A DNA stretch of 42,640 nucleotides from an uncultured Mageeibacillus sp. (GTDB taxonomy: Bacteria > Bacillota > Clostridia > Saccharofermentanales > DTU023): contig CAYFQU010000003.1 in NCBI GenBank assembly GCA_964345335.1, positions 4,294 to 46,933 of the forward strand, in the 5' to 3' direction. Under the pieces are notes generated by a model. The model ran no database searches, was not told the origin of the DNA, and worked only from the letters and a program-made list of their open reading frames with translations. This document shows, piece by piece, positions 1-42,640 of this stretch; the first letter of the stretch is position 1, and each line of letters starts with the position of its first letter. A program made the translations under genes and the position numbers.

Positions 1-780
1 TAAACGATTTGTATATTCAAAAACTAAAAACAAAAAAGTTCCGACTACAATCAAAATAGCAGACATCGATAAAACTAATTTCGTATGTGTTGAAACCTGA
101 TGATGACGTTTACGAAATAATATCTCCTGTGTAACCAGGAAACCCAGCCCTCCTATGATGACCAAAGCCATAATGGTATAAATCACAATAATGTCATCTC
201 GCAAGGGATACATGGAATCGCCCAACACATCATAACCTGCATTGCAAAAAGCTGAAATCGAATGAAAAATAGCATACCAAATGCCGTTTAGCCAACCATA
301 TAGAGGAATAAACCGGCTGGCCAATAAAATCATGCCGACAGCTTCCGTGGTCATCGTAAAAGCCAAAACATATTTTAAAAGGCGTACGACCCCACCTAAT
401 GTATCTAAATTTAACTGTTCTTTAAGAATTTGCCGGCTGACCAGACCGATTTTTTTGTGCATGACTAAAGGGAAAGCCGTCGCCATCGTCATGATGCCCA
501 AACCGCCGATTTGAATTAAAATAATAATGATCAGCTGACCGACAAAATTGAAAGTATCAGCCGTGTTGACAACAGTCAAACCTGTTACGCAGGAAGCCGA
601 TCCGGCAGTAAACAGAGCATTGACAAAACCGATGGAAATATGTCGTCTGGTCACAAAGGGTAAACTTAACAGGCCAGCTCCAATAAAGATCAGAACAGCA
701 AATCCCAACAGTAAAAAGAGAAATGGATTCAATTGAATCGCATCCATTCTTTTATGTATTCTTCTGGATAATTTATGCAT
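1..780 (-). CDS. TrkH/KtrB-family K+ transporter membrane subunit. N-terminus at 780; the gene runs off the window at position 1 (partial).
   Basis: Hand translation of the minus strand from the ATG at 780..778, preceded by a GGAGAGG ribosome-binding site, gives an open frame for 260 codons. It starts MHKLSRRIHKRMDAIQLNPFLFLLLGFAVLIFIGAGLLSLPF and contains repeated glycine filter-like motifs (IQIGGLGIMT, IIGGLGFLV) typical of TrkH/KtrB. The plus-strand ORFs listed at 281..911 are antisense artefacts. Confidence 0.7.
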   Translation of the reverse strand, partial: MHKLSRRIHKRMDAIQLNPFLFLLLGFAVLIFIGAGLLSLPFVTRRHISIGFVNALFTAGSASCVTGLTVVNTADTFNFVGQLIIIILIQIGGLGIMTMATAFPLVMHKKIGLVSRQILKEQLNLDTLGGVVRLLKYVLAFTMTTEAVGMILLASRFIPLYGWLNGIWYAIFHSISAFCNAGYDVLGDSMYPLRDDIIVIYTIMALVIIGGLGFLVTQEILFRKRHHQVSTHTKLVLSMSAILIVVGTFLFLVFEYTNRL

Positions 781-879
781 GCCTCTCCTGTTTCAACCAA
801 AGTCAATCACTGATTAAGATCACTAAGATCTCAATGCATAGCTTTGTTATTATCTACCAGAGTATCAATATTTACAAGT

Positions 880-1773
880 TCAATTCAAAATATCATATGA
901 ATCTTTTATGAGATGAACTTTTCTTTGCGGAAATGGAATCTCGATATCATTGCTGATAAATGCTTTATAAATCGCCTCCCGCATTTTTGTTTTTGTCACC
1001 GTGAAATCAATCGGCGAAACCGGAGCTGCAATGAAAAATTCAACACTGCTTTCATTTAATTTTTTCACTCCAACCGAGATAGGCTTATCCTGTAAAACAT
1101 TTTCCTGCTCACGAACCGTTTGAACAATAATCTGCTTGACCAGATCAATATCACTGCCATAAGCAACCCCTACTTCTATATCTGTATAAACAAAATCTGA
1201 CTGTGACAAATTCTTTATCTTATACTGTGATATTTTCCCGTTCGGAATGATGACAACAATATTCTTTTTATTTTTTAAATAGGTATCAAAAAGTTTGACT
1301 TGCTCAACCTCATAGATATCATCATCACCTTCGATAAAAACCTGGTCGCCTTCCATAATAGGCTTGGTCAAAAGCAAAATGATGCCGGATGCTAAATCCG
1401 TCAAGGAGCCTTTCAAAGCTAAAGCCAATGCTAAGCCGAAAGAGGCTATAAACGCAATGATTGAACCGGTGTTAATACCGACTTTGTTGGCAGCCACCGT
1501 AATCAAAACGGAATATAAAATAAATTTAAGGATGATCTCAATATAATGAATGCCTGATTTATTGGCGCCGCTTTTTTGCATGATTTTTTTGATGAGCCCA
1601 ATAATACCTTTAATGATAATAAAACCGATGAGCAAAATGATAATGACTTTTAAAAAATTCTCCCCTATCTGCATCAAGTGACTTTTTGTCCAAAAAGACG
1701 GCGAGGTTAGTTCTTCAATTGCTTCAGCCGCATTTCCTAAATGTTCATTTGCTCTTTCAATCTGATTTTCCAT
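880..1773 (-). CDS. mscS: Small-conductance mechanosensitive channel (MscS family)
   Basis: 297 aa with N-terminal transmembrane helices and the conserved MscS pore-helix region (GSIIAFIASFGLALALALKGSLTDLASGIILLL), followed by a beta-domain. Confidence 0.8.
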   Translation of the reverse strand: MENQIERANEHLGNAAEAIEELTSPSFWTKSHLMQIGENFLKVIIILLIGFIIIKGIIGLIKKIMQKSGANKSGIHYIEIILKFILYSVLITVAANKVGINTGSIIAFIASFGLALALALKGSLTDLASGIILLLTKPIMEGDQVFIEGDDDIYEVEQVKLFDTYLKNKKNIVVIIPNGKISQYKIKNLSQSDFVYTDIEVGVAYGSDIDLVKQIIVQTVREQENVLQDKPISVGVKKLNESSVEFFIAAPVSPIDFTVTKTKMREAIYKAFISNDIEIPFPQRKVHLIKDSYDILN

Positions 1774-1867
1774 CTGCTTACCTTTTCATGATCTTATGAT
1801 CTTTCATTCTGTTTATGCTCTGCCATGGTACAATTTTCGTTGATAAAGAAAATCATAACAAAAAGCA

Positions 1868-1901
1868 AAAGCACCAAGAGATGATAGACCTTTGGTGCTT
1901 T
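1868..1901 (-). terminator. Rho-independent terminator downstream of mscL
   Basis: Perfect 10-bp stem AAAGCACCAA/TTGGTGCTTT with a 14-nt loop. On the minus strand it is followed by a T-rich run (TTTTGCTTTTTGTT). Confidence 0.6.
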
Positions 1902-1925
1902 CTTTATCGTCAGATCAAAACAGCA

Positions 1926-2348
1926 TTATTTTTTGGCTAATAAATCTCTGATTTCTTCCAATAAAACAATATCTTCCGCTTTTGCAGCAGGTTCTTCCGC
2001 AGCTGCTTCTTGTTCTTTTTGTAATTTGCTGTGCAGCTTATTTAGGCCTTTAACCATTAAGAAAATAAACAAAGCGATCAATAAAAAGTTGATAATCGTT
2101 TGGATCAAAGCACCATAGCCGATCGCCAATTCAGGTTTGATCACCTCTCCGGCTTCTATAACCGCAGGTTTAATCACATATTTCATCTGACTTAAGCTGA
2201 TATCTCCCAAAATCAAACCGATCAAGGGCATTAAAATATCCGCCACAAAGCTGTCAACAATCGCTTTAAAAGCACCGCCCATGACAACGCCAATCGCTAA
2301 GTCCATTACATTGCCTCTGGCAATAAATTCTTTAAATTCTTTAAACAT
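1926..2348 (-). CDS. mscL: Large-conductance mechanosensitive channel MscL
   Basis: 140 aa. N-terminus MFKEFKEFIARGNVMDLAIGVVMGGAFKAIV is the MscL signature. Confidence 0.9.
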   Translation of the reverse strand: MFKEFKEFIARGNVMDLAIGVVMGGAFKAIVDSFVADILMPLIGLILGDISLSQMKYVIKPAVIEAGEVIKPELAIGYGALIQTIINFLLIALFIFLMVKGLNKLHSKLQKEQEAAAEEPAAKAEDIVLLEEIRDLLAKK

Positions 2349-2393
2349 TGGAAATCTCCTCTTTCTTATTTTTTACTTCATTTTTATAACACA

Positions 2394-3971
2394 TCAATCC
2401 TGCCAATTCAGTAACATATATGCCTTTTGCGCATAATCGGTTAAATGTTGCGGCAGAACATTGCGTATGCCCTTGTCTTCCGCAGCGAGATCCGCTAATA
2501 AGCCATGGAAGAAGACGCCAAGAGACGCTGCTTTTTCCGCTTCGGGATATTGTGCGGCAAAACCCAATATAAGACCGGTCAGCACATCTCCTGAACCGGC
2601 CTTGGCCAATCCCGGATTGCCGGTGCTGTTCAAGTATACTTTACCGTCAGGTAAAGCAATAACCGTGACATGCCCCTTCAAAACAATGATGCATTGACTT
2701 CGTTTTGCTAATATTGCGGCTGCCGTCTGTCTGTCTTTCTTTAAGAGCGATTTCAAATCCGGTGCAATTCTGGCAAATTCTCCCGGATGAGGCGTCAGAA
2801 TAGCAGGCTGCAAGCCCAATTCAGCACGCTCTTGACCATAGCTTTGCCAATTTTCAACTGTTGCCAGAACATTCAAGGCATCAGCATCAATAATTAGCCG
2901 TTCGGCTTGTTGAAATAAAACGGATAAGATTTCAGAAATCCAATTTGCCTTGCCGATACCGGGACCTATCGCAACAGCATCAACCGTTTCCAATAAATTT
3001 GACCAAGTTTTTTGTTCTTTAGGAAGAAGGTCAATTAAAGAATTAGGATATTCTCTTAATAGATCATACAGTGCGGTTTCATCAGAACGGACATAAGCAT
3101 AGCCGATGCCGGTAGCATGTACCGCTCGCAAAGCAAGCAGCAAAGCGCCTTGCATACCTGCCGAACCACCTAATAATAAACCCTTGCCAAAATTACCTTT
3201 ATGAGAGAGAACATGCCGCGGTTTTTCCAGATCGATAAAGGTTCTTTCGGTCAGAATTTCGGGCAAACTAATTTGCTGTTCTTGTTCCAAACACTTTAAG
3301 CTCCGCCGCAGCCAGCTTTCAGACATGCTGATAGGCTCAATTTTTATTTCTCCGGCATAACGATTGCCGGGATCTGCAATTAAACCGATTTTCGGAGTGC
3401 TGAAGGTCACAGTCTGATGTGCCTGAAAGACAATACGATCACAAGCTCCTGTATCACTTTCAATTCCGGTCGGAATATCAATCGCGATTCTCAGGACATT
3501 TGGCAAATGATTAACTTGATCAATTAAAGCCGCCAACTCATCAGACAAAGGTCTTTGCAAAGAAAAACCGGTACCTAAAATACCGTCAACAATGATGTCA
3601 ATTTCGGCAGGGTCGAGCTCTTGCCATTGATTGATCTCCCCGTTCAAGGCTAAATAAGCCGCTTTATTCGCAGCGGCATCCGTACTGTATTGTTTTTCTG
3701 GGAAAAGCTCTACGATTTTTATTTGATAGGGATCACTTAATAATTGTCTTGCAGAAGCAAAAGCATCCCCTGCATTATTACCTGCTCCTACTAAAAAAAC
3801 AATTAATTTTTTTTCATTTCCCGCATGATCTCGGATTTGTTCAGTAAGACCCCGGGCAGCCTGCTCCATCAAAATTAAGGATGGCAATCCGGTATCCTGA
3901 ACAAATTTTCTGTCTAAAAATTGCTGTGCAATCCGATTGATCGTTGGTATTGTCTGCTTTAGTTTTTTCAT
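2394..3971 (-). CDS. nnr: Bifunctional NAD(P)H-hydrate repair enzyme Nnr (epimerase + ADP-dependent dehydratase)
   Basis: 525 aa. YjeF-N-like N-terminal half (VFLVGAGNNAGDAF) and YjeF-C carbohydrate-kinase-like C-terminal half (GSGDVLTGLILGF). Confidence 0.8.
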   Translation of the reverse strand: MKKLKQTIPTINRIAQQFLDRKFVQDTGLPSLILMEQAARGLTEQIRDHAGNEKKLIVFLVGAGNNAGDAFASARQLLSDPYQIKIVELFPEKQYSTDAAANKAAYLALNGEINQWQELDPAEIDIIVDGILGTGFSLQRPLSDELAALIDQVNHLPNVLRIAIDIPTGIESDTGACDRIVFQAHQTVTFSTPKIGLIADPGNRYAGEIKIEPISMSESWLRRSLKCLEQEQQISLPEILTERTFIDLEKPRHVLSHKGNFGKGLLLGGSAGMQGALLLALRAVHATGIGYAYVRSDETALYDLLREYPNSLIDLLPKEQKTWSNLLETVDAVAIGPGIGKANWISEILSVLFQQAERLIIDADALNVLATVENWQSYGQERAELGLQPAILTPHPGEFARIAPDLKSLLKKDRQTAAAILAKRSQCIIVLKGHVTVIALPDGKVYLNSTGNPGLAKAGSGDVLTGLILGFAAQYPEAEKAASLGVFFHGLLADLAAEDKGIRNVLPQHLTDYAQKAYMLLNWQD

Positions 3972-3983
3972 TTTTTATAAAAT

Positions 3984-4009
3984 AAAACCGGATACCAAGA
4001 TCCGGTTTT
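3984..4009 (-). terminator. Rho-independent terminator after trxA; could act in both directions
   Basis: Stem AAAACCGGAT/ATCCGGTTTT with a 6-nt loop. It is flanked by T-runs on both strands. Confidence 0.55.
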
Positions 4010-4031
4010 TCCTTTTTTAACTTCTCTAAGA

Positions 4032-4361
4032 TTATAAGTATTTATCCAAAGCTGCGGTCAATTCTTCATAAGGTCTGGCACCGACTAACTTTTCAACAAT
4101 TTCACCTTTATTAAAGATATAAATTGTCGGGATGGATAAAACTCTGAATCTTTCAGCCAAAGCACCCTGTTCATCGACATTGATCTTGCCGACCTTCGCT
4201 TTGCCTGCATAAGCTTCACTGATTTTATCGACAACCGGGCCAACCATACGGCAAGGGCCACACCAAGCTGCCCAAAAGTCAACTAATACCGGAACATCAC
4301 TGTTAATCACTTCCTGCTCAAAATTATCAACTGTAATTTCTAATGCCATAATATCCTCCAA
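4032..4361 (-). CDS. trxA: Thioredoxin
   Basis: 109 aa with the WCGPC active-site motif. GGAGG ribosome-binding site upstream. Confidence 0.9.
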   Translation of the reverse strand: MEDIMALEITVDNFEQEVINSDVPVLVDFWAAWCGPCRMVGPVVDKISEAYAGKAKVGKINVDEQGALAERFRVLSIPTIYIFNKGEIVEKLVGARPYEELTAALDKYL

Positions 4362-4376
4362 ATTAAATCATCTGCT

Positions 4377-4411
4377 AAAACGGATACAATCAACTTCCCA
4401 TCCGTTTTTTT
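4377..4411. terminator. Hairpin with a U-tract; strand assignment ambiguous
   Basis: 7-bp stem AACGGAT/ATCCGTT followed by TTTTTTT on the plus strand and by AAAA (TTTT on the minus strand) on the other side. It lies between the uridine-kinase-like gene and trxA, both on the minus strand. It is either a weak terminator for the upstream gene or a 5'-UTR structure of trxA. Confidence 0.35.
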
Positions 4412-4568
4412 ATACTTTGTTTATTAGTATAATCCAGATAGTCCGAAATCCTCGTAACAGTTGAAACCTTTTCTAAAAGACAATGAACGACACAGTAAAA
4501 TTCAGTCGAAGTTATAAAAATTTTTAAACTGTTCACCATTTCTCATCAGCAAATTTTCTGCTAAAAAA

Positions 4569-5576
4569 TCAAATAAATTCCTGCAAAATAGAATCCGGCG
4601 GGACAACACTGGGATTGACTCTCGGGATTTCATTGCAGGCATCCAATAAGCGCTTTGCGGTTTTTACGGCACGTTCCAAGTCGGCATAATAAAGTCCCGG
4701 CTTAACACTGTCTGACGGAGGCAATTCTCCCGTTTCATATAATTTCAGAGAAATTTTAATCTGCTCTCTTGCTTTCGGTACAATCACCGAATATTCATAC
4801 GGCAAGGCTGAATTAACATAAAAATCAGCGGTTTTTAAATAGCCCGGTATAAATTTTTCTTCCGCCGCGGCAATCATCGGCCAGAAATCAATGGTCGATA
4901 TAGCTGTCGCTCCGCGATGAAATACATCACGGCTCAGTCTTCTTAAAATACGCATATCCGTTTTATTTAAAATTGAATCGTCGGAATATAATTTGGCATT
5001 GGGCATAATAAAGATTTTCACAGCACGCGAGGCATCAATTTTTTCAAATATTCTGGGAGATAAGCCGTGCAAACCTTCGATCATATAAACATCATCCGGC
5101 TGTGGGCGAATCACTTTATGCGCTTCAAAATATCTCGATCTCGTCTTGAAATCAAAGGTGGGAATCCGCACCTGTTCCATATTTTGAAGTTTATGCAAAT
5201 CTTCATAAAAGATATCCATATCCAAAGTTTCAATACTTTCATAATCCGGACGGCCTTCCGCATCATAAATCGGCTCTGACAATTTGTAATAATCGTCTAA
5301 AGAAATCAATCTGGTCGTACGTCCTGCCGCGGTTAAACCTTTGGAAAACAAACTTGAAAAAGTCGTTTTGCCGGAAGAAGTCGGACCCGAAACAAAAACC
5401 ATTCTGATTTGTTCATTTTGTAAAACATAATCCGAAATAACAGCCACTTGTTTTTTAAAATCCGCTTCGCATTCCGCTACAAAATCCAAGAACTTTTTAC
5501 TCCCTAATTTATTTTCTAAATCTCCGACTGAAATAACTTGTTCCGGTCCTAATTCCGCCATAATTTCTCCTATCAT
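4569..5576 (-). CDS. Uridine-kinase / phosphoribulokinase-family nucleoside kinase-like P-loop protein
   Basis: 335 aa. Walker A GPTSSGKTT, followed by a C-terminal extension of about 120 aa. Family-level call only. Confidence 0.55.
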   Translation of the reverse strand: MIGEIMAELGPEQVISVGDLENKLGSKKFLDFVAECEADFKKQVAVISDYVLQNEQIRMVFVSGPTSSGKTTFSSLFSKGLTAAGRTTRLISLDDYYKLSEPIYDAEGRPDYESIETLDMDIFYEDLHKLQNMEQVRIPTFDFKTRSRYFEAHKVIRPQPDDVYMIEGLHGLSPRIFEKIDASRAVKIFIMPNAKLYSDDSILNKTDMRILRRLSRDVFHRGATAISTIDFWPMIAAAEEKFIPGYLKTADFYVNSALPYEYSVIVPKAREQIKISLKLYETGELPPSDSVKPGLYYADLERAVKTAKRLLDACNEIPRVNPSVVPPDSILQEFI

Positions 5577-5579
5577 GAT

Positions 5580-6404
5580 TCAGGATATATTGATTTGATC
5601 ACCCGGCTTTTCCGGATAGATCACTATTTTCCTATTTTGCCAATGCCGATCTTGTTTCGTATATTCTTTAAAAGTAGCAATCTCAAGCGAGCCATTTTCC
5701 ATTTTCTGCTGCATGACTTGACTGAAATTTCGATAATAGTCGGGGTAGCCATAACCATGCATAGGAATAATCATCTCCGGCTGCAGCATGTCAATCATCC
5801 GCTTTGCTCCGTTCAGCAGCGGTTCTTCCTGATAACCATCACTTGTCCCGCTTGGTAAAAAAACAATTTTAGTCGGCTTGAATAATATTTTCTGCTGTTT
5901 CAGCCAGTTGTATTCTGTGTCAAATCCACGGTAAAATTCCGGAAAGTCATCCCAAACAGCTAAATCCGCTCCATAATATATAGAAAAATCGCTGCCTATC
6001 GGTTCAAAAAGGATAGAACCTCCCTGATCGGTCGAACCGGTATTTGCTATTTTGATGTTTTCAACAATACTGACGGTGTGGGGCAATAAGCGGTGAAAAT
6101 TCTTATCTTTCATATAAGACGACAGTTTAAATTGTTGTTCATCAGACAAAATAAAAGGTATATCATGCTGCAAAAAAGTCTTCGCCAAACCGGCATCAAA
6201 ATGATCCGCATGGCGATGTGAAGCATAACCGATCAAGCTCCGCTTTGCAGTTTGTTGATCTTGTAAGTACTGATCTAAATCAAAAACTCCCTGTCTTAAT
6301 GCTCCATGAGCCGGACGTTGCGGTACAGCCCCGTAGTCTAATAAAAGCAGCTGTTGCTCTGTTTCTATCAAAAATGAACTGTGATCTAAATATGTAATCT
6401 TCAA
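5580..6404 (-). CDS. MBL-fold metallo-hydrolase
   Basis: 274 aa with the HRHADH (HxHxDH) metal-binding motif. Confidence 0.65.
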   Translation of the reverse strand: MKITYLDHSSFLIETEQQLLLLDYGAVPQRPAHGALRQGVFDLDQYLQDQQTAKRSLIGYASHRHADHFDAGLAKTFLQHDIPFILSDEQQFKLSSYMKDKNFHRLLPHTVSIVENIKIANTGSTDQGGSILFEPIGSDFSIYYGADLAVWDDFPEFYRGFDTEYNWLKQQKILFKPTKIVFLPSGTSDGYQEEPLLNGAKRMIDMLQPEMIIPMHGYGYPDYYRNFSQVMQQKMENGSLEIATFKEYTKQDRHWQNRKIVIYPEKPGDQINIS

Positions 6405-6446
6405 TTTATCTGCACCTGACTTATCAATATTTTTTTACAGTATAAC

Positions 6447-6480
6447 AAAAAAAAGCAGTTCCGAGGAATATCGGAACTGC
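6447..6480 (-). terminator. Rho-independent terminator for the gene at 6599..7357
   Basis: Perfect 9-bp stem GCAGTTCCG/CGGAACTGC with an 8-nt loop. It is followed on the minus strand by an 8-nt T-run. Confidence 0.7.
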
Positions 6481-6598
6481 TCAAACATTGGAGGAGAAAA
6501 GTATGAAATTGAAATTAACTGGTTCTCATACTCCAATTATGCCCTGATTAATTGTACAAACTAAAACATAAATGTAACAAAATTAAGAACTTTTCAAA

Positions 6599-7357
6599 TT
6601 AAGGTAATTCGATAATTTGTTCTAAATCCGCCAAGTCATCCATTGTTTTGTTTTTGATCAAATAACCGCCCTGACCCGGCACAGCTACCCGCAGAAAATT
6701 ATTTGCATAGTCTACATCACCTTTTTCTTGTAAAGCCTCGGCTCGGACTTCACTGAACACCAGGAAAATTTCTCGCACCTGCTCTTTAGTAAGCTTTTCA
6801 TCCGTAATTAAATCTAAATGTGAATTGTCCATATTGGAGAGAACAAAGCCTTCATCAAAATCAATTGATTTTTTCAGCTCGCCTAAATCCTCCGCTTGCT
6901 GAAATTTTTCGGTAATCAATACACGCTGCTGATCTCTTTTTATTGTGAACGGCAAGGTTACAGCCAGGAAAGCGACGATCAGAACCACAAAGATAGCGAT
7001 CATGACAAACACTTGTTTTTTTGATAATTTCACATCCGGGATGGATTTCTTCACAACTTGATATTGAGGTTTTGCTACCTTTTCTTTTTTCTTTTGCTGC
7101 ACTTCTAATTTTTTTAAAGCAGCAGCATTGTTATTGACCGGAGAGCCTTCCGGAATATATTCCGGCTGTTCTTCATTCGGGAATTCATAGGCTGTCGGGT
7201 TTTTAGCGATCTCCAAAGCTTCTGCCGACGGGAAAACACAATTACAGAATAAACAATGGCATTTTTCTTTTTTCTCATCGACAAAAACAATTGAACCACA
7301 GTTTTTACATATACCTTGTTGCATGCAATACCTCACCTGAAAATTTGCTGATTTCAA
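6599..7357 (-). CDS. Hypothetical single-pass membrane protein with an N-terminal zinc ribbon
   Basis: 252 aa. CKNCG ... CHCLFCNC cysteine cluster at the N-terminus, a Lys-rich linker, one transmembrane helix (VFVMIAIFVVLIVAFLAVTLPF) and an extracytoplasmic domain of about 110 aa. Confidence 0.5.
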   Translation of the reverse strand: MKSANFQVRYCMQQGICKNCGSIVFVDEKKEKCHCLFCNCVFPSAEALEIAKNPTAYEFPNEEQPEYIPEGSPVNNNAAALKKLEVQQKKKEKVAKPQYQVVKKSIPDVKLSKKQVFVMIAIFVVLIVAFLAVTLPFTIKRDQQRVLITEKFQQAEDLGELKKSIDFDEGFVLSNMDNSHLDLITDEKLTKEQVREIFLVFSEVRAEALQEKGDVDYANNFLRVAVPGQGGYLIKNKTMDDLADLEQIIELP

Positions 7358-7435
7358 AGATTTATTATCAAATCAATTTTTACTTATGCTATTATAGATA
7401 TCACTTTATTAATTGGCAAGTTTAGGAGTCAAGGT

Positions 7436-7951
7436 TTGAACGACGAAACTTTATATTTTATGCAAAAAGCTTTAGAAGAGGCAAAAATTGCGGCTCTGCA
7501 CGATGATGTTCCGATCGGAGCGGTGATCGTGAAAAATCATAAAATCATAGCCCGGGCTCATAATCAGCGCGAATTGAATCATGATACAACCGCGCATGCG
7601 GAAATCAGAGCCATTCAGCTTGCCGGAGAATATTTACAGGCTTGGATTTTAAATGACTGTCAACTTTATGTAACCCTAGAACCTTGTATTATGTGCTTTG
7701 GGGCAATTATTCAAGCCCGTATACCAGAAATTTATTTTGGAGCTTATGATCCGAAAACCGGTGCCTGCGGATCACATCCCGATCTAGCCAATTTAAAAAA
7801 TACTTCAGTCAATCATCATTCTTCGTTTATCGGTGGCATAATGGAAGAAGAATGTAGCTTTTTATTAAAAGAATTTTTTAAACAAAGAAGAATTGAAAAG
7901 AAAAATCAAAACCTTCTTGGGAGTATCTATGACAAAACAATTACAGGATAA
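7436..7951 (+). CDS. tadA: tRNA adenosine(34) deaminase TadA
   Basis: HAEIRAI and PCIMC zinc-binding motifs. The N-terminus NDETLYFMQKALEEAKIA aligns with the B. subtilis TadA N-terminus, which implies a TTG start at 7436 with an AGGAG ribosome-binding site 7 nt upstream. Confidence 0.85.
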   Translation: MNDETLYFMQKALEEAKIAALHDDVPIGAVIVKNHKIIARAHNQRELNHDTTAHAEIRAIQLAGEYLQAWILNDCQLYVTLEPCIMCFGAIIQARIPEIYFGAYDPKTGACGSHPDLANLKNTSVNHHSSFIGGIMEEECSFLLKEFFKQRRIEKKNQNLLGSIYDKTITG

Positions 7952-8684
7952 AAAATCTGTTAATCCGAATAAATCTAATCATCATAAATCTTTACCCCAA
8001 AAACGGTCATTCTGGGGCAAATGTATTGCCCTGTTTACCAATATCATCATCAAGGCTTGTGCCGAGGTTGAGTATGTGGGCAAAGAAAATATTCCACAAA
8101 GTATTCCTTATGTCTTAGCACCCAATCATCAAACCTATATTGACGGATTATTTGTCGCCGGCGGATTGCCTAAAGGTCATTTCGAGCACTTTTCGGCTTT
8201 GATCGGTGCTGATTTAAGAACAGATCACGGTTTAATCGGTAAATTAATTGCACCTGTCGCCCGCGGTATTGAAGTGGAGCGTTACGGCAATCCGGTCAGG
8301 GGTTTGGTCATGGCTTATCGTGCTTGCCGAGCCGGCAATATCATCATGGTACATCCGGAAGGCACCAGAACACATGACGGTTATCTTGCTCCTTTGCAGA
8401 GCGGTGCAGCCTATATCGCTCTCAAAAGCCACGTCCCCCTAATCCCCGTCTTCATCGAGGGAGGTTATGATTTCTTTTCCCGCCATGATAAAAGACCGCG
8501 CCTCAGAAATCCTGAAACAAAGCAGAAGTTTAAAATTCGTGTAGTTTATGGAGAACCTTTACATGCAGAAGATTTTGCCGATGCCCATGCTTTAAATACA
8601 GCTTTAGAAACGACCTTAAAAAAGATGGAAGCCGATTTTCTAAAAAGATGCAAAGGAAAAATCCGCAGCGAAAAAACGAAATAG
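7929..8684 (+). CDS. plsC: 1-acyl-sn-glycerol-3-phosphate acyltransferase (lysophospholipid acyltransferase family)
   Basis: NHQTYIDG (HX4D) and PEGTR acyltransferase motifs. The start is set to the ATG at 7929 (MTKQLQ), which is preceded by GGGAG, rather than the upstream in-frame ATG at 7893. It overlaps the end of tadA by 23 nt. Confidence 0.7.
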   Translation: MTKQLQDKKSVNPNKSNHHKSLPQKRSFWGKCIALFTNIIIKACAEVEYVGKENIPQSIPYVLAPNHQTYIDGLFVAGGLPKGHFEHFSALIGADLRTDHGLIGKLIAPVARGIEVERYGNPVRGLVMAYRACRAGNIIMVHPEGTRTHDGYLAPLQSGAAYIALKSHVPLIPVFIEGGYDFFSRHDKRPRLRNPETKQKFKIRVVYGEPLHAEDFADAHALNTALETTLKKMEADFLKRCKGKIRSEKTK

Positions 8685-8708
8685 ACAATTCAATTTGCCT
8701 GAAGCATT

Positions 8709-9968
8709 TTAATCTAAATCATGCAAAATAGGTGCGATAATACCCAGATCTATTTCTCTGATCTTAAAAACAATATCCGCTCCCTGATCTGTATAGGCGA
8801 GGCTTTCAATTAGGGCAAATTTCTGTAATTCCGCCGTGATATTGCCATATTCATAAGGTATCAATAAATGGAAAGGCAGCATACTCTCTTTCGGAATTGC
8901 GATAATTTTTTGTTTTAACGCTTCAATACCTATTTTTTCTTTGGCTGAAATAAAGAATCGATTTAATTCAGGACGGCTGACTTCTTTTAAATGACGAACT
9001 TTTTCCCGGTCAACAAGTTCTATTTTATTAAAAACCTGAATTCTCGGTTTTTGATCTGCCTCAAGTTCTTCCAATTGTCTTTCCACAATATCCATCTGTG
9101 CTTGATATTCAGGATCGGAAAGGTCGGTTACCTGCAGAATAATATCCGCATGAGTCACTTCATCTAAAGTAGATTGAAAAGCTTCAATTAAATGATGCGG
9201 TAATTTTCTGATAAAACCGACCGTATCAATCAAAATAATCGGAATGTCCGCGTCTTTTAATTTTCTGGCTGTCGGATCCAAGGTGGCAAAAACCTGATCC
9301 ATTGTCAATAAATCTGAATCACAAAGTGCATTTAACAAAGTTGACTTGCCGGCATTGGTATAACCGACCACGGCAACTTTTGTCACAGCATTGCGTTCAC
9401 GATAATTTCTGGTCAAAATACGCTGTCTGCGCACTTCTTTTAATTTTTCTCGCAAAAATTTAATGCGGCGTTGAATATGGCGCCGATCCGATTCCAGTTT
9501 TGTTTCACCGGGTCCTCTTGTACCGATTCCGCCGCCCAGTCTGGATAAAGCCTTGCCGGCACCGACTAATCTGGTTGCCCGATCATTTAACTGGGCAATC
9601 TCCACCTGCAGACAACCCTCTTTTGTCTTTGCGTGCAAAGCAAAAATATCTAAAATAATTAATGTTCTGTCCAATACGTTCAAATCCGTTAGCTCACTGA
9701 TATTACGCATCTGTGAACCGCTTAAGCTCAGATCAAGAACGATCGTTTCGGCTTCTAAATCTTTAGCCAGGTCTGCTACTTCCAATAATTTACCGGATCC
9801 GGCTGCATAAGTTGAATCCAGACGACTTTTATATTGAATGGCCTCACCCACAATCTCCAAGCCTGCTGTTTCGGCCAATTCAATCAATTCCCGTAAAGAG
9901 TTCTCCGCCAGTTCTTTGGCATGAAATTCTTCATTGGTGTAAACTCCTAAAACAATTGCTTTACTCAT
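8709..9968 (-). CDS. hflX: GTPase HflX
   Basis: 419 aa. HflX N-terminal domain plus G-domain motifs GYTNAGKSTLLNAL (G1) and DTVGF (G3). Confidence 0.9.
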   Translation of the reverse strand: MSKAIVLGVYTNEEFHAKELAENSLRELIELAETAGLEIVGEAIQYKSRLDSTYAAGSGKLLEVADLAKDLEAETIVLDLSLSGSQMRNISELTDLNVLDRTLIILDIFALHAKTKEGCLQVEIAQLNDRATRLVGAGKALSRLGGGIGTRGPGETKLESDRRHIQRRIKFLREKLKEVRRQRILTRNYRERNAVTKVAVVGYTNAGKSTLLNALCDSDLLTMDQVFATLDPTARKLKDADIPIILIDTVGFIRKLPHHLIEAFQSTLDEVTHADIILQVTDLSDPEYQAQMDIVERQLEELEADQKPRIQVFNKIELVDREKVRHLKEVSRPELNRFFISAKEKIGIEALKQKIIAIPKESMLPFHLLIPYEYGNITAELQKFALIESLAYTDQGADIVFKIREIDLGIIAPILHDLD

Positions 9969-10548
9969 CTAAGGATTTATTGTCTCCGTATCGGGCTAAA
10001 GTTTGACTCACAATTTTATCAAACTGATCATAAGTGATCTGATCATCAAAAAAATATTCCGCCTTCAAAGCTTCTTTGCCAAATGCTTCCTGATAAGCAA
10101 TATGGATCGCAGCCAGCATTTGATTTCTCCAGAAAGTATCTGTCATTTCCAATAATGCCGGCACAATCAAGTGATAAACTTCATCTCCTGCCTTACTTGC
10201 CACTTCATCCGCTTTCATTTTCAGCAGATTGAACAGTTTAGAGCCATAATGTGAATCTGTCGCACAGGATTCCTGATATATTTTTGCTGAATCCACAATG
10301 TTTTCAAAAATAACTTTTTCCGCCAAAGCTCGATTTTCATCAAGCAAGGCTTGTATAGCCTTTTGGGTAAAGAACTGCTCTAACTCTCTTTCCTGACGTT
10401 TAATTACTTTCAAAGAATTTCTTTGGGCAATGGCGATTTTTAAATTTAACCATTGTCCAATAAACAAATCTGCTTCTGTATTTGTTCTGCGATTAATTTT
10501 TTTGAAACGAATTTGCCGTATTTTTTCTCTAGCCATGTCTAAGCTCAT
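9961..10548 (-). CDS. Hypothetical protein, predicted all-helical, coupled between murJ and hflX
   Basis: 195 aa with no recognisable motifs. Its start lies 4 nt after the murJ stop and its stop overlaps the hflX start by 8 nt. Confidence 0.45.
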   Translation of the reverse strand: MSLDMAREKIRQIRFKKINRRTNTEADLFIGQWLNLKIAIAQRNSLKVIKRQERELEQFFTQKAIQALLDENRALAEKVIFENIVDSAKIYQESCATDSHYGSKLFNLLKMKADEVASKAGDEVYHLIVPALLEMTDTFWRNQMLAAIHIAYQEAFGKEALKAEYFFDDQITYDQFDKIVSQTLARYGDNKSLDE

Positions 10549-10551
10549 TTT

Positions 10552-12246
10552 TTATCTCCTTGTCTGCTGTATTTTAGATCTGCCGAATTTTCCTAAAATC
10601 ATAGCTTGTAGATCTCTTGTTTCCTTTAAATTAATCGATATGCCGGCTATATAGAAAACGACAATACCGACTGATCCTTTAATCAAATAAAGCATAATCT
10701 GTAATAATTTACTGGTTGTATAAGAACTGAACACATTCAATGCGGATAAAACAACGACAGTGACAATCACACAATAAGCTATTTTGATTAAAAAAGGTAA
10801 AATCCGATATGGCTTCGCTTTGGGGTTATGGATCTTATATAAAGTATATATGATCAAAGCACCGATAATGCTATAAGAAGCATGTGCCATCGCAATTCCG
10901 TTAATCCCGAAATCAAATACTTTCGTATATAGAATACAAAAAATCGGATTTAAAATTAAAGTGACTATGCCATAGAACAGAGCTGTCTTGGTAACTTTTC
11001 TCGCATAAAAAGCTTGATTGGTCATATAAATAACAGTTTGAGCAATCAAACTGACACAAAACCAACGTAAAATATTACCGACAATGGCTACATCTTCCAT
11101 GGTATATTCCTGGGCGTTCCATTGAAAAATCAATTGGATCGTCTCAAAACTCAGCACATAGAAAATTGCCGCAATAGGTGCGATATAAAAAATTGCTTTG
11201 CGAATACTTTTTGTAAACAATACCCTGACTTTTTTAAAATCCCTTTTGGCATAAAAGCCGGTCATATTCGGCAGCATAACCGTGCCGATCGCTACGGCGA
11301 CAATACCATAAGGCAGCATAAAGGCCTGTTCGGCATGTCTGATCGCAGTTGCCGCACCTACGAATTGATTAGTAAACCAATTCATAATTAAGGAATTTAA
11401 GTGCAATACGGATCCGGAAATCAAAGTCGGAATAGCTAATAACAATAAGCGCTTAAATCCGGGATCGCGATAATCAAAACTTAAATGAAAATATCTGATT
11501 TCATGTCGTGATAGAACCAACTGATAAAGAAAATAAGCAAAAGCAGATCCGACAACACCCCAAGCAACATTTCTTAAACCCTTTTCGCTTTGTTCGCCCA
11601 AAGTCAGCAAGACAATCATATAGAGGATGTTATAAATCATGACGCCGAAAGCCGCTAAACCGAATCGCTTATAAGCATTCAGCACTCCTTGAGTCAAAGA
11701 AATCAAAGTCATGAACACACATTGTAAAAGCAAAATTCGAGATACCGGTATAGCTGCCTGAATCACCTCTTCCGCTTTTCCCGGATTGACGGCCGGCAAA
11801 AGCCAGGGCATGATCAAACCGACCAAAAGTAAAACCACGATCATCGTGGCGCTGGCCAGCGTGATAAATGTGCTAACCGATTTCCAAACCCTCTTTTCCT
11901 GATTGTTTTCAATTCCGCCGGACAGAGTTGGCGTGATAGCGGCCGCTACGGCACCACCGATCAATAAGGCATATAAAAAATCCGGAATAAAAAAGGCAAC
12001 ATAATAAGGATCCGAATACATACCGAATCCCAATTTAGGCGCGACCAGAACCTCTCGTAAAAAGCCGGTAATTTTGGCCATAAAGAAACCGATCATCGAG
12101 ATGATCGTCGCTTTGGCTATGTCCTCAGCAGTATTTGCTTTGATATTATGAGTTCTCCTATGTTTACGGAATAAAGCAGGAGATTTTACTTTTCTATTTT
12201 TATCAGAGTGCTCATCTTCAGAGATGTACAAATTATCTTCCTCCAA
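10552..12246 (-). CDS. murJ: Lipid II flippase MurJ (MviN family)
   Basis: 564 aa multi-pass membrane protein. The conserved MurJ N-terminal region (ISMIGFFMAKITGFLREVLVAPKLGF) follows a Lys/Arg-rich extension of about 45 aa. Confidence 0.75.
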   Translation of the reverse strand: MEEDNLYISEDEHSDKNRKVKSPALFRKHRRTHNIKANTAEDIAKATIISMIGFFMAKITGFLREVLVAPKLGFGMYSDPYYVAFFIPDFLYALLIGGAVAAAITPTLSGGIENNQEKRVWKSVSTFITLASATMIVVLLLVGLIMPWLLPAVNPGKAEEVIQAAIPVSRILLLQCVFMTLISLTQGVLNAYKRFGLAAFGVMIYNILYMIVLLTLGEQSEKGLRNVAWGVVGSAFAYFLYQLVLSRHEIRYFHLSFDYRDPGFKRLLLLAIPTLISGSVLHLNSLIMNWFTNQFVGAATAIRHAEQAFMLPYGIVAVAIGTVMLPNMTGFYAKRDFKKVRVLFTKSIRKAIFYIAPIAAIFYVLSFETIQLIFQWNAQEYTMEDVAIVGNILRWFCVSLIAQTVIYMTNQAFYARKVTKTALFYGIVTLILNPIFCILYTKVFDFGINGIAMAHASYSIIGALIIYTLYKIHNPKAKPYRILPFLIKIAYCVIVTVVVLSALNVFSSYTTSKLLQIMLYLIKGSVGIVVFYIAGISINLKETRDLQAMILGKFGRSKIQQTRR

Positions 12247-12282
12247 AATAAAATCACAGTAATTTTAACATTTTATTATCAA

Positions 12283-13812
12283 TTAACCGAATAAAGCAAA
12301 TAATTCCGACATTTCAGAATGTATATTCTCCAAATTCCATAAAAATAATGTACAAGCTAAAGCATCTGCTATCCCCCCGAAAGTCAGCTGATGCGCTGAA
12401 ATCAGTTCATCCAGCTGTTCTAATTCATATTTCATCAGTCCCGGGGTCAATGGTTTTTGCATGATGAGTGCTAATCGAGATTGAATTTGTTTCGCTGTTT
12501 CTAATTGATCATAGCGAATTGCCCTGCTCAGGAATGTAGTATCCTGTAATTGATTAGCTAAAAATAACCAAGTGTATAAACCGGCATCATTAAAATCCCA
12601 ATGTTCCCGCAGACGATCCCTCAAGATCTTCTGCGCCGCAAAACAAATCGCATAACCACTCTCTGCCAGCCCTCTTGCACCTTTTATCTGAAATTGTAAA
12701 AATAATTTTTCTCCGTTTGTCAGATTTTGTGCTGCTTGATTTTTTTGTTCTGCCAGTATCTGTAAATCTTGCATTGCCAGAGAGCCCCATTTTGCCGTAA
12801 TATTTTTAATTTCTTCTGCGTCAGGCAGTAAATTCACCATGGATTTTACTTGTAGGGTTTCAGCTGTTAATTTTTGCTGCAGCAAACAACCATAGGCTCC
12901 CAATAGCAGACCGAAAGAAAAAATAATACCTTTTTGGGTATTGATCTGATCGGTTGCCTTTAACATCTGTACTTCGGCATATCTGCCTGCCCGGCGTAAT
13001 TGCTTAAATAAAACTTCAATATTTTGCCCTTTCCTTCCGAGATAAAAACATTCGCGAAAATAAGCAAGCAAGCAAACACTGCTTTTAATAAAAGTAAAGC
13101 GGCTCATATCTGTATGTGAACCGTGATTTTGCAAATCGACCAAACCCGGTTTCGGCGTGATCATTATTTCTGATAAAATTGCATTTGCGGCGGCATCGAT
13201 CACTTTTTTCGCCAGTGCAGAAAAAATGAACTCTCTCAGCCAATGTTCAATTTCATCGGCCAATTCCTCAAGGGAATGCCTTCTGCTTCTGGCACAAAAA
13301 AAAGCTTCCCGCTCACAGAGAAAACATTGACGGGGCCGCAATTCATTATCAGAAATTTCCTGTCTGGTAATTTTGCGATAATGCAAATGATTCTCCTGTC
13401 TGGCAGCCGGAACATATAAATCCAAATCAAGCAGCCGATAGGCTTTGCCAGGGCAATTTTCCCAAACAGCGATTTTTCCGTTTTCAAATTCTATCAGTTT
13501 TTCTTTGATCTCAGAACTGAAAACCTGTTTGACATCAAGAATAAAATATGCCTCAATGCCCGTTTTAAACGAATATAGATAATGCGCCCGAAGTTTGATC
13601 TGTTCCGCTTTTAAATAATTCATGAATTGTTCAAAAAGAAGTTTGAAAAAATAATCCGTCAGATTTGACCTTTTATAAGGTCCGGGTATATTGAGCAGCA
13701 TTTGAATAACCGGAGCATTCTGTTCATGAATAAAATTTTCAATGCGTAAAGCTCTCGCTTCTCTGCATTCGGCAAGGCTGTCCGTATCGCAATAAAGATC
13801 TGTATGCGGCAT
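12283..13812 (-). CDS. citXG: Fused CitX-CitG enzyme: holo-ACP synthase (apo-citrate-lyase phosphoribosyl-dephospho-CoA transferase) joined to 2-(5''-triphosphoribosyl)-3'-dephospho-CoA synthase
   Basis: 509 aa. The N-terminal roughly 190 aa match CitX; compare RLLDLDLYVP...RPRQCFLCEREAFFCARSRRHSLEEL with E. coli CitX RLWDIDVLTP...[25 protein letters not shown]. The C-terminal roughly 310 aa carry the CitG/MdcB motif TPKPGLVDLQNHGSHTDM. Confidence 0.75.
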   Translation of the reverse strand: MPHTDLYCDTDSLAECREARALRIENFIHEQNAPVIQMLLNIPGPYKRSNLTDYFFKLLFEQFMNYLKAEQIKLRAHYLYSFKTGIEAYFILDVKQVFSSEIKEKLIEFENGKIAVWENCPGKAYRLLDLDLYVPAARQENHLHYRKITRQEISDNELRPRQCFLCEREAFFCARSRRHSLEELADEIEHWLREFIFSALAKKVIDAAANAILSEIMITPKPGLVDLQNHGSHTDMSRFTFIKSSVCLLAYFRECFYLGRKGQNIEVLFKQLRRAGRYAEVQMLKATDQINTQKGIIFSFGLLLGAYGCLLQQKLTAETLQVKSMVNLLPDAEEIKNITAKWGSLAMQDLQILAEQKNQAAQNLTNGEKLFLQFQIKGARGLAESGYAICFAAQKILRDRLREHWDFNDAGLYTWLFLANQLQDTTFLSRAIRYDQLETAKQIQSRLALIMQKPLTPGLMKYELEQLDELISAHQLTFGGIADALACTLFLWNLENIHSEMSELFALFG

Positions 13813-13813
13813 T

Positions 13814-14743
13814 TTAATAGTCCAAAGTGATTTGATTCATCAAACCTAAATCTTGATTATAATCAACCCCGACAATGCCGACTAATAGATAGCGCTTGGT
13901 GAAATCATCAATTAAAAACTCTTTGTGCAAACTGAATTTTTTAATTTGGCCGGTCGACTCCGCCTGCATTCTCGGTCCGGTACAATAGTGCAAATATTCT
14001 CCGATATTGACATGCATTTCATCCTGATAAGAAATCGGCAAATCCAAATCTATCAAATGTTTAACTTTCGCTTCCAATTCCTGAATATCAAAATTAGGCT
14101 TTTCTTCAAAAGAGATGATGAAACCATGTCTGACATCCCCATGCGAATATTGCCCGACATGATATTCTTGCAGGCAATGTTCCACCAATAATTCCGCAGA
14201 TGCCGTATGTCTTCTGTTTTTAATGGATTTAAAAACAATGCGGGATATCATGTCCGGCTCCGGGCCGAATATATTGGGTCTGGTAATGATGATCTCCTCA
14301 CCGACGCCGATCAATAAATGAGCATTGATGCCCAAAATCGGATAAATTAAATCAAAATGTTCAACAATGACACGATCATGCCTTTTTAGAGCTCTTTTAA
14401 TCGCATCGGCGATCACGTGCAATTGGGTAAAAGCTGATTCAAAGCGAATATCAACATGATAAGTATGAGGTCTGAAAAAGCCGTGCTCATCAACATCAAG
14501 CAAGGGCAAAGGTCTGATATTGACGCCGTTGTCATCATTGGTCAATTCAAGACCCGGAAACATCCCTTTGATCAACATACTTTTACCTGATCCGCTTTCG
14601 CCGATCACCCCGATTAACAAATCAAAAGGGCTCATATATTGCTGAGCAATTTGCATCCCCTGATCCGCCATTCGAACATATCCTCGGGGTGCTAAATGAA
14701 CACTGTATAAATGACTTCTCTGCATTCTATCAGAATAAGACAT
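13814..14743 (-). CDS. Uncharacterised P-loop NTPase, translationally coupled to citXG
   Basis: 309 aa. Walker A GVIGESGSGKSM at residues 45-56 resembles OppD-type or dephospho-CoA-kinase-type P-loops, but there is no ABC signature and no other recognisable domain. AGGAGG ribosome-binding site. Its stop lies 1 nt from the citXG start. Confidence 0.5.
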   Translation of the reverse strand: MSYSDRMQRSHLYSVHLAPRGYVRMADQGMQIAQQYMSPFDLLIGVIGESGSGKSMLIKGMFPGLELTNDDNGVNIRPLPLLDVDEHGFFRPHTYHVDIRFESAFTQLHVIADAIKRALKRHDRVIVEHFDLIYPILGINAHLLIGVGEEIIITRPNIFGPEPDMISRIVFKSIKNRRHTASAELLVEHCLQEYHVGQYSHGDVRHGFIISFEEKPNFDIQELEAKVKHLIDLDLPISYQDEMHVNIGEYLHYCTGPRMQAESTGQIKKFSLHKEFLIDDFTKRYLLVGIVGVDYNQDLGLMNQITLDY

Positions 14744-14771
14744 GATGACCTCCTGTTGACAACCATTATTG

Positions 14772-14803
14772 CTTTATATTCCTTATAGCAAAGGAATATA
14801 AAG
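14772..14803. promoter_or_regulatory. Perfect 13-bp inverted repeat (CTTTATATTCCTT-N6-AAGGAATATAAAG) between mal and the P-loop gene
   Basis: Read directly from the sequence. Neither strand has a T-tract after it, so it is not a classical intrinsic terminator. It could be an operator, an RNA-processing site or an attenuator hairpin. Confidence 0.4.
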
Positions 14804-14860
14804 CAAAATTCTCATCGATAAAGCTATGATTTTATTAACCAAACAATCGCCAATAAAAAT

Positions 14861-16105
14861 TTAGGATAGAGCGGCTTTCATTGCTAAAATTCTCTGCATT
14901 TCATTATAGACGATCATATAACCTTCATCGACACCCATGCCGGGTTTTGCCAAAATCTGATCGGGATTGATTCCCATCGCAATTTGCGTGCATATTCTTG
15001 CAGAGTAATCTGTTTCATTACAGGTGCCGCCCATATAAGCCAGTACATGATGCTCTTTACAATAGATCACAGCTTCCGCAATATTATTCACCCCGCCTAA
15101 ATCCGGAGTTTTAATTTGGATCATATGGCCGGCTTTCGCTTCGGCAAAAAGTTTAATATCCTCCAAAGTATTACACCATTCATCAGCCACCAGAATAACC
15201 GGAATTTTTCTTTCATCTAATAAAGCTGTCAAATTCTTCAAATTGGTCATCACTTCTTCACGATTATGACCGTCTAAAGGACCTTCTATTTGCAATTGAA
15301 ACGGCTTGCATAATTCGGCTAACTCCGATAAATAATCAGCCATCACGGAATAATTTGTTTCGCCGAATAATTCACCGATTGTACCATAGACATCAATATG
15401 GATAATCGGTTGATAATCAGCATCATGGCGTAAGTGGATAATTCTTTCTTTTAACCAGCTCACATACTCTTTCAGAATTTCGCCATGTTCGCCCAGTTTT
15501 GTTTTGACATTATTGATCAATGCATGAGGTAAAACATCCGCTTCTTTAATGATCATCTTATCGGCATTGCTGTGACGATCATCACCGCTTTGGGTAAAAA
15601 TCGGAATGGCTTTGGCGGCAACTTGATTATGGTATTCTTCGGCGATCACATCGCAGATCATAACATGCTTCGCTTTGGCAACAGCATCTAAAAGAGCCTG
15701 ACTGAAACCGTAACGGATGGCTGTATGCAGCCTTTTGCCGTTAATTTTAATCTGTTCTAACTCTTCCGCCATTTCCCGAAAACAGGTAATTTCCTTATTT
15801 TCATATATAGGTATTAAATATTGCTCAATCATCGGCAGAAAATCTTTTGCTATGAACAGCGGATCTCTGCCGCCGGCACCGGAATATTGCACCGCTGCAC
15901 AATCGCCCTGTGCAATTTGTCCGTCTTCCAAAATCAACATAACCGAGATCGATTCTCCGGCTTGACGAACGGCTTTGAAACCTTCTGTTTCAACCTCTCC
16001 GACCAAGGCGAAACCATCATTTTTCGCACCATGCTTGATGGCTAATTGATCATCAAAGTAAAAACCTGATTTGCCTGCAGAACATATTACCTTTTTAATT
16101 TTCAT
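14861..16105 (-). CDS. Methylaspartate ammonia-lyase (beta-methylaspartase)
   Basis: 414 aa. Strong identity along its length to Clostridium tetanomorphum MAL as I recall it (GESISVMLILEDGQIAQGDCAAVQYSGAGGRDPLF, KEADVLPHALINN, HMIQIKTPDLGGVNNI). Confidence 0.9.
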   Translation of the reverse strand: MKIKKVICSAGKSGFYFDDQLAIKHGAKNDGFALVGEVETEGFKAVRQAGESISVMLILEDGQIAQGDCAAVQYSGAGGRDPLFIAKDFLPMIEQYLIPIYENKEITCFREMAEELEQIKINGKRLHTAIRYGFSQALLDAVAKAKHVMICDVIAEEYHNQVAAKAIPIFTQSGDDRHSNADKMIIKEADVLPHALINNVKTKLGEHGEILKEYVSWLKERIIHLRHDADYQPIIHIDVYGTIGELFGETNYSVMADYLSELAELCKPFQLQIEGPLDGHNREEVMTNLKNLTALLDERKIPVILVADEWCNTLEDIKLFAEAKAGHMIQIKTPDLGGVNNIAEAVIYCKEHHVLAYMGGTCNETDYSARICTQIAMGINPDQILAKPGMGVDEGYMIVYNEMQRILAMKAALS

Positions 16106-16142
16106 ATCTATATCCTCTCAAAATTAAATGTCCTTTTATCAT

Positions 16143-17594
16143 TTATCTGGGTCTTCCGACCAAGCGACCTTTGCTGATCGCATAAACATCGTCAATTACC
16201 ATCTGGAAAGAAGCTTCTCTTTTTTCATACTTTGCTCTTTCCGCCATTTTTCTTTGATGAAACTCTTTAAGCTCCGCCGTAAAAGGTATGTTCCCCATAT
16301 TAAAAACACGAATGGCACCTTCATTATCTCGTGCCGGCAGCATTTTGCCTGCATTATAACGGCTCGGAGCGAACGGTATATCGATAACGCCGGCCTGTAT
16401 GGCACGAATCGCACCGAGAGCAATATCTCCTTCGCCCAATTCCAGACATTTATTGACGACACAGCGTGTTTCGGAAGAAATGATCACCTTTTCATCGAGT
16501 ACATCCTCCGTATTCAGGAGCTGATCGTGCAGCATGCTGATAATCTGTTTGGTCGTTCTTAAACCGGCTGCATTCGCTTCTTTCGTCGGCACACCCAGCG
16601 CTTCATGCGGCGTTTTCACAATAACTTTCGTCGCATGGGATAAGGCCGCTACAACGGAGCCCCAGGCGATCACGGAATAAGCTTTCGCTTCATCCTGCGG
16701 GAAGCCGCCCATCCATTGATGTAAAACAGTCGTCACTTCCACATCGCCATAACCGAAACGATGTAAATATTCTTCGGTCAAGATTTTCAAAGTTTGCAAA
16801 GCGGCTACATCCTGGACTAAATTGCCGCATTGCCCATAGCCTACCGTAATGTTCTTCACGCCTTGTTCAGCCGCCAAAAGGCTTTCGATAATAGCGACCG
16901 AATGAGAAATAAAAGGCGGAACCAAAGTTCCTGTCAAAGGACCGTAGGGTTCACGATTGATCGGAGCTCCTGCTTCCTCGTAAATACCGGTCAAACGATC
17001 AACATACTGCCAATCGCGAATTGTTTCTTCCAAGGATACATTTTTGGCATAAGGTATATTATAAGAAATACCGCCGCCTTCATATGAAGTAAAACCTCCG
17101 GCATAGGTAATTTCGGTTAAAAGGCGGGCATCCGGTGTGCCGTGACGAATCTGCACCGGTATATCCAGGCTTTCAATGATCTGACGGCAACTGTTAACAC
17201 CATGATTGACAGCAGGAAAGCCATTCAACATCGATTTTGAATTTTTGATACTTTCCTCTATTCCGATTTCCGCTTCTTTATAACGATTTTGTCTGGTATA
17301 GCTGTCAATTGTCGTCGGCAGAAGATCTGCTTCGCCTTCATTTTGTAAATAGGTTAATAAGTCAATATGTTCTCTGATCAGGGCAACGCCTGCTCTGGGC
17401 TGAATTAAAGTATCACCGGCTGCTTTTGCTTTACTCAATTTCAAACTGAAAACTTTATTCTCAGGTAAATTTTTATGAAATTCTATCGCTTCTTCCAGGT
17501 TGACATCTTTGCCAGTCGGCCATTGCTGCAAGACTTCTTCTCTGATTTTATAAAATTCATCATTGCTGATCTTTTGATTTTTTACCTCATTCAC
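16143..17594 (-). CDS. glmE: Glutamate mutase epsilon (E) subunit
   Basis: 483 aa. Near-collinear match to clostridial GlmE/MutE ([80 protein letters not shown]). Confidence 0.9.
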
Positions 17595-18963
17595 GATAAA
17601 GCTCCTTATGCATAATTTTTAAGGCTGTTTCAGGATAAGACTCGGCTAGTAATCCCATCGCTGACAGTATATATTTCTGATCTCTGACAATTTGTACTTT
17701 TAACGGTTTTAAAGCTGTCGGACAAGTCATATCAAATTCAATCGCTTCCACAAATTCCGCAGGGTTGTCGGCATGGATTAAGGCACCTCCGGTTAAAATG
17801 GCAGTTTCTACATTTCTTAAATCTTTGCCTTTTTGCATATAAGCTTTACCCATCGGTGTATAGACTTCTTCCAGAGTACCGGCATGGCGCTCCACCGCTT
17901 TTTTGACAGCTAATTTCGCCATGAGCAAATCAAATTCTCTTTCCGCAGAGTTTTCCGGCAAAAGATCCGTATAGCAGGAAAATTTTTGTAATAGCTCTTC
18001 CGTTCTCTGCTCGCTTTGGTGTAACTGTTCGGCAATATAAGAAATTCCATATTCTTCCACAATGCCCCGCAGGGAGTAGCGCATGCCTAAATCACCCTCG
18101 ACTGTTCTTTTCGCAAAAGGCTCTTTGATACCCTTGATAACGGTATTGATATTCTGAGGATTGCCCTCGCAAAAAGAATAAACATCGGTGGTAGCACCGC
18201 CTAAATCGACAGCGAGCAAATCGCCTTTCCCTTTAATGTGCTGATCGCCTAATGACAATAATCGCATCGCTTTCATCATGGCAACCGGTGTCGGCATCAG
18301 AATATTGGAAATCAATGAAGCAATTTTGGAAATTCCCTTTGCTTCAATAATTTTTTCCAAAAAAATCTCACGGATCTTAGCTTGCACCTCTTCGATTTCA
18401 ATTTGCTGGACAGACGGCAATACATTCTTGCAAAAATACACATTTGTATTTTGCAAAATCGTTTTTATGTCATCATAGGTGCTGCGATTGCCGGCCACAA
18501 GAATCGGGAAATCCGGTTTCAGCGCGGCTAATATTTTCGCGTTATGTAAAATACAATCCCGATTTCCTCCATCCGTACCGCCCGTCAACAAAAAGATATC
18601 CGGATTCAATTCAGATATTTCTCTGCCGTCGGAAGAAATCATTTCATGTGCATAAACTTTAATGATTTTCGCCCCTGCGCCAAGGGCAGCTAATCTTGCC
18701 GCCTCCACCGTCAACTCAGGAACCAGGCCAGAAACAATCATCCGCAGACCGCCTGCCGCACTGGAACAGGCCTTCATTTCAGAAAATTCAAGTTTTCCTA
18801 TCTGTTCCCGCAATATATCCATAGCTGTCTGAAAACCGTTTTGCAAATCGGTTTCTACCGTTGTATAAGCAGCGGCGGTGCCAAGAATTTTCGCCTGTTC
18901 TTGATCTACGGCAGTCAATTTTGTCCAGGTGCTGCCGAAATCACATAATAAAACTCTCTTCAT
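17587..18963 (-). CDS. glmL: Glutamate mutase reactivating chaperone GlmL/MutL
   Basis: About 458 aa. [13 protein letters not shown]-terminus of the ASKHA-like fold. Its position between glmS and glmE matches the clostridial mutS-mutL-mutE order. The start is placed at the ATG at 18963 (MKRVLL), 10 nt after the glmS stop. The ORF track's 18987 start overlaps glmS and has no ribosome-binding site. Confidence 0.75.
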
Positions 18964-18973
18964 CAAGCACCAA

Positions 18974-19387
18974 CTATTCTGTGACATGCAGGTCTTTTTT
19001 CATATAATCAATCGTGACCTGCGGATCCGTTCCCGGTGGGAAAACACGATCAAAGCCCATTTGATAAAAACGCTCTTTCACTTCTTCAAAAGGTTGTTTT
19101 CCAACAACGATATTGCCTCCTACATAGAGCAAAATACCCTTTAAACCGGCTTCATCACATTTTTCTCTCAAGCCGCGGCAATCGAGTTCACCATGTCCGT
19201 ATAATGAAGACACCAGAATTGCATCAGCATCAGTTTCAATAGCGGCAGCTATAAATTCTTCCTGCGAAACCATCACTCCTAAATTCGTTACAGCGAAACC
19301 GGCTTCACTAAAAGCAAAATCCAGAATTCTGATACCGACCGCATGCACATCCGCCCCGATCACTCCCATTACGACTTTTTTCTTCAT
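18974..19387 (-). CDS. glmS: Glutamate mutase sigma (S) subunit, B12-binding
   Basis: 137 aa with the DxHxxG cobalamin-binding motif (DVHAVG). Near-identical in length and sequence to clostridial GlmS/MutS. Confidence 0.9.
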
Positions 19388-20430
19388 ATTTGATGTATGC
19401 CTCCATTCATTTGCATTCGTTTTAAAGTTCTTTTTTTATCATCGATTTTTTCCAATAGATAATGTAATGACCCATTTTCAGCGGTCAACTGAAAGTCAAT
19501 AATTTTTCCTTTATTCCTTTGATAATTTTTTAGCCGGCTGATTATCTGCTGTGAAGAAACATAAAGCAGATTACTTGGTAAAAATATATAATTTACCTTA
19601 TCTAAAAAGGTATCGATCTGATCATCATTCAGCAGGCAAATCAGCGGCTCTTTTTCAGGCTGTACTAAAGCGACAATTTGTTCTTTCATCAAATCGGCAA
19701 AGCTCATCGTATGAGTCAAAATGCCGATTTGTTTCTTTGCTCTGACCGATGCCATCTCCAAGACCGTTTGAGGGGTCAGATTCAAGCCTAATATCAAGAT
19801 GTCGATTGAAACATGATAAGAATTGAGCAAAGTACTGATTCTTTGATAATTATCTGTTGTCGTCAAAATCGCATCTAAATTATCCAACAAAACATCTCCC
19901 GAATAAGCGAGTTCATCGATCGGATAACGATATGTTTCCAGATTGGATATTCCTGTTAAGTAATTTTGCAGGATTGTACGAATTTCAGAAGATTCCGCCA
20001 CAATACCGATTTTTAAATTTTCTTCACTTTTTTCGCGTTCGCGCATTTTTAAATCAAAATAAATTTGTATTTCACGATCGGAAAAACCTAAATTTTCAAA
20101 AGTTTCCAGCATATTGTCCAAAGCTGACAAAGCTTGGTCTTTACGGCTGACATCGGTTGTTTCCTGTGGCTTGATAAAAGATCCCTTGCCGGTTATTCGA
20201 TAAATATAGCCATTATTTTCCAAATAATTGTAACTTTGTTGTATTGTACCGCGCGCAACGTCTAAAGAATCCGCCAAAGCTCTGACGGAAGGCAATTGTA
20301 TTGTCGCGGCCGATAAGTCTGTTTGATCGGCTTCAATCAAATCAATGATTTGCTGTGCAATTTGCAAATAAATCGGATTTGCGTCTTCAGCATTGACCTT
20401 TATGTTTGTTACATCAAATATCTTGCTCAT
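19384..20430 (-). CDS. GntR-family transcriptional regulator with a C-terminal domain of about 250 aa that I cannot assign
   Basis: 348 aa. The N-terminal winged helix-turn-helix ([41 protein letters not shown]) is GntR-type. The C-terminal region matches none of the standard GntR effector domains that I can recognise by eye. It is embedded in the operon: an ATGA overlap with glmS and a 1-nt gap after the hydratase beta gene. Confidence 0.65.
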
Positions 20431-20431
20431 T

Positions 20432-21037
20432 TTATTCCTGTATATCGGTCAAATTGAATGGAGCAGACTTATTTTGTTGCTTTATTTGCGCTAAATATTG
20501 CCGCGGCCCTTCTTCATATAAATTAGTACCCCAACTGTCGACAATAACTGTTAAAGGCATTTTTTCCACTGTCAGACGACGTACGGCTTCTGTTCCCAAA
20601 TCTTCAAAAGCGATAATCTCCGCTTTTTTAATCGACTTTGCCAAAACAACCGCCAAACCTCCTACCGCACCGAAATAAACCGCTTTATTTTTGATCATTG
20701 ACGCGATCACAGATTCCGATCTGCGCCCCTTGCCGATCATGCCTTTTAAACCTAAATCAAGTAATGCCGGCGCAAAGGCGTCCATCCGATAGGCAGATGT
20801 CGGTCCGGCTGAACCGATCACCTGTCCCGGGACAGCAGGTGTAGGACCGACATAATAAATGACTTGTCCTTGTGGATCAAAAGGTAGTTCTGCACCCTGA
20901 TCCAATAATTCAATGAAACGTTTATGAGCGGCATCTCTTGCTGTATAGAGAATACCTGATAAATAAATACGATCCCCAGCCTTTAAGCTCGCTATCAAAT
21001 CATCATTTAAAGGCGTTGTCAGATAATGCTCCATCAT
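20432..21037 (-). CDS. Class I fumarate hydratase-type Fe-S hydro-lyase, beta subunit (candidate mesaconase subunit)
   Basis: About 202 aa. The tartrate/fumarate hydro-lyase beta domain is recognisable (LKAGDRIYLSGILYTARDAAHKRF, GMIGKGRRS). The start is placed at the ATGATG that overlaps the alpha gene's stop codon (ATGA), with a GGAGG ribosome-binding site 7 nt upstream. The ORF track's longer 20432..21070 ORF has no ribosome-binding site. Confidence 0.75.
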   Translation of the reverse strand: MMEHYLTTPLNDDLIASLKAGDRIYLSGILYTARDAAHKRFIELLDQGAELPFDPQGQVIYYVGPTPAVPGQVIGSAGPTSAYRMDAFAPALLDLGLKGMIGKGRRSESVIASMIKNKAVYFGAVGGLAVVLAKSIKKAEIIAFEDLGTEAVRRLTVEKMPLTVIVDSWGTNLYEEGPRQYLAQIKQQNKSAPFNLTDIQE

Positions 21038-21873
21038 AATTCCTCCGTAGCATGTCTCGCGACATGGCATTGAATATTAACAGCGACTGGCAAGCCTGCT
21101 ATATGTGTCGCATAAGTATTGATCTTAACCGCCAGAGCTGTAGTGGCACCGCCGAACCCCTGCGGTCCGATCCCCAAGCAGTTGATTTTCCGGAGCAGAT
21201 CTCTTTCCATAGCAGCGTAAAAAGGATCGCTGTTCAGATCATCCATTGAACGCAACAGGGATTTTTTCGCCAAAAGAGCCGCACGGTCAAATGTACCGCC
21301 GATGCCTACCCCTACGATCAGCGGCGGGCAGGCATTGGGCCCTGCCTCTTTGACCACCTGCAGGATAAAATCTTCAACCCCTTTTTTCCCGTCAGATGGC
21401 TTGAGCATTTTAATCTGGCTCATATTTTCACTGCCGAAACCTTTCGGAGCGACCGTTATTTTCATTTTATCGCCGGGCACCAAGTCCATATAAATCACGG
21501 CAGGTGTATTGTCATTCGTATTGGTTCTGCGCAAAGGATCGGCGACAACACTTTTTCTTAAATAACCTTCCGCATAGCCTTTGCGTACTCCTGCATTGAC
21601 CGCCTCTTCAAGATTCCCGATCAGATGTATCTCCTGACCTATTTCTAAAAACACAACTGCCATACCTGTATCCTGACAGATCGGCATATGTTCCCGTTCA
21701 GCTAACTCAAAATTATTTTGAATATCCTGCAGAATATTTTGAGCGATGCCCCAGGATTCACTCTCTCCCGATCGTTTAATTTGAGCTCTGACATCAAGCG
21801 GTAAATCAATATTTGCTTTCATACATAAACTAGCAATCGGTTCGATCAATTCTTCGACATAGATCGTTCTCAT
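21034..21873 (-). CDS. Class I fumarate hydratase-type Fe-S hydro-lyase, alpha subunit (candidate mesaconase subunit)
   Basis: 279 aa tartrate/fumarate hydro-lyase alpha domain, with conserved cysteines (CQDTGMAV, GIGPQGFGG, CHVARH). It sits at the head of the glutamate mutase / methylaspartase operon. Class I fumarases are the known mesaconases of the methylaspartate pathway. Confidence 0.75.
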   Translation of the reverse strand: MRTIYVEELIEPIASLCMKANIDLPLDVRAQIKRSGESESWGIAQNILQDIQNNFELAEREHMPICQDTGMAVVFLEIGQEIHLIGNLEEAVNAGVRKGYAEGYLRKSVVADPLRRTNTNDNTPAVIYMDLVPGDKMKITVAPKGFGSENMSQIKMLKPSDGKKGVEDFILQVVKEAGPNACPPLIVGVGIGGTFDRAALLAKKSLLRSMDDLNSDPFYAAMERDLLRKINCLGIGPQGFGGATTALAVKINTYATHIAGLPVAVNIQCHVARHATEEL

Positions 21874-21890
21874 CTAAAGCTCCCTTTACA

Positions 21891-21926
21891 GTGATATAGT
21901 ACGGTTTATACAATGTACTATGTCAC
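21891..21926. promoter_or_regulatory. Inverted repeat GTGATATAGTAC-N12-GTACTATGTCAC in the leader of the operon
   Basis: 12-bp arms matching at 11 of 12 positions, spacer 12 bp, read directly from the sequence. It lies 18 to 53 nt upstream of the first start codon of the operon, just upstream of the GGGAG ribosome-binding site. Each arm begins GT and ends AC, as GntR-type operators do. Confidence 0.4.
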
Positions 21927-22009
21927 ATTAAAATTATATTAAAAACATCCATCAGGAACGCTTGTCTATTTCGTATGAAATCAATAAAAAAACAGAGAGA
22001 TTTTGTGCG

Positions 22010-22049
22010 GAATAAGAAAAGCCGACAAATCATAAAGATATTGTCGGCT
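22010..22049 (-). terminator. Rho-independent terminator after ahpF; could act in both directions
   Basis: Perfect 9-bp stem AGCCGACAA/TTGTCGGCT with a 12-nt loop, followed by TTTTCTTATT on the minus strand and by ACGTTTTTAT on the plus strand. Confidence 0.65.
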
Positions 22050-22080
22050 ACGTTTTTATAAAATTTTGACAAAAGAAGCA

Positions 22081-23619
22081 TCAGCTATTTCTGATTAAAT
22101 AATCGAAGGCACCTAATGAAGCGATCGCACCGCTGCCCATGGAAATCATAATCTGTTTATAGGCAACAGTCGTACAGTCTCCCGCTGCAAACACTCCGGG
22201 CATACTGGTCTGACCATGTGCGTCGATTTCAATTTGTCCCATGTGATCCATCTTAACCCGATCCTTAATCCATTCCGTATTCGGTTTCAAACCGATTTGC
22301 ACGAATACACCAGCTAAGTCAAGATGTGTTTTTTCATCGGTTTCCCTATCCTTGAAGGTAATCCCGTTCACTTTGTTTTCACCGGTTATTTCAGTTGTCA
22401 CCACATTGGTAAATATTTCAACATTGGGCAGAGAACGCAAACGCTTCTGCAAAACTTGATCTGCTTTCAGCTCCGGTAAAAATTCGATCAAAGTTACTTT
22501 ATTGACAATACCCGCCAGATCAATCGCCGCTTCCACGCCGGAATTTCCGCCGCCGATCACAGCGACATCTTTGCCTGCAAACAGAGGACCGTCACAGTGC
22601 GGACAATAGGCAACGCCTTTCGTTTTAAACTCTTTTTCGCCCGGAACATTGATATCTCTCCAATGGGCACCTGTCGCAATAATGACAGTTTTCGAGATCA
22701 GATAAGCACCGGAAGCCAAAAGAACTTTGATTCGTTTATCTTCTAATGTTTCCAAATCAACAATATCATGCCCTTCAAAGAGCTCAATATTGTATTTTTC
22801 CACATGCTTACGAATTTGCTGCATCAGCTTAGGCCCTTCAGTGTATTCCACACCAATAAAGTTCTCTATGCCTAGGGTATCATTCACTTGACCGCCGAAA
22901 CGCTTCGTAATGATACCGGTACGAATGCCCTTTCTGGCAGCATAAATAGCCGAGCTGCAACCAGCCGGGCCTCCGCCAATCACCAAAACATCAAAGGGTT
23001 CAACATCGTCGAAAGAAACTTCTTCCTCATCGGCGATCAGATCGATCAATTCATCCAAAGTTTGTCTGCCGCTGGCAACTTGTATATCTCCGTCGAATAC
23101 CGCAGGCACTGCCATGATTCCCCTTTGCTCTGCGAGATCCTGAAACATACCACCTTCAACCATCGTATGAGAAATCAAAGGATTTAACACAGACATAATA
23201 TTCAAGCCCTGTACAACATCCGGACAATTATGGCAGGTCAAACTGGCAAAGGTTGTAAACTCATGCTTGGAATGAATCTTCTCAATTCTCTTTCTTTGCT
23301 CATCCGAAATCTTAGGAGCACGCCCTCCGACTTGCAATAAAGCCAATACAAAGGACTCGAATTCATGACCTAAAGGGATTCCGGCAAAAGTAATACCCGA
23401 AGCCTCTTGACCTTTCTGATTGATCTGAAAACTGGGCGTATACTCAAGCTGTGCTTCTTCCATACTTAATTTATCTGAAAGCTCAATAATCTCCTGCAAA
23501 AACTGTTTGGTTTTTTGGGAATTTTCACTTTCATCTAAAGATGCATGAAAGACGATCGGATTTTCCAATAATTCTAAATATTGTGATAATTGTTGTTTAA
23601 GCTTTGTATCCAAACTCAT
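22081..23619 (-). CDS. ahpF: Alkyl hydroperoxide reductase subunit F
   Basis: 512 aa. The N-terminal thioredoxin-like domain carries the CHNCPDVVQ redox motif. The C-terminal half is a thioredoxin-reductase-like FAD/NAD domain (GGGPAG, CPHCDG, GGGNSG). Confidence 0.85.
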   Translation of the reverse strand: MSLDTKLKQQLSQYLELLENPIVFHASLDESENSQKTKQFLQEIIELSDKLSMEEAQLEYTPSFQINQKGQEASGITFAGIPLGHEFESFVLALLQVGGRAPKISDEQRKRIEKIHSKHEFTTFASLTCHNCPDVVQGLNIMSVLNPLISHTMVEGGMFQDLAEQRGIMAVPAVFDGDIQVASGRQTLDELIDLIADEEEVSFDDVEPFDVLVIGGGPAGCSSAIYAARKGIRTGIITKRFGGQVNDTLGIENFIGVEYTEGPKLMQQIRKHVEKYNIELFEGHDIVDLETLEDKRIKVLLASGAYLISKTVIIATGAHWRDINVPGEKEFKTKGVAYCPHCDGPLFAGKDVAVIGGGNSGVEAAIDLAGIVNKVTLIEFLPELKADQVLQKRLRSLPNVEIFTNVVTTEITGENKVNGITFKDRETDEKTHLDLAGVFVQIGLKPNTEWIKDRVKMDHMGQIEIDAHGQTSMPGVFAAGDCTTVAYKQIMISMGSGAIASLGAFDYLIRNS

Positions 23620-23628
23620 AGCAAATCC

Positions 23629-24192
23629 TTAAATTTTTCCGACTAAATCCAATCCCGGTGCTAATGTTTCACCGTTTTCTCTCCATTTTGCAGGACATAC
23701 TTGACCGGGGTTATTTCTGACATATTGTGCAGCTTTTACTTTGTTGATAAAGTCAGCTCCGTTTCTGCCGATACCGTCTGCATTGATTTCAACAGCTTGA
23801 ATGACTCCATCCGGATCAATCAGGAATGTAGCACGTTGAGCCAAACCTGTCTCTTCATCACAGACATCCAATTGACGTGATAAAACTCTTAAAGGATCGG
23901 CCAGCATAACATATTCAATTTTGGAAATAGCATGCGATTGATCATGCCAGGCTTTATGCACAAAATGGCTGTCCACAGAACATGAATAAACTTCAACGCC
24001 TAAACTTTTAAATGTTTCATAGTTATCTTGTAAGCTTTCCAACTCGGTTGGGCAAACAAAAGTGAAATCAGCAGGATAGAATGCTAAAAGATTCCATTTA
24101 CCCATAAAATCTTCGTTTGTCACTTCAATAAATTCATCATTATGATAGGCATGCACCTTAAATTCTTCTAATTTTTTTCCAATAATCGGCAT
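23629..24192 (-). CDS. ahpC: Peroxiredoxin AhpC
   Basis: FTFVCPTEL peroxidatic-cysteine motif. The start is set to MPIIGKK (187 aa), which has a perfect AAGGAGG ribosome-binding site. The ORF track's 217-aa version carries a 30-aa N-terminal extension with no ribosome-binding site. Confidence 0.85.
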
Positions 24193-24325
24193 AATAAAAT
24201 TCCTCCTTAATTTGCGTTTATTGACAAATGAAGTATAGCATATCATTTTTCCTAAATTAAATACGCCTGTTTTCTGTACCATTTGTGCCTATATTATTAA
24301 GGAGAAAAAATAAGGAGAAAAAATT

Positions 24326-24970
24326 TCAGATTTTTAATTTCGCACGGTTTCGGGCGATGAGTTGATCGATCAAACGCTGTAAAGCTCGGAAAAGAATTAA
24401 ATACAGCAAAGGGAAAAAGATGCTGACCAAAATAACGAACAGAACAACCAGACCTCCTATGATGATACCGCTCGCCACTGATGCGATCGTACTGCCTAGA
24501 CTGCCCAAAAAGTTAAATACATCCCCGCTGAAAACCATAATTTTATCAAAGATAATCAGAAAAGCATCTGAATAATTAGAAATATCAAGAGAAAGATAAG
24601 GGACAAAAAACTGAATAAAAGCCGCAAATAAAAATAAATATTGCAAGATATAGCCCAGAAGAATCAGCAGGCGCAAACCGATATTTATTCTATAATATTG
24701 TGCAGCGGCAAAAGGCAAAGCGATTAACAGTAAAAGCCCGACCATTAAGTTGACAGGCAGAGAAAAGCGGATCAAGAATGCAAATTTATCAGGAAAAAAA
24801 GCATTGGACAAAGTGAACAGAAATACAATCAAGCTGATCGTTATAAAAAGAAAATGATGTCTGCGATCATGATAATCGGAATCAGTCCAATATTTACCTA
24901 AAAAAAAGCCTTCCCAATACTCCATTTTACTTTTAGTACTCCGTTTTACAATATTATAATTTAAACTCAC
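24326..24970 (-). CDS. Hypothetical polytopic membrane protein
   Basis: 214 aa, 5 to 6 predicted transmembrane segments, no recognisable motif. It overlaps the upstream 125-aa gene by 17 nt. Confidence 0.5.
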   Translation of the reverse strand: MSLNYNIVKRSTKSKMEYWEGFFLGKYWTDSDYHDRRHHFLFITISLIVFLFTLSNAFFPDKFAFLIRFSLPVNLMVGLLLLIALPFAAAQYYRINIGLRLLILLGYILQYLFLFAAFIQFFVPYLSLDISNYSDAFLIIFDKIMVFSGDVFNFLGSLGSTIASVASGIIIGGLVVLFVILVSIFFPLLYLILFRALQRLIDQLIARNRAKLKI

Positions 24971-25331
24971 GCCTGGCTATTTTTTCAATCGCCAGCGTCA
25001 CTTTTCGCCAGTCCTCAGTCGTTATATCATAGCCTTTAATTTCAATTTTATCTTCAGCCTTGCCGGCCTGAATTGTCCAGACATATTCTTTCGGCGTATC
25101 CGGTTTCTCTATGCTTTCAGCTTTATTTGTCTCAATAAAATCAAACAAGATTTCCTTTACCGGATCAATCTGATGTTTCGGCAAACCTCGCACAAAATTA
25201 TTATACCAATGATTGCTGTCTTTCCACGATAAAATATTAGAAGTAAAGTCAAAATGAATCGTTATATATCCCTTCTTATAGCCTGATAGTTCACAAACAA
25301 CCCATGTATATTTATCTGTTTTTCCTGTCAT
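24954..25331 (-). CDS. Hypothetical cytoplasmic protein
   Basis: 125 aa, no signal peptide or transmembrane segment, no recognisable motif. Translationally coupled to the downstream membrane protein. Confidence 0.45.
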   Translation of the reverse strand: MTGKTDKYTWVVCELSGYKKGYITIHFDFTSNILSWKDSNHWYNNFVRGLPKHQIDPVKEILFDFIETNKAESIEKPDTPKEYVWTIQAGKAEDKIEIKGYDITTEDWRKVTLAIEKIARREFKL

Positions 25332-25464
25332 CTTCTCTGCTTTTGGCCTTTCTTATCCGTTTTCAGTATGATTTTAAGTTTTGATCCGTCTATTGTCAGT
25401 CACAGTTTTCAAGGCAATCGACCAAAGCTTTTTTATTTTATCTGTTACCCGGCAAAAATTTTCT

Positions 25465-25926
25465 TCAAATCATATTCGGAAAACCCTGCTGTCTTAATAC
25501 CTCATACAAAACAATGGAAACGGAATTTGCTAAATTTAAAGACCTCTTATGTTCCGTCATCGGTATTCTAATACAACGCTCTAAATGCGTAAATATCAGA
25601 GGCTCAGGCAAACCTTTATCTTCTTTACCGAAAAATAAAACACTTTCCTCTGGATACGCTAAATCTGTATAACTTTGTTTGGCTTTTGTCGTTACAAAAA
25701 AAGTCGGTTTATCTGCCAAGGCGCGCAAACAATGATCTAAATCAGGCCAAATCTCTAAATCCAGATCGAACCAATAATCCAATCCAGCTCTTTTCACTGC
25801 TTTATCCGTTATGGAAAAACCGAGCGGCTCTACAAGATGCAGCTTAGAATTTGTTGCAACACAGGTTCTGGCAATATTCCCGGTATTCTGCGGAATGACC
25901 GGCTCAACTAATACGATATGATTCAT
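25465..25926 (-). CDS. trmL: tRNA (cytidine(34)-2'-O)-methyltransferase TrmL (SpoU family)
   Basis: 153 aa. The size and motifs of the minimal SPOUT methyltransferase (IPQNTGNIARTC, NSVSIVLYE). Confidence 0.75.
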   Translation of the reverse strand: MNHIVLVEPVIPQNTGNIARTCVATNSKLHLVEPLGFSITDKAVKRAGLDYWFDLDLEIWPDLDHCLRALADKPTFFVTTKAKQSYTDLAYPEESVLFFGKEDKGLPEPLIFTHLERCIRIPMTEHKRSLNLANSVSIVLYEVLRQQGFPNMI

Positions 25927-26016
25927 CTTTTTACACTTTCTATTTCAATCATTTTTATATATTTATTATTTTCTATTCATGACAGTCGCATATGCGATAA
26001 GCTGATTTGTTAAAAT

Positions 26017-26970
26017 TTAAGACCTTGTTTCCTTTGTCCGTAAAGCTTCTGCATATTTCTCAATTTTTTTCAAACGATGATTGACACCGGATTTGCCAAG
26101 CGGCGGATCGGTGATCTCAGACAATTCCTGCAATGAATAATCCGGATAAGCCAGACGTAATTCACCCATGGCTCTTACCGCCTCCGGCAGCTGTTCCCAT
26201 TTTCCCAAAGATTTAATATATTCAATATCCTGAATTTGTCTGGCAACCGCATTCGCTATGCGTTGAGCATTGGCATTATCGCAATTCACAATGCGATTCA
26301 CCCGATTGCGCATATCCTTTTCGACACGGATCTTTTCAAAGGTTAGCAATAGCTGATCCGCACCGATATAACGCAAAAAGTCGGCTATTTTTTCTCCGTC
26401 TTTTAAATACAGCAACTCACTGCCCTGATACAAAATACGCCCCGGTTCCAAGTCGATCTCCGAGAGGAATAAACCGTACCATAAGGAAGTGGAACGCTTT
26501 GGTATGGCAAATTCCAAATTATAGCGCTCTTTCGGATTGGCGATCACACCACAACCCAAGAACAAACCGGATAGTACCGTTTTCACAATTTGATAATATT
26601 CTTCAGGTGATAATGTATCGGAAAAGCCTGCCGGATTATGCAAAAAAAACTGTTCTAAATCATTGAGAACATTCGCTACCAAGTGCTTTTCCGACAATGT
26701 GCAGGTAAACATCGCTTTATGCTTAACAATTCTGGCTTTGCCCTGATATTCTTCTTGAATAATTCGCTCAACAAAGCGAATTAAATCCGCCGAATATGTT
26801 GCGAAACGCAAACTTCTTCCTTGCTCTTTAAACGCAACGCTGCCAAAAGCATGAAAAAGTAAACGCTGATTTCTTTTGTCGAAAGTATATTCCTGCATAA
26901 TGAAATCGCGTACCTGTGCCGAAAAGGTTTTCTTTTGGTCATTTTTACCGGATGATGAAGTTCGCTCCAT
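26017..26970 (-). CDS. whiA: DNA-binding protein WhiA
   Basis: 317 aa with a C-terminal helix-turn-helix. It sits in the conserved position downstream of rapZ. Confidence 0.7.
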   Translation of the reverse strand: MERTSSSGKNDQKKTFSAQVRDFIMQEYTFDKRNQRLLFHAFGSVAFKEQGRSLRFATYSADLIRFVERIIQEEYQGKARIVKHKAMFTCTLSEKHLVANVLNDLEQFFLHNPAGFSDTLSPEEYYQIVKTVLSGLFLGCGVIANPKERYNLEFAIPKRSTSLWYGLFLSEIDLEPGRILYQGSELLYLKDGEKIADFLRYIGADQLLLTFEKIRVEKDMRNRVNRIVNCDNANAQRIANAVARQIQDIEYIKSLGKWEQLPEAVRAMGELRLAYPDYSLQELSEITDPPLGKSGVNHRLKKIEKYAEALRTKETRS

Positions 26971-26971
26971 C

Positions 26972-27877
26972 TTAAAGACCTCCCGCAGGATCGCGTTCTA
27001 TATCTCTATGTTCGAGCAAGACACGATATCCCATGCCCCTGATCATCGCTGCAATTTCTTCGGCTAAGGTAACCGAACGATGCCTGCCGCCTGTACATCC
27101 GATAGCGATCATCAGACGCACCTTTCCTTCTTTTTGATAGGCCGGCAAAGAAAATTCATAAAAGTCACGGCTGAAATGCAAAAATTTTTGCACCTGCTCA
27201 TATTGCAGAACAAAATCTTTAACAGGTTGATCAAGACCTGACATCGGTCTGAGGTTTTTATCATAAAAAGGATTGGGCAAGAAGCGCACATCAACGACTA
27301 AATCAGAATCCAACGGAATACCGTATTTAAATCCGAAGGACTGTACCAAAATCGTCATATATTGATCATTTGAGTCGCTGACCAAAGAATCGTATAAATA
27401 ATCTTTTAAATCAGTTAAAGTCATTTCTGTCGTGTCAATAATAATATCGGAAATGGCTCTGATTTCTCTCAATAATTTTCTTTCTTCCTGAATAGCATTG
27501 ATTAAATTCTTGTTATGCGCTAAAGGATGATTGCGCCGACTTTGTTTATAGCGGGATACCAATACATCATCGGCTGCTTCCATAAATATAATTTTATGTT
27601 CAATACCTTCCGGAAACATTTTTTTAAAATCCGCCGGAATATTGCCGAAACGCATCAAACTGCGGATATCAATACCGATCGCCATTTTCTGAACACGCAT
27701 ATGCTCTTTTTCATCAGCCGCTATATTCTCTTCCTGTGTGGCAGCGATCGAACGCAAAAGCCCCGGTAATAAACCCGGCGGCAAATTATCGATACAGAAA
27801 TATTCCATGTCTTCCAAGGCGCGCATCGCTGCACTTTTGCCTGCTCCCGACATACCGGTTATGATAATGATTTCCAT
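26972..27877 (-). CDS. rapZ: RNase adapter protein RapZ (YvcJ)
   Basis: 301 aa. N-terminal Walker A GMSGAGKS and the C-terminal RapZ domain. Confidence 0.8.
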   Translation of the reverse strand: MEIIIITGMSGAGKSAAMRALEDMEYFCIDNLPPGLLPGLLRSIAATQEENIAADEKEHMRVQKMAIGIDIRSLMRFGNIPADFKKMFPEGIEHKIIFMEAADDVLVSRYKQSRRNHPLAHNKNLINAIQEERKLLREIRAISDIIIDTTEMTLTDLKDYLYDSLVSDSNDQYMTILVQSFGFKYGIPLDSDLVVDVRFLPNPFYDKNLRPMSGLDQPVKDFVLQYEQVQKFLHFSRDFYEFSLPAYQKEGKVRLMIAIGCTGGRHRSVTLAEEIAAMIRGMGYRVLLEHRDIERDPAGGL

Positions 27878-28803
27878 GCTGTCTCCTCATTATTCCAATC
27901 GCCCACCCAGCGAACTTCCGGTTCCAGAGCGACACCGAATTTCGTCAGCACCGTCCGTTTTACATAGGCGAACAGATTATTGATTTCCAGTGCCGTTGCC
28001 TGACCATAATTCACAATAAAGCCGGCATGTTTTTCGGATACACCGACATCTCCGACACGATATCCTTTCAGACCTGCATCCGCAATCAATTTACCGGCAA
28101 AATAACCGGTCGGTCTTTTGAAAGCACTGCCGGCGCTATATTTATCTAAGGGCTGGCTATTTCGTCTGCGCACCTGAAAATCATTAATTTTACGATAGAT
28201 GTCCCGGCGATCACCCGGTATCAGCTCAATTTCGGCTTCCAGAATGACCGATTGCGTATCGCTGTAAACACTATGGCGATAAGAAAATTCATGTTCGTCT
28301 CCAACTATTTTTTTCACTTCGCCGTCGGCATTCAGATAAACGGAACTTTTAATGATATCTTTCATTTCTCCGTCATATGCACTGGCATTCATCAAAACAG
28401 CTCCGCCGAGACTGCCCGGAATTCCGGAAGCAAATTCAAAACCGGATAAACCATGCTTTGCCGCCATAGCGGATATTTCAGCTAGAGAAACCCCGGCATC
28501 GGCTCTGATAATATTTCCATCAAGCTGCAAGCGATTGAAATGATGATGTAAATAAATCGTCAAGCCGCGAATTCCTCGGTCAGAGATCAGGATATTGGAG
28601 CCCTTGCCTACTATTTGATAAGGAATATCATGTACTTTACATAAACGGATGGCTTCTTGTATTTCCTCAATTGTTTTCGGATAAAATAAAATATCGGCTT
28701 TACCGCCTGCATGAAAAGTCGTGCACTGACGCAAATCCGCGTTAAAAAATATTCTTTCTCGATTAAATCCGGAAAAAACAGTGGGGTCAATTTTAAAATT
28801 CAT
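27859..28803 (-). CDS. murB: UDP-N-acetylenolpyruvoylglucosamine reductase MurB
   Basis: 314 aa. FAD-binding PCMH domain plus the MurB C-terminal domain (GYRVGDVGVSEKHAGFIVN). Overlaps rapZ by 19 nt. Confidence 0.85.
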   Translation of the reverse strand: MNFKIDPTVFSGFNRERIFFNADLRQCTTFHAGGKADILFYPKTIEEIQEAIRLCKVHDIPYQIVGKGSNILISDRGIRGLTIYLHHHFNRLQLDGNIIRADAGVSLAEISAMAAKHGLSGFEFASGIPGSLGGAVLMNASAYDGEMKDIIKSSVYLNADGEVKKIVGDEHEFSYRHSVYSDTQSVILEAEIELIPGDRRDIYRKINDFQVRRRNSQPLDKYSAGSAFKRPTGYFAGKLIADAGLKGYRVGDVGVSEKHAGFIVNYGQATALEINNLFAYVKRTVLTKFGVALEPEVRWVGDWNNEETAWKSLS

Positions 28804-28823
28804 TCATTTGTCCTTTATGTTTA

Positions 28824-29744
28824 CTAATTAAAAACTCTCTCCGTCAAAGCAAGCGCAGCATTATAGCCCATCGTTTTCTGGCGGAAATTGATGGCGGCAA
28901 CCTCAACAATGATCGCCAGGTTTCGGCCGGGTCGAACCGGGATTGTAATAGAAGGTATATCAATACCCAGCAGAGGGGTTGTTTCTTCAATCAGGCCCAT
29001 CCGATCATAGGCTTTATTTTCATCCCAAAGTTCAAAATTGATCGCAAATTGAATGTTTTCCTGTGTTTTAACCGAAGAAACACCATATAATTCTTTTACA
29101 TCTAAAATTCCGATACCACGAATTTCAATTAAATGGCGGATAATTTCCGGCGCTCTGGCAAGCAAGGTTGTGTCTGATACTTTGCGTATCTCAACCAAAT
29201 CATCAGCGATCAGACGATGGCCTCTTTTCACAAGTTCCAAAGCTGTTTCCGATTTACCGACACCGCTGTCGCCAAGAATCAAAATACCTTCGCCGTATAC
29301 CTCGACAAAAACGCCGTGGATCGATATTCTCTCTGCAAGCTCAACATTCAAATATTTAGAAACACTGCTCGCGAATGATGCCGTCCCTTCATTTGTACTT
29401 AAAATCGGTGTTTTATATTTCGCCGCAATTTCCAGCAAAACCGGATCAGCCTGATGGTTTCTGCTCAGAACTAAGCAGGGAATCCCCGTTGCCAATAAGG
29501 CATTATAACGAAAACGGCGTTCATCTTCAGTCAAAGAATTCAGGTAAGCCATTTCCATATTGCCGATTAACTGCAATCGATCGGGACCGAAATGCATAAA
29601 ATTACCGGCTAACTGTAAACCCGGTCTGGTTACGTCCGGTATAAACAGCTCAGTTGAATCAATTTTGTCAAAACCTCTGACAATTTCGAGATGAAACTCA
29701 TTGATCAAATCCCGCAATTTAACTGAATCCATAATTCGCCTCAC
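28824..29744 (-). CDS. hprK: HPr kinase/phosphorylase
   Basis: 306 aa. Walker A GDSGVGKSE and the HprK C-terminal domain. Confidence 0.9.
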   Translation of the reverse strand: MRRIMDSVKLRDLINEFHLEIVRGFDKIDSTELFIPDVTRPGLQLAGNFMHFGPDRLQLIGNMEMAYLNSLTEDERRFRYNALLATGIPCLVLSRNHQADPVLLEIAAKYKTPILSTNEGTASFASSVSKYLNVELAERISIHGVFVEVYGEGILILGDSGVGKSETALELVKRGHRLIADDLVEIRKVSDTTLLARAPEIIRHLIEIRGIGILDVKELYGVSSVKTQENIQFAINFELWDENKAYDRMGLIEETTPLLGIDIPSITIPVRPGRNLAIIVEVAAINFRQKTMGYNAALALTERVFN

Positions 29745-29820
29745 TTATTTGAAGATAGATTTATTTAAAGTATAACACAATTTTTATTGATGTTGCGTTG
29801 AGAATCTCGTGAAAAAAGAA

Positions 29821-29829
29821 TGTTATAAT
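29821..29829 (+). promoter_or_regulatory. Extended -10 promoter element TGTTATAAT for the S9 peptidase gene
   Basis: Read directly from the sequence. It lies inside the ORF track's 5' extension of the peptidase ORF and about 37 nt upstream of the ATG (29866) that carries a ribosome-binding site. Confidence 0.45.
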
Positions 29830-29865
29830 GAGCATAAAAATATGAATGGATATGGAGAACAGAAT

Positions 29866-31941
29866 ATGAAAATTCATCAATTTACCGAATGGACCTTTGC
29901 TTACGATCCGCAAGTTGCCCCAAACGGCAAACAATTATTCTGGCAGACAACCAGAGCAAATTTAAAGGATAATCAATATGATACACAGATCAATGTATTG
30001 GATATTAAAAATCAGCAAATACAAACATTAACCAATTCAGATCAAGACTCCTTTCTTTGTTTTCAGGATCATCGAAAATTATTATTTACAAGCAAACGTC
30101 ATCTTCCGGCTATGTTTAAAACGGATGAGCAAGATCATAAAACGTATGTTTGGGAAATAGATACATTCAGTCAGGGAGAAGCAAAATTAGCTTTTGCCGT
30201 TGACCTGAATATATCTTCTATTGACTATCTCGGAAATGATCAATTTCTCATTTTAGGAAATAAATATATTGATCGCAGCAAAGCTTGGACAGAAGTTGAC
30301 GAACTGCCCTTTTGGCTGAACGGAGCTGATTTTACAAACGGTACGGTCAATGAATTATATGTTTTTGATGCCCAAAAAGCCAGGCAGCAATTAACTGAGA
30401 TTTACAGAATTTCTTCTGAAAAAGTCTTAGACGATATTCTTCAACAAAATACGGAAACTGTCAGCGAGCATTTAAAAAGCAAAAAAATATCAGCCCAAAA
30501 AGATTTATCTGATCAATTCAAATCAGGTGTTTTGACCAAGATCAGCCAAGACGATGAAAAAGTTTCTCTATATGCTTTATCCCCCGATAAAAAACAGGTT
30601 TTATATGCCAGTGTCGGTATGGATAAAAAAATTGTTTTAAAAGAGAATATTCATTGCTTGAATTTAGAAAATAAAGAACGTTCTACTTTGAGCCAAAACC
30701 TCTTCCAGATTTATAGCTTTCAATTTATCGATGAGCATAAAGCTTTTATGATTGCTACGGATACCAAAAAGCACGGTTTAAATGAAAACTGCTTTGTTTA
30801 TTTGATCGATTTGCAACAACTCTCCATTGAAAAAATTTCCCAGGATGATTTTGATTATTCTTTCGGCAACAGTGTCGGTACGGATGCAAAATTCGGCGGT
30901 GGAAATGTTTTTGCCGTAGAAAATGGGGAGCTGTATTTTATTGCAACCGAGAAAGATTGCGCAAATCTGAAAAAGATGACACAAAGCGGTGATGTTTCAA
31001 GCGTTGTGGAAATCAACGGAGCGATCACCGGTTTCCAATTTGTCGAGCATCAATTGTTCTTCTGCGCGATGGAAAATTTACAATTAAGTGAACTATACTG
31101 CCTCGAACTCGGCGTACCCAAACAATTGACCGCTTATAGTGACGTTTTGTCTTCTGTGCAACTATGCCCTATTGAAAAATTTGAATTCGAATCAAACGGT
31201 GCGACATTAGACGGCTTTGTGATCAAACCTGCAAATTATAAAGGAGGCAAAAAGTATCCGGCATTATTGGAGATTCACGGCGGTCCCAAAACTTCTTATG
31301 GCATGATTTTACATCATGAGATGCAGTTACTAGCCAATCTCGGTTATTTTGTCTTTTTCACCAATCCACATGGTTCTGACGGTTATGGAGTTGATTTTTC
31401 CGATATCAGAGGTCAATACGGAACCATCGACTATCAGGATTTGATGCATTTTACGGATCTTGTTTTGGCAAAGTATCCGGATATCGACGCACAAAAACTC
31501 GGTTGTTTAGGCGGTTCTTATGGCGGTTTCATGGTGAATTGGATCATCGGTCATACCGACCGTTTTGCCGCCGCCAACAGCCAGCGCTCAATTTCCAATT
31601 GGCTGAGTTTTTACGGTGTTTCTGATATCGGATTTTATTTTACCGAAGATCAAACCGCTTCCGATCCGTGGACAAATCCTGAGAAAAGCTGGGAACATTC
31701 TCCGTTGAAATACGCGAACCGGGCAAAAACACCGACTTTGTTCATCCATGCCGATCATGATTATCGCTGCCCTTTGGAACAGGGCATTCAAATGTATGCC
31801 GCTTTAAAGAAACATGAAATTCCGGCTAAATTGACAATTTTCAAAAATGAAACCCATGAGCTTTCTCGCTCAGGAAAACCGCAAGCCAGGATCAAAAGGC
31901 TAGTGGAAATCGTCAATTGGTTTGACACTTATCTGAAATAA
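29866..31941 (+). CDS. S9-family serine peptidase (prolyl oligopeptidase / acylaminoacyl-peptidase type)
   Basis: The N-terminal beta-propeller region is followed by an alpha/beta-hydrolase domain carrying the GGSYGG nucleophile motif, HADHDYRCP and NETHEL triad elements. The start is set to MKIHQF, with a GGAG ribosome-binding site 8 nt upstream. Confidence 0.75.
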   Translation: MKIHQFTEWTFAYDPQVAPNGKQLFWQTTRANLKDNQYDTQINVLDIKNQQIQTLTNSDQDSFLCFQDHRKLLFTSKRHLPAMFKTDEQDHKTYVWEIDTFSQGEAKLAFAVDLNISSIDYLGNDQFLILGNKYIDRSKAWTEVDELPFWLNGADFTNGTVNELYVFDAQKARQQLTEIYRISSEKVLDDILQQNTETVSEHLKSKKISAQKDLSDQFKSGVLTKISQDDEKVSLYALSPDKKQVLYASVGMDKKIVLKENIHCLNLENKERSTLSQNLFQIYSFQFIDEHKAFMIATDTKKHGLNENCFVYLIDLQQLSIEKISQDDFDYSFGNSVGTDAKFGGGNVFAVENGELYFIATEKDCANLKKMTQSGDVSSVVEINGAITGFQFVEHQLFFCAMENLQLSELYCLELGVPKQLTAYSDVLSSVQLCPIEKFEFESNGATLDGFVIKPANYKGGKKYPALLEIHGGPKTSYGMILHHEMQLLANLGYFVFFTNPHGSDGYGVDFSDIRGQYGTIDYQDLMHFTDLVLAKYPDIDAQKLGCLGGSYGGFMVNWIIGHTDRFAAANSQRSISNWLSFYGVSDIGFYFTEDQTASDPWTNPEKSWEHSPLKYANRAKTPTLFIHADHDYRCPLEQGIQMYAALKKHEIPAKLTIFKNETHELSRSGKPQARIKRLVEIVNWFDTYLK

Positions 31942-31970
31942 ACAAAAAATCTATATCCTTGAAATGGTCA

Positions 31971-32005
31971 ATTTCCCATATGCTAAGCACTTATGGGAAA
32001 TTTTT
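31971..32005 (+). terminator. Rho-independent terminator of the peptidase gene
   Basis: 10-bp stem ATTTCCCATA/TATGGGAAAT with an 11-nt loop, followed by TTTT. Confidence 0.7.
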
Positions 32006-32079
32006 AATACGGCAGAAATAATCATTTCCGATCATGTTTATGAAATCATCAGAATCGGCAAATATCAGGAATTTTTTAC

Positions 32080-32874
32080 TTATAAATCATTCACAATATC
32101 AATTAAGCGATCATAGACTAAATCAGGCTTAGTCGCAGATTTTGCCAGCATCTCTGCTGTCGTTTCTCCGGAAAGGGTCAGAATTCCCAATAATCCGTGT
32201 TGCAGGGCGGCTTCAACATCTGTATAAAGCCGATCGCCTACCATTGCTACCTTTTCTCTTTCAACCTGCATCAATTCCAAAGCATCATCAATAATACCGG
32301 CGTTCGGTTTCCCAATAATTTTATCGGGTCTTCTGCCGGTACTGGCCTCAATATAGGCGATAGTAGCACCTATATCCGGAGCGAAGCCATATTCCATTGG
32401 GCAATTGAAATCCGGATGAGAAGCTATATAAGGCAGTCCCTGCCTGATAAAATGACATACTCTGTCCATTTTGTGATAATCCAATTCCGTATCATAGGTC
32501 AATAAGACATAATCGGGATTTTTCTGATCGATCAACAAACCCTCCGCCGCCATCTCCTCCGTTACTATTTTATTGGCAAACAGAAAAGCTTTTTTATTTT
32601 TAAAATTCTTCAAAGCATAATGGCAAATCGCATTGCCCGAAGTTAAAACATTGAGAAAAGGTTCACGCACCTGCATATGCTTTAATTTTTCAAGATAATA
32701 TTGTTTTGACTTGGAAGAATTATTCGTCAGAAATAAAACCTGAATATTTCTTCTCTCCATTTCATGCAAAAATTCCAAGGAGCCGGGCAATATTTGATTT
32801 CCCAGGTAAAATGTGCCGTCCATATCCAAAAAGAAACAGTCAATTTGTTTTAAAATCTCTTTCTTATCCATCAT
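32080..32874 (-). CDS. HAD-IIA sugar/glycerol-phosphate phosphatase (NagD/AraL-like)
   Basis: 264 aa. DMDGT motif I (FLDMDGT) and the C-terminal GD motif (VGDRLYTD). Confidence 0.7.
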   Translation of the reverse strand: MMDKKEILKQIDCFFLDMDGTFYLGNQILPGSLEFLHEMERRNIQVLFLTNNSSKSKQYYLEKLKHMQVREPFLNVLTSGNAICHYALKNFKNKKAFLFANKIVTEEMAAEGLLIDQKNPDYVLLTYDTELDYHKMDRVCHFIRQGLPYIASHPDFNCPMEYGFAPDIGATIAYIEASTGRRPDKIIGKPNAGIIDDALELMQVEREKVAMVGDRLYTDVEAALQHGLLGILTLSGETTAEMLAKSATKPDLVYDRLIDIVNDL

Positions 32875-32882
32875 CTTCTTTC

Positions 32883-34256
32883 CTATGCCAAACCCTTCAA
32901 ATTCGAATTTTCCGGAAACTCAAGATCGTATAATAAACCCAAATCCCATAGCAGAGAGCTGGTCACATATTTATTGCGAACTTCTCTGGAAGCAAGCAAG
33001 GCATCATGTGTATCCTGATCCGAAAAGCCAATTTTTTGCGGAGTTAAAGGCATCTCAAATTTTTGCATGATCTGCAAGAGTTCATCATAGGCCGGCATTT
33101 CCTGTTCTACAATGTTTAAAATTTGCTGCCAATTCTTTTCTATCTTTGCAAAACGCTCGGCATGAGCCTGCTGTGCATTTCGTCCCTCAGCCAAGGCGGT
33201 TGCAATGACTTTTGCTCCGGCTATTTCGCCGTAAATACGCAAAACCATCTTCTCCCATGCTTTTTGATCAAAATGCTCAATAAATTTCTTTGCTCTTTTC
33301 GCATCTGGAGTATATTGCTTCAACTTTTCCCATATCGCAAAAGTCAAAAGAGTTCCCACCCCAACTTGTATCCCATGCAAGCGAGGTTTTTCCGAACGCT
33401 CCAGGCAGATCATCTCCCAGACATGAGAAAAGTAATGCTCCAGGCCTGAAGCCGGTCTGGAAATACCGGCATAACCCATTGCCAAACCGGTATAGAGTAA
33501 ACCCAGAAAAACATTCTCCACCGCTTTTTCATCTCTTTGTAATAAGGCGTCTGCCGAATCCAAAATTTTTTGCAAGGAGCTTCGGATCAAGTCAGCAATA
33601 TTCTCACAATAATATTCTCCGGTGATCAGATGGCTGATCCGCCATTCGCAGATCGAACAATATTTGGCAAGCATATCCCCAACCCCTGCCTGAAGCATCT
33701 CAAACGGCGCCTCTTTCAGAATTCTGGTATCGGCAATAATTGCTTCGGGGCAATGATAATACAGAGAAACTTTTAAGCGATCCCGAATTAAAGAAGCATT
33801 ATTCGATCCATAGCCATCCATTGAAGGTGCTGTCGCCACCGTAGCAAGCGGTAATTTACTGATCGCCGACATGACTTTGCCTAAATCATTCAGCACACCG
33901 GAACCGATTGCCAGAATACCGTCCGCTTGATCATCAAAATGTAAAATCATTTTGCCGACAGCTGTTTCATCCGGCTCCAAATGCTCATCCGCAAACTGAT
34001 AAACGGTATAGGGAATCTTCGCTCTCTCCAAAACAGGCATCAAATATGGAAAAGCGGCCTTTGCCGTATGCTGATCACAAATTAAATAAGGATGTTTGAT
34101 GTTTAACTCTGCCAAGATTTCAGGTAATTTTTCTAATACGCCGCTGCCGACTTCTACTCTTTTAATTTGCATGCTGTGTTTTTTACCGCAAGAACAAGCA
34201 ATTTCTTCTCCACTGATCAATTCTTCTAAGCTCAAATCCGCTAATTGTTTCATCAT
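32883..34256 (-). CDS. sn-Glycerol-1-phosphate dehydrogenase-family protein (AraM/EgsA-like; dehydroquinate-synthase-like fold)
   Basis: 457 aa. Glycine-rich NAD-binding loop GSGVLNDLGK and a metal-binding His cluster (HYFSHVWE ... HGIQVG). Family-level call only. Confidence 0.55.
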   Translation of the reverse strand: MMKQLADLSLEELISGEEIACSCGKKHSMQIKRVEVGSGVLEKLPEILAELNIKHPYLICDQHTAKAAFPYLMPVLERAKIPYTVYQFADEHLEPDETAVGKMILHFDDQADGILAIGSGVLNDLGKVMSAISKLPLATVATAPSMDGYGSNNASLIRDRLKVSLYYHCPEAIIADTRILKEAPFEMLQAGVGDMLAKYCSICEWRISHLITGEYYCENIADLIRSSLQKILDSADALLQRDEKAVENVFLGLLYTGLAMGYAGISRPASGLEHYFSHVWEMICLERSEKPRLHGIQVGVGTLLTFAIWEKLKQYTPDAKRAKKFIEHFDQKAWEKMVLRIYGEIAGAKVIATALAEGRNAQQAHAERFAKIEKNWQQILNIVEQEMPAYDELLQIMQKFEMPLTPQKIGFSDQDTHDALLASREVRNKYVTSSLLWDLGLLYDLEFPENSNLKGLA

Positions 34257-34312
34257 TTCCCTCTGCTTTTAAGCAAAATGCAAATTCCCCAAAATCAACT
34301 TCTGCTTATTGT

Positions 34313-34327
34313 AACGTATTATACGTT
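34313..34327. promoter_or_regulatory. Perfect palindrome AACGTA-tta-TACGTT in the divergent promoter region
   Basis: Read directly from the sequence. Confidence 0.3.
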
Positions 34328-34406
34328 TTTTGAACATGTAAAATTGAAATGAAATTGAGCGCAAATAACTTCCGCCGGATACCTCTTCGACCAAACAGAT
34401 ACAAGT

Positions 34407-34434
34407 AAAAAACTCTTTACAAAAAACTCTTTAC
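34407..34434. repeat. Perfect tandem direct repeat, 2 x AAAAAACTCTTTAC (14 bp)
   Basis: Read directly from the sequence. About 70 nt upstream of the ABC exporter start codon. Confidence 0.6.
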
Positions 34435-34459
34435 AAAAAAAATTTTCCTTTATAAAATC

Positions 34460-34475
34460 ATACAGTATGCTGTAT
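34460..34475. promoter_or_regulatory. Palindrome ATACAG-tatg-CTGTAT next to a TATAAA -10-like box, upstream of the ABC exporter
   Basis: Read directly from the sequence. It is 29 nt upstream of the ATG at 34504, between a TATAAA hexamer (34451..34456) and the AGGAG ribosome-binding site. Confidence 0.35.
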
Positions 34476-34503
34476 TTTTATTTTGTGATATTTAGGAGAA
34501 TTT

Positions 34504-36249
34504 ATGTTTAAAAAGCTTTTACAAAGCCTGAGAGAATATAAAGTTCCTTCTCTTTTGACAGGATTGTTAATTATTCTTGAATCGATCATCGAATGTTTTA
34601 TTCCGTTCATCACGGCTGATTTAATTAATAATTTAGAAAATCAGAGCGATAATATGAAAGTTGTTATTAACCGTGGGCTATTGTTATTGTTGATGGCTTT
34701 TTTGGCTTTGATTTGCGGTGGTTTGGCCGGTATGACCAGTGCGAAAGCATCCGCCGGATTTGCCAAAAACCTGCGTGGAGATTTATTTCGCAAAATCCAA
34801 AGTTTTTCCTTTGAAAACACGGATCGTTTCTCCTCCTCGACTTTAGTGACAAGATTGACCACAGATGTCAGCAATGTACAAATGGCCTACATGCTGATTA
34901 TACGCAATTTAATCAGAGCACCGCTGATGATGATTTTTTCGATTGTCATCGCCTATCGAATGGGCGGAAAATTAGCTTTATCCTTTGTGATCATCGTACC
35001 GGTATTATCTTTCGGTCTGTATTTAATCGGCCGTTTCGCCTTGCCCACTTTCAAAAGAATTTTCAAAAAGTACGATAAATTAAATGAATCGATTGAAGAA
35101 AATGTCAGAGGTATGCGCGTCGTCAAAGGATTTGCCAGAGAGGAATTTGAAAAGAAGAAATTTGCCAAGGCTGCCAATGACATTCGCATTGACTTTACGA
35201 GGGCGGAAAAGATCGTTTCTTTAAGCGCACCTTTAATGCAAATTTGTATTTATTTTAATTTGCTCTTTGTGCTTTACATGGGTGCGAAATTGATTATGGT
35301 CAATGCCGGTACGACCATCGGTGTCGGTGAAATTTCCGCCATGCTGACTTATGGTATACAGATCATGATGCAATTAATGATGCTCAACATGGTCTATGTG
35401 ATGCTAACTATGTCCAGTGAATCCATGAAGAGAATTGAGGAAATTTTGAATGAGAAATCGACTTTGACTTCTCTATCTGATGCCATTATGGAAGTACCTG
35501 ATGGCTCCGTTGAATTCAAGCAGGTTAATTTCAAATATTCCAAGCGAGCTGAGAAAAACGCCTTGAGTGATATCAATATCGCTATTGCTTCCGGCATGAC
35601 AGTCGGCATTTTAGGTGGCACCGGGGACGGCATATCATCCTTGGTACAATTGATTCCCCGCTTATATGACGCCACGGAAGGCGTGGTCAAAGTAGGCGGA
35701 CACGATGTCCGAGAATATGATTTAACTGTATTGCGCGATGCCGTTTCCGTAGTCCTGCAAAAAAATGTTTTATTTTCTGGAACGATTAAAGAAAACCTGC
35801 GCTGGGGCAATGAACATGCAACAGATGAACAAATGATTCACGCCTGTGAGCTCGCCAGGGCACATGACTTTATCATGTCTTTCCCGGATCAATATGACAC
35901 TAAAATTGAACAGGGCGGAACGAATGTTTCCGGCGGACAAAAACAAAGACTTTGTATCGCACGCGCCCTATTGAAAAATCCCAAAGTATTGATTCTTGAT
36001 GATTCTACCAGTGCTGTTGATACCAAAACCGATTCTCAAATCCGTGAATCTTTTGCCGAATATATACCTGACATCACTAAAATTATTATCTCCCAACGCG
36101 TTTCATCCGTTGAACATGCCGATTTAATCATTGTGATGGAAAATGGCTCAGTAGTCGATCAGGGCAAACATCAGGATTTATTAAAGCGTTGTACAATTTA
36201 TCAGGAAATCTATACCGAACAAAATAAAGGTGGTGATTTTGATGACTAA
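34504..36249 (+). CDS. ABC exporter permease/ATPase half-transporter carrying the degenerate nucleotide-binding site
   Basis: 581 aa. A six-helix transmembrane domain plus a nucleotide-binding domain. Walker A is degenerate (GGTGDGISS, no Lys-Ser/Thr). Walker B and the catalytic residue read ILDDSTS (Glu replaced by Asp-Ser). The H-loop His is replaced (ISQRVSS). The signature motif VSGGQKQR is intact. Confidence 0.8.
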   Translation: MFKKLLQSLREYKVPSLLTGLLIILESIIECFIPFITADLINNLENQSDNMKVVINRGLLLLLMAFLALICGGLAGMTSAKASAGFAKNLRGDLFRKIQSFSFENTDRFSSSTLVTRLTTDVSNVQMAYMLIIRNLIRAPLMMIFSIVIAYRMGGKLALSFVIIVPVLSFGLYLIGRFALPTFKRIFKKYDKLNESIEENVRGMRVVKGFAREEFEKKKFAKAANDIRIDFTRAEKIVSLSAPLMQICIYFNLLFVLYMGAKLIMVNAGTTIGVGEISAMLTYGIQIMMQLMMLNMVYVMLTMSSESMKRIEEILNEKSTLTSLSDAIMEVPDGSVEFKQVNFKYSKRAEKNALSDINIAIASGMTVGILGGTGDGISSLVQLIPRLYDATEGVVKVGGHDVREYDLTVLRDAVSVVLQKNVLFSGTIKENLRWGNEHATDEQMIHACELARAHDFIMSFPDQYDTKIEQGGTNVSGGQKQRLCIARALLKNPKVLILDDSTSAVDTKTDSQIRESFAEYIPDITKIIISQRVSSVEHADLIIVMENGSVVDQGKHQDLLKRCTIYQEIYTEQNKGGDFDD

Positions 36250-38146
36250 GAAAAAATCTTCACAAAAGTCAAAACCGTTTGCTCGTTTGCTCAAATTACT
36301 TTTTTCCTCCTATCCGGTAGCATTGCCCTTAATTATTCTGAGCATCATCATTTCAGCAGCAGTCAGTGCCGTTCCGGCGATTTTTCAACAAAAAGTATTG
36401 GCAATTATCAGTAAATATGCGGACAGCGGTAACTATAACTGGTCGGCAGTGAAAGCGGAAATGATTCCCGTCATCAGCATACTGATCGTCCTTTATATCA
36501 TTTCCATGATTTTATACACCATTCAAATGCAGGGCATGGCGAGCATTACCCAAGGCTTTTTAGATAAAATCAGAAGACGGCTGTTCAACGGCATGCAGAA
36601 TTTGCCGGTTCGCTTCTTTGATACACATCAACACGGCGATATCATGAGCTATTATACTAATGACATCGATACCTTGCGTCAATTGATTTTTCAGGCTTTA
36701 CCGAATTTGATCCGTTCCGGCGTGATCGTGCTCAGCGTACTCGGCATTATGCTTTGGTACAGTTTCGTGATGACTGGGATCGTGCTTGTCGGCATTGCTT
36801 TCATGATTTTTGTTTCCAAAAAAATTGCCGGGGGCTCCGCAAAATATTTTATGCAGCAACAGCAATCCATCGGCAAAGCAGAAGGCTTTATTCAGGAGAT
36901 GATGAATGGCCAAAAAGTGATCAAGGTTTTTAACCATGAAAAAGAGGTCATTAAAGACTTTGATCAAGTCAATCAGAAATTATTTGATGATTCTTATCGG
37001 GCACATGCTTATGCCAATGCTCTGGGTCCGGTGATCATGAATATCGGGAATGTTCTCTATGTGTTCGTAGCAACTTTAGGCGGCCTCTATCTTCTGTCCG
37101 GTCTGCCGAATTATAGCATTTCCGGTATGGCCTTTTCGATTGCCATCCTCGTCCCGTATTTAAATATGACCAAGCAATTCACCGGAAATCTAAATCAGGT
37201 ATCGCAATTGGTCAATAATGTCATCATGGCGGTTGCCGGAACAAGAAGAATTTTTGATTTGATGGATCAGAAACCCGAAGTTGACGAAGGGCAGGTATCC
37301 TTGATTCGCTGTACCGTCGACTGCAATCAACAAATTCAGGAGAGTGAAGATTATACAGGAAAATGGGCTTGGAAAATTCCCCAAAAAGACGGCAGCTATC
37401 AACTGAAGCTCTTAGCCGGCGATATGCGTATGAAACATGTTGATTTCGGTTATGATCCAGATAAAATGATTTTACATGATATTTCCGTCTATGCCGAACC
37501 CGGTCAAAAAGTAGCATTTGTCGGCTCTACCGGTGCTGGAAAAACAACCATTATCAATTTATTAAACCGCTTTTATGAAATAGATGAAGGCACAATTACA
37601 GTGGATGGTATCGATATTAAAGAAATTCGAAAAAGCGATCTGCGCCGTTCTCTGGGTATCGTTTTGCAAGATACCAATCTATTTACCGGCACGGTATACG
37701 ATAATATTCGCTATGGTAACTTGGATGCCACAGACGCGGAATGCGAGGCCGCAGCAAAATTAGTCGGGGCCAATGATTTTATCGAACGTTTGCCGGATGG
37801 TTACCGAACGCAATTATCCAATAACGGAGCAAATCTATCGCAAGGCCAACGCCAATTGATAGCGATAGCCAGGGCCGCTGTCGCTGATCCTCCGATTTTA
37901 ATTTTGGATGAAGCCACCTCCTCTATCGATACCAGAACGGAGGCAATCGTGCAAAAAGGCATGGATATGTTGATGCATGGCAGAACCGTTTTTGTCATAG
38001 CCCATCGTCTTTCAACGGTCATGAATTCAGATGTCATCATGGTTATGGAGCAAGGTCATATCATCGAAAGAGGAACGCATCAGGACTTAATCGCCGCAGG
38101 CGGCACCTACTATCAGCTTTATACCGGTGCTTTCGAGTTGGAATAA
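36242..38146 (+). CDS. ABC exporter permease/ATPase half-transporter carrying the consensus nucleotide-binding site
   Basis: About 634 aa. Canonical Walker A GSTGAGKTT, signature LSQGQRQL, Walker B plus catalytic Glu ILILDEATS, and H-loop AHRLS. The start is placed at the ATG at 36242, which has an AAAGGTGGTGA ribosome-binding site. It overlaps the upstream stop by 8 nt. Confidence 0.8.
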   Translation: MTKKKSSQKSKPFARLLKLLFSSYPVALPLIILSIIISAAVSAVPAIFQQKVLAIISKYADSGNYNWSAVKAEMIPVISILIVLYIISMILYTIQMQGMASITQGFLDKIRRRLFNGMQNLPVRFFDTHQHGDIMSYYTNDIDTLRQLIFQALPNLIRSGVIVLSVLGIMLWYSFVMTGIVLVGIAFMIFVSKKIAGGSAKYFMQQQQSIGKAEGFIQEMMNGQKVIKVFNHEKEVIKDFDQVNQKLFDDSYRAHAYANALGPVIMNIGNVLYVFVATLGGLYLLSGLPNYSISGMAFSIAILVPYLNMTKQFTGNLNQVSQLVNNVIMAVAGTRRIFDLMDQKPEVDEGQVSLIRCTVDCNQQIQESEDYTGKWAWKIPQKDGSYQLKLLAGDMRMKHVDFGYDPDKMILHDISVYAEPGQKVAFVGSTGAGKTTIINLLNRFYEIDEGTITVDGIDIKEIRKSDLRRSLGIVLQDTNLFTGTVYDNIRYGNLDATDAECEAAAKLVGANDFIERLPDGYRTQLSNNGANLSQGQRQLIAIARAAVADPPILILDEATSSIDTRTEAIVQKGMDMLMHGRTVFVIAHRLSTVMNSDVIMVMEQGHIIERGTHQDLIAAGGTYYQLYTGAFELE

Positions 38147-38168
38147 TGAATTGATTTGAGGTTGAAGA

Positions 38169-38597
38169 ATGTCCAAACAAAATGAAATTATTTCAAGCTG
38201 TTTACAGCTAAGCCGTACAATCATCGCCAATCGCAATAAAATACTTGCACCGCTCGGCTTAACTTCTGCCCAGGCCGGTCTTCTGATTTATATCATGAGA
38301 AAATCAAAAGAACAGGAAATCACCGTTGCCGATATGGTTGAGCATTTTTCACTGACTCATCAAACCATCAGCGGGATCATCTCCCGTTTAATCGAAAAAA
38401 ACTTTATTGAGAAAGTGAAATCCGAAAAGGATTCTCGTTGTTATATTATTCATCTGACAACAGAAGGCTTAAAAATAAAAGAGATGTTGCATGCTCATTC
38501 TCTGAAATCACAGAATCAGATGCTGGCAACATTTTCTGACAGTGAAATCGAACAATTTCTGCACTATTTAAAAAGGGCTAGTGCAAATCTTGACTAG
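38169..38597 (+). CDS. MarR-family transcriptional regulator
   Basis: 142 aa with a winged helix-turn-helix (LTSAQAGLLIYIMRK ... EHFSLTHQTISGIISRLIEKNFIEK). Confidence 0.75.
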   Translation: MSKQNEIISSCLQLSRTIIANRNKILAPLGLTSAQAGLLIYIMRKSKEQEITVADMVEHFSLTHQTISGIISRLIEKNFIEKVKSEKDSRCYIIHLTTEGLKIKEMLHAHSLKSQNQMLATFSDSEIEQFLHYLKRASANLD

Positions 38598-38628
38598 CCC
38601 TTTATTGATATTCATAGTAAAGATAAAA

Positions 38629-39492
38629 TCAGAATTTCCCGCTAGAACCGCCATGCGAACTGCCGGATGAGGAAGTATGAGTACTGGACCCTCCGCCGCC
38701 TCCGCCTGAACTGCTGCTGCGCGGAATTGGGGTTGAGGTAACATTGCTATATAAGAATAAATCTCTGTTATCCTGTAATTCAAAAGAGTCGCGAAGGATA
38801 TAATTATTGGCTGCCGCCTGTCTCCGTACAGATTTCAACTGATTTTTCATCGATGAAACAATCGCCTCAGAGAGCATCAGAGCGACAATTAACATCGTCG
38901 GCAACCAGTACCAAGCCAAAGGTTTTTTTGGCAAATGGTCATAGTCATAGGGTGTTCCCTGCTCGTACTGATTTAAATAATCATCGCATAGATTAACAAA
39001 CTTTTTGAAGCCCTTCGCATATTTGGCATCGCTGATATTCGATATGAATTGATCGATCATATAACTCTGACCGGCATCGGTAAAAGCGTCAATCGACTGA
39101 CCGGAAGTCGAAATTGCCCAATCTCGCTCTTCCATGCTCAATAAAAACAAGATTCCATTAAAATCTTTTGTCATGCCAAAACCGTTATAATCAAAGAAAT
39201 CATCCGCAAATTCTGTCGGTGTTTTATCACCGATCGAATCGACCGTCACAATGACAATATCATGTTGATGTTTTTCACTGATTTCATCTAACTGCTCCAA
39301 GAGCTCAGCTTCTTCCTCCGAGGTGAGCAAATCCGCATCATCGACTAGGCGGGGCGCTAAACGCCTGTCAGCTCGTTGATGCATTTGCTCAAAATCTTCC
39401 GCTGTCAAATTCTCAGCTTTTACGGATAACCCAAATAGGGGTAAGACAAATATGATCAGAAATAAGATCATCGCTACTATTCTTTTTCTCAT
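38629..39492 (-). CDS. TPM-domain membrane protein (YdjH/YgcG-like) with a C-terminal Gly/Ser-rich tail
   Basis: 287 aa. A signal or anchor helix, then a TPM (TLP18.3/Psb32/MOLO-1) phosphatase-like domain, then a second transmembrane helix (WYWLPTMLIVALMLS). The C-terminus reads SSSGGGGGGSSTHTSSSGSSHGGSSGKF. Confidence 0.65.
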   Translation of the reverse strand: MRKRIVAMILFLIIFVLPLFGLSVKAENLTAEDFEQMHQRADRRLAPRLVDDADLLTSEEEAELLEQLDEISEKHQHDIVIVTVDSIGDKTPTEFADDFFDYNGFGMTKDFNGILFLLSMEERDWAISTSGQSIDAFTDAGQSYMIDQFISNISDAKYAKGFKKFVNLCDDYLNQYEQGTPYDYDHLPKKPLAWYWLPTMLIVALMLSEAIVSSMKNQLKSVRRQAAANNYILRDSFELQDNRDLFLYSNVTSTPIPRSSSSGGGGGGSSTHTSSSGSSHGGSSGKF

Positions 39493-39505
39493 ATTTTTCC
39501 CTCCG

Positions 39506-40600
39506 TTAAAACAATAAGTGAATCAGCCATGCTCCGCCGTAGAGCAGAATAAAAGACAATAGGAAGATCAGCCAGAACCAACGATTTTTAGCAGCTTTAT
39601 CCATAGGCAAATCACCAACAAATCGGCCGGTTTCACCGTTCATCGCAAATATATAATCTTTATCCTTATACCTTGAGTTCAAAATCCAAACAGGATACAA
39701 AGCATATTTCGCCACGCTGTTGCTCAATTGTATACTGGAACTTTCTCTGGTAATACTTGCATAGCCATGTACCGTATCACTAAAAATTTGTGAAGTACTC
39801 TCTTCTATGCGCTCATTAGCCTTAGCGATACACTGATCCGCATTCTCATCATAGCGGTCTGCCAGATAGCCGGACAGATAGCCCGGATTGAAAGGAACCA
39901 GTTTAGAAACATCAAATGGTTCAATGCTTTGCATTAAGTCATCCGGCATTTTCGCGGAAGCGTCAACCGGCACTTTATCAAAGAGCACATGACCGCTTCT
40001 CAAGATGGAGAAATATCTTGTCTCCGTATATTGATTACGCGAATCAGACCAAGTTCTAATCTTTTTCCCGAGATAACGCATGAAGCCATTCGCCTCGGCA
40101 TCAAATATCCAAAACGGAACATACAGAGCTTTTATTTTTTGAATATGATCCTCTTTGCTGAAATCTTTGGGTAATAAACGTTTGCCCTTTATATGATTGC
40201 GAAAAGCCTCCATCGCCTGTTCTTTATTAAATTGAAACGGGATCAATAAATCAGGCTTTAAATCACCGCTTATCTTATCCGATAAAACAACTGGATTATC
40301 ACAATATGGACAACTGGTTGCGACCGTTGTCGGATCGCCGACAATCTGTCCACCGCAAGATTGACAAACATAAACCGCCAAATCTGCATCTCCATCCTGC
40401 CAATGTGAACTCGTTTCAAGATTCCATGAAAAATTATCTTGCCCAGGCATATGCTTCAGAGCATCATCATATTGTTCTAAAATTGATTGCTCATATTCAG
40501 TGCCGCAATATGTACATTTCATGTTCTGGCTTTGGCTATCAAAAACGACCGGACCGCCGCATGAAGGGCATTTGAAATCCATAATATTCGACATAAACAC
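39506..40600 (-). CDS. Double zinc-ribbon membrane protein (YdjG-like)
   Basis: 364 aa. Two N-terminal C4 zinc ribbons (CPSCGG..CTYCG and CQSCGG..CPYCD), a cytoplasmic domain of about 230 aa, and one C-terminal transmembrane helix (WFWLIFLLSFILLYGGAWLIHLLF). Confidence 0.6.
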   Translation of the reverse strand: MFMSNIMDFKCPSCGGPVVFDSQSQNMKCTYCGTEYEQSILEQYDDALKHMPGQDNFSWNLETSSHWQDGDADLAVYVCQSCGGQIVGDPTTVATSCPYCDNPVVLSDKISGDLKPDLLIPFQFNKEQAMEAFRNHIKGKRLLPKDFSKEDHIQKIKALYVPFWIFDAEANGFMRYLGKKIRTWSDSRNQYTETRYFSILRSGHVLFDKVPVDASAKMPDDLMQSIEPFDVSKLVPFNPGYLSGYLADRYDENADQCIAKANERIEESTSQIFSDTVHGYASITRESSSIQLSNSVAKYALYPVWILNSRYKDKDYIFAMNGETGRFVGDLPMDKAAKNRWFWLIFLLSFILLYGGAWLIHLLF

Positions 40601-40649
40601 CTCTCCAATATCAAATAGGATTTTCTAAACTGAAAATCCTATCTTTCAA

Positions 40650-41981
40650 TCATCTTATAATATCTTGTTCATCAAAAGGATCGCCGCATTCCGGACAGAA
40701 TTTTGGAGGATTAGAAGGATCTTCTGGTTCAAAACCACATTTACTGCATTTGTATGAATGAGCTGCAGACGGTTTCGGTTTGCCGCAATTTTGACAGAAT
40801 TTTCCCTGATTAACCGTACCGCATTCACAAGTCCAGCCCTGTTCCGGTTTTGCTGTGCCGCATTCCGGACAGAACTTACCGTTAGTGACTGTTTTGCATT
40901 TCGGACAAGTCCAGGAATCAGCTGTATTCTGTGTTTGCTGATTTTGAGCCTGTCTGGCAGCCTGCTGTTGTTGACCCATCGCAAATAAATCCTGAATATT
41001 GCTGCCACCGGCATTCTGAGCCATACCCATACCGATAAAGCCACCCATGGCACCACCCTCATTTGAAGCGGCCGCTTTCATCGCATCGGCTTGTGCTCCT
41101 GCTAAGGTAGCTGCCGCTAAGCTGGCATCTCTTAATCTTGCACTCAACTGTGCATCCTTGATCATTTGTGCATCTTCTTCCGGTAAGGTAATCGGATTGA
41201 GCGCAATGGAAATGACTTTGATACCTCTTAGTTCAGACCACTTTTTAGATAATTCCTGATTCATCAAATCAGCTAATTCGTTCGCATGTCCGGGCAATTC
41301 ATTCGGTCGGATCTGCTGCGTGGAAATCGCTGCAAAAGCAGGTTGTAAAGCATTGATAAATTCCGTTTTTAATTGTCTATCAATTTCTTCTTTTTGATAT
41401 TGCCCTTCCACATTGCCACTGACATTCGTATAAAATAAAATCGGATCGGTTATACGATAAGAGTAGACACCGGAACAACGCACCGCTACATCAATATCCA
41501 AATTGATATTGCGGTCAACAACTCGGAAAGGAATTGGATTCGGAGTACCGAATTTATTATCCAAAATTTCTTTTGTATTAAAATAATAAACTCTTTGATC
41601 TTTCCCGGTATCACCGCCAAATGTAAATCTTCGTCCGATTTGCTTGAAGGTCTCCATAATAGATTCGCCTAATTTACCGGTAAAAATACTGGGTTCAGTT
41701 GAAGAATCCCAGGTATATTCACCCGGTACAGCGCTCAACTCAACGACTTTCCCCTGTTCAACAATGATCATGCATTGCCCGTCATTTACAACGATACCAG
41801 AACCGTTGGAAATAATATTATCGCTCCCTTTGGTATTGGAGGAACGATTGCCGATTACCTTTTGACCTTTTCTTACCAATATATCATTCGGTAATGATTC
41901 ACAGTAAAAAAACTCACGCCATTGATCGGCTAAAACACCACCGGCAGCGCCTGCAATTGCTTTAATTAAACCCATAATCAC
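40650..41981 (-). CDS. SPFH/band-7 superfamily protein (YdjI / COG4260-like) with three C-terminal zinc-ribbon repeats
   Basis: 443 aa. The SPFH-like core is followed by a Gln/Ala-rich linker and three tandem CxxC-X7-10-CxxCG ribbons (CPKCKTVTNGKFCPECG, CECGTVNQGKFCQNCG, CSKCGFEP..FCPECG). Confidence 0.65.
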   Translation of the reverse strand: MIMGLIKAIAGAAGGVLADQWREFFYCESLPNDILVRKGQKVIGNRSSNTKGSDNIISNGSGIVVNDGQCMIIVEQGKVVELSAVPGEYTWDSSTEPSIFTGKLGESIMETFKQIGRRFTFGGDTGKDQRVYYFNTKEILDNKFGTPNPIPFRVVDRNINLDIDVAVRCSGVYSYRITDPILFYTNVSGNVEGQYQKEEIDRQLKTEFINALQPAFAAISTQQIRPNELPGHANELADLMNQELSKKWSELRGIKVISIALNPITLPEEDAQMIKDAQLSARLRDASLAAATLAGAQADAMKAAASNEGGAMGGFIGMGMAQNAGGSNIQDLFAMGQQQQAARQAQNQQTQNTADSWTCPKCKTVTNGKFCPECGTAKPEQGWTCECGTVNQGKFCQNCGKPKPSAAHSYKCSKCGFEPEDPSNPPKFCPECGDPFDEQDIIR

Positions 41982-42070
41982 AACTCCTTTTTACAGTACT
42001 TCCAAAGCTATATTTTGATTTGATTATTGATTTGATTATATTTTATTGTATTATATTTTTCAATATAAAA

Positions 42071-42095
42071 TATAAAAAACCGTTCTAGATAACGG
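42071..42095 (-). terminator. Rho-independent terminator after the hydrogenase gene
   Basis: On the minus strand, a 5-bp stem CCGTT/AACGG with a 6-nt loop followed by TTTTTTAT. This is nested inside a longer inverted repeat, AACCGTTCTA ... TAGAACGGTT. Confidence 0.5.
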
Positions 42096-42148
42096 GTGAT
42101 AAATTACATAGAACGGTTTCGTGTACATTATCTTTCAAGCTATGAACA

Positions 42149-42640
42149 TTATTCTTCTTCAATAAATTTCGGTCTTAAAACATACTTCGTATGTAAGAGA
42201 TGATGAGCCTTTTCGCCCCCGACTTCTCCCAGAAATTCTTTATATAATTTTTGAATTGATTCATTCTGATAAGATCTTCGGATTGTTTTATTGCGATCTG
42301 CCTGATGGATAGCCGCTTCACGTTTATCCAAAACAGTTAAATCTCCGTGATGGAAGGGTTGACCGCCGCCATCGATGCAGCCACCCGGACAAGCCATGAT
42401 TTCAATAATATCGTATTGTTTATCACCTTTACGAATATCATTCAATAAGTTGGCCGCATTCCCTAAACCGCTCGCTACCGCAATTCTGATCTCACGCCCC
42501 TGAATGTCGACCGTGGCTTCTTTCAGACCTTTCACACCGCTTAATTCAGCAAATTCAATATGCTCCAAATCCTCACCAGTAATCATATGATAGGCTGTTC
42601 TGAGTGCAGCCGTAGAAACACCGCCGGAAGCCCCAAAAAT
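42149..42640 (-). CDS. [FeFe]-hydrogenase H-cluster domain, C-terminal part; the gene continues beyond the window edge
   Basis: The ORF stays open to position 42640. Hand translation upstream of the listed start gives FGASGGVSTAALRTAYH, which matches the conserved HydA GGVMEAALR region. The CPGGCIDGGGQP motif and the C-terminal small-subunit-like domain follow. Confidence 0.65.
   Translation of the reverse strand: MFGASGGVSTAALRTAYHMITGEDLEHIEFAELSGVKGLKEATVDIQGREIRIAVASGLGNAANLLNDIRKGDKQYDIIEIMACPGGCIDGGGQPFHHGDLTVLDKREAAIHQADRNKTIRRSYQNESIQKLYKEFLGEVGGEKAHHLLHTKYVLRPKFIEEE

Follow-up and report, generated by a model that had tools for sequence, protein, structure and literature searches.

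The interval from 12283 to 21873 on the minus strand of our 42,640-nt window, the whole stretch of DNA analysed, is a real and largely ordinary B12-dependent methylaspartate cluster for glutamate fermentation. It is unusual only in that the citramalate lyase genes are missing at the locus and in that it encodes a conserved, unstudied ATPase; the window itself reveals no new mechanism. Nine co-directional ORFs occupy the interval, their outer boundaries coinciding exactly with these positions, in the transcription order MesA, MesB, GntR-type regulator, GlmS, GlmL, GlmE, methylaspartase, P-loop protein and CitX-CitG fusion. The initial annotation had counted ten genes, a figure reached only by splitting the 509-aa fusion into CitX and CitG. 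The features of the locus are as follows:

21874..22080, minus strand: upstream intergenic region (direct sequence reading)
21034..21873, minus strand: MesA, alpha subunit of a two-subunit class I Fe-S hydro-lyase, putative mesaconase (PF05681 Fumerase, 383 bits; NF004885, 413 bits, cutoff 276)
20432..21070, minus strand: MesB, beta subunit of the hydro-lyase (PF05683 Fumerase_C, 188 bits; NF005310, 287 bits, cutoff 238)
19384..20430, minus strand: GntR-family regulator (PF00392, 34.7 bits, cutoff 27, residues 21-86)
18974..19387, minus strand: GlmS, B12-binding sigma subunit of glutamate (methylaspartate) mutase (TIGR01501, 215 bits, cutoff 136; PF02310)
17587..18987, minus strand: GlmL/MutL, mutase accessory (reactivating) protein (NF040745, 605 bits, cutoff 475; PF13941, 557 bits)
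16143..17594, minus strand: GlmE, catalytic epsilon subunit of glutamate mutase, GTG start (TIGR01503, 773 bits, cutoff 390)
14861..16105, minus strand: methylaspartate ammonia-lyase MAL, 3-methylaspartate to mesaconate and NH3 (TIGR01502, 577 bits, cutoff 286; MAAL_N and MAAL_C)
14769..14806, minus strand: perfect 16-bp AT-rich hairpin in the 117-nt spacer between MAL and the P-loop gene (fold of the spacer -33.9 kcal/mol, z = -5.2)
13814..14743, minus strand: P-loop protein, 309 aa (Walker A GESGSGKS; fold similarity)
12283..13812, minus strand: CitX-CitG fusion, 509 aa (PF03802 and PF01874, both over the full model length)
about 13234-13779, minus strand: CitX domain (PF03802, 103.8 bits, gathering 25)
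about 12340-13197, minus strand: CitG domain (PF01874, 180.3 bits, gathering 27)

Profile searches for GlmE, GlmS, MAL, Fumerase/Fumerase_C, CitX and CitG supported every enzyme call, and the gene identities and complete glutamate-to-citramalate enzyme set proposed in the initial annotation are upheld by strong Pfam and NCBIfam matches. The mutase is represented by both of its subunits, GlmS and GlmE, with MAL adjacent, and the class I Fe-S hydratase MesAB, which exceeds the cutoffs of NF004885 and NF005310, is co-localised with them. Its specificity as a mesaconase (mesaconate to (S)-citramalate) is putative and follows from gene context, after PMC4682846. The NF005310 match in MesB begins at residue 13, and the true start of this protein is likely the ATG at 21035-21037 (12th codon), which is preceded by GGAGG and would overlap the MesA stop as ATGA. 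The regulator is built from an N-terminal winged HTH, whose match is weak yet over the Pfam cutoff, and a C-terminal domain of about 250 aa; PF27163 (YmtS_Ross) is found in the C-terminal region of its relatives, and the orthologues in L002 and L003 are annotated as GntR plus YmtS_Ross.

The genes are as closely packed as had been claimed. ATGA overlaps occur at GntR/GlmS and, given a 12th-codon start for MesB, at MesA/MesB; single nucleotides separate MesB from GntR and the P-loop gene from CitXG, and GlmL overlaps GlmE by 8 nt. Wider intervals follow GlmE (37 nt to MAL) and MAL (117 nt to the P-loop gene), and the latter spacer is the boundary between two modules. Co-directional close packing runs past position 12283, where MurJ follows CitXG after 36 nt and is itself followed by DUF6553 and HflX; the CitXG-MurJ interval contains no terminator-like site. 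Given the spacer hairpin and the missing terminator before murJ, the genes may be transcribed as one unit or two. At the other end, a terminator-like hairpin at 22021-22048 (GCCGACAA-12 nt-TTGTCGGC, then TTTTCTTATT) closes the ahpCF unit. Between it and MesA lie an AT-rich stretch, the presumed promoter, and an RBS (AAAGGGAG) ahead of the MesA ATG; a consensus promoter scan gave chance-level matches only.

Clusters composed of GntR, GlmS/E, MutL, Mal, MesAB, CitDEF and CitCXG have already been described (Kronen & Berg 2015, PMC4682846, Figure 4 legend). Those of C. tetanomorphum, C. tetani, Blautia hansenii, Alkaliphilus and others have the same GntR/GlmS/MutL/GlmE/Mal/MesAB/CitX/CitG set as the window, and the chemistry from glutamate to citramalate that we would assign here is the same as theirs. 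The window differs in that citDEF and citC are absent, in that CitX is fused to CitG, and in the P-loop/AlaX-like gene between mal and citXG, a gene not mentioned in PMC4682846.

For comparison we used 80 species-level relatives recruited via the P-loop protein, related gut and digester Clostridia among them. GntR lies directly upstream of glmS in 26 of the 80 loci, the string MesB-GntR-GlmS occurs in 16, and the full MesA-MesB-GntR-GlmS-GlmL-GlmE-MAL string in 15. Having the hydratase genes first and GntR ahead of glmS is a common arrangement among the related gut and digester Clostridia. Since the gene set is both previously described and common in relatives, the layout is mostly not unusual. 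Of the three departures from textbook order claimed in the initial annotation, the leading hydratase genes and the mid-operon regulator therefore fall away, whereas maturation genes without the lyase are indeed uncommon. The textbook mutS-mutL-mutE-mal picture is a mere fragment of the arrangement found in most Clostridia.

The lyase subunits had been reported missing from the window, and we likewise found no CitD, CitE, CitF or CitC gene in the cluster or elsewhere in the 42.6 kb. Pfam searches with the other window ORFs of at least 100 aa returned no lyase-related family, and the best hit of an unfiltered six-frame HMM scan for CitD, CitE, CitF, CitC, AtuA and DUF4387 had E=1.2. The proteins of the window are singletons, all deriving from a single NCBI contig of 46.9 kb. 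The complete cluster of L006 and L010-L013 reads MesA-MesB-(GntR)-GlmS-L-E-MAL-Ploop-CitD-E-F-C-G, and that of L016, L023, L026, L027, L044 and L052 includes MAL-CitD-E-F ... Ploop-CitXG. These close relatives have orthologues of the window genes in the same order (P-loop protein 62-66% and GlmE 76-80% identical) and retain CitD-CitE-CitF (CitC present or not), positioned either downstream of the P-loop gene or between it and MAL, whereas the window, L008 and L009 are without them. A tree of the P-loop protein nests the window, L009 and L008, as one clade, in a larger clade in which CitDEF-bearing clusters predominate, and because citDEF are part of the cluster in the nearest outgroups, the lyase genes appear to have been lost from the window locus. 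Loci with CitXG or CitG but no lyase genes are uncommon, comprising the window, the Mageeibacillus MAG species L008 and L009, and two further lineages, L029 and L017.

By family assignment, CitG is a triphosphoribosyl-dephospho-CoA synthase and CitX a holo-ACP synthase for an ACP of the citrate/citramalate-lyase type. A fused, bifunctional CitX-CitG has been described in the citrate lyase system of Haemophilus influenzae. The window protein has the same CitX-then-CitG order in one polypeptide, with both Pfam domains full length, but it is not encoded beside lyase genes and falls below the NCBIfam equivalog cutoffs (CitX, TIGR03124, 103.7 versus 105.25; CitG, TIGR03125, 204 versus 272.3).

The explanation we consider probable is a two-module locus for methylaspartate glutamate fermentation in a Mageeibacillus-like clostridium (Saccharofermentanales), with the lyase genes removed from the locus and likely elsewhere, and with the P-loop protein as an accessory factor of the core. 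In module 1, mesA-mesB-gntR-glmS-glmL-glmE-mal with the GntR-type regulator inside, a coenzyme-B12-dependent glutamate mutase (GlmS/GlmE), serviced by GlmL, would convert L-glutamate to 3-methylaspartate, methylaspartase would yield mesaconate, and the Fe-S hydratase MesAB would produce (S)-citramalate. Module 2 would consist of the P-loop gene and citXG, translationally coupled across their 1-nt gap, with murJ next in line. CitG would make 2'-(5''-triphosphoribosyl)-3'-dephospho-CoA, and CitX would attach the prosthetic group to the acyl-carrier subunit of citramalate lyase, which would cleave citramalate to acetate and pyruvate. The citDEF and citC genes would have been removed from the locus in this lineage and most probably reside elsewhere in the genome. 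The P-loop protein may be a pathway-specific, ATP-dependent accessory factor for the mutase/methylaspartase/mesaconase core and not for the lyase. Judged from its sequence, the Mageeibacillus-like lineage would join the candidates for glutamate fermentation by the B12-dependent methylaspartate route.

A block of Ploop-CitG/XG(-MurJ) recurs in L017, L029, L016, L023 and others. The Ploop-CitXG pair of the window is organised identically to those of L016 and L023, where opposite-strand genes set the pair apart from MAL-CitDEF, and this physical separation supports the two-module structure.

A truncated or decaying pathway, which we regard as unlikely, would account for the same absence of CitD/E/F/C, and of AtuA/DUF4387, from the 42.6 kb. 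Citramalate lyase would then be truly lost and CitXG an undegraded relic or a protein with another target; citramalate or mesaconate would be excreted or cleaved by unrelated means (e.g. a CoA-transferase and a citramalyl-CoA lyase), or the cluster would be turning into pseudogenes. The lyase-less arrangement is shared by L008 and L009, CitX and CitG score under the equivalog cutoffs, and MAL in the sister species L008 is split over two frames, an apparent frameshift that could reflect pathway decay in that lineage or a MAG assembly error. There is also a precedent in E. coli O157:H7, in which mutase, MAL and mesaconase are present yet citramalate lyase activity is undetectable, the fate of its citramalate being unknown (PMC4682846). 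Nevertheless, all nine window ORFs are intact with full-length model matches, the window and L009 still share 86-91% identity in GlmE, MAL and the P-loop protein, and CitXG is an intact frame of 506-513 aa in three species despite more than 55% divergence. Identity between the window and L009 is 87.7% for the P-loop protein and 44.1% for CitXG; the corresponding values for the lyase-bearing pair L023 and L027 are 87.5% and 43.4%. Relative to the P-loop protein, the pace of CitXG evolution here thus appears not to exceed that in lyase-bearing lineages, which argues against decay and suggests that citDEF are probably located elsewhere in the genome.

It is improbable that the operon ends at mal and that Ploop-citXG(-murJ-...) is an unrelated neighbour serving citrate lyase or another phosphoribosyl-dephospho-CoA-dependent enzyme elsewhere: the stable hairpin in the 117-nt spacer, the absence of a terminator between citXG and murJ, the separate Ploop-CitXG units of L016 and L023, and the Ploop-CitG-MurJ block of L017, which has no Glm, MAL or Mes gene closer than 10 kb, are consistent with such a division, but the hairpin lacks a T-tract and has no conserved counterpart in L008 or L009, 74 of 80 species have methylaspartate-pathway genes no more than 10 kb from the P-loop gene, and complete clusters have CitDEF directly beside MAL and the P-loop gene, which places this Cit set in the glutamate pathway.

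The P-loop protein, passed over in the initial annotation, is the most interesting gene product of the locus. By fold similarity, its N-terminal part is a TsaE/YjeE-like P-loop ATPase domain and its C-terminal part an AlaX/ThrRS-editing-like domain with the AlaX / aaRS editing-domain fold; no Pfam or NCBIfam model, those for TsaE included, matched it at E<=0.01. No solved structure joins TsaE/YjeE-like and AlaX/editing-like domains, and we found no literature on the protein. H201, C254 and R258 are invariant in our alignment of the protein (A1), within H201-x4-H206 and C254-TGP-R258. Its editing-site motif, HxxxxH and CxxxR as compared with HxxxH and CxxxH in AlaX/editing domains, looks altered, and its gene lies among those for amino-acid fermentation, not in a setting of tRNA modification or editing.

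Among the 80 relatives, the cluster ends with CitDEF in 18 loci and with AtuA+DUF4387 in 33, with zero overlap. The E. coli O157:H7-type cluster (glmS-glmL-glmE-mal-AtuA/DUF1446-DUF4387-transporter-fumD-cobO) and the AtuA-type clusters of Oscillospiraceae, Treponema and Anaerolineae share the mutase/GlmL/MAL/mesaconase core with the window and likewise have no CitDEF at the locus, but they carry AtuA+DUF4387 and no CitX/G, whereas the window has CitXG and neither AtuA nor DUF4387. E. coli has no P-loop/AlaX-like gene, although the adenosyltransferase CobO is present. Because the P-loop gene accompanies both the 18 CitDEF-type and the 33 AtuA/DUF4387-type clusters, it tracks the core pathway and not the lyase; since it directly precedes CitX/CitG in 13 loci, it could still have a role in prosthetic-group synthesis. 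Tentatively, then, the P-loop protein might be an obligatory ATP-dependent accessory factor of the methylaspartate pathway, acting on the core or its cofactors, with AtuA+DUF4387 as a non-homologous route for disposal of citramalate or mesaconate; if so, this would answer the question of citramalate fate in E. coli O157:H7-type clusters. The strict mutual exclusivity of CitDEF and AtuA+DUF4387 suggests that the last step, which is unexplained in pathogenic E. coli, involves an unknown enzyme system. A further lead is that a highly conserved, never-studied ATPase/editing-domain protein follows the methylaspartate pathway through hundreds of species.

The locus comprises nine minus-strand ORFs between 12283 and 21873, with ends that agree exactly with the coordinates of the initial annotation. 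The ten genes counted there become nine, as CitX and CitG form a single 509-aa fusion. The enzyme assignments were borne out by HMM matches to Pfam and NCBIfam profiles. In order of transcription, the products and their best support are:

MesA, minus strand: Fumerase, 383 bits
MesB, minus strand: Fumerase_C, 188 bits
19384-20430, minus strand: GntR regulator, 348 aa; N-terminal GntR winged helix, 34.7 bits (cutoff 27)
GlmS, minus strand: TIGR01501, 215 bits (cutoff 136)
GlmL, minus strand: NF040745, 605 bits (cutoff 475)
GlmE, minus strand: TIGR01503, 773 bits (cutoff 390)
Methylaspartate ammonia-lyase (MAL), minus strand: TIGR01502, 577 bits (cutoff 286)
P-loop protein, 309 aa, minus strand: Walker A motif GESGSGKS; no family match
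CitX-CitG fusion (CitXG), 509 aa, minus strand: PF03802, 104 bits, and PF01874, 180 bits, with end-to-end model coverage

As shown by homology, these genes are predicted to encode a B12-dependent glutamate mutase (GlmS/E) with its accessory protein GlmL, a methylaspartase, and a two-subunit Fe-S hydratase. The C-terminal part of the regulator, about 250 aa (residues ~100-348), matched nothing in Pfam or NCBIfam, and PF27163 (YmtS_Ross) is pre-annotated on its orthologues. Reading of the junctions confirmed tight packing with ATGA overlaps and 1-nt gaps. ATGA overlaps join GntR to GlmS and also, provided that translation of MesB begins at codon 12 (with GGAGG ahead of it), MesA to MesB. Gaps of 1 nt separate MesB from GntR and the P-loop protein from CitXG, GlmL and GlmE overlap by 8 nt, and larger gaps are found between GlmE and MAL (37 nt) and between MAL and the P-loop gene (117 nt).

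Relatives were gathered via the P-loop protein, which gave 556 in species-representative genomes, and 80 loci with flanks of up to 10 kb were kept. The nearest by this protein are uncultured Mageeibacillus sp. MAGs, L009 (CAYFSZ01; 88% identity) and L008 (GCA_964346695.1; 76%; same contig as L004). In HMM-based context tables, the order GlmS-GlmL-GlmE-MAL occurs in 40 of the 80 loci, GntR lies directly ahead of GlmS in 26, MesB-GntR-GlmS is present in 16, and the complete MesA-MesB-GntR-GlmS-GlmL-GlmE-MAL string in 15, with many loci outside these counts sitting on truncated contigs. The Bittarella massiliensis cluster has the same gene order as the window, and clusters with GntR, GlmS/E, MutL, Mal, MesAB, CitDEF and CitCXG have been drawn for many Clostridia (Kronen & Berg 2015, PMC4682846). 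Taken together, these counts and the published clusters show that two features initially read as departures, a regulator in mid-operon and hydratase genes placed first, are the usual arrangement of the clade. The locus is a correctly recognized, functionally coherent methylaspartate-pathway cluster of typical layout, and a new member of a known cluster type.

A third departure, maturation genes encoded without the lyase, is real but lineage-specific. Pfam searches of the ORFs and six-frame HMM scans agree that the structural subunits are not in the window. Genes hidden there are ruled out: scanned ORFs of at least 100 aa contain no lyase-related Pfam family, and unfiltered six-frame scans of the window for CitD, CitE, CitF, CitC, AtuA and DUF4387 were empty (best E=1.2). 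The nearest outgroups carry complete clusters. Those of L006 and L010-L013 end in MAL-Ploop-CitD-CitE-CitF-CitC-CitG, and those of L016, L023, L026, L027, L044 and L052 have MAL-CitD-CitE-CitF followed further on by Ploop-CitXG; since opposite-strand genes separate CitF from the P-loop gene in L016 and L023, Ploop-CitXG is a separate unit there. Among loci with adequate flank, maturation genes unaccompanied by lyase genes were found in just five: the window, L008, L009, L029 (MAL-Ploop-CitG-MurJ) and L017 (Ploop-CitG-MurJ, lacking Glm genes in its vicinity). A neighbor-joining tree of the P-loop protein nests the window clade within a larger one made up mostly of CitDEF-type clusters, and the simplest history would be that citDEF(C) was lost from the locus or relocated away from it. 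The presence of citXG without citDEF is the one true peculiarity of the locus, common to a few lineages, and relocation of the lyase genes would account for it most simply.

We favor the view that citDEF probably resides elsewhere in the genome over the alternative that CitXG is a decaying relic. Relative divergence served as the test for decay, as synonymous sites are saturated at 34-44% identity and unfit for dN/dS. CitXG diverges rapidly: between the window and L009 it is 44% identical, whereas the P-loop protein and GlmE are 88% and 91% identical; between L023 and L027, which keep citDEF next door, the values are 43.4% for CitXG and 87.5% for the P-loop protein. Relative to the P-loop protein, CitXG thus shows no excess divergence over lyase-bearing lineages, and its frame is intact (506-513 aa) in the window, L008 and L009. 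Both results argue against decay and for a lyase encoded elsewhere, although the CitX and CitG scores fall under NCBIfam equivalog cutoffs and MAL in L008 is split over two frames, observations that favor the relic. The L008 methylaspartase gene (8636-9864) lacks ~38 codons, and the gene caller gives just a 194-aa C-terminal fragment; the split is either a true frameshift or a MAG assembly error.

The products of the locus would convert glutamate to 3-methylaspartate, mesaconate and then (S)-citramalate, as in the established pathway, with MesAB as the putative mesaconase (PMC4682846). CitG and CitX would make the phosphoribosyl-dephospho-CoA group and attach it to the ACP of a citramalate lyase encoded elsewhere, which would in turn yield acetate and pyruvate.

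Two leads extend beyond the locus and appear more promising. The first is a dichotomy among the relatives in the module that follows methylaspartase. AtuA (PF07287/DUF1446) with DUF4387 is found in 33 of 80 species loci and CitDEF in another 18, and none has both; the window has neither. Across the 80 loci, CitX and CitG are absent from all of the AtuA type. The E. coli O157:H7-type cluster is also of this type (L088; E. coli NZ_CP028745.1, 3391074-3392758), and in E. coli O157:H7 citramalate lyase activity is undetectable and the fate of citramalate unknown (PMC4682846). Mutual exclusivity and the lack of detectable activity with an AtuA-type cluster suggest AtuA+DUF4387 as a candidate for the last step, either as a replacement for citramalate lyase that is not homologous to it or by giving the C5 acid an alternative fate. 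We found no literature on DUF4387, and PMC4682846 was the only literature found on DUF1446 in this pathway context.

The second lead is the unstudied P-loop/AlaX-like protein. It has 3510 homologues, for which the sole NCBI name is 'alanine-tRNA synthetase second additional domain-containing protein', a name for which no literature was found. Neither Pfam nor NCBIfam gave a match, and in a sequence profile search of PDB the similarity was confined to the Walker A motif. Conservation within the family is extreme (77 invariant positions in 28 aligned sequences). The family is also compact: when 1.84 billion representatives were searched exhaustively by HMM, only 326 matches came back, mostly fragments, and no distant relatives. 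Two odd fusions, P0219 and P0265, appear to be chimeras created by gene calling. In 74 of 80 species the P-loop gene has pathway genes no more than 10 kb away, and it directly follows MAL in 18 loci and DUF4387 in 33, precedes MesA in 14, and directly precedes CitX/CitG in 13. As the gene is found with either type of terminal module, we tentatively infer that its product supports the conserved core of the pathway rather than the lyase; a link to CitG chemistry is possible. The E. coli cluster differs in having the adenosyltransferase CobO instead of the P-loop protein, and the 314-aa hypothetical protein upstream of its glmS is unrelated.

Consensus promoter and terminator scans of the window gave counts no higher than shuffled sequence and were uninformative. 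The mal/P-loop spacer (14744-14860) holds a perfect 16-bp AT-rich hairpin (14769-14806, minus strand; TTGCTTTATATTCCTT-TGCTAT-AAGGAATATAAAGCAA; fold z = -5.2) that lacks a T-tract. When the spacer was checked for a deletion scar or conserved regulatory element, this hairpin had no conserved counterpart in L008 and L009, the sister species. Downstream of citXG the tight packing carries on along the same strand with murJ, a DUF6553 gene and hflX (8709-12246, minus); the junctions are, in turn, gaps of 36 nt (12247-12282) and 3 nt and an 8-nt overlap. As no terminator-like site was seen in the 36-nt gap and the co-directional run continues, the 3′ limit of the 'operon' is set by function, not structure. 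Ploop-CitG/XG-MurJ recurs in L004/L008, L017 and L029 as a conserved syntenic block.

Upstream lie ahpC and ahpF (22081-24282, minus strand), closed by a feature identified by sequence reading:

22021-22048: terminator-like hairpin closing ahpC/ahpF

Apart from the terminal 145-aa ORF (42149-42586), Pfam searches covered all other window ORFs of at least 100 aa. Those with a match are housekeeping genes, and those at 6599-7357, 24326-24970 and 24954-25331 are matchless. The last two matchless ORFs, 214 aa and 125 aa long, overlap on the minus strand. Their position is conserved in L004, where ORFs of 201 aa and 125 aa have the SpoU methylase gene on one side and the cluster on the other. In the window, ahpC-ahpF sits between mesA and these conserved SpoU/125-aa/214-aa neighbors; it is not at that position in L004. 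The pair is a lineage-specific insertion beside an oxygen-sensitive pathway.

What the first reader, a model, noticed from the sequence alone, without database searches (positions are those of the whole stretch)
38629..41981. ydjGHI-like SPFH / zinc-ribbon / TPM membrane module lacking an adjacent pspA
Three co-directional genes encode the following:
- an SPFH (COG4260, 'virion core protein'-like) protein with three tandem C-terminal zinc ribbons;
- a double zinc-ribbon protein with a C-terminal membrane anchor;
- a TPM-domain protein with two transmembrane helices and a poly-Gly/Ser tail.

This combination matches the architecture of the B. subtilis ydjG, ydjH and ydjI genes that follow pspA (ydjF). 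Here the order is I-G-H, and the gene immediately upstream is an [FeFe]-hydrogenase separated by a terminator. No PspA/IM30 gene accompanies the module.

The triplicated ribbon array on the SPFH protein and the G/S-rich tail on the TPM protein are elaborations worth characterising. The module may act as a stand-alone membrane-stress scaffold, or recruit a PspA encoded elsewhere.
Basis: partly seen in the sequence, partly recalled or inferred. Interest (0 to 1): 0.55.

Follow-up and report, generated by a model that had tools for sequence, protein, structure and literature searches.

The report
PspA-less SamGHI-type membrane stress module
This is an ordinary member of a very common clostridial three-gene membrane module (a scaffold protein plus two membrane partners) related to Bacillus subtilis ydjGHI/samGHI, but in a different gene order and never next to the stress protein PspA.

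Summary
Three co-directional minus-strand genes encode:
- a cytosolic SPFH (Band_7_1) protein with three C-terminal zinc ribbons;
- a tail-anchored protein with two zinc ribbons;
- a TPM protein with a Gly/Ser tail.

Each is homologous over most or all of its length to B. subtilis YdjI, YdjG and YdjH (24%, 32% and 21% identity). The ydjGHI reading is therefore supported.

The features flagged as special are not special to this window:
- **Gene order.** In 80 species genomes, 61 have the same SPFH→ZnR→TPM order.
- **No PspA.** None of 87 related loci has a PspA within 10 kb.
- **Ribbon number.** Three or four ribbons is the norm.
- **G/S tail.** The tail ends in a conserved G-x-F/W, a hallmark also seen in YdjH and E. 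coli YgcG.

The Bacillus pspA-G-H-I operon uses a distinct SPFH subfamily (~23–25% identity, one ribbon).

The most likely function is a stand-alone SamGHI-type envelope-surveillance complex. Whether it uses a PspA encoded elsewhere could not be tested.

This is a modestly interesting, widespread variant of a known system. The PspA-centred surveys I read do not describe it.

The parts
42035..42063 (-). Promoter-like site TTGAAA-17 nt-TATAAT, upstream of the SPFH gene
   Evidence: 11 of 12 consensus matches; sequence read. Function is inferred, not shown.
42080..42095 (-). Weak terminator-like hairpin plus T-run after the hydrogenase gene
   Evidence: The fold gives -4.9 kcal/mol, z=-1.5, and 15 of 200 shuffles fold as well.
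40650..41975 (-). SPFH (Band_7_1) gene, YdjI/SamI-like, 441 aa, with no TM segment. The SPFH domain is encoded at about 41148-41816 and an A/Q/G/M-rich linker at about 40920-41087.
   Evidence: Pfam PF13421, E=4e-21. 100% match to P0001. 24% identity to B. subtilis YdjI. The AF2 core matches stomatin, HflK/C and prohibitin at Foldseek E~1e-9. Linker composition.
40683..40913 (-). Three tandem C4 zinc ribbons at the C-terminus of the SPFH protein (residues 355-431)
   Evidence: Cys positions and repeat units. The copy number is 2-4 in relatives.
40613..40644 (-). Intercistronic 13-bp hairpin directly after the SPFH stop codon, followed by UUGAUAUU
   Evidence: -15.0 kcal/mol, z=-4.2. Comparable hairpins occur in 12 of 36 relatives with a 20-200 nt spacer. 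Its role as a partial terminator or mRNA stabiliser is inferred.
39506..40594 (-). YdjG/SamG-like gene, 362 aa: two N-terminal C4 zinc ribbons, a central alpha+beta region, and a C-terminal TM anchor
38629..39492 (-). YdjH/SamH-like TPM gene, 287 aa: signal or anchor segment, TPM domain, TM helix, and a cytoplasmic tail ending ...SSTHTSSSGSSHGGSSGKF
   Evidence: Pfam PF04536, E=1e-31. Hydropathy. 21% identity to YdjH across the full length. Tail conservation. GGAGGG ribosome-binding site 13 nt after the ZnR stop codon.
38567..38603 (-). Strong terminator hairpin plus U-run after the TPM gene. It overlaps the 3' end of the convergent MarR gene.
   Evidence: -17.3 kcal/mol, z=-4.7, and 0 of 200 shuffles fold as well. 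Sequence read.

Best explanation
The locus encodes a self-contained SamGHI/YdjGHI-type envelope-surveillance complex.

**Proposed mechanism (topology and interactions are inferred).**
- The TPM protein exposes its TPM domain outside the membrane and its conserved G/S-rich, G-x-F tail inside.
- It pairs with the tail-anchored two-ribbon protein to form a membrane receptor or sensor.
- Together they dock a cytosolic, ring- or cage-forming SPFH oligomer. The SPFH protein has no membrane anchor of its own. It carries a flexible A/Q/G/M linker and three zinc ribbons that could serve as docking modules.
- By analogy with B. subtilis, the SPFH protein organises or fluidises the local membrane and restrains signalling by the two membrane partners.
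- In this subfamily the complex works without a dedicated, co-transcribed PspA.

**What is shown and what is not.**
- Shown here: homology of all three proteins, domain make-up, conserved gene order, and absence of a neighbouring pspA.
- Inferred: topology, physical interactions, the role of the ribbons and tail, and PspA-independence at the level of the whole genome.
For: **Homology and domains.**
- All three proteins are homologous, over most or all of their length, to YdjI, YdjG and YdjH of a real Bacillus pspA-ydjGHI locus.
- Pfam domains are as expected.
- The SPFH fold is confirmed against stomatin, HflK/C and prohibitin cages.
- The central domain of the ZnR protein best matches YpeB/PepSY-like folds. 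This agrees with PMC11237479.

**Conserved cassette in changing surroundings.**
- Of 80 species genomes, 48 have a contiguous SPFH-ZnR-TPM triad and 13 have the triad with an insert. Flanking genes differ between loci.
- ZnR and TPM genes are almost always within 15 nt of each other or overlap. That fits a tight G-H pair.

**No PspA nearby.** None is found in the window or within 10 kb in 87 loci. E. coli, Paenibacillus and Bacillus PspA detect one another as positive controls.

**Published experiments in B. subtilis.**
- YdjG/H anchor YdjI at the membrane (PMC8581546).
- The ΔsamI phenotypes depend on SamG/H but not on PspA (bioRxiv 10.64898/2026.02.06.704340).

**Genomic setting.** The window context is housekeeping genes (HprK, MurB, RapZ, WhiA).
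Against: - SPFH identity to YdjI is only 23-24%, and TPM identity to YdjH is only 19-21%. Functional transfer from B. subtilis is therefore an extrapolation.
- No interaction, localisation or expression data exist for this subfamily.
- The source genome could not be searched for a distal PspA/IM30.
- In 6 of 80 genomes the SPFH gene stands without the two partners nearby. The SPFH protein may therefore also act alone or with other partners.
Confidence: 0.55

Rival explanations
1. The same SamGHI-type complex forms, but its job is, as first described in B. subtilis, to recruit and nucleate a PspA/IM30 (ESCRT-III-like) effector. That effector is simply encoded elsewhere in the genome.
For: - In B. 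subtilis, YdjI together with YdjG/H is required for PspA foci (PMC8581546).
- Ravi et al. propose recruitment of a distal PspA for other PspA-free partner operons (PMC11237479).
- All three proteins are homologous to their B. subtilis counterparts.
Against: - No PspA lies within 10 kb in 87 loci.
- Both pspA-linked loci fetched use a different SPFH subfamily, with 23-25% identity and one ribbon.
- PspA is dispensable for the SamI developmental phenotype.
- Whether these genomes have any PspA at all was not testable here.
Confidence: 0.3
2. The functional core is the extracytoplasmic TPM domain, acting as a phosphatase or as an assembly and repair factor for membrane or envelope complexes. The SPFH and ZnR proteins serve only as regulators or scaffolds for it.
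For: - The TPM domain is the strongest Pfam hit (E=1e-31).
- There is a weak match to the photosystem II repair protein Psb32.
- PMC11237479 reports competing phosphatase and assembly hypotheses for TPM.
- The TPM and ZnR genes are the most tightly coupled pair.
Against: - No catalytic-site analysis was done.
- The Psb32 score is far below its cut-off (25 vs 160 bits).
- In B. subtilis, the ΔsamI phenotype is attributed to unrestrained signalling by SamH.
Confidence: 0.08
3. It is an anti-phage or abortive-infection membrane module. This reading is prompted by the old COG label 'virion core protein-like' for this SPFH family, and by SPFH and zinc-ribbon proteins being seen in defence contexts.
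For: - Homologues appear in a few records of the phage collection.
- DUF4428, an accessory gene in 13 related loci, also occurs as an N-terminal domain of some homologues of the SNIPE anti-phage nuclease.
Against: - The SPFH and TPM proteins have no PADLOC hit. The ZnR protein has only weak zinc-ribbon matches.
- The window context is housekeeping genes, not an island.
- The cassette is near-ubiquitous across clostridial species, with at least 585 species genomes matched.
- The 'phage' records are mostly short and all unannotated, so they may be host DNA.
Confidence: 0.03

Closest known systems
Bacillus subtilis pspA-ydjGHI (pspA-samGHI) operon
   Same: - It has the same three protein types, each with matching overall architecture and homology over most or all of its length.
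  - SPFH Band_7_1 without a TM segment, followed by a low-complexity linker and a C-terminal zinc ribbon.
  - A protein with two ZnRs, a PepSY/YpeB-like region and a C-terminal TM.
  - A protein with a signal segment, a TPM domain, a TM helix and a G/S tail ending in F.
- The G and H genes are adjacent in both.
   Different: - There is no pspA.
- The SPFH gene comes first (I-G-H) instead of last.
- The SPFH protein belongs to a separate subfamily: 23-24% identity, about 120 residues longer, and three ribbons instead of one.
- The promoter-like site looks like the housekeeping type. Whether it is sigma-W-like was not tested.
- A hairpin separates the SPFH gene from the G-H pair.
Enterococcus gallinarum SPFH / hypothetical / TPM triad (L007, NZ_CP116511.1)
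   Same: - It has the same I-G-H order and no pspA nearby.
- Its SPFH protein is of the same subfamily, at 38% identity over the full length.
- Its Pfam domains are the same.
   Different: - It has two ribbons rather than three.
- It belongs to a different order (Lactobacillales).
- It is uncharacterised.
E. coli YgcG and other membrane TPM proteins
   Same: It has a signal segment, a TPM domain, a membrane segment and a Gly/Ser-rich tail ending in an aromatic residue (...GGGGASGRW).
   Different: - In the 6-kb region fetched, ygcG has no SPFH or two-ribbon partner gene beside it. Its upstream neighbour there is yqcG.
- Its membrane region looks longer.
- Homology between the tails was judged by eye only.
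Flotillin / NfeD (FloA, FloT with YqeZ or YuaF) and HflK/C-FtsH SPFH systems
   Same: The SPFH fold with a following helical region resembles the cage-forming SPFH proteins (Foldseek E 1e-9 to 1e-5).
   Different: - The SPFH protein has no TM segment or hairpin anchor.
- Pfam gave no flotillin-domain hit.
- No NfeD gene or protease gene is adjacent in the part of the window scanned.

Membership tests
SamGHI / YdjGHI module (B. subtilis type) | A soluble SPFH protein of the Band_7_1 family with C-terminal zinc ribbon(s), homologous to YdjI | tested here: met
   PF13421, E=4e-21. No TM segment and three C4 ribbons. BLASTP to YdjI gives 24% over 321 aa, E=1e-9.
SamGHI / YdjGHI module (B. subtilis type) | A YdjG-like protein with two N-terminal zinc ribbons, a YpeB/NTF2-like domain and a C-terminal TM | tested here: met
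SamGHI / YdjGHI module (B. subtilis type) | A YdjH-like membrane TPM protein with a low-complexity C-terminal tail | tested here: met
   PF04536, E=1e-31. 21% identity to YdjH over 290 aa, E=3e-12. The tail motif is shared.
SamGHI / YdjGHI module (B. subtilis type) | Co-transcription with pspA in the order pspA-G-H-I | tested here: not met
   The order is I-G-H. There is no PspA in the window or in 87 related loci. Both Bacillus-type loci fetched do have pspA directly upstream.
SamGHI / YdjGHI module (B. subtilis type) | Sigma-W-dependent, envelope-stress-induced expression | not tested
   Only a sigma-70-type consensus scan was run. It finds TTGAAA-17-TATAAT. No ECF-type motif search or expression data were available.
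SamGHI / YdjGHI module (B. subtilis type) | G/H recruit the SPFH protein to the membrane, and the SPFH protein restrains G/H signalling | not testable with these tools
   This is known only from B. subtilis experiments (PMC8581546; bioRxiv 10.64898/2026.02.06.704340).
Psp (PspA/IM30-centred) stress system | Presence of a PspA/IM30 effector gene in the locus | tested here: not met
   Five PspA seeds and an HMM built from them find nothing at E<0.1 in the window or in 87 loci, while they detect each other. The genome-wide presence of PspA was not testable.
Flotillin-NfeD type SPFH operons | An SPFH protein with its own membrane anchor, paired with an NfeD-family gene | tested here: not met
   The SPFH protein has no hydrophobic segment. 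The neighbouring genes are the ZnR and TPM genes.
Known anti-phage defence systems (PADLOC-DB 2.0) | A match of any component to a defence-system model | tested here: not met
   The SPFH and TPM proteins have no hits. The ZnR protein has only weak ribbon-level matches (E=2e-4 and 6e-3, residues 5-41).
Membrane TPM (YgcG-like) proteins | An N-terminal signal or anchor, a TPM domain, TM segment(s), and a Gly-rich tail ending in an aromatic residue | tested here: met
   56 of 58 orthologue tails end in F/W. E. coli YgcG ends ...ASGRW.

The most novel reading that the evidence does not exclude
The pspA-less I-G-H cassette may be an autonomous membrane-stress sensor or scaffold, and the predominant (possibly ancestral) form of the SamGHI system in Firmicutes. 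On this reading:
- the multi-ribbon SPFH cage docks onto the G-H receptor through its ribbons and the conserved G-x-F tail;
- PspA coupling is a later add-on restricted to the Bacillus lineage;
- SamGHI would then be an SPFH-based stress system in its own right, not an accessory of the Psp response.
Probability: 0.3. Interest if true: 0.55.

Novelty: new variant of a known kind. Interest (0 to 1): 0.35.

Why it matters
**Link to current work.** The only experimental work on this system, in B. subtilis, has just moved from 'YdjI links PspA to the membrane' (2021) to 'SamGHI signals on its own and PspA is dispensable' (2026 preprint).

**What this survey adds.** A whole SPFH subfamily carries the three genes without pspA, in a fixed I-G-H order. 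It spans hundreds of clostridial species, many of them from gut and rumen, as well as enterococci. This is comparative support for the PspA-independent view. It also offers natural test beds for it.

**Testable interaction motifs.** Two sequence features were previously dismissed as low complexity:
- the variable two-to-four zinc-ribbon array on the SPFH protein;
- the conserved ...SSTHxSSSGxxHGGxxGKF tail of the TPM protein.

**Limit.** For this particular window the locus is ordinary.

Tried and rejected
- **Source contig.** Exact-match look-ups of the window's SPFH and ZnR proteins failed. The region upstream of the hydrogenase and the rest of the genome could therefore not be read.
- **AlphaFold-database fold library.** It was not available. 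PDB libraries were used instead.
- **Sequence search of the PDB.** Only TPM domains (2kw7, 7tbr) and chance ribbon matches came back.
- **PADLOC and Rfam.** Nothing relevant.
- **E. coli PspA against plasmids.** The hits were mostly enterobacterial psp operons. The useful by-product was a Paenibacillus Lia-type locus with two PspA paralogues, used as seeds.
- **Literature searches.**
  - SPFH + 'TPM domain' + 'zinc ribbon' returned nothing.
  - A broad YdjI/SamI/taxon search returned only noise.
  - PF13421, COG4260 and DUF4428 gave no paper on this module.
- **'Second SPFH copy' hits.** The ones checked are DUF4428 proteins that match only through their ribbons. The idea was rejected.
- **Possible pspA-ydjGH in the Paenibacillus locus.** The genes after pspA there are a LiaS/LiaR-like kinase and regulator. 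The idea was rejected.
- **B. subtilis YdjI probe.** All comparisons use the retrieved database protein P0242 (98% identical to the probe) and its locus L090.
Full report
**What is in the sequence**

Three adjacent genes lie on the minus strand.

The first gene runs 41975..40650 and encodes 441 aa.
- The ATG at 41975 has an AAAGGAG 8 nt upstream. It gives the database protein P0001, a 100% match.
- The protein is a Band_7_1 SPFH protein (PF13421, E=4e-21, residues 54-276).
- It has no hydrophobic segment.
- After the SPFH domain comes an A/Q/G/M-rich linker. Three C4 zinc ribbons follow, of the type W-x-C-x(1,2)-C-x8-GKFC-x2-CG-x-KP.

The second gene runs 40594..39506 and encodes 362 aa (P0121, 100% match).
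- It has two N-terminal C4 ribbons. Their eight cysteines are invariant in 47 homologues.
- It has one C-terminal hydrophobic helix.

The third gene runs 39492..38629 and encodes 287 aa.
- It has an N-terminal signal or anchor segment and a TPM domain (PF04536, E=1e-31).
- It has one further TM helix and a Gly/Ser-rich tail.

The transcription signals fit one unit.
- Ribosome-binding sites precede all three starts.
- A near-consensus promoter-like site lies at 42063..42035.
- A strong terminator hairpin (-17.3 kcal/mol, z=-4.7) follows the TPM gene. It is shared with a convergent MarR gene.
- The 'terminator' after the upstream [FeFe]-hydrogenase fragment is weak: a 5-bp stem, -4.9 kcal/mol, z=-1.5.

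**Is it ydjGHI-like?**

I retrieved a real Bacillus subtilis-group locus for comparison.
It found P0242, which is 98% identical and is named 'MULTISPECIES: SPFH domain-containing protein [Bacillus]'.
- The chromosome locus L090 encoding P0242 reads PspA_IM30 (227 aa), Zn-ribbon protein (341 aa), TPM (254 aa), Band_7_1 (323 aa). This matches the published pspA-ydjGHI operon.

BLASTP against the window proteins gives:

| Window protein | B. subtilis protein | Identity | Aligned length | E-value |
|---|---|---|---|---|
| ZnR | YdjG | 32% | 348 aa | 1e-71 |
| SPFH | YdjI | 24% | 321 aa (SPFH domain, linker, first ribbon) | 1e-9 |
| TPM | YdjH | 21% | 290 aa, including the tail | 3e-12 |

Structure predictions agree.
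- The SPFH model is moderate overall (pLDDT 63.5, core about 80). It matches stomatin, HflK/C, prohibitin, erlin and flotillin cage subunits, with Foldseek E-values from 4e-9 to 1e-5.

**Is the locus unusual?**

It is not. The SPFH protein has more than 8,000 database homologues at 64-100% identity. The ZnR protein matches 7,019 cluster representatives at 50% identity, 1,633 of them at E≤1e-30. A scan of one genome per species found at least 585 species with a close SPFH relative, and 80 loci were kept with 10-kb flanks.

The layouts in those 80 loci are:

| Layout | Loci |
|---|---|
| Contiguous SPFH→ZnR→TPM | 48 |
| Same order with a 1-5 kb insert after the SPFH gene | 13 |
| SPFH gene without the partners nearby | 6 |
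| SPFH–ZnR, contig ends before the TPM position | 3 |
| SPFH–ZnR present, TPM not detected | 2 |
| Contig ends less than 2.5 kb after the SPFH gene (not assessable) | 8 |

Further points:
- Flanking genes differ from locus to locus, so the triad moves as a cassette.
- ZnR and TPM genes are nearly always within about 15 nt of each other or overlap.
- Enterococcus gallinarum has the same I-G-H triad. Its SPFH protein is 38% identical.

PspA was sought with five seeds (E. coli PspA, two Paenibacillus paralogues, Bacillus PspA, and one more from L092) and with profile HMMs built from them. The seeds detect each other at E-values from 1e-5 to 1e-22. Nothing scores better than E=0.14 in the window or in the 87 related loci.

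By contrast, both loci fetched with the Bacillus-type YdjI have pspA directly upstream, in the order pspA-G-H-I.

The two layouts go with two SPFH subfamilies:
- Window type: 410-470 aa, two to four ribbons.
- Bacillus type: about 325 aa, one ribbon, 23-25% identity to the window type.

The YdjG-like proteins are roughly equidistant from one another (30-35% identity).

**The two 'elaborations'**

Ribbon number at the SPFH C-terminus is 3 in 55 loci, 4 in 28, and about 2 in 5 (alignment). Three is therefore the commonest state of a repeat that varies in copy number.

The TPM tail is not merely low complexity.
- 56 of 58 complete orthologues end in F or W, and 53 end in G-x-[FW].
- About half carry an S-T-H-x-S-S-S-G-x-x-H-G-G motif.
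- B. subtilis YdjH ends ...GSRGSF. The unrelated-context E. coli TPM protein YgcG ends ...GGGGASGRW.
- The tail is thus a hallmark of membrane TPM proteins, and the literature already notes it as a 'low-complexity segment'.

**How it most likely works**

Topology inferred from hydropathy:
- The TPM domain faces outwards and its tail faces the cytoplasm.
- The ribbons and alpha+beta domain of the ZnR protein are cytoplasmic, held by a C-terminal anchor.
- The SPFH protein is soluble.

Published B. subtilis experiments:
- YdjG/H are needed to bring YdjI, and with it PspA, to membrane foci. Loss of YdjI rigidifies the membrane (PMC8581546).
- ΔsamI causes chronic stress-like signalling that depends on SamG/H. 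ΔpspA has no such phenotype (bioRxiv 10.64898/2026.02.06.704340).

My best explanation (confidence 0.55) is a stand-alone SamGHI-type envelope-surveillance complex. The G-H pair is the membrane receptor or sensor. The SPFH oligomer is both the docked scaffold and the brake. The ribbons and the G-x-F tail are candidate docking elements, by inference only.

The main rival (0.30) is the same complex recruiting a PspA encoded elsewhere.

The minor rivals are a TPM-centred enzymatic or assembly role (0.08) and phage defence (0.03). Against defence:
- The SPFH and TPM proteins have no PADLOC hit, and the ZnR protein has only weak ribbon matches.
- The context is housekeeping.
- The cassette is near-ubiquitous.

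**An extra detail bearing on expression**

A 13-bp hairpin sits directly after the SPFH stop codon (40613-40644; -15 kcal/mol, z=-4.2). Comparable hairpins, unrelated in sequence and several of them followed by T-runs, occur in 12 of 36 relatives with a 20-200 nt spacer. This would fit partial termination or transcript stabilisation that gives more SPFH protein than membrane partners. That is expected if many SPFH subunits dock on few receptors. This is inference only.

**Novelty and score**

The kind of system is known, and the domain architectures are already described.

I found no description, in the papers I could read, of the systematic finding here. The two comparative surveys are PspA-centred (PMC9239133, PMC11237479). 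The finding is that a distinct SPFH subfamily carries the triad in I-G-H order, without pspA, across clostridia and enterococci.

I rate it a new variant of a known kind. This window is a routine member of that variant. Interest is 0.35.

Noticed in passing
L014:11443-12405, L044:11443-12309, L067:11412-12272, L030:11842-12795 and others; L001:4839-5666: In 13 of 80 related loci a 1-5 kb insert sits between the SPFH and ZnR genes. In most of them it encodes a DUF4428 (PF14471) zinc-ribbon protein of about 260-380 aa. Its N-terminus reads MGLFDKKYCDICGEKIGLLGNRKLEDGNLCKNCAKKLSP. In several of them the C-terminus carries GKFCxxCG ribbons like those of the SPFH protein. Small lipoproteins sometimes accompany it. 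It is a likely accessory subunit. The window has none.
   Followed up: partly
window 40613-40644 (minus strand): A stable intercistronic hairpin (-15 kcal/mol, z=-4.2) lies right after the SPFH stop codon. Non-homologous hairpins in the same position occur in 12 of 36 relatives. It may be a partial terminator or stabiliser that sets the ratio of SPFH protein to partners.
   Followed up: partly
window 38629-38700 (TPM C-terminus); L090:5206-5970; L094:3212-4084: The cytoplasmic tail of the TPM protein carries a conserved motif (...SSTHxSSSGxxHGGxxGKF) with a terminal aromatic residue. E. coli YgcG also has a Gly/Ser-rich tail ending in an aromatic residue, and its gene is preceded by yqcG, annotated 'cell envelope stress response protein'.
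   Followed up: partly
window 34504-38597 (plus strand): Two ABC exporter genes with fused TMD-NBD domains (34504-36249 and 36230-38146) are followed by a MarR-family regulator (38169-38597). The MarR gene converges on the TPM gene and shares its terminator hairpin.
   Followed up: no
L007 (NZ_CP116511.1, Enterococcus gallinarum 'plasmid' pK205-4a-A, 484 kb): This record is labelled a plasmid but carries core genes around the triad (dnaX, recR, tmk, holB, rplJ/L/A/K). It is probably a chromid or a chromosome fragment.
   Followed up: no
Phage-collection records OR848382.1, OR846934.1, OR846590.1, MT838724.1: Unannotated 'phage' records from Listeria, Enterococcus and human faeces encode full-length homologues of the SPFH protein at 36-61% identity. 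Most of these records are short (5-9 kb), but the Enterococcus one is 138 kb. They may be host DNA in phage preparations rather than phage genes.
   Followed up: no
L052:11956-13254: The ZnR-like ORF here is about 432 aa long and gives a faint TPM score within the same ORF. It could be a G-H fusion or a frameshift artefact.
   Followed up: no
L011, L013, L015, L031, L053, L070; L009: Six species genomes have the SPFH gene without ZnR or TPM genes in the 3.5-10 kb of downstream sequence available. In L009 the ZnR-TPM pair lies about 8 kb upstream on the other strand. The SPFH gene is thus the detachable part, and the G-H pair stays together.
   Followed up: partly
L089 (Paenibacillus cellulosilyticus NZ_CP054613.1, 4843-8530): This Lia-type locus has two tandem PspA paralogues separated by a PspC-domain gene, followed by a HisKA_3 kinase and a LuxR-type response regulator. 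It was used only as a source of PspA seeds.
   Followed up: no
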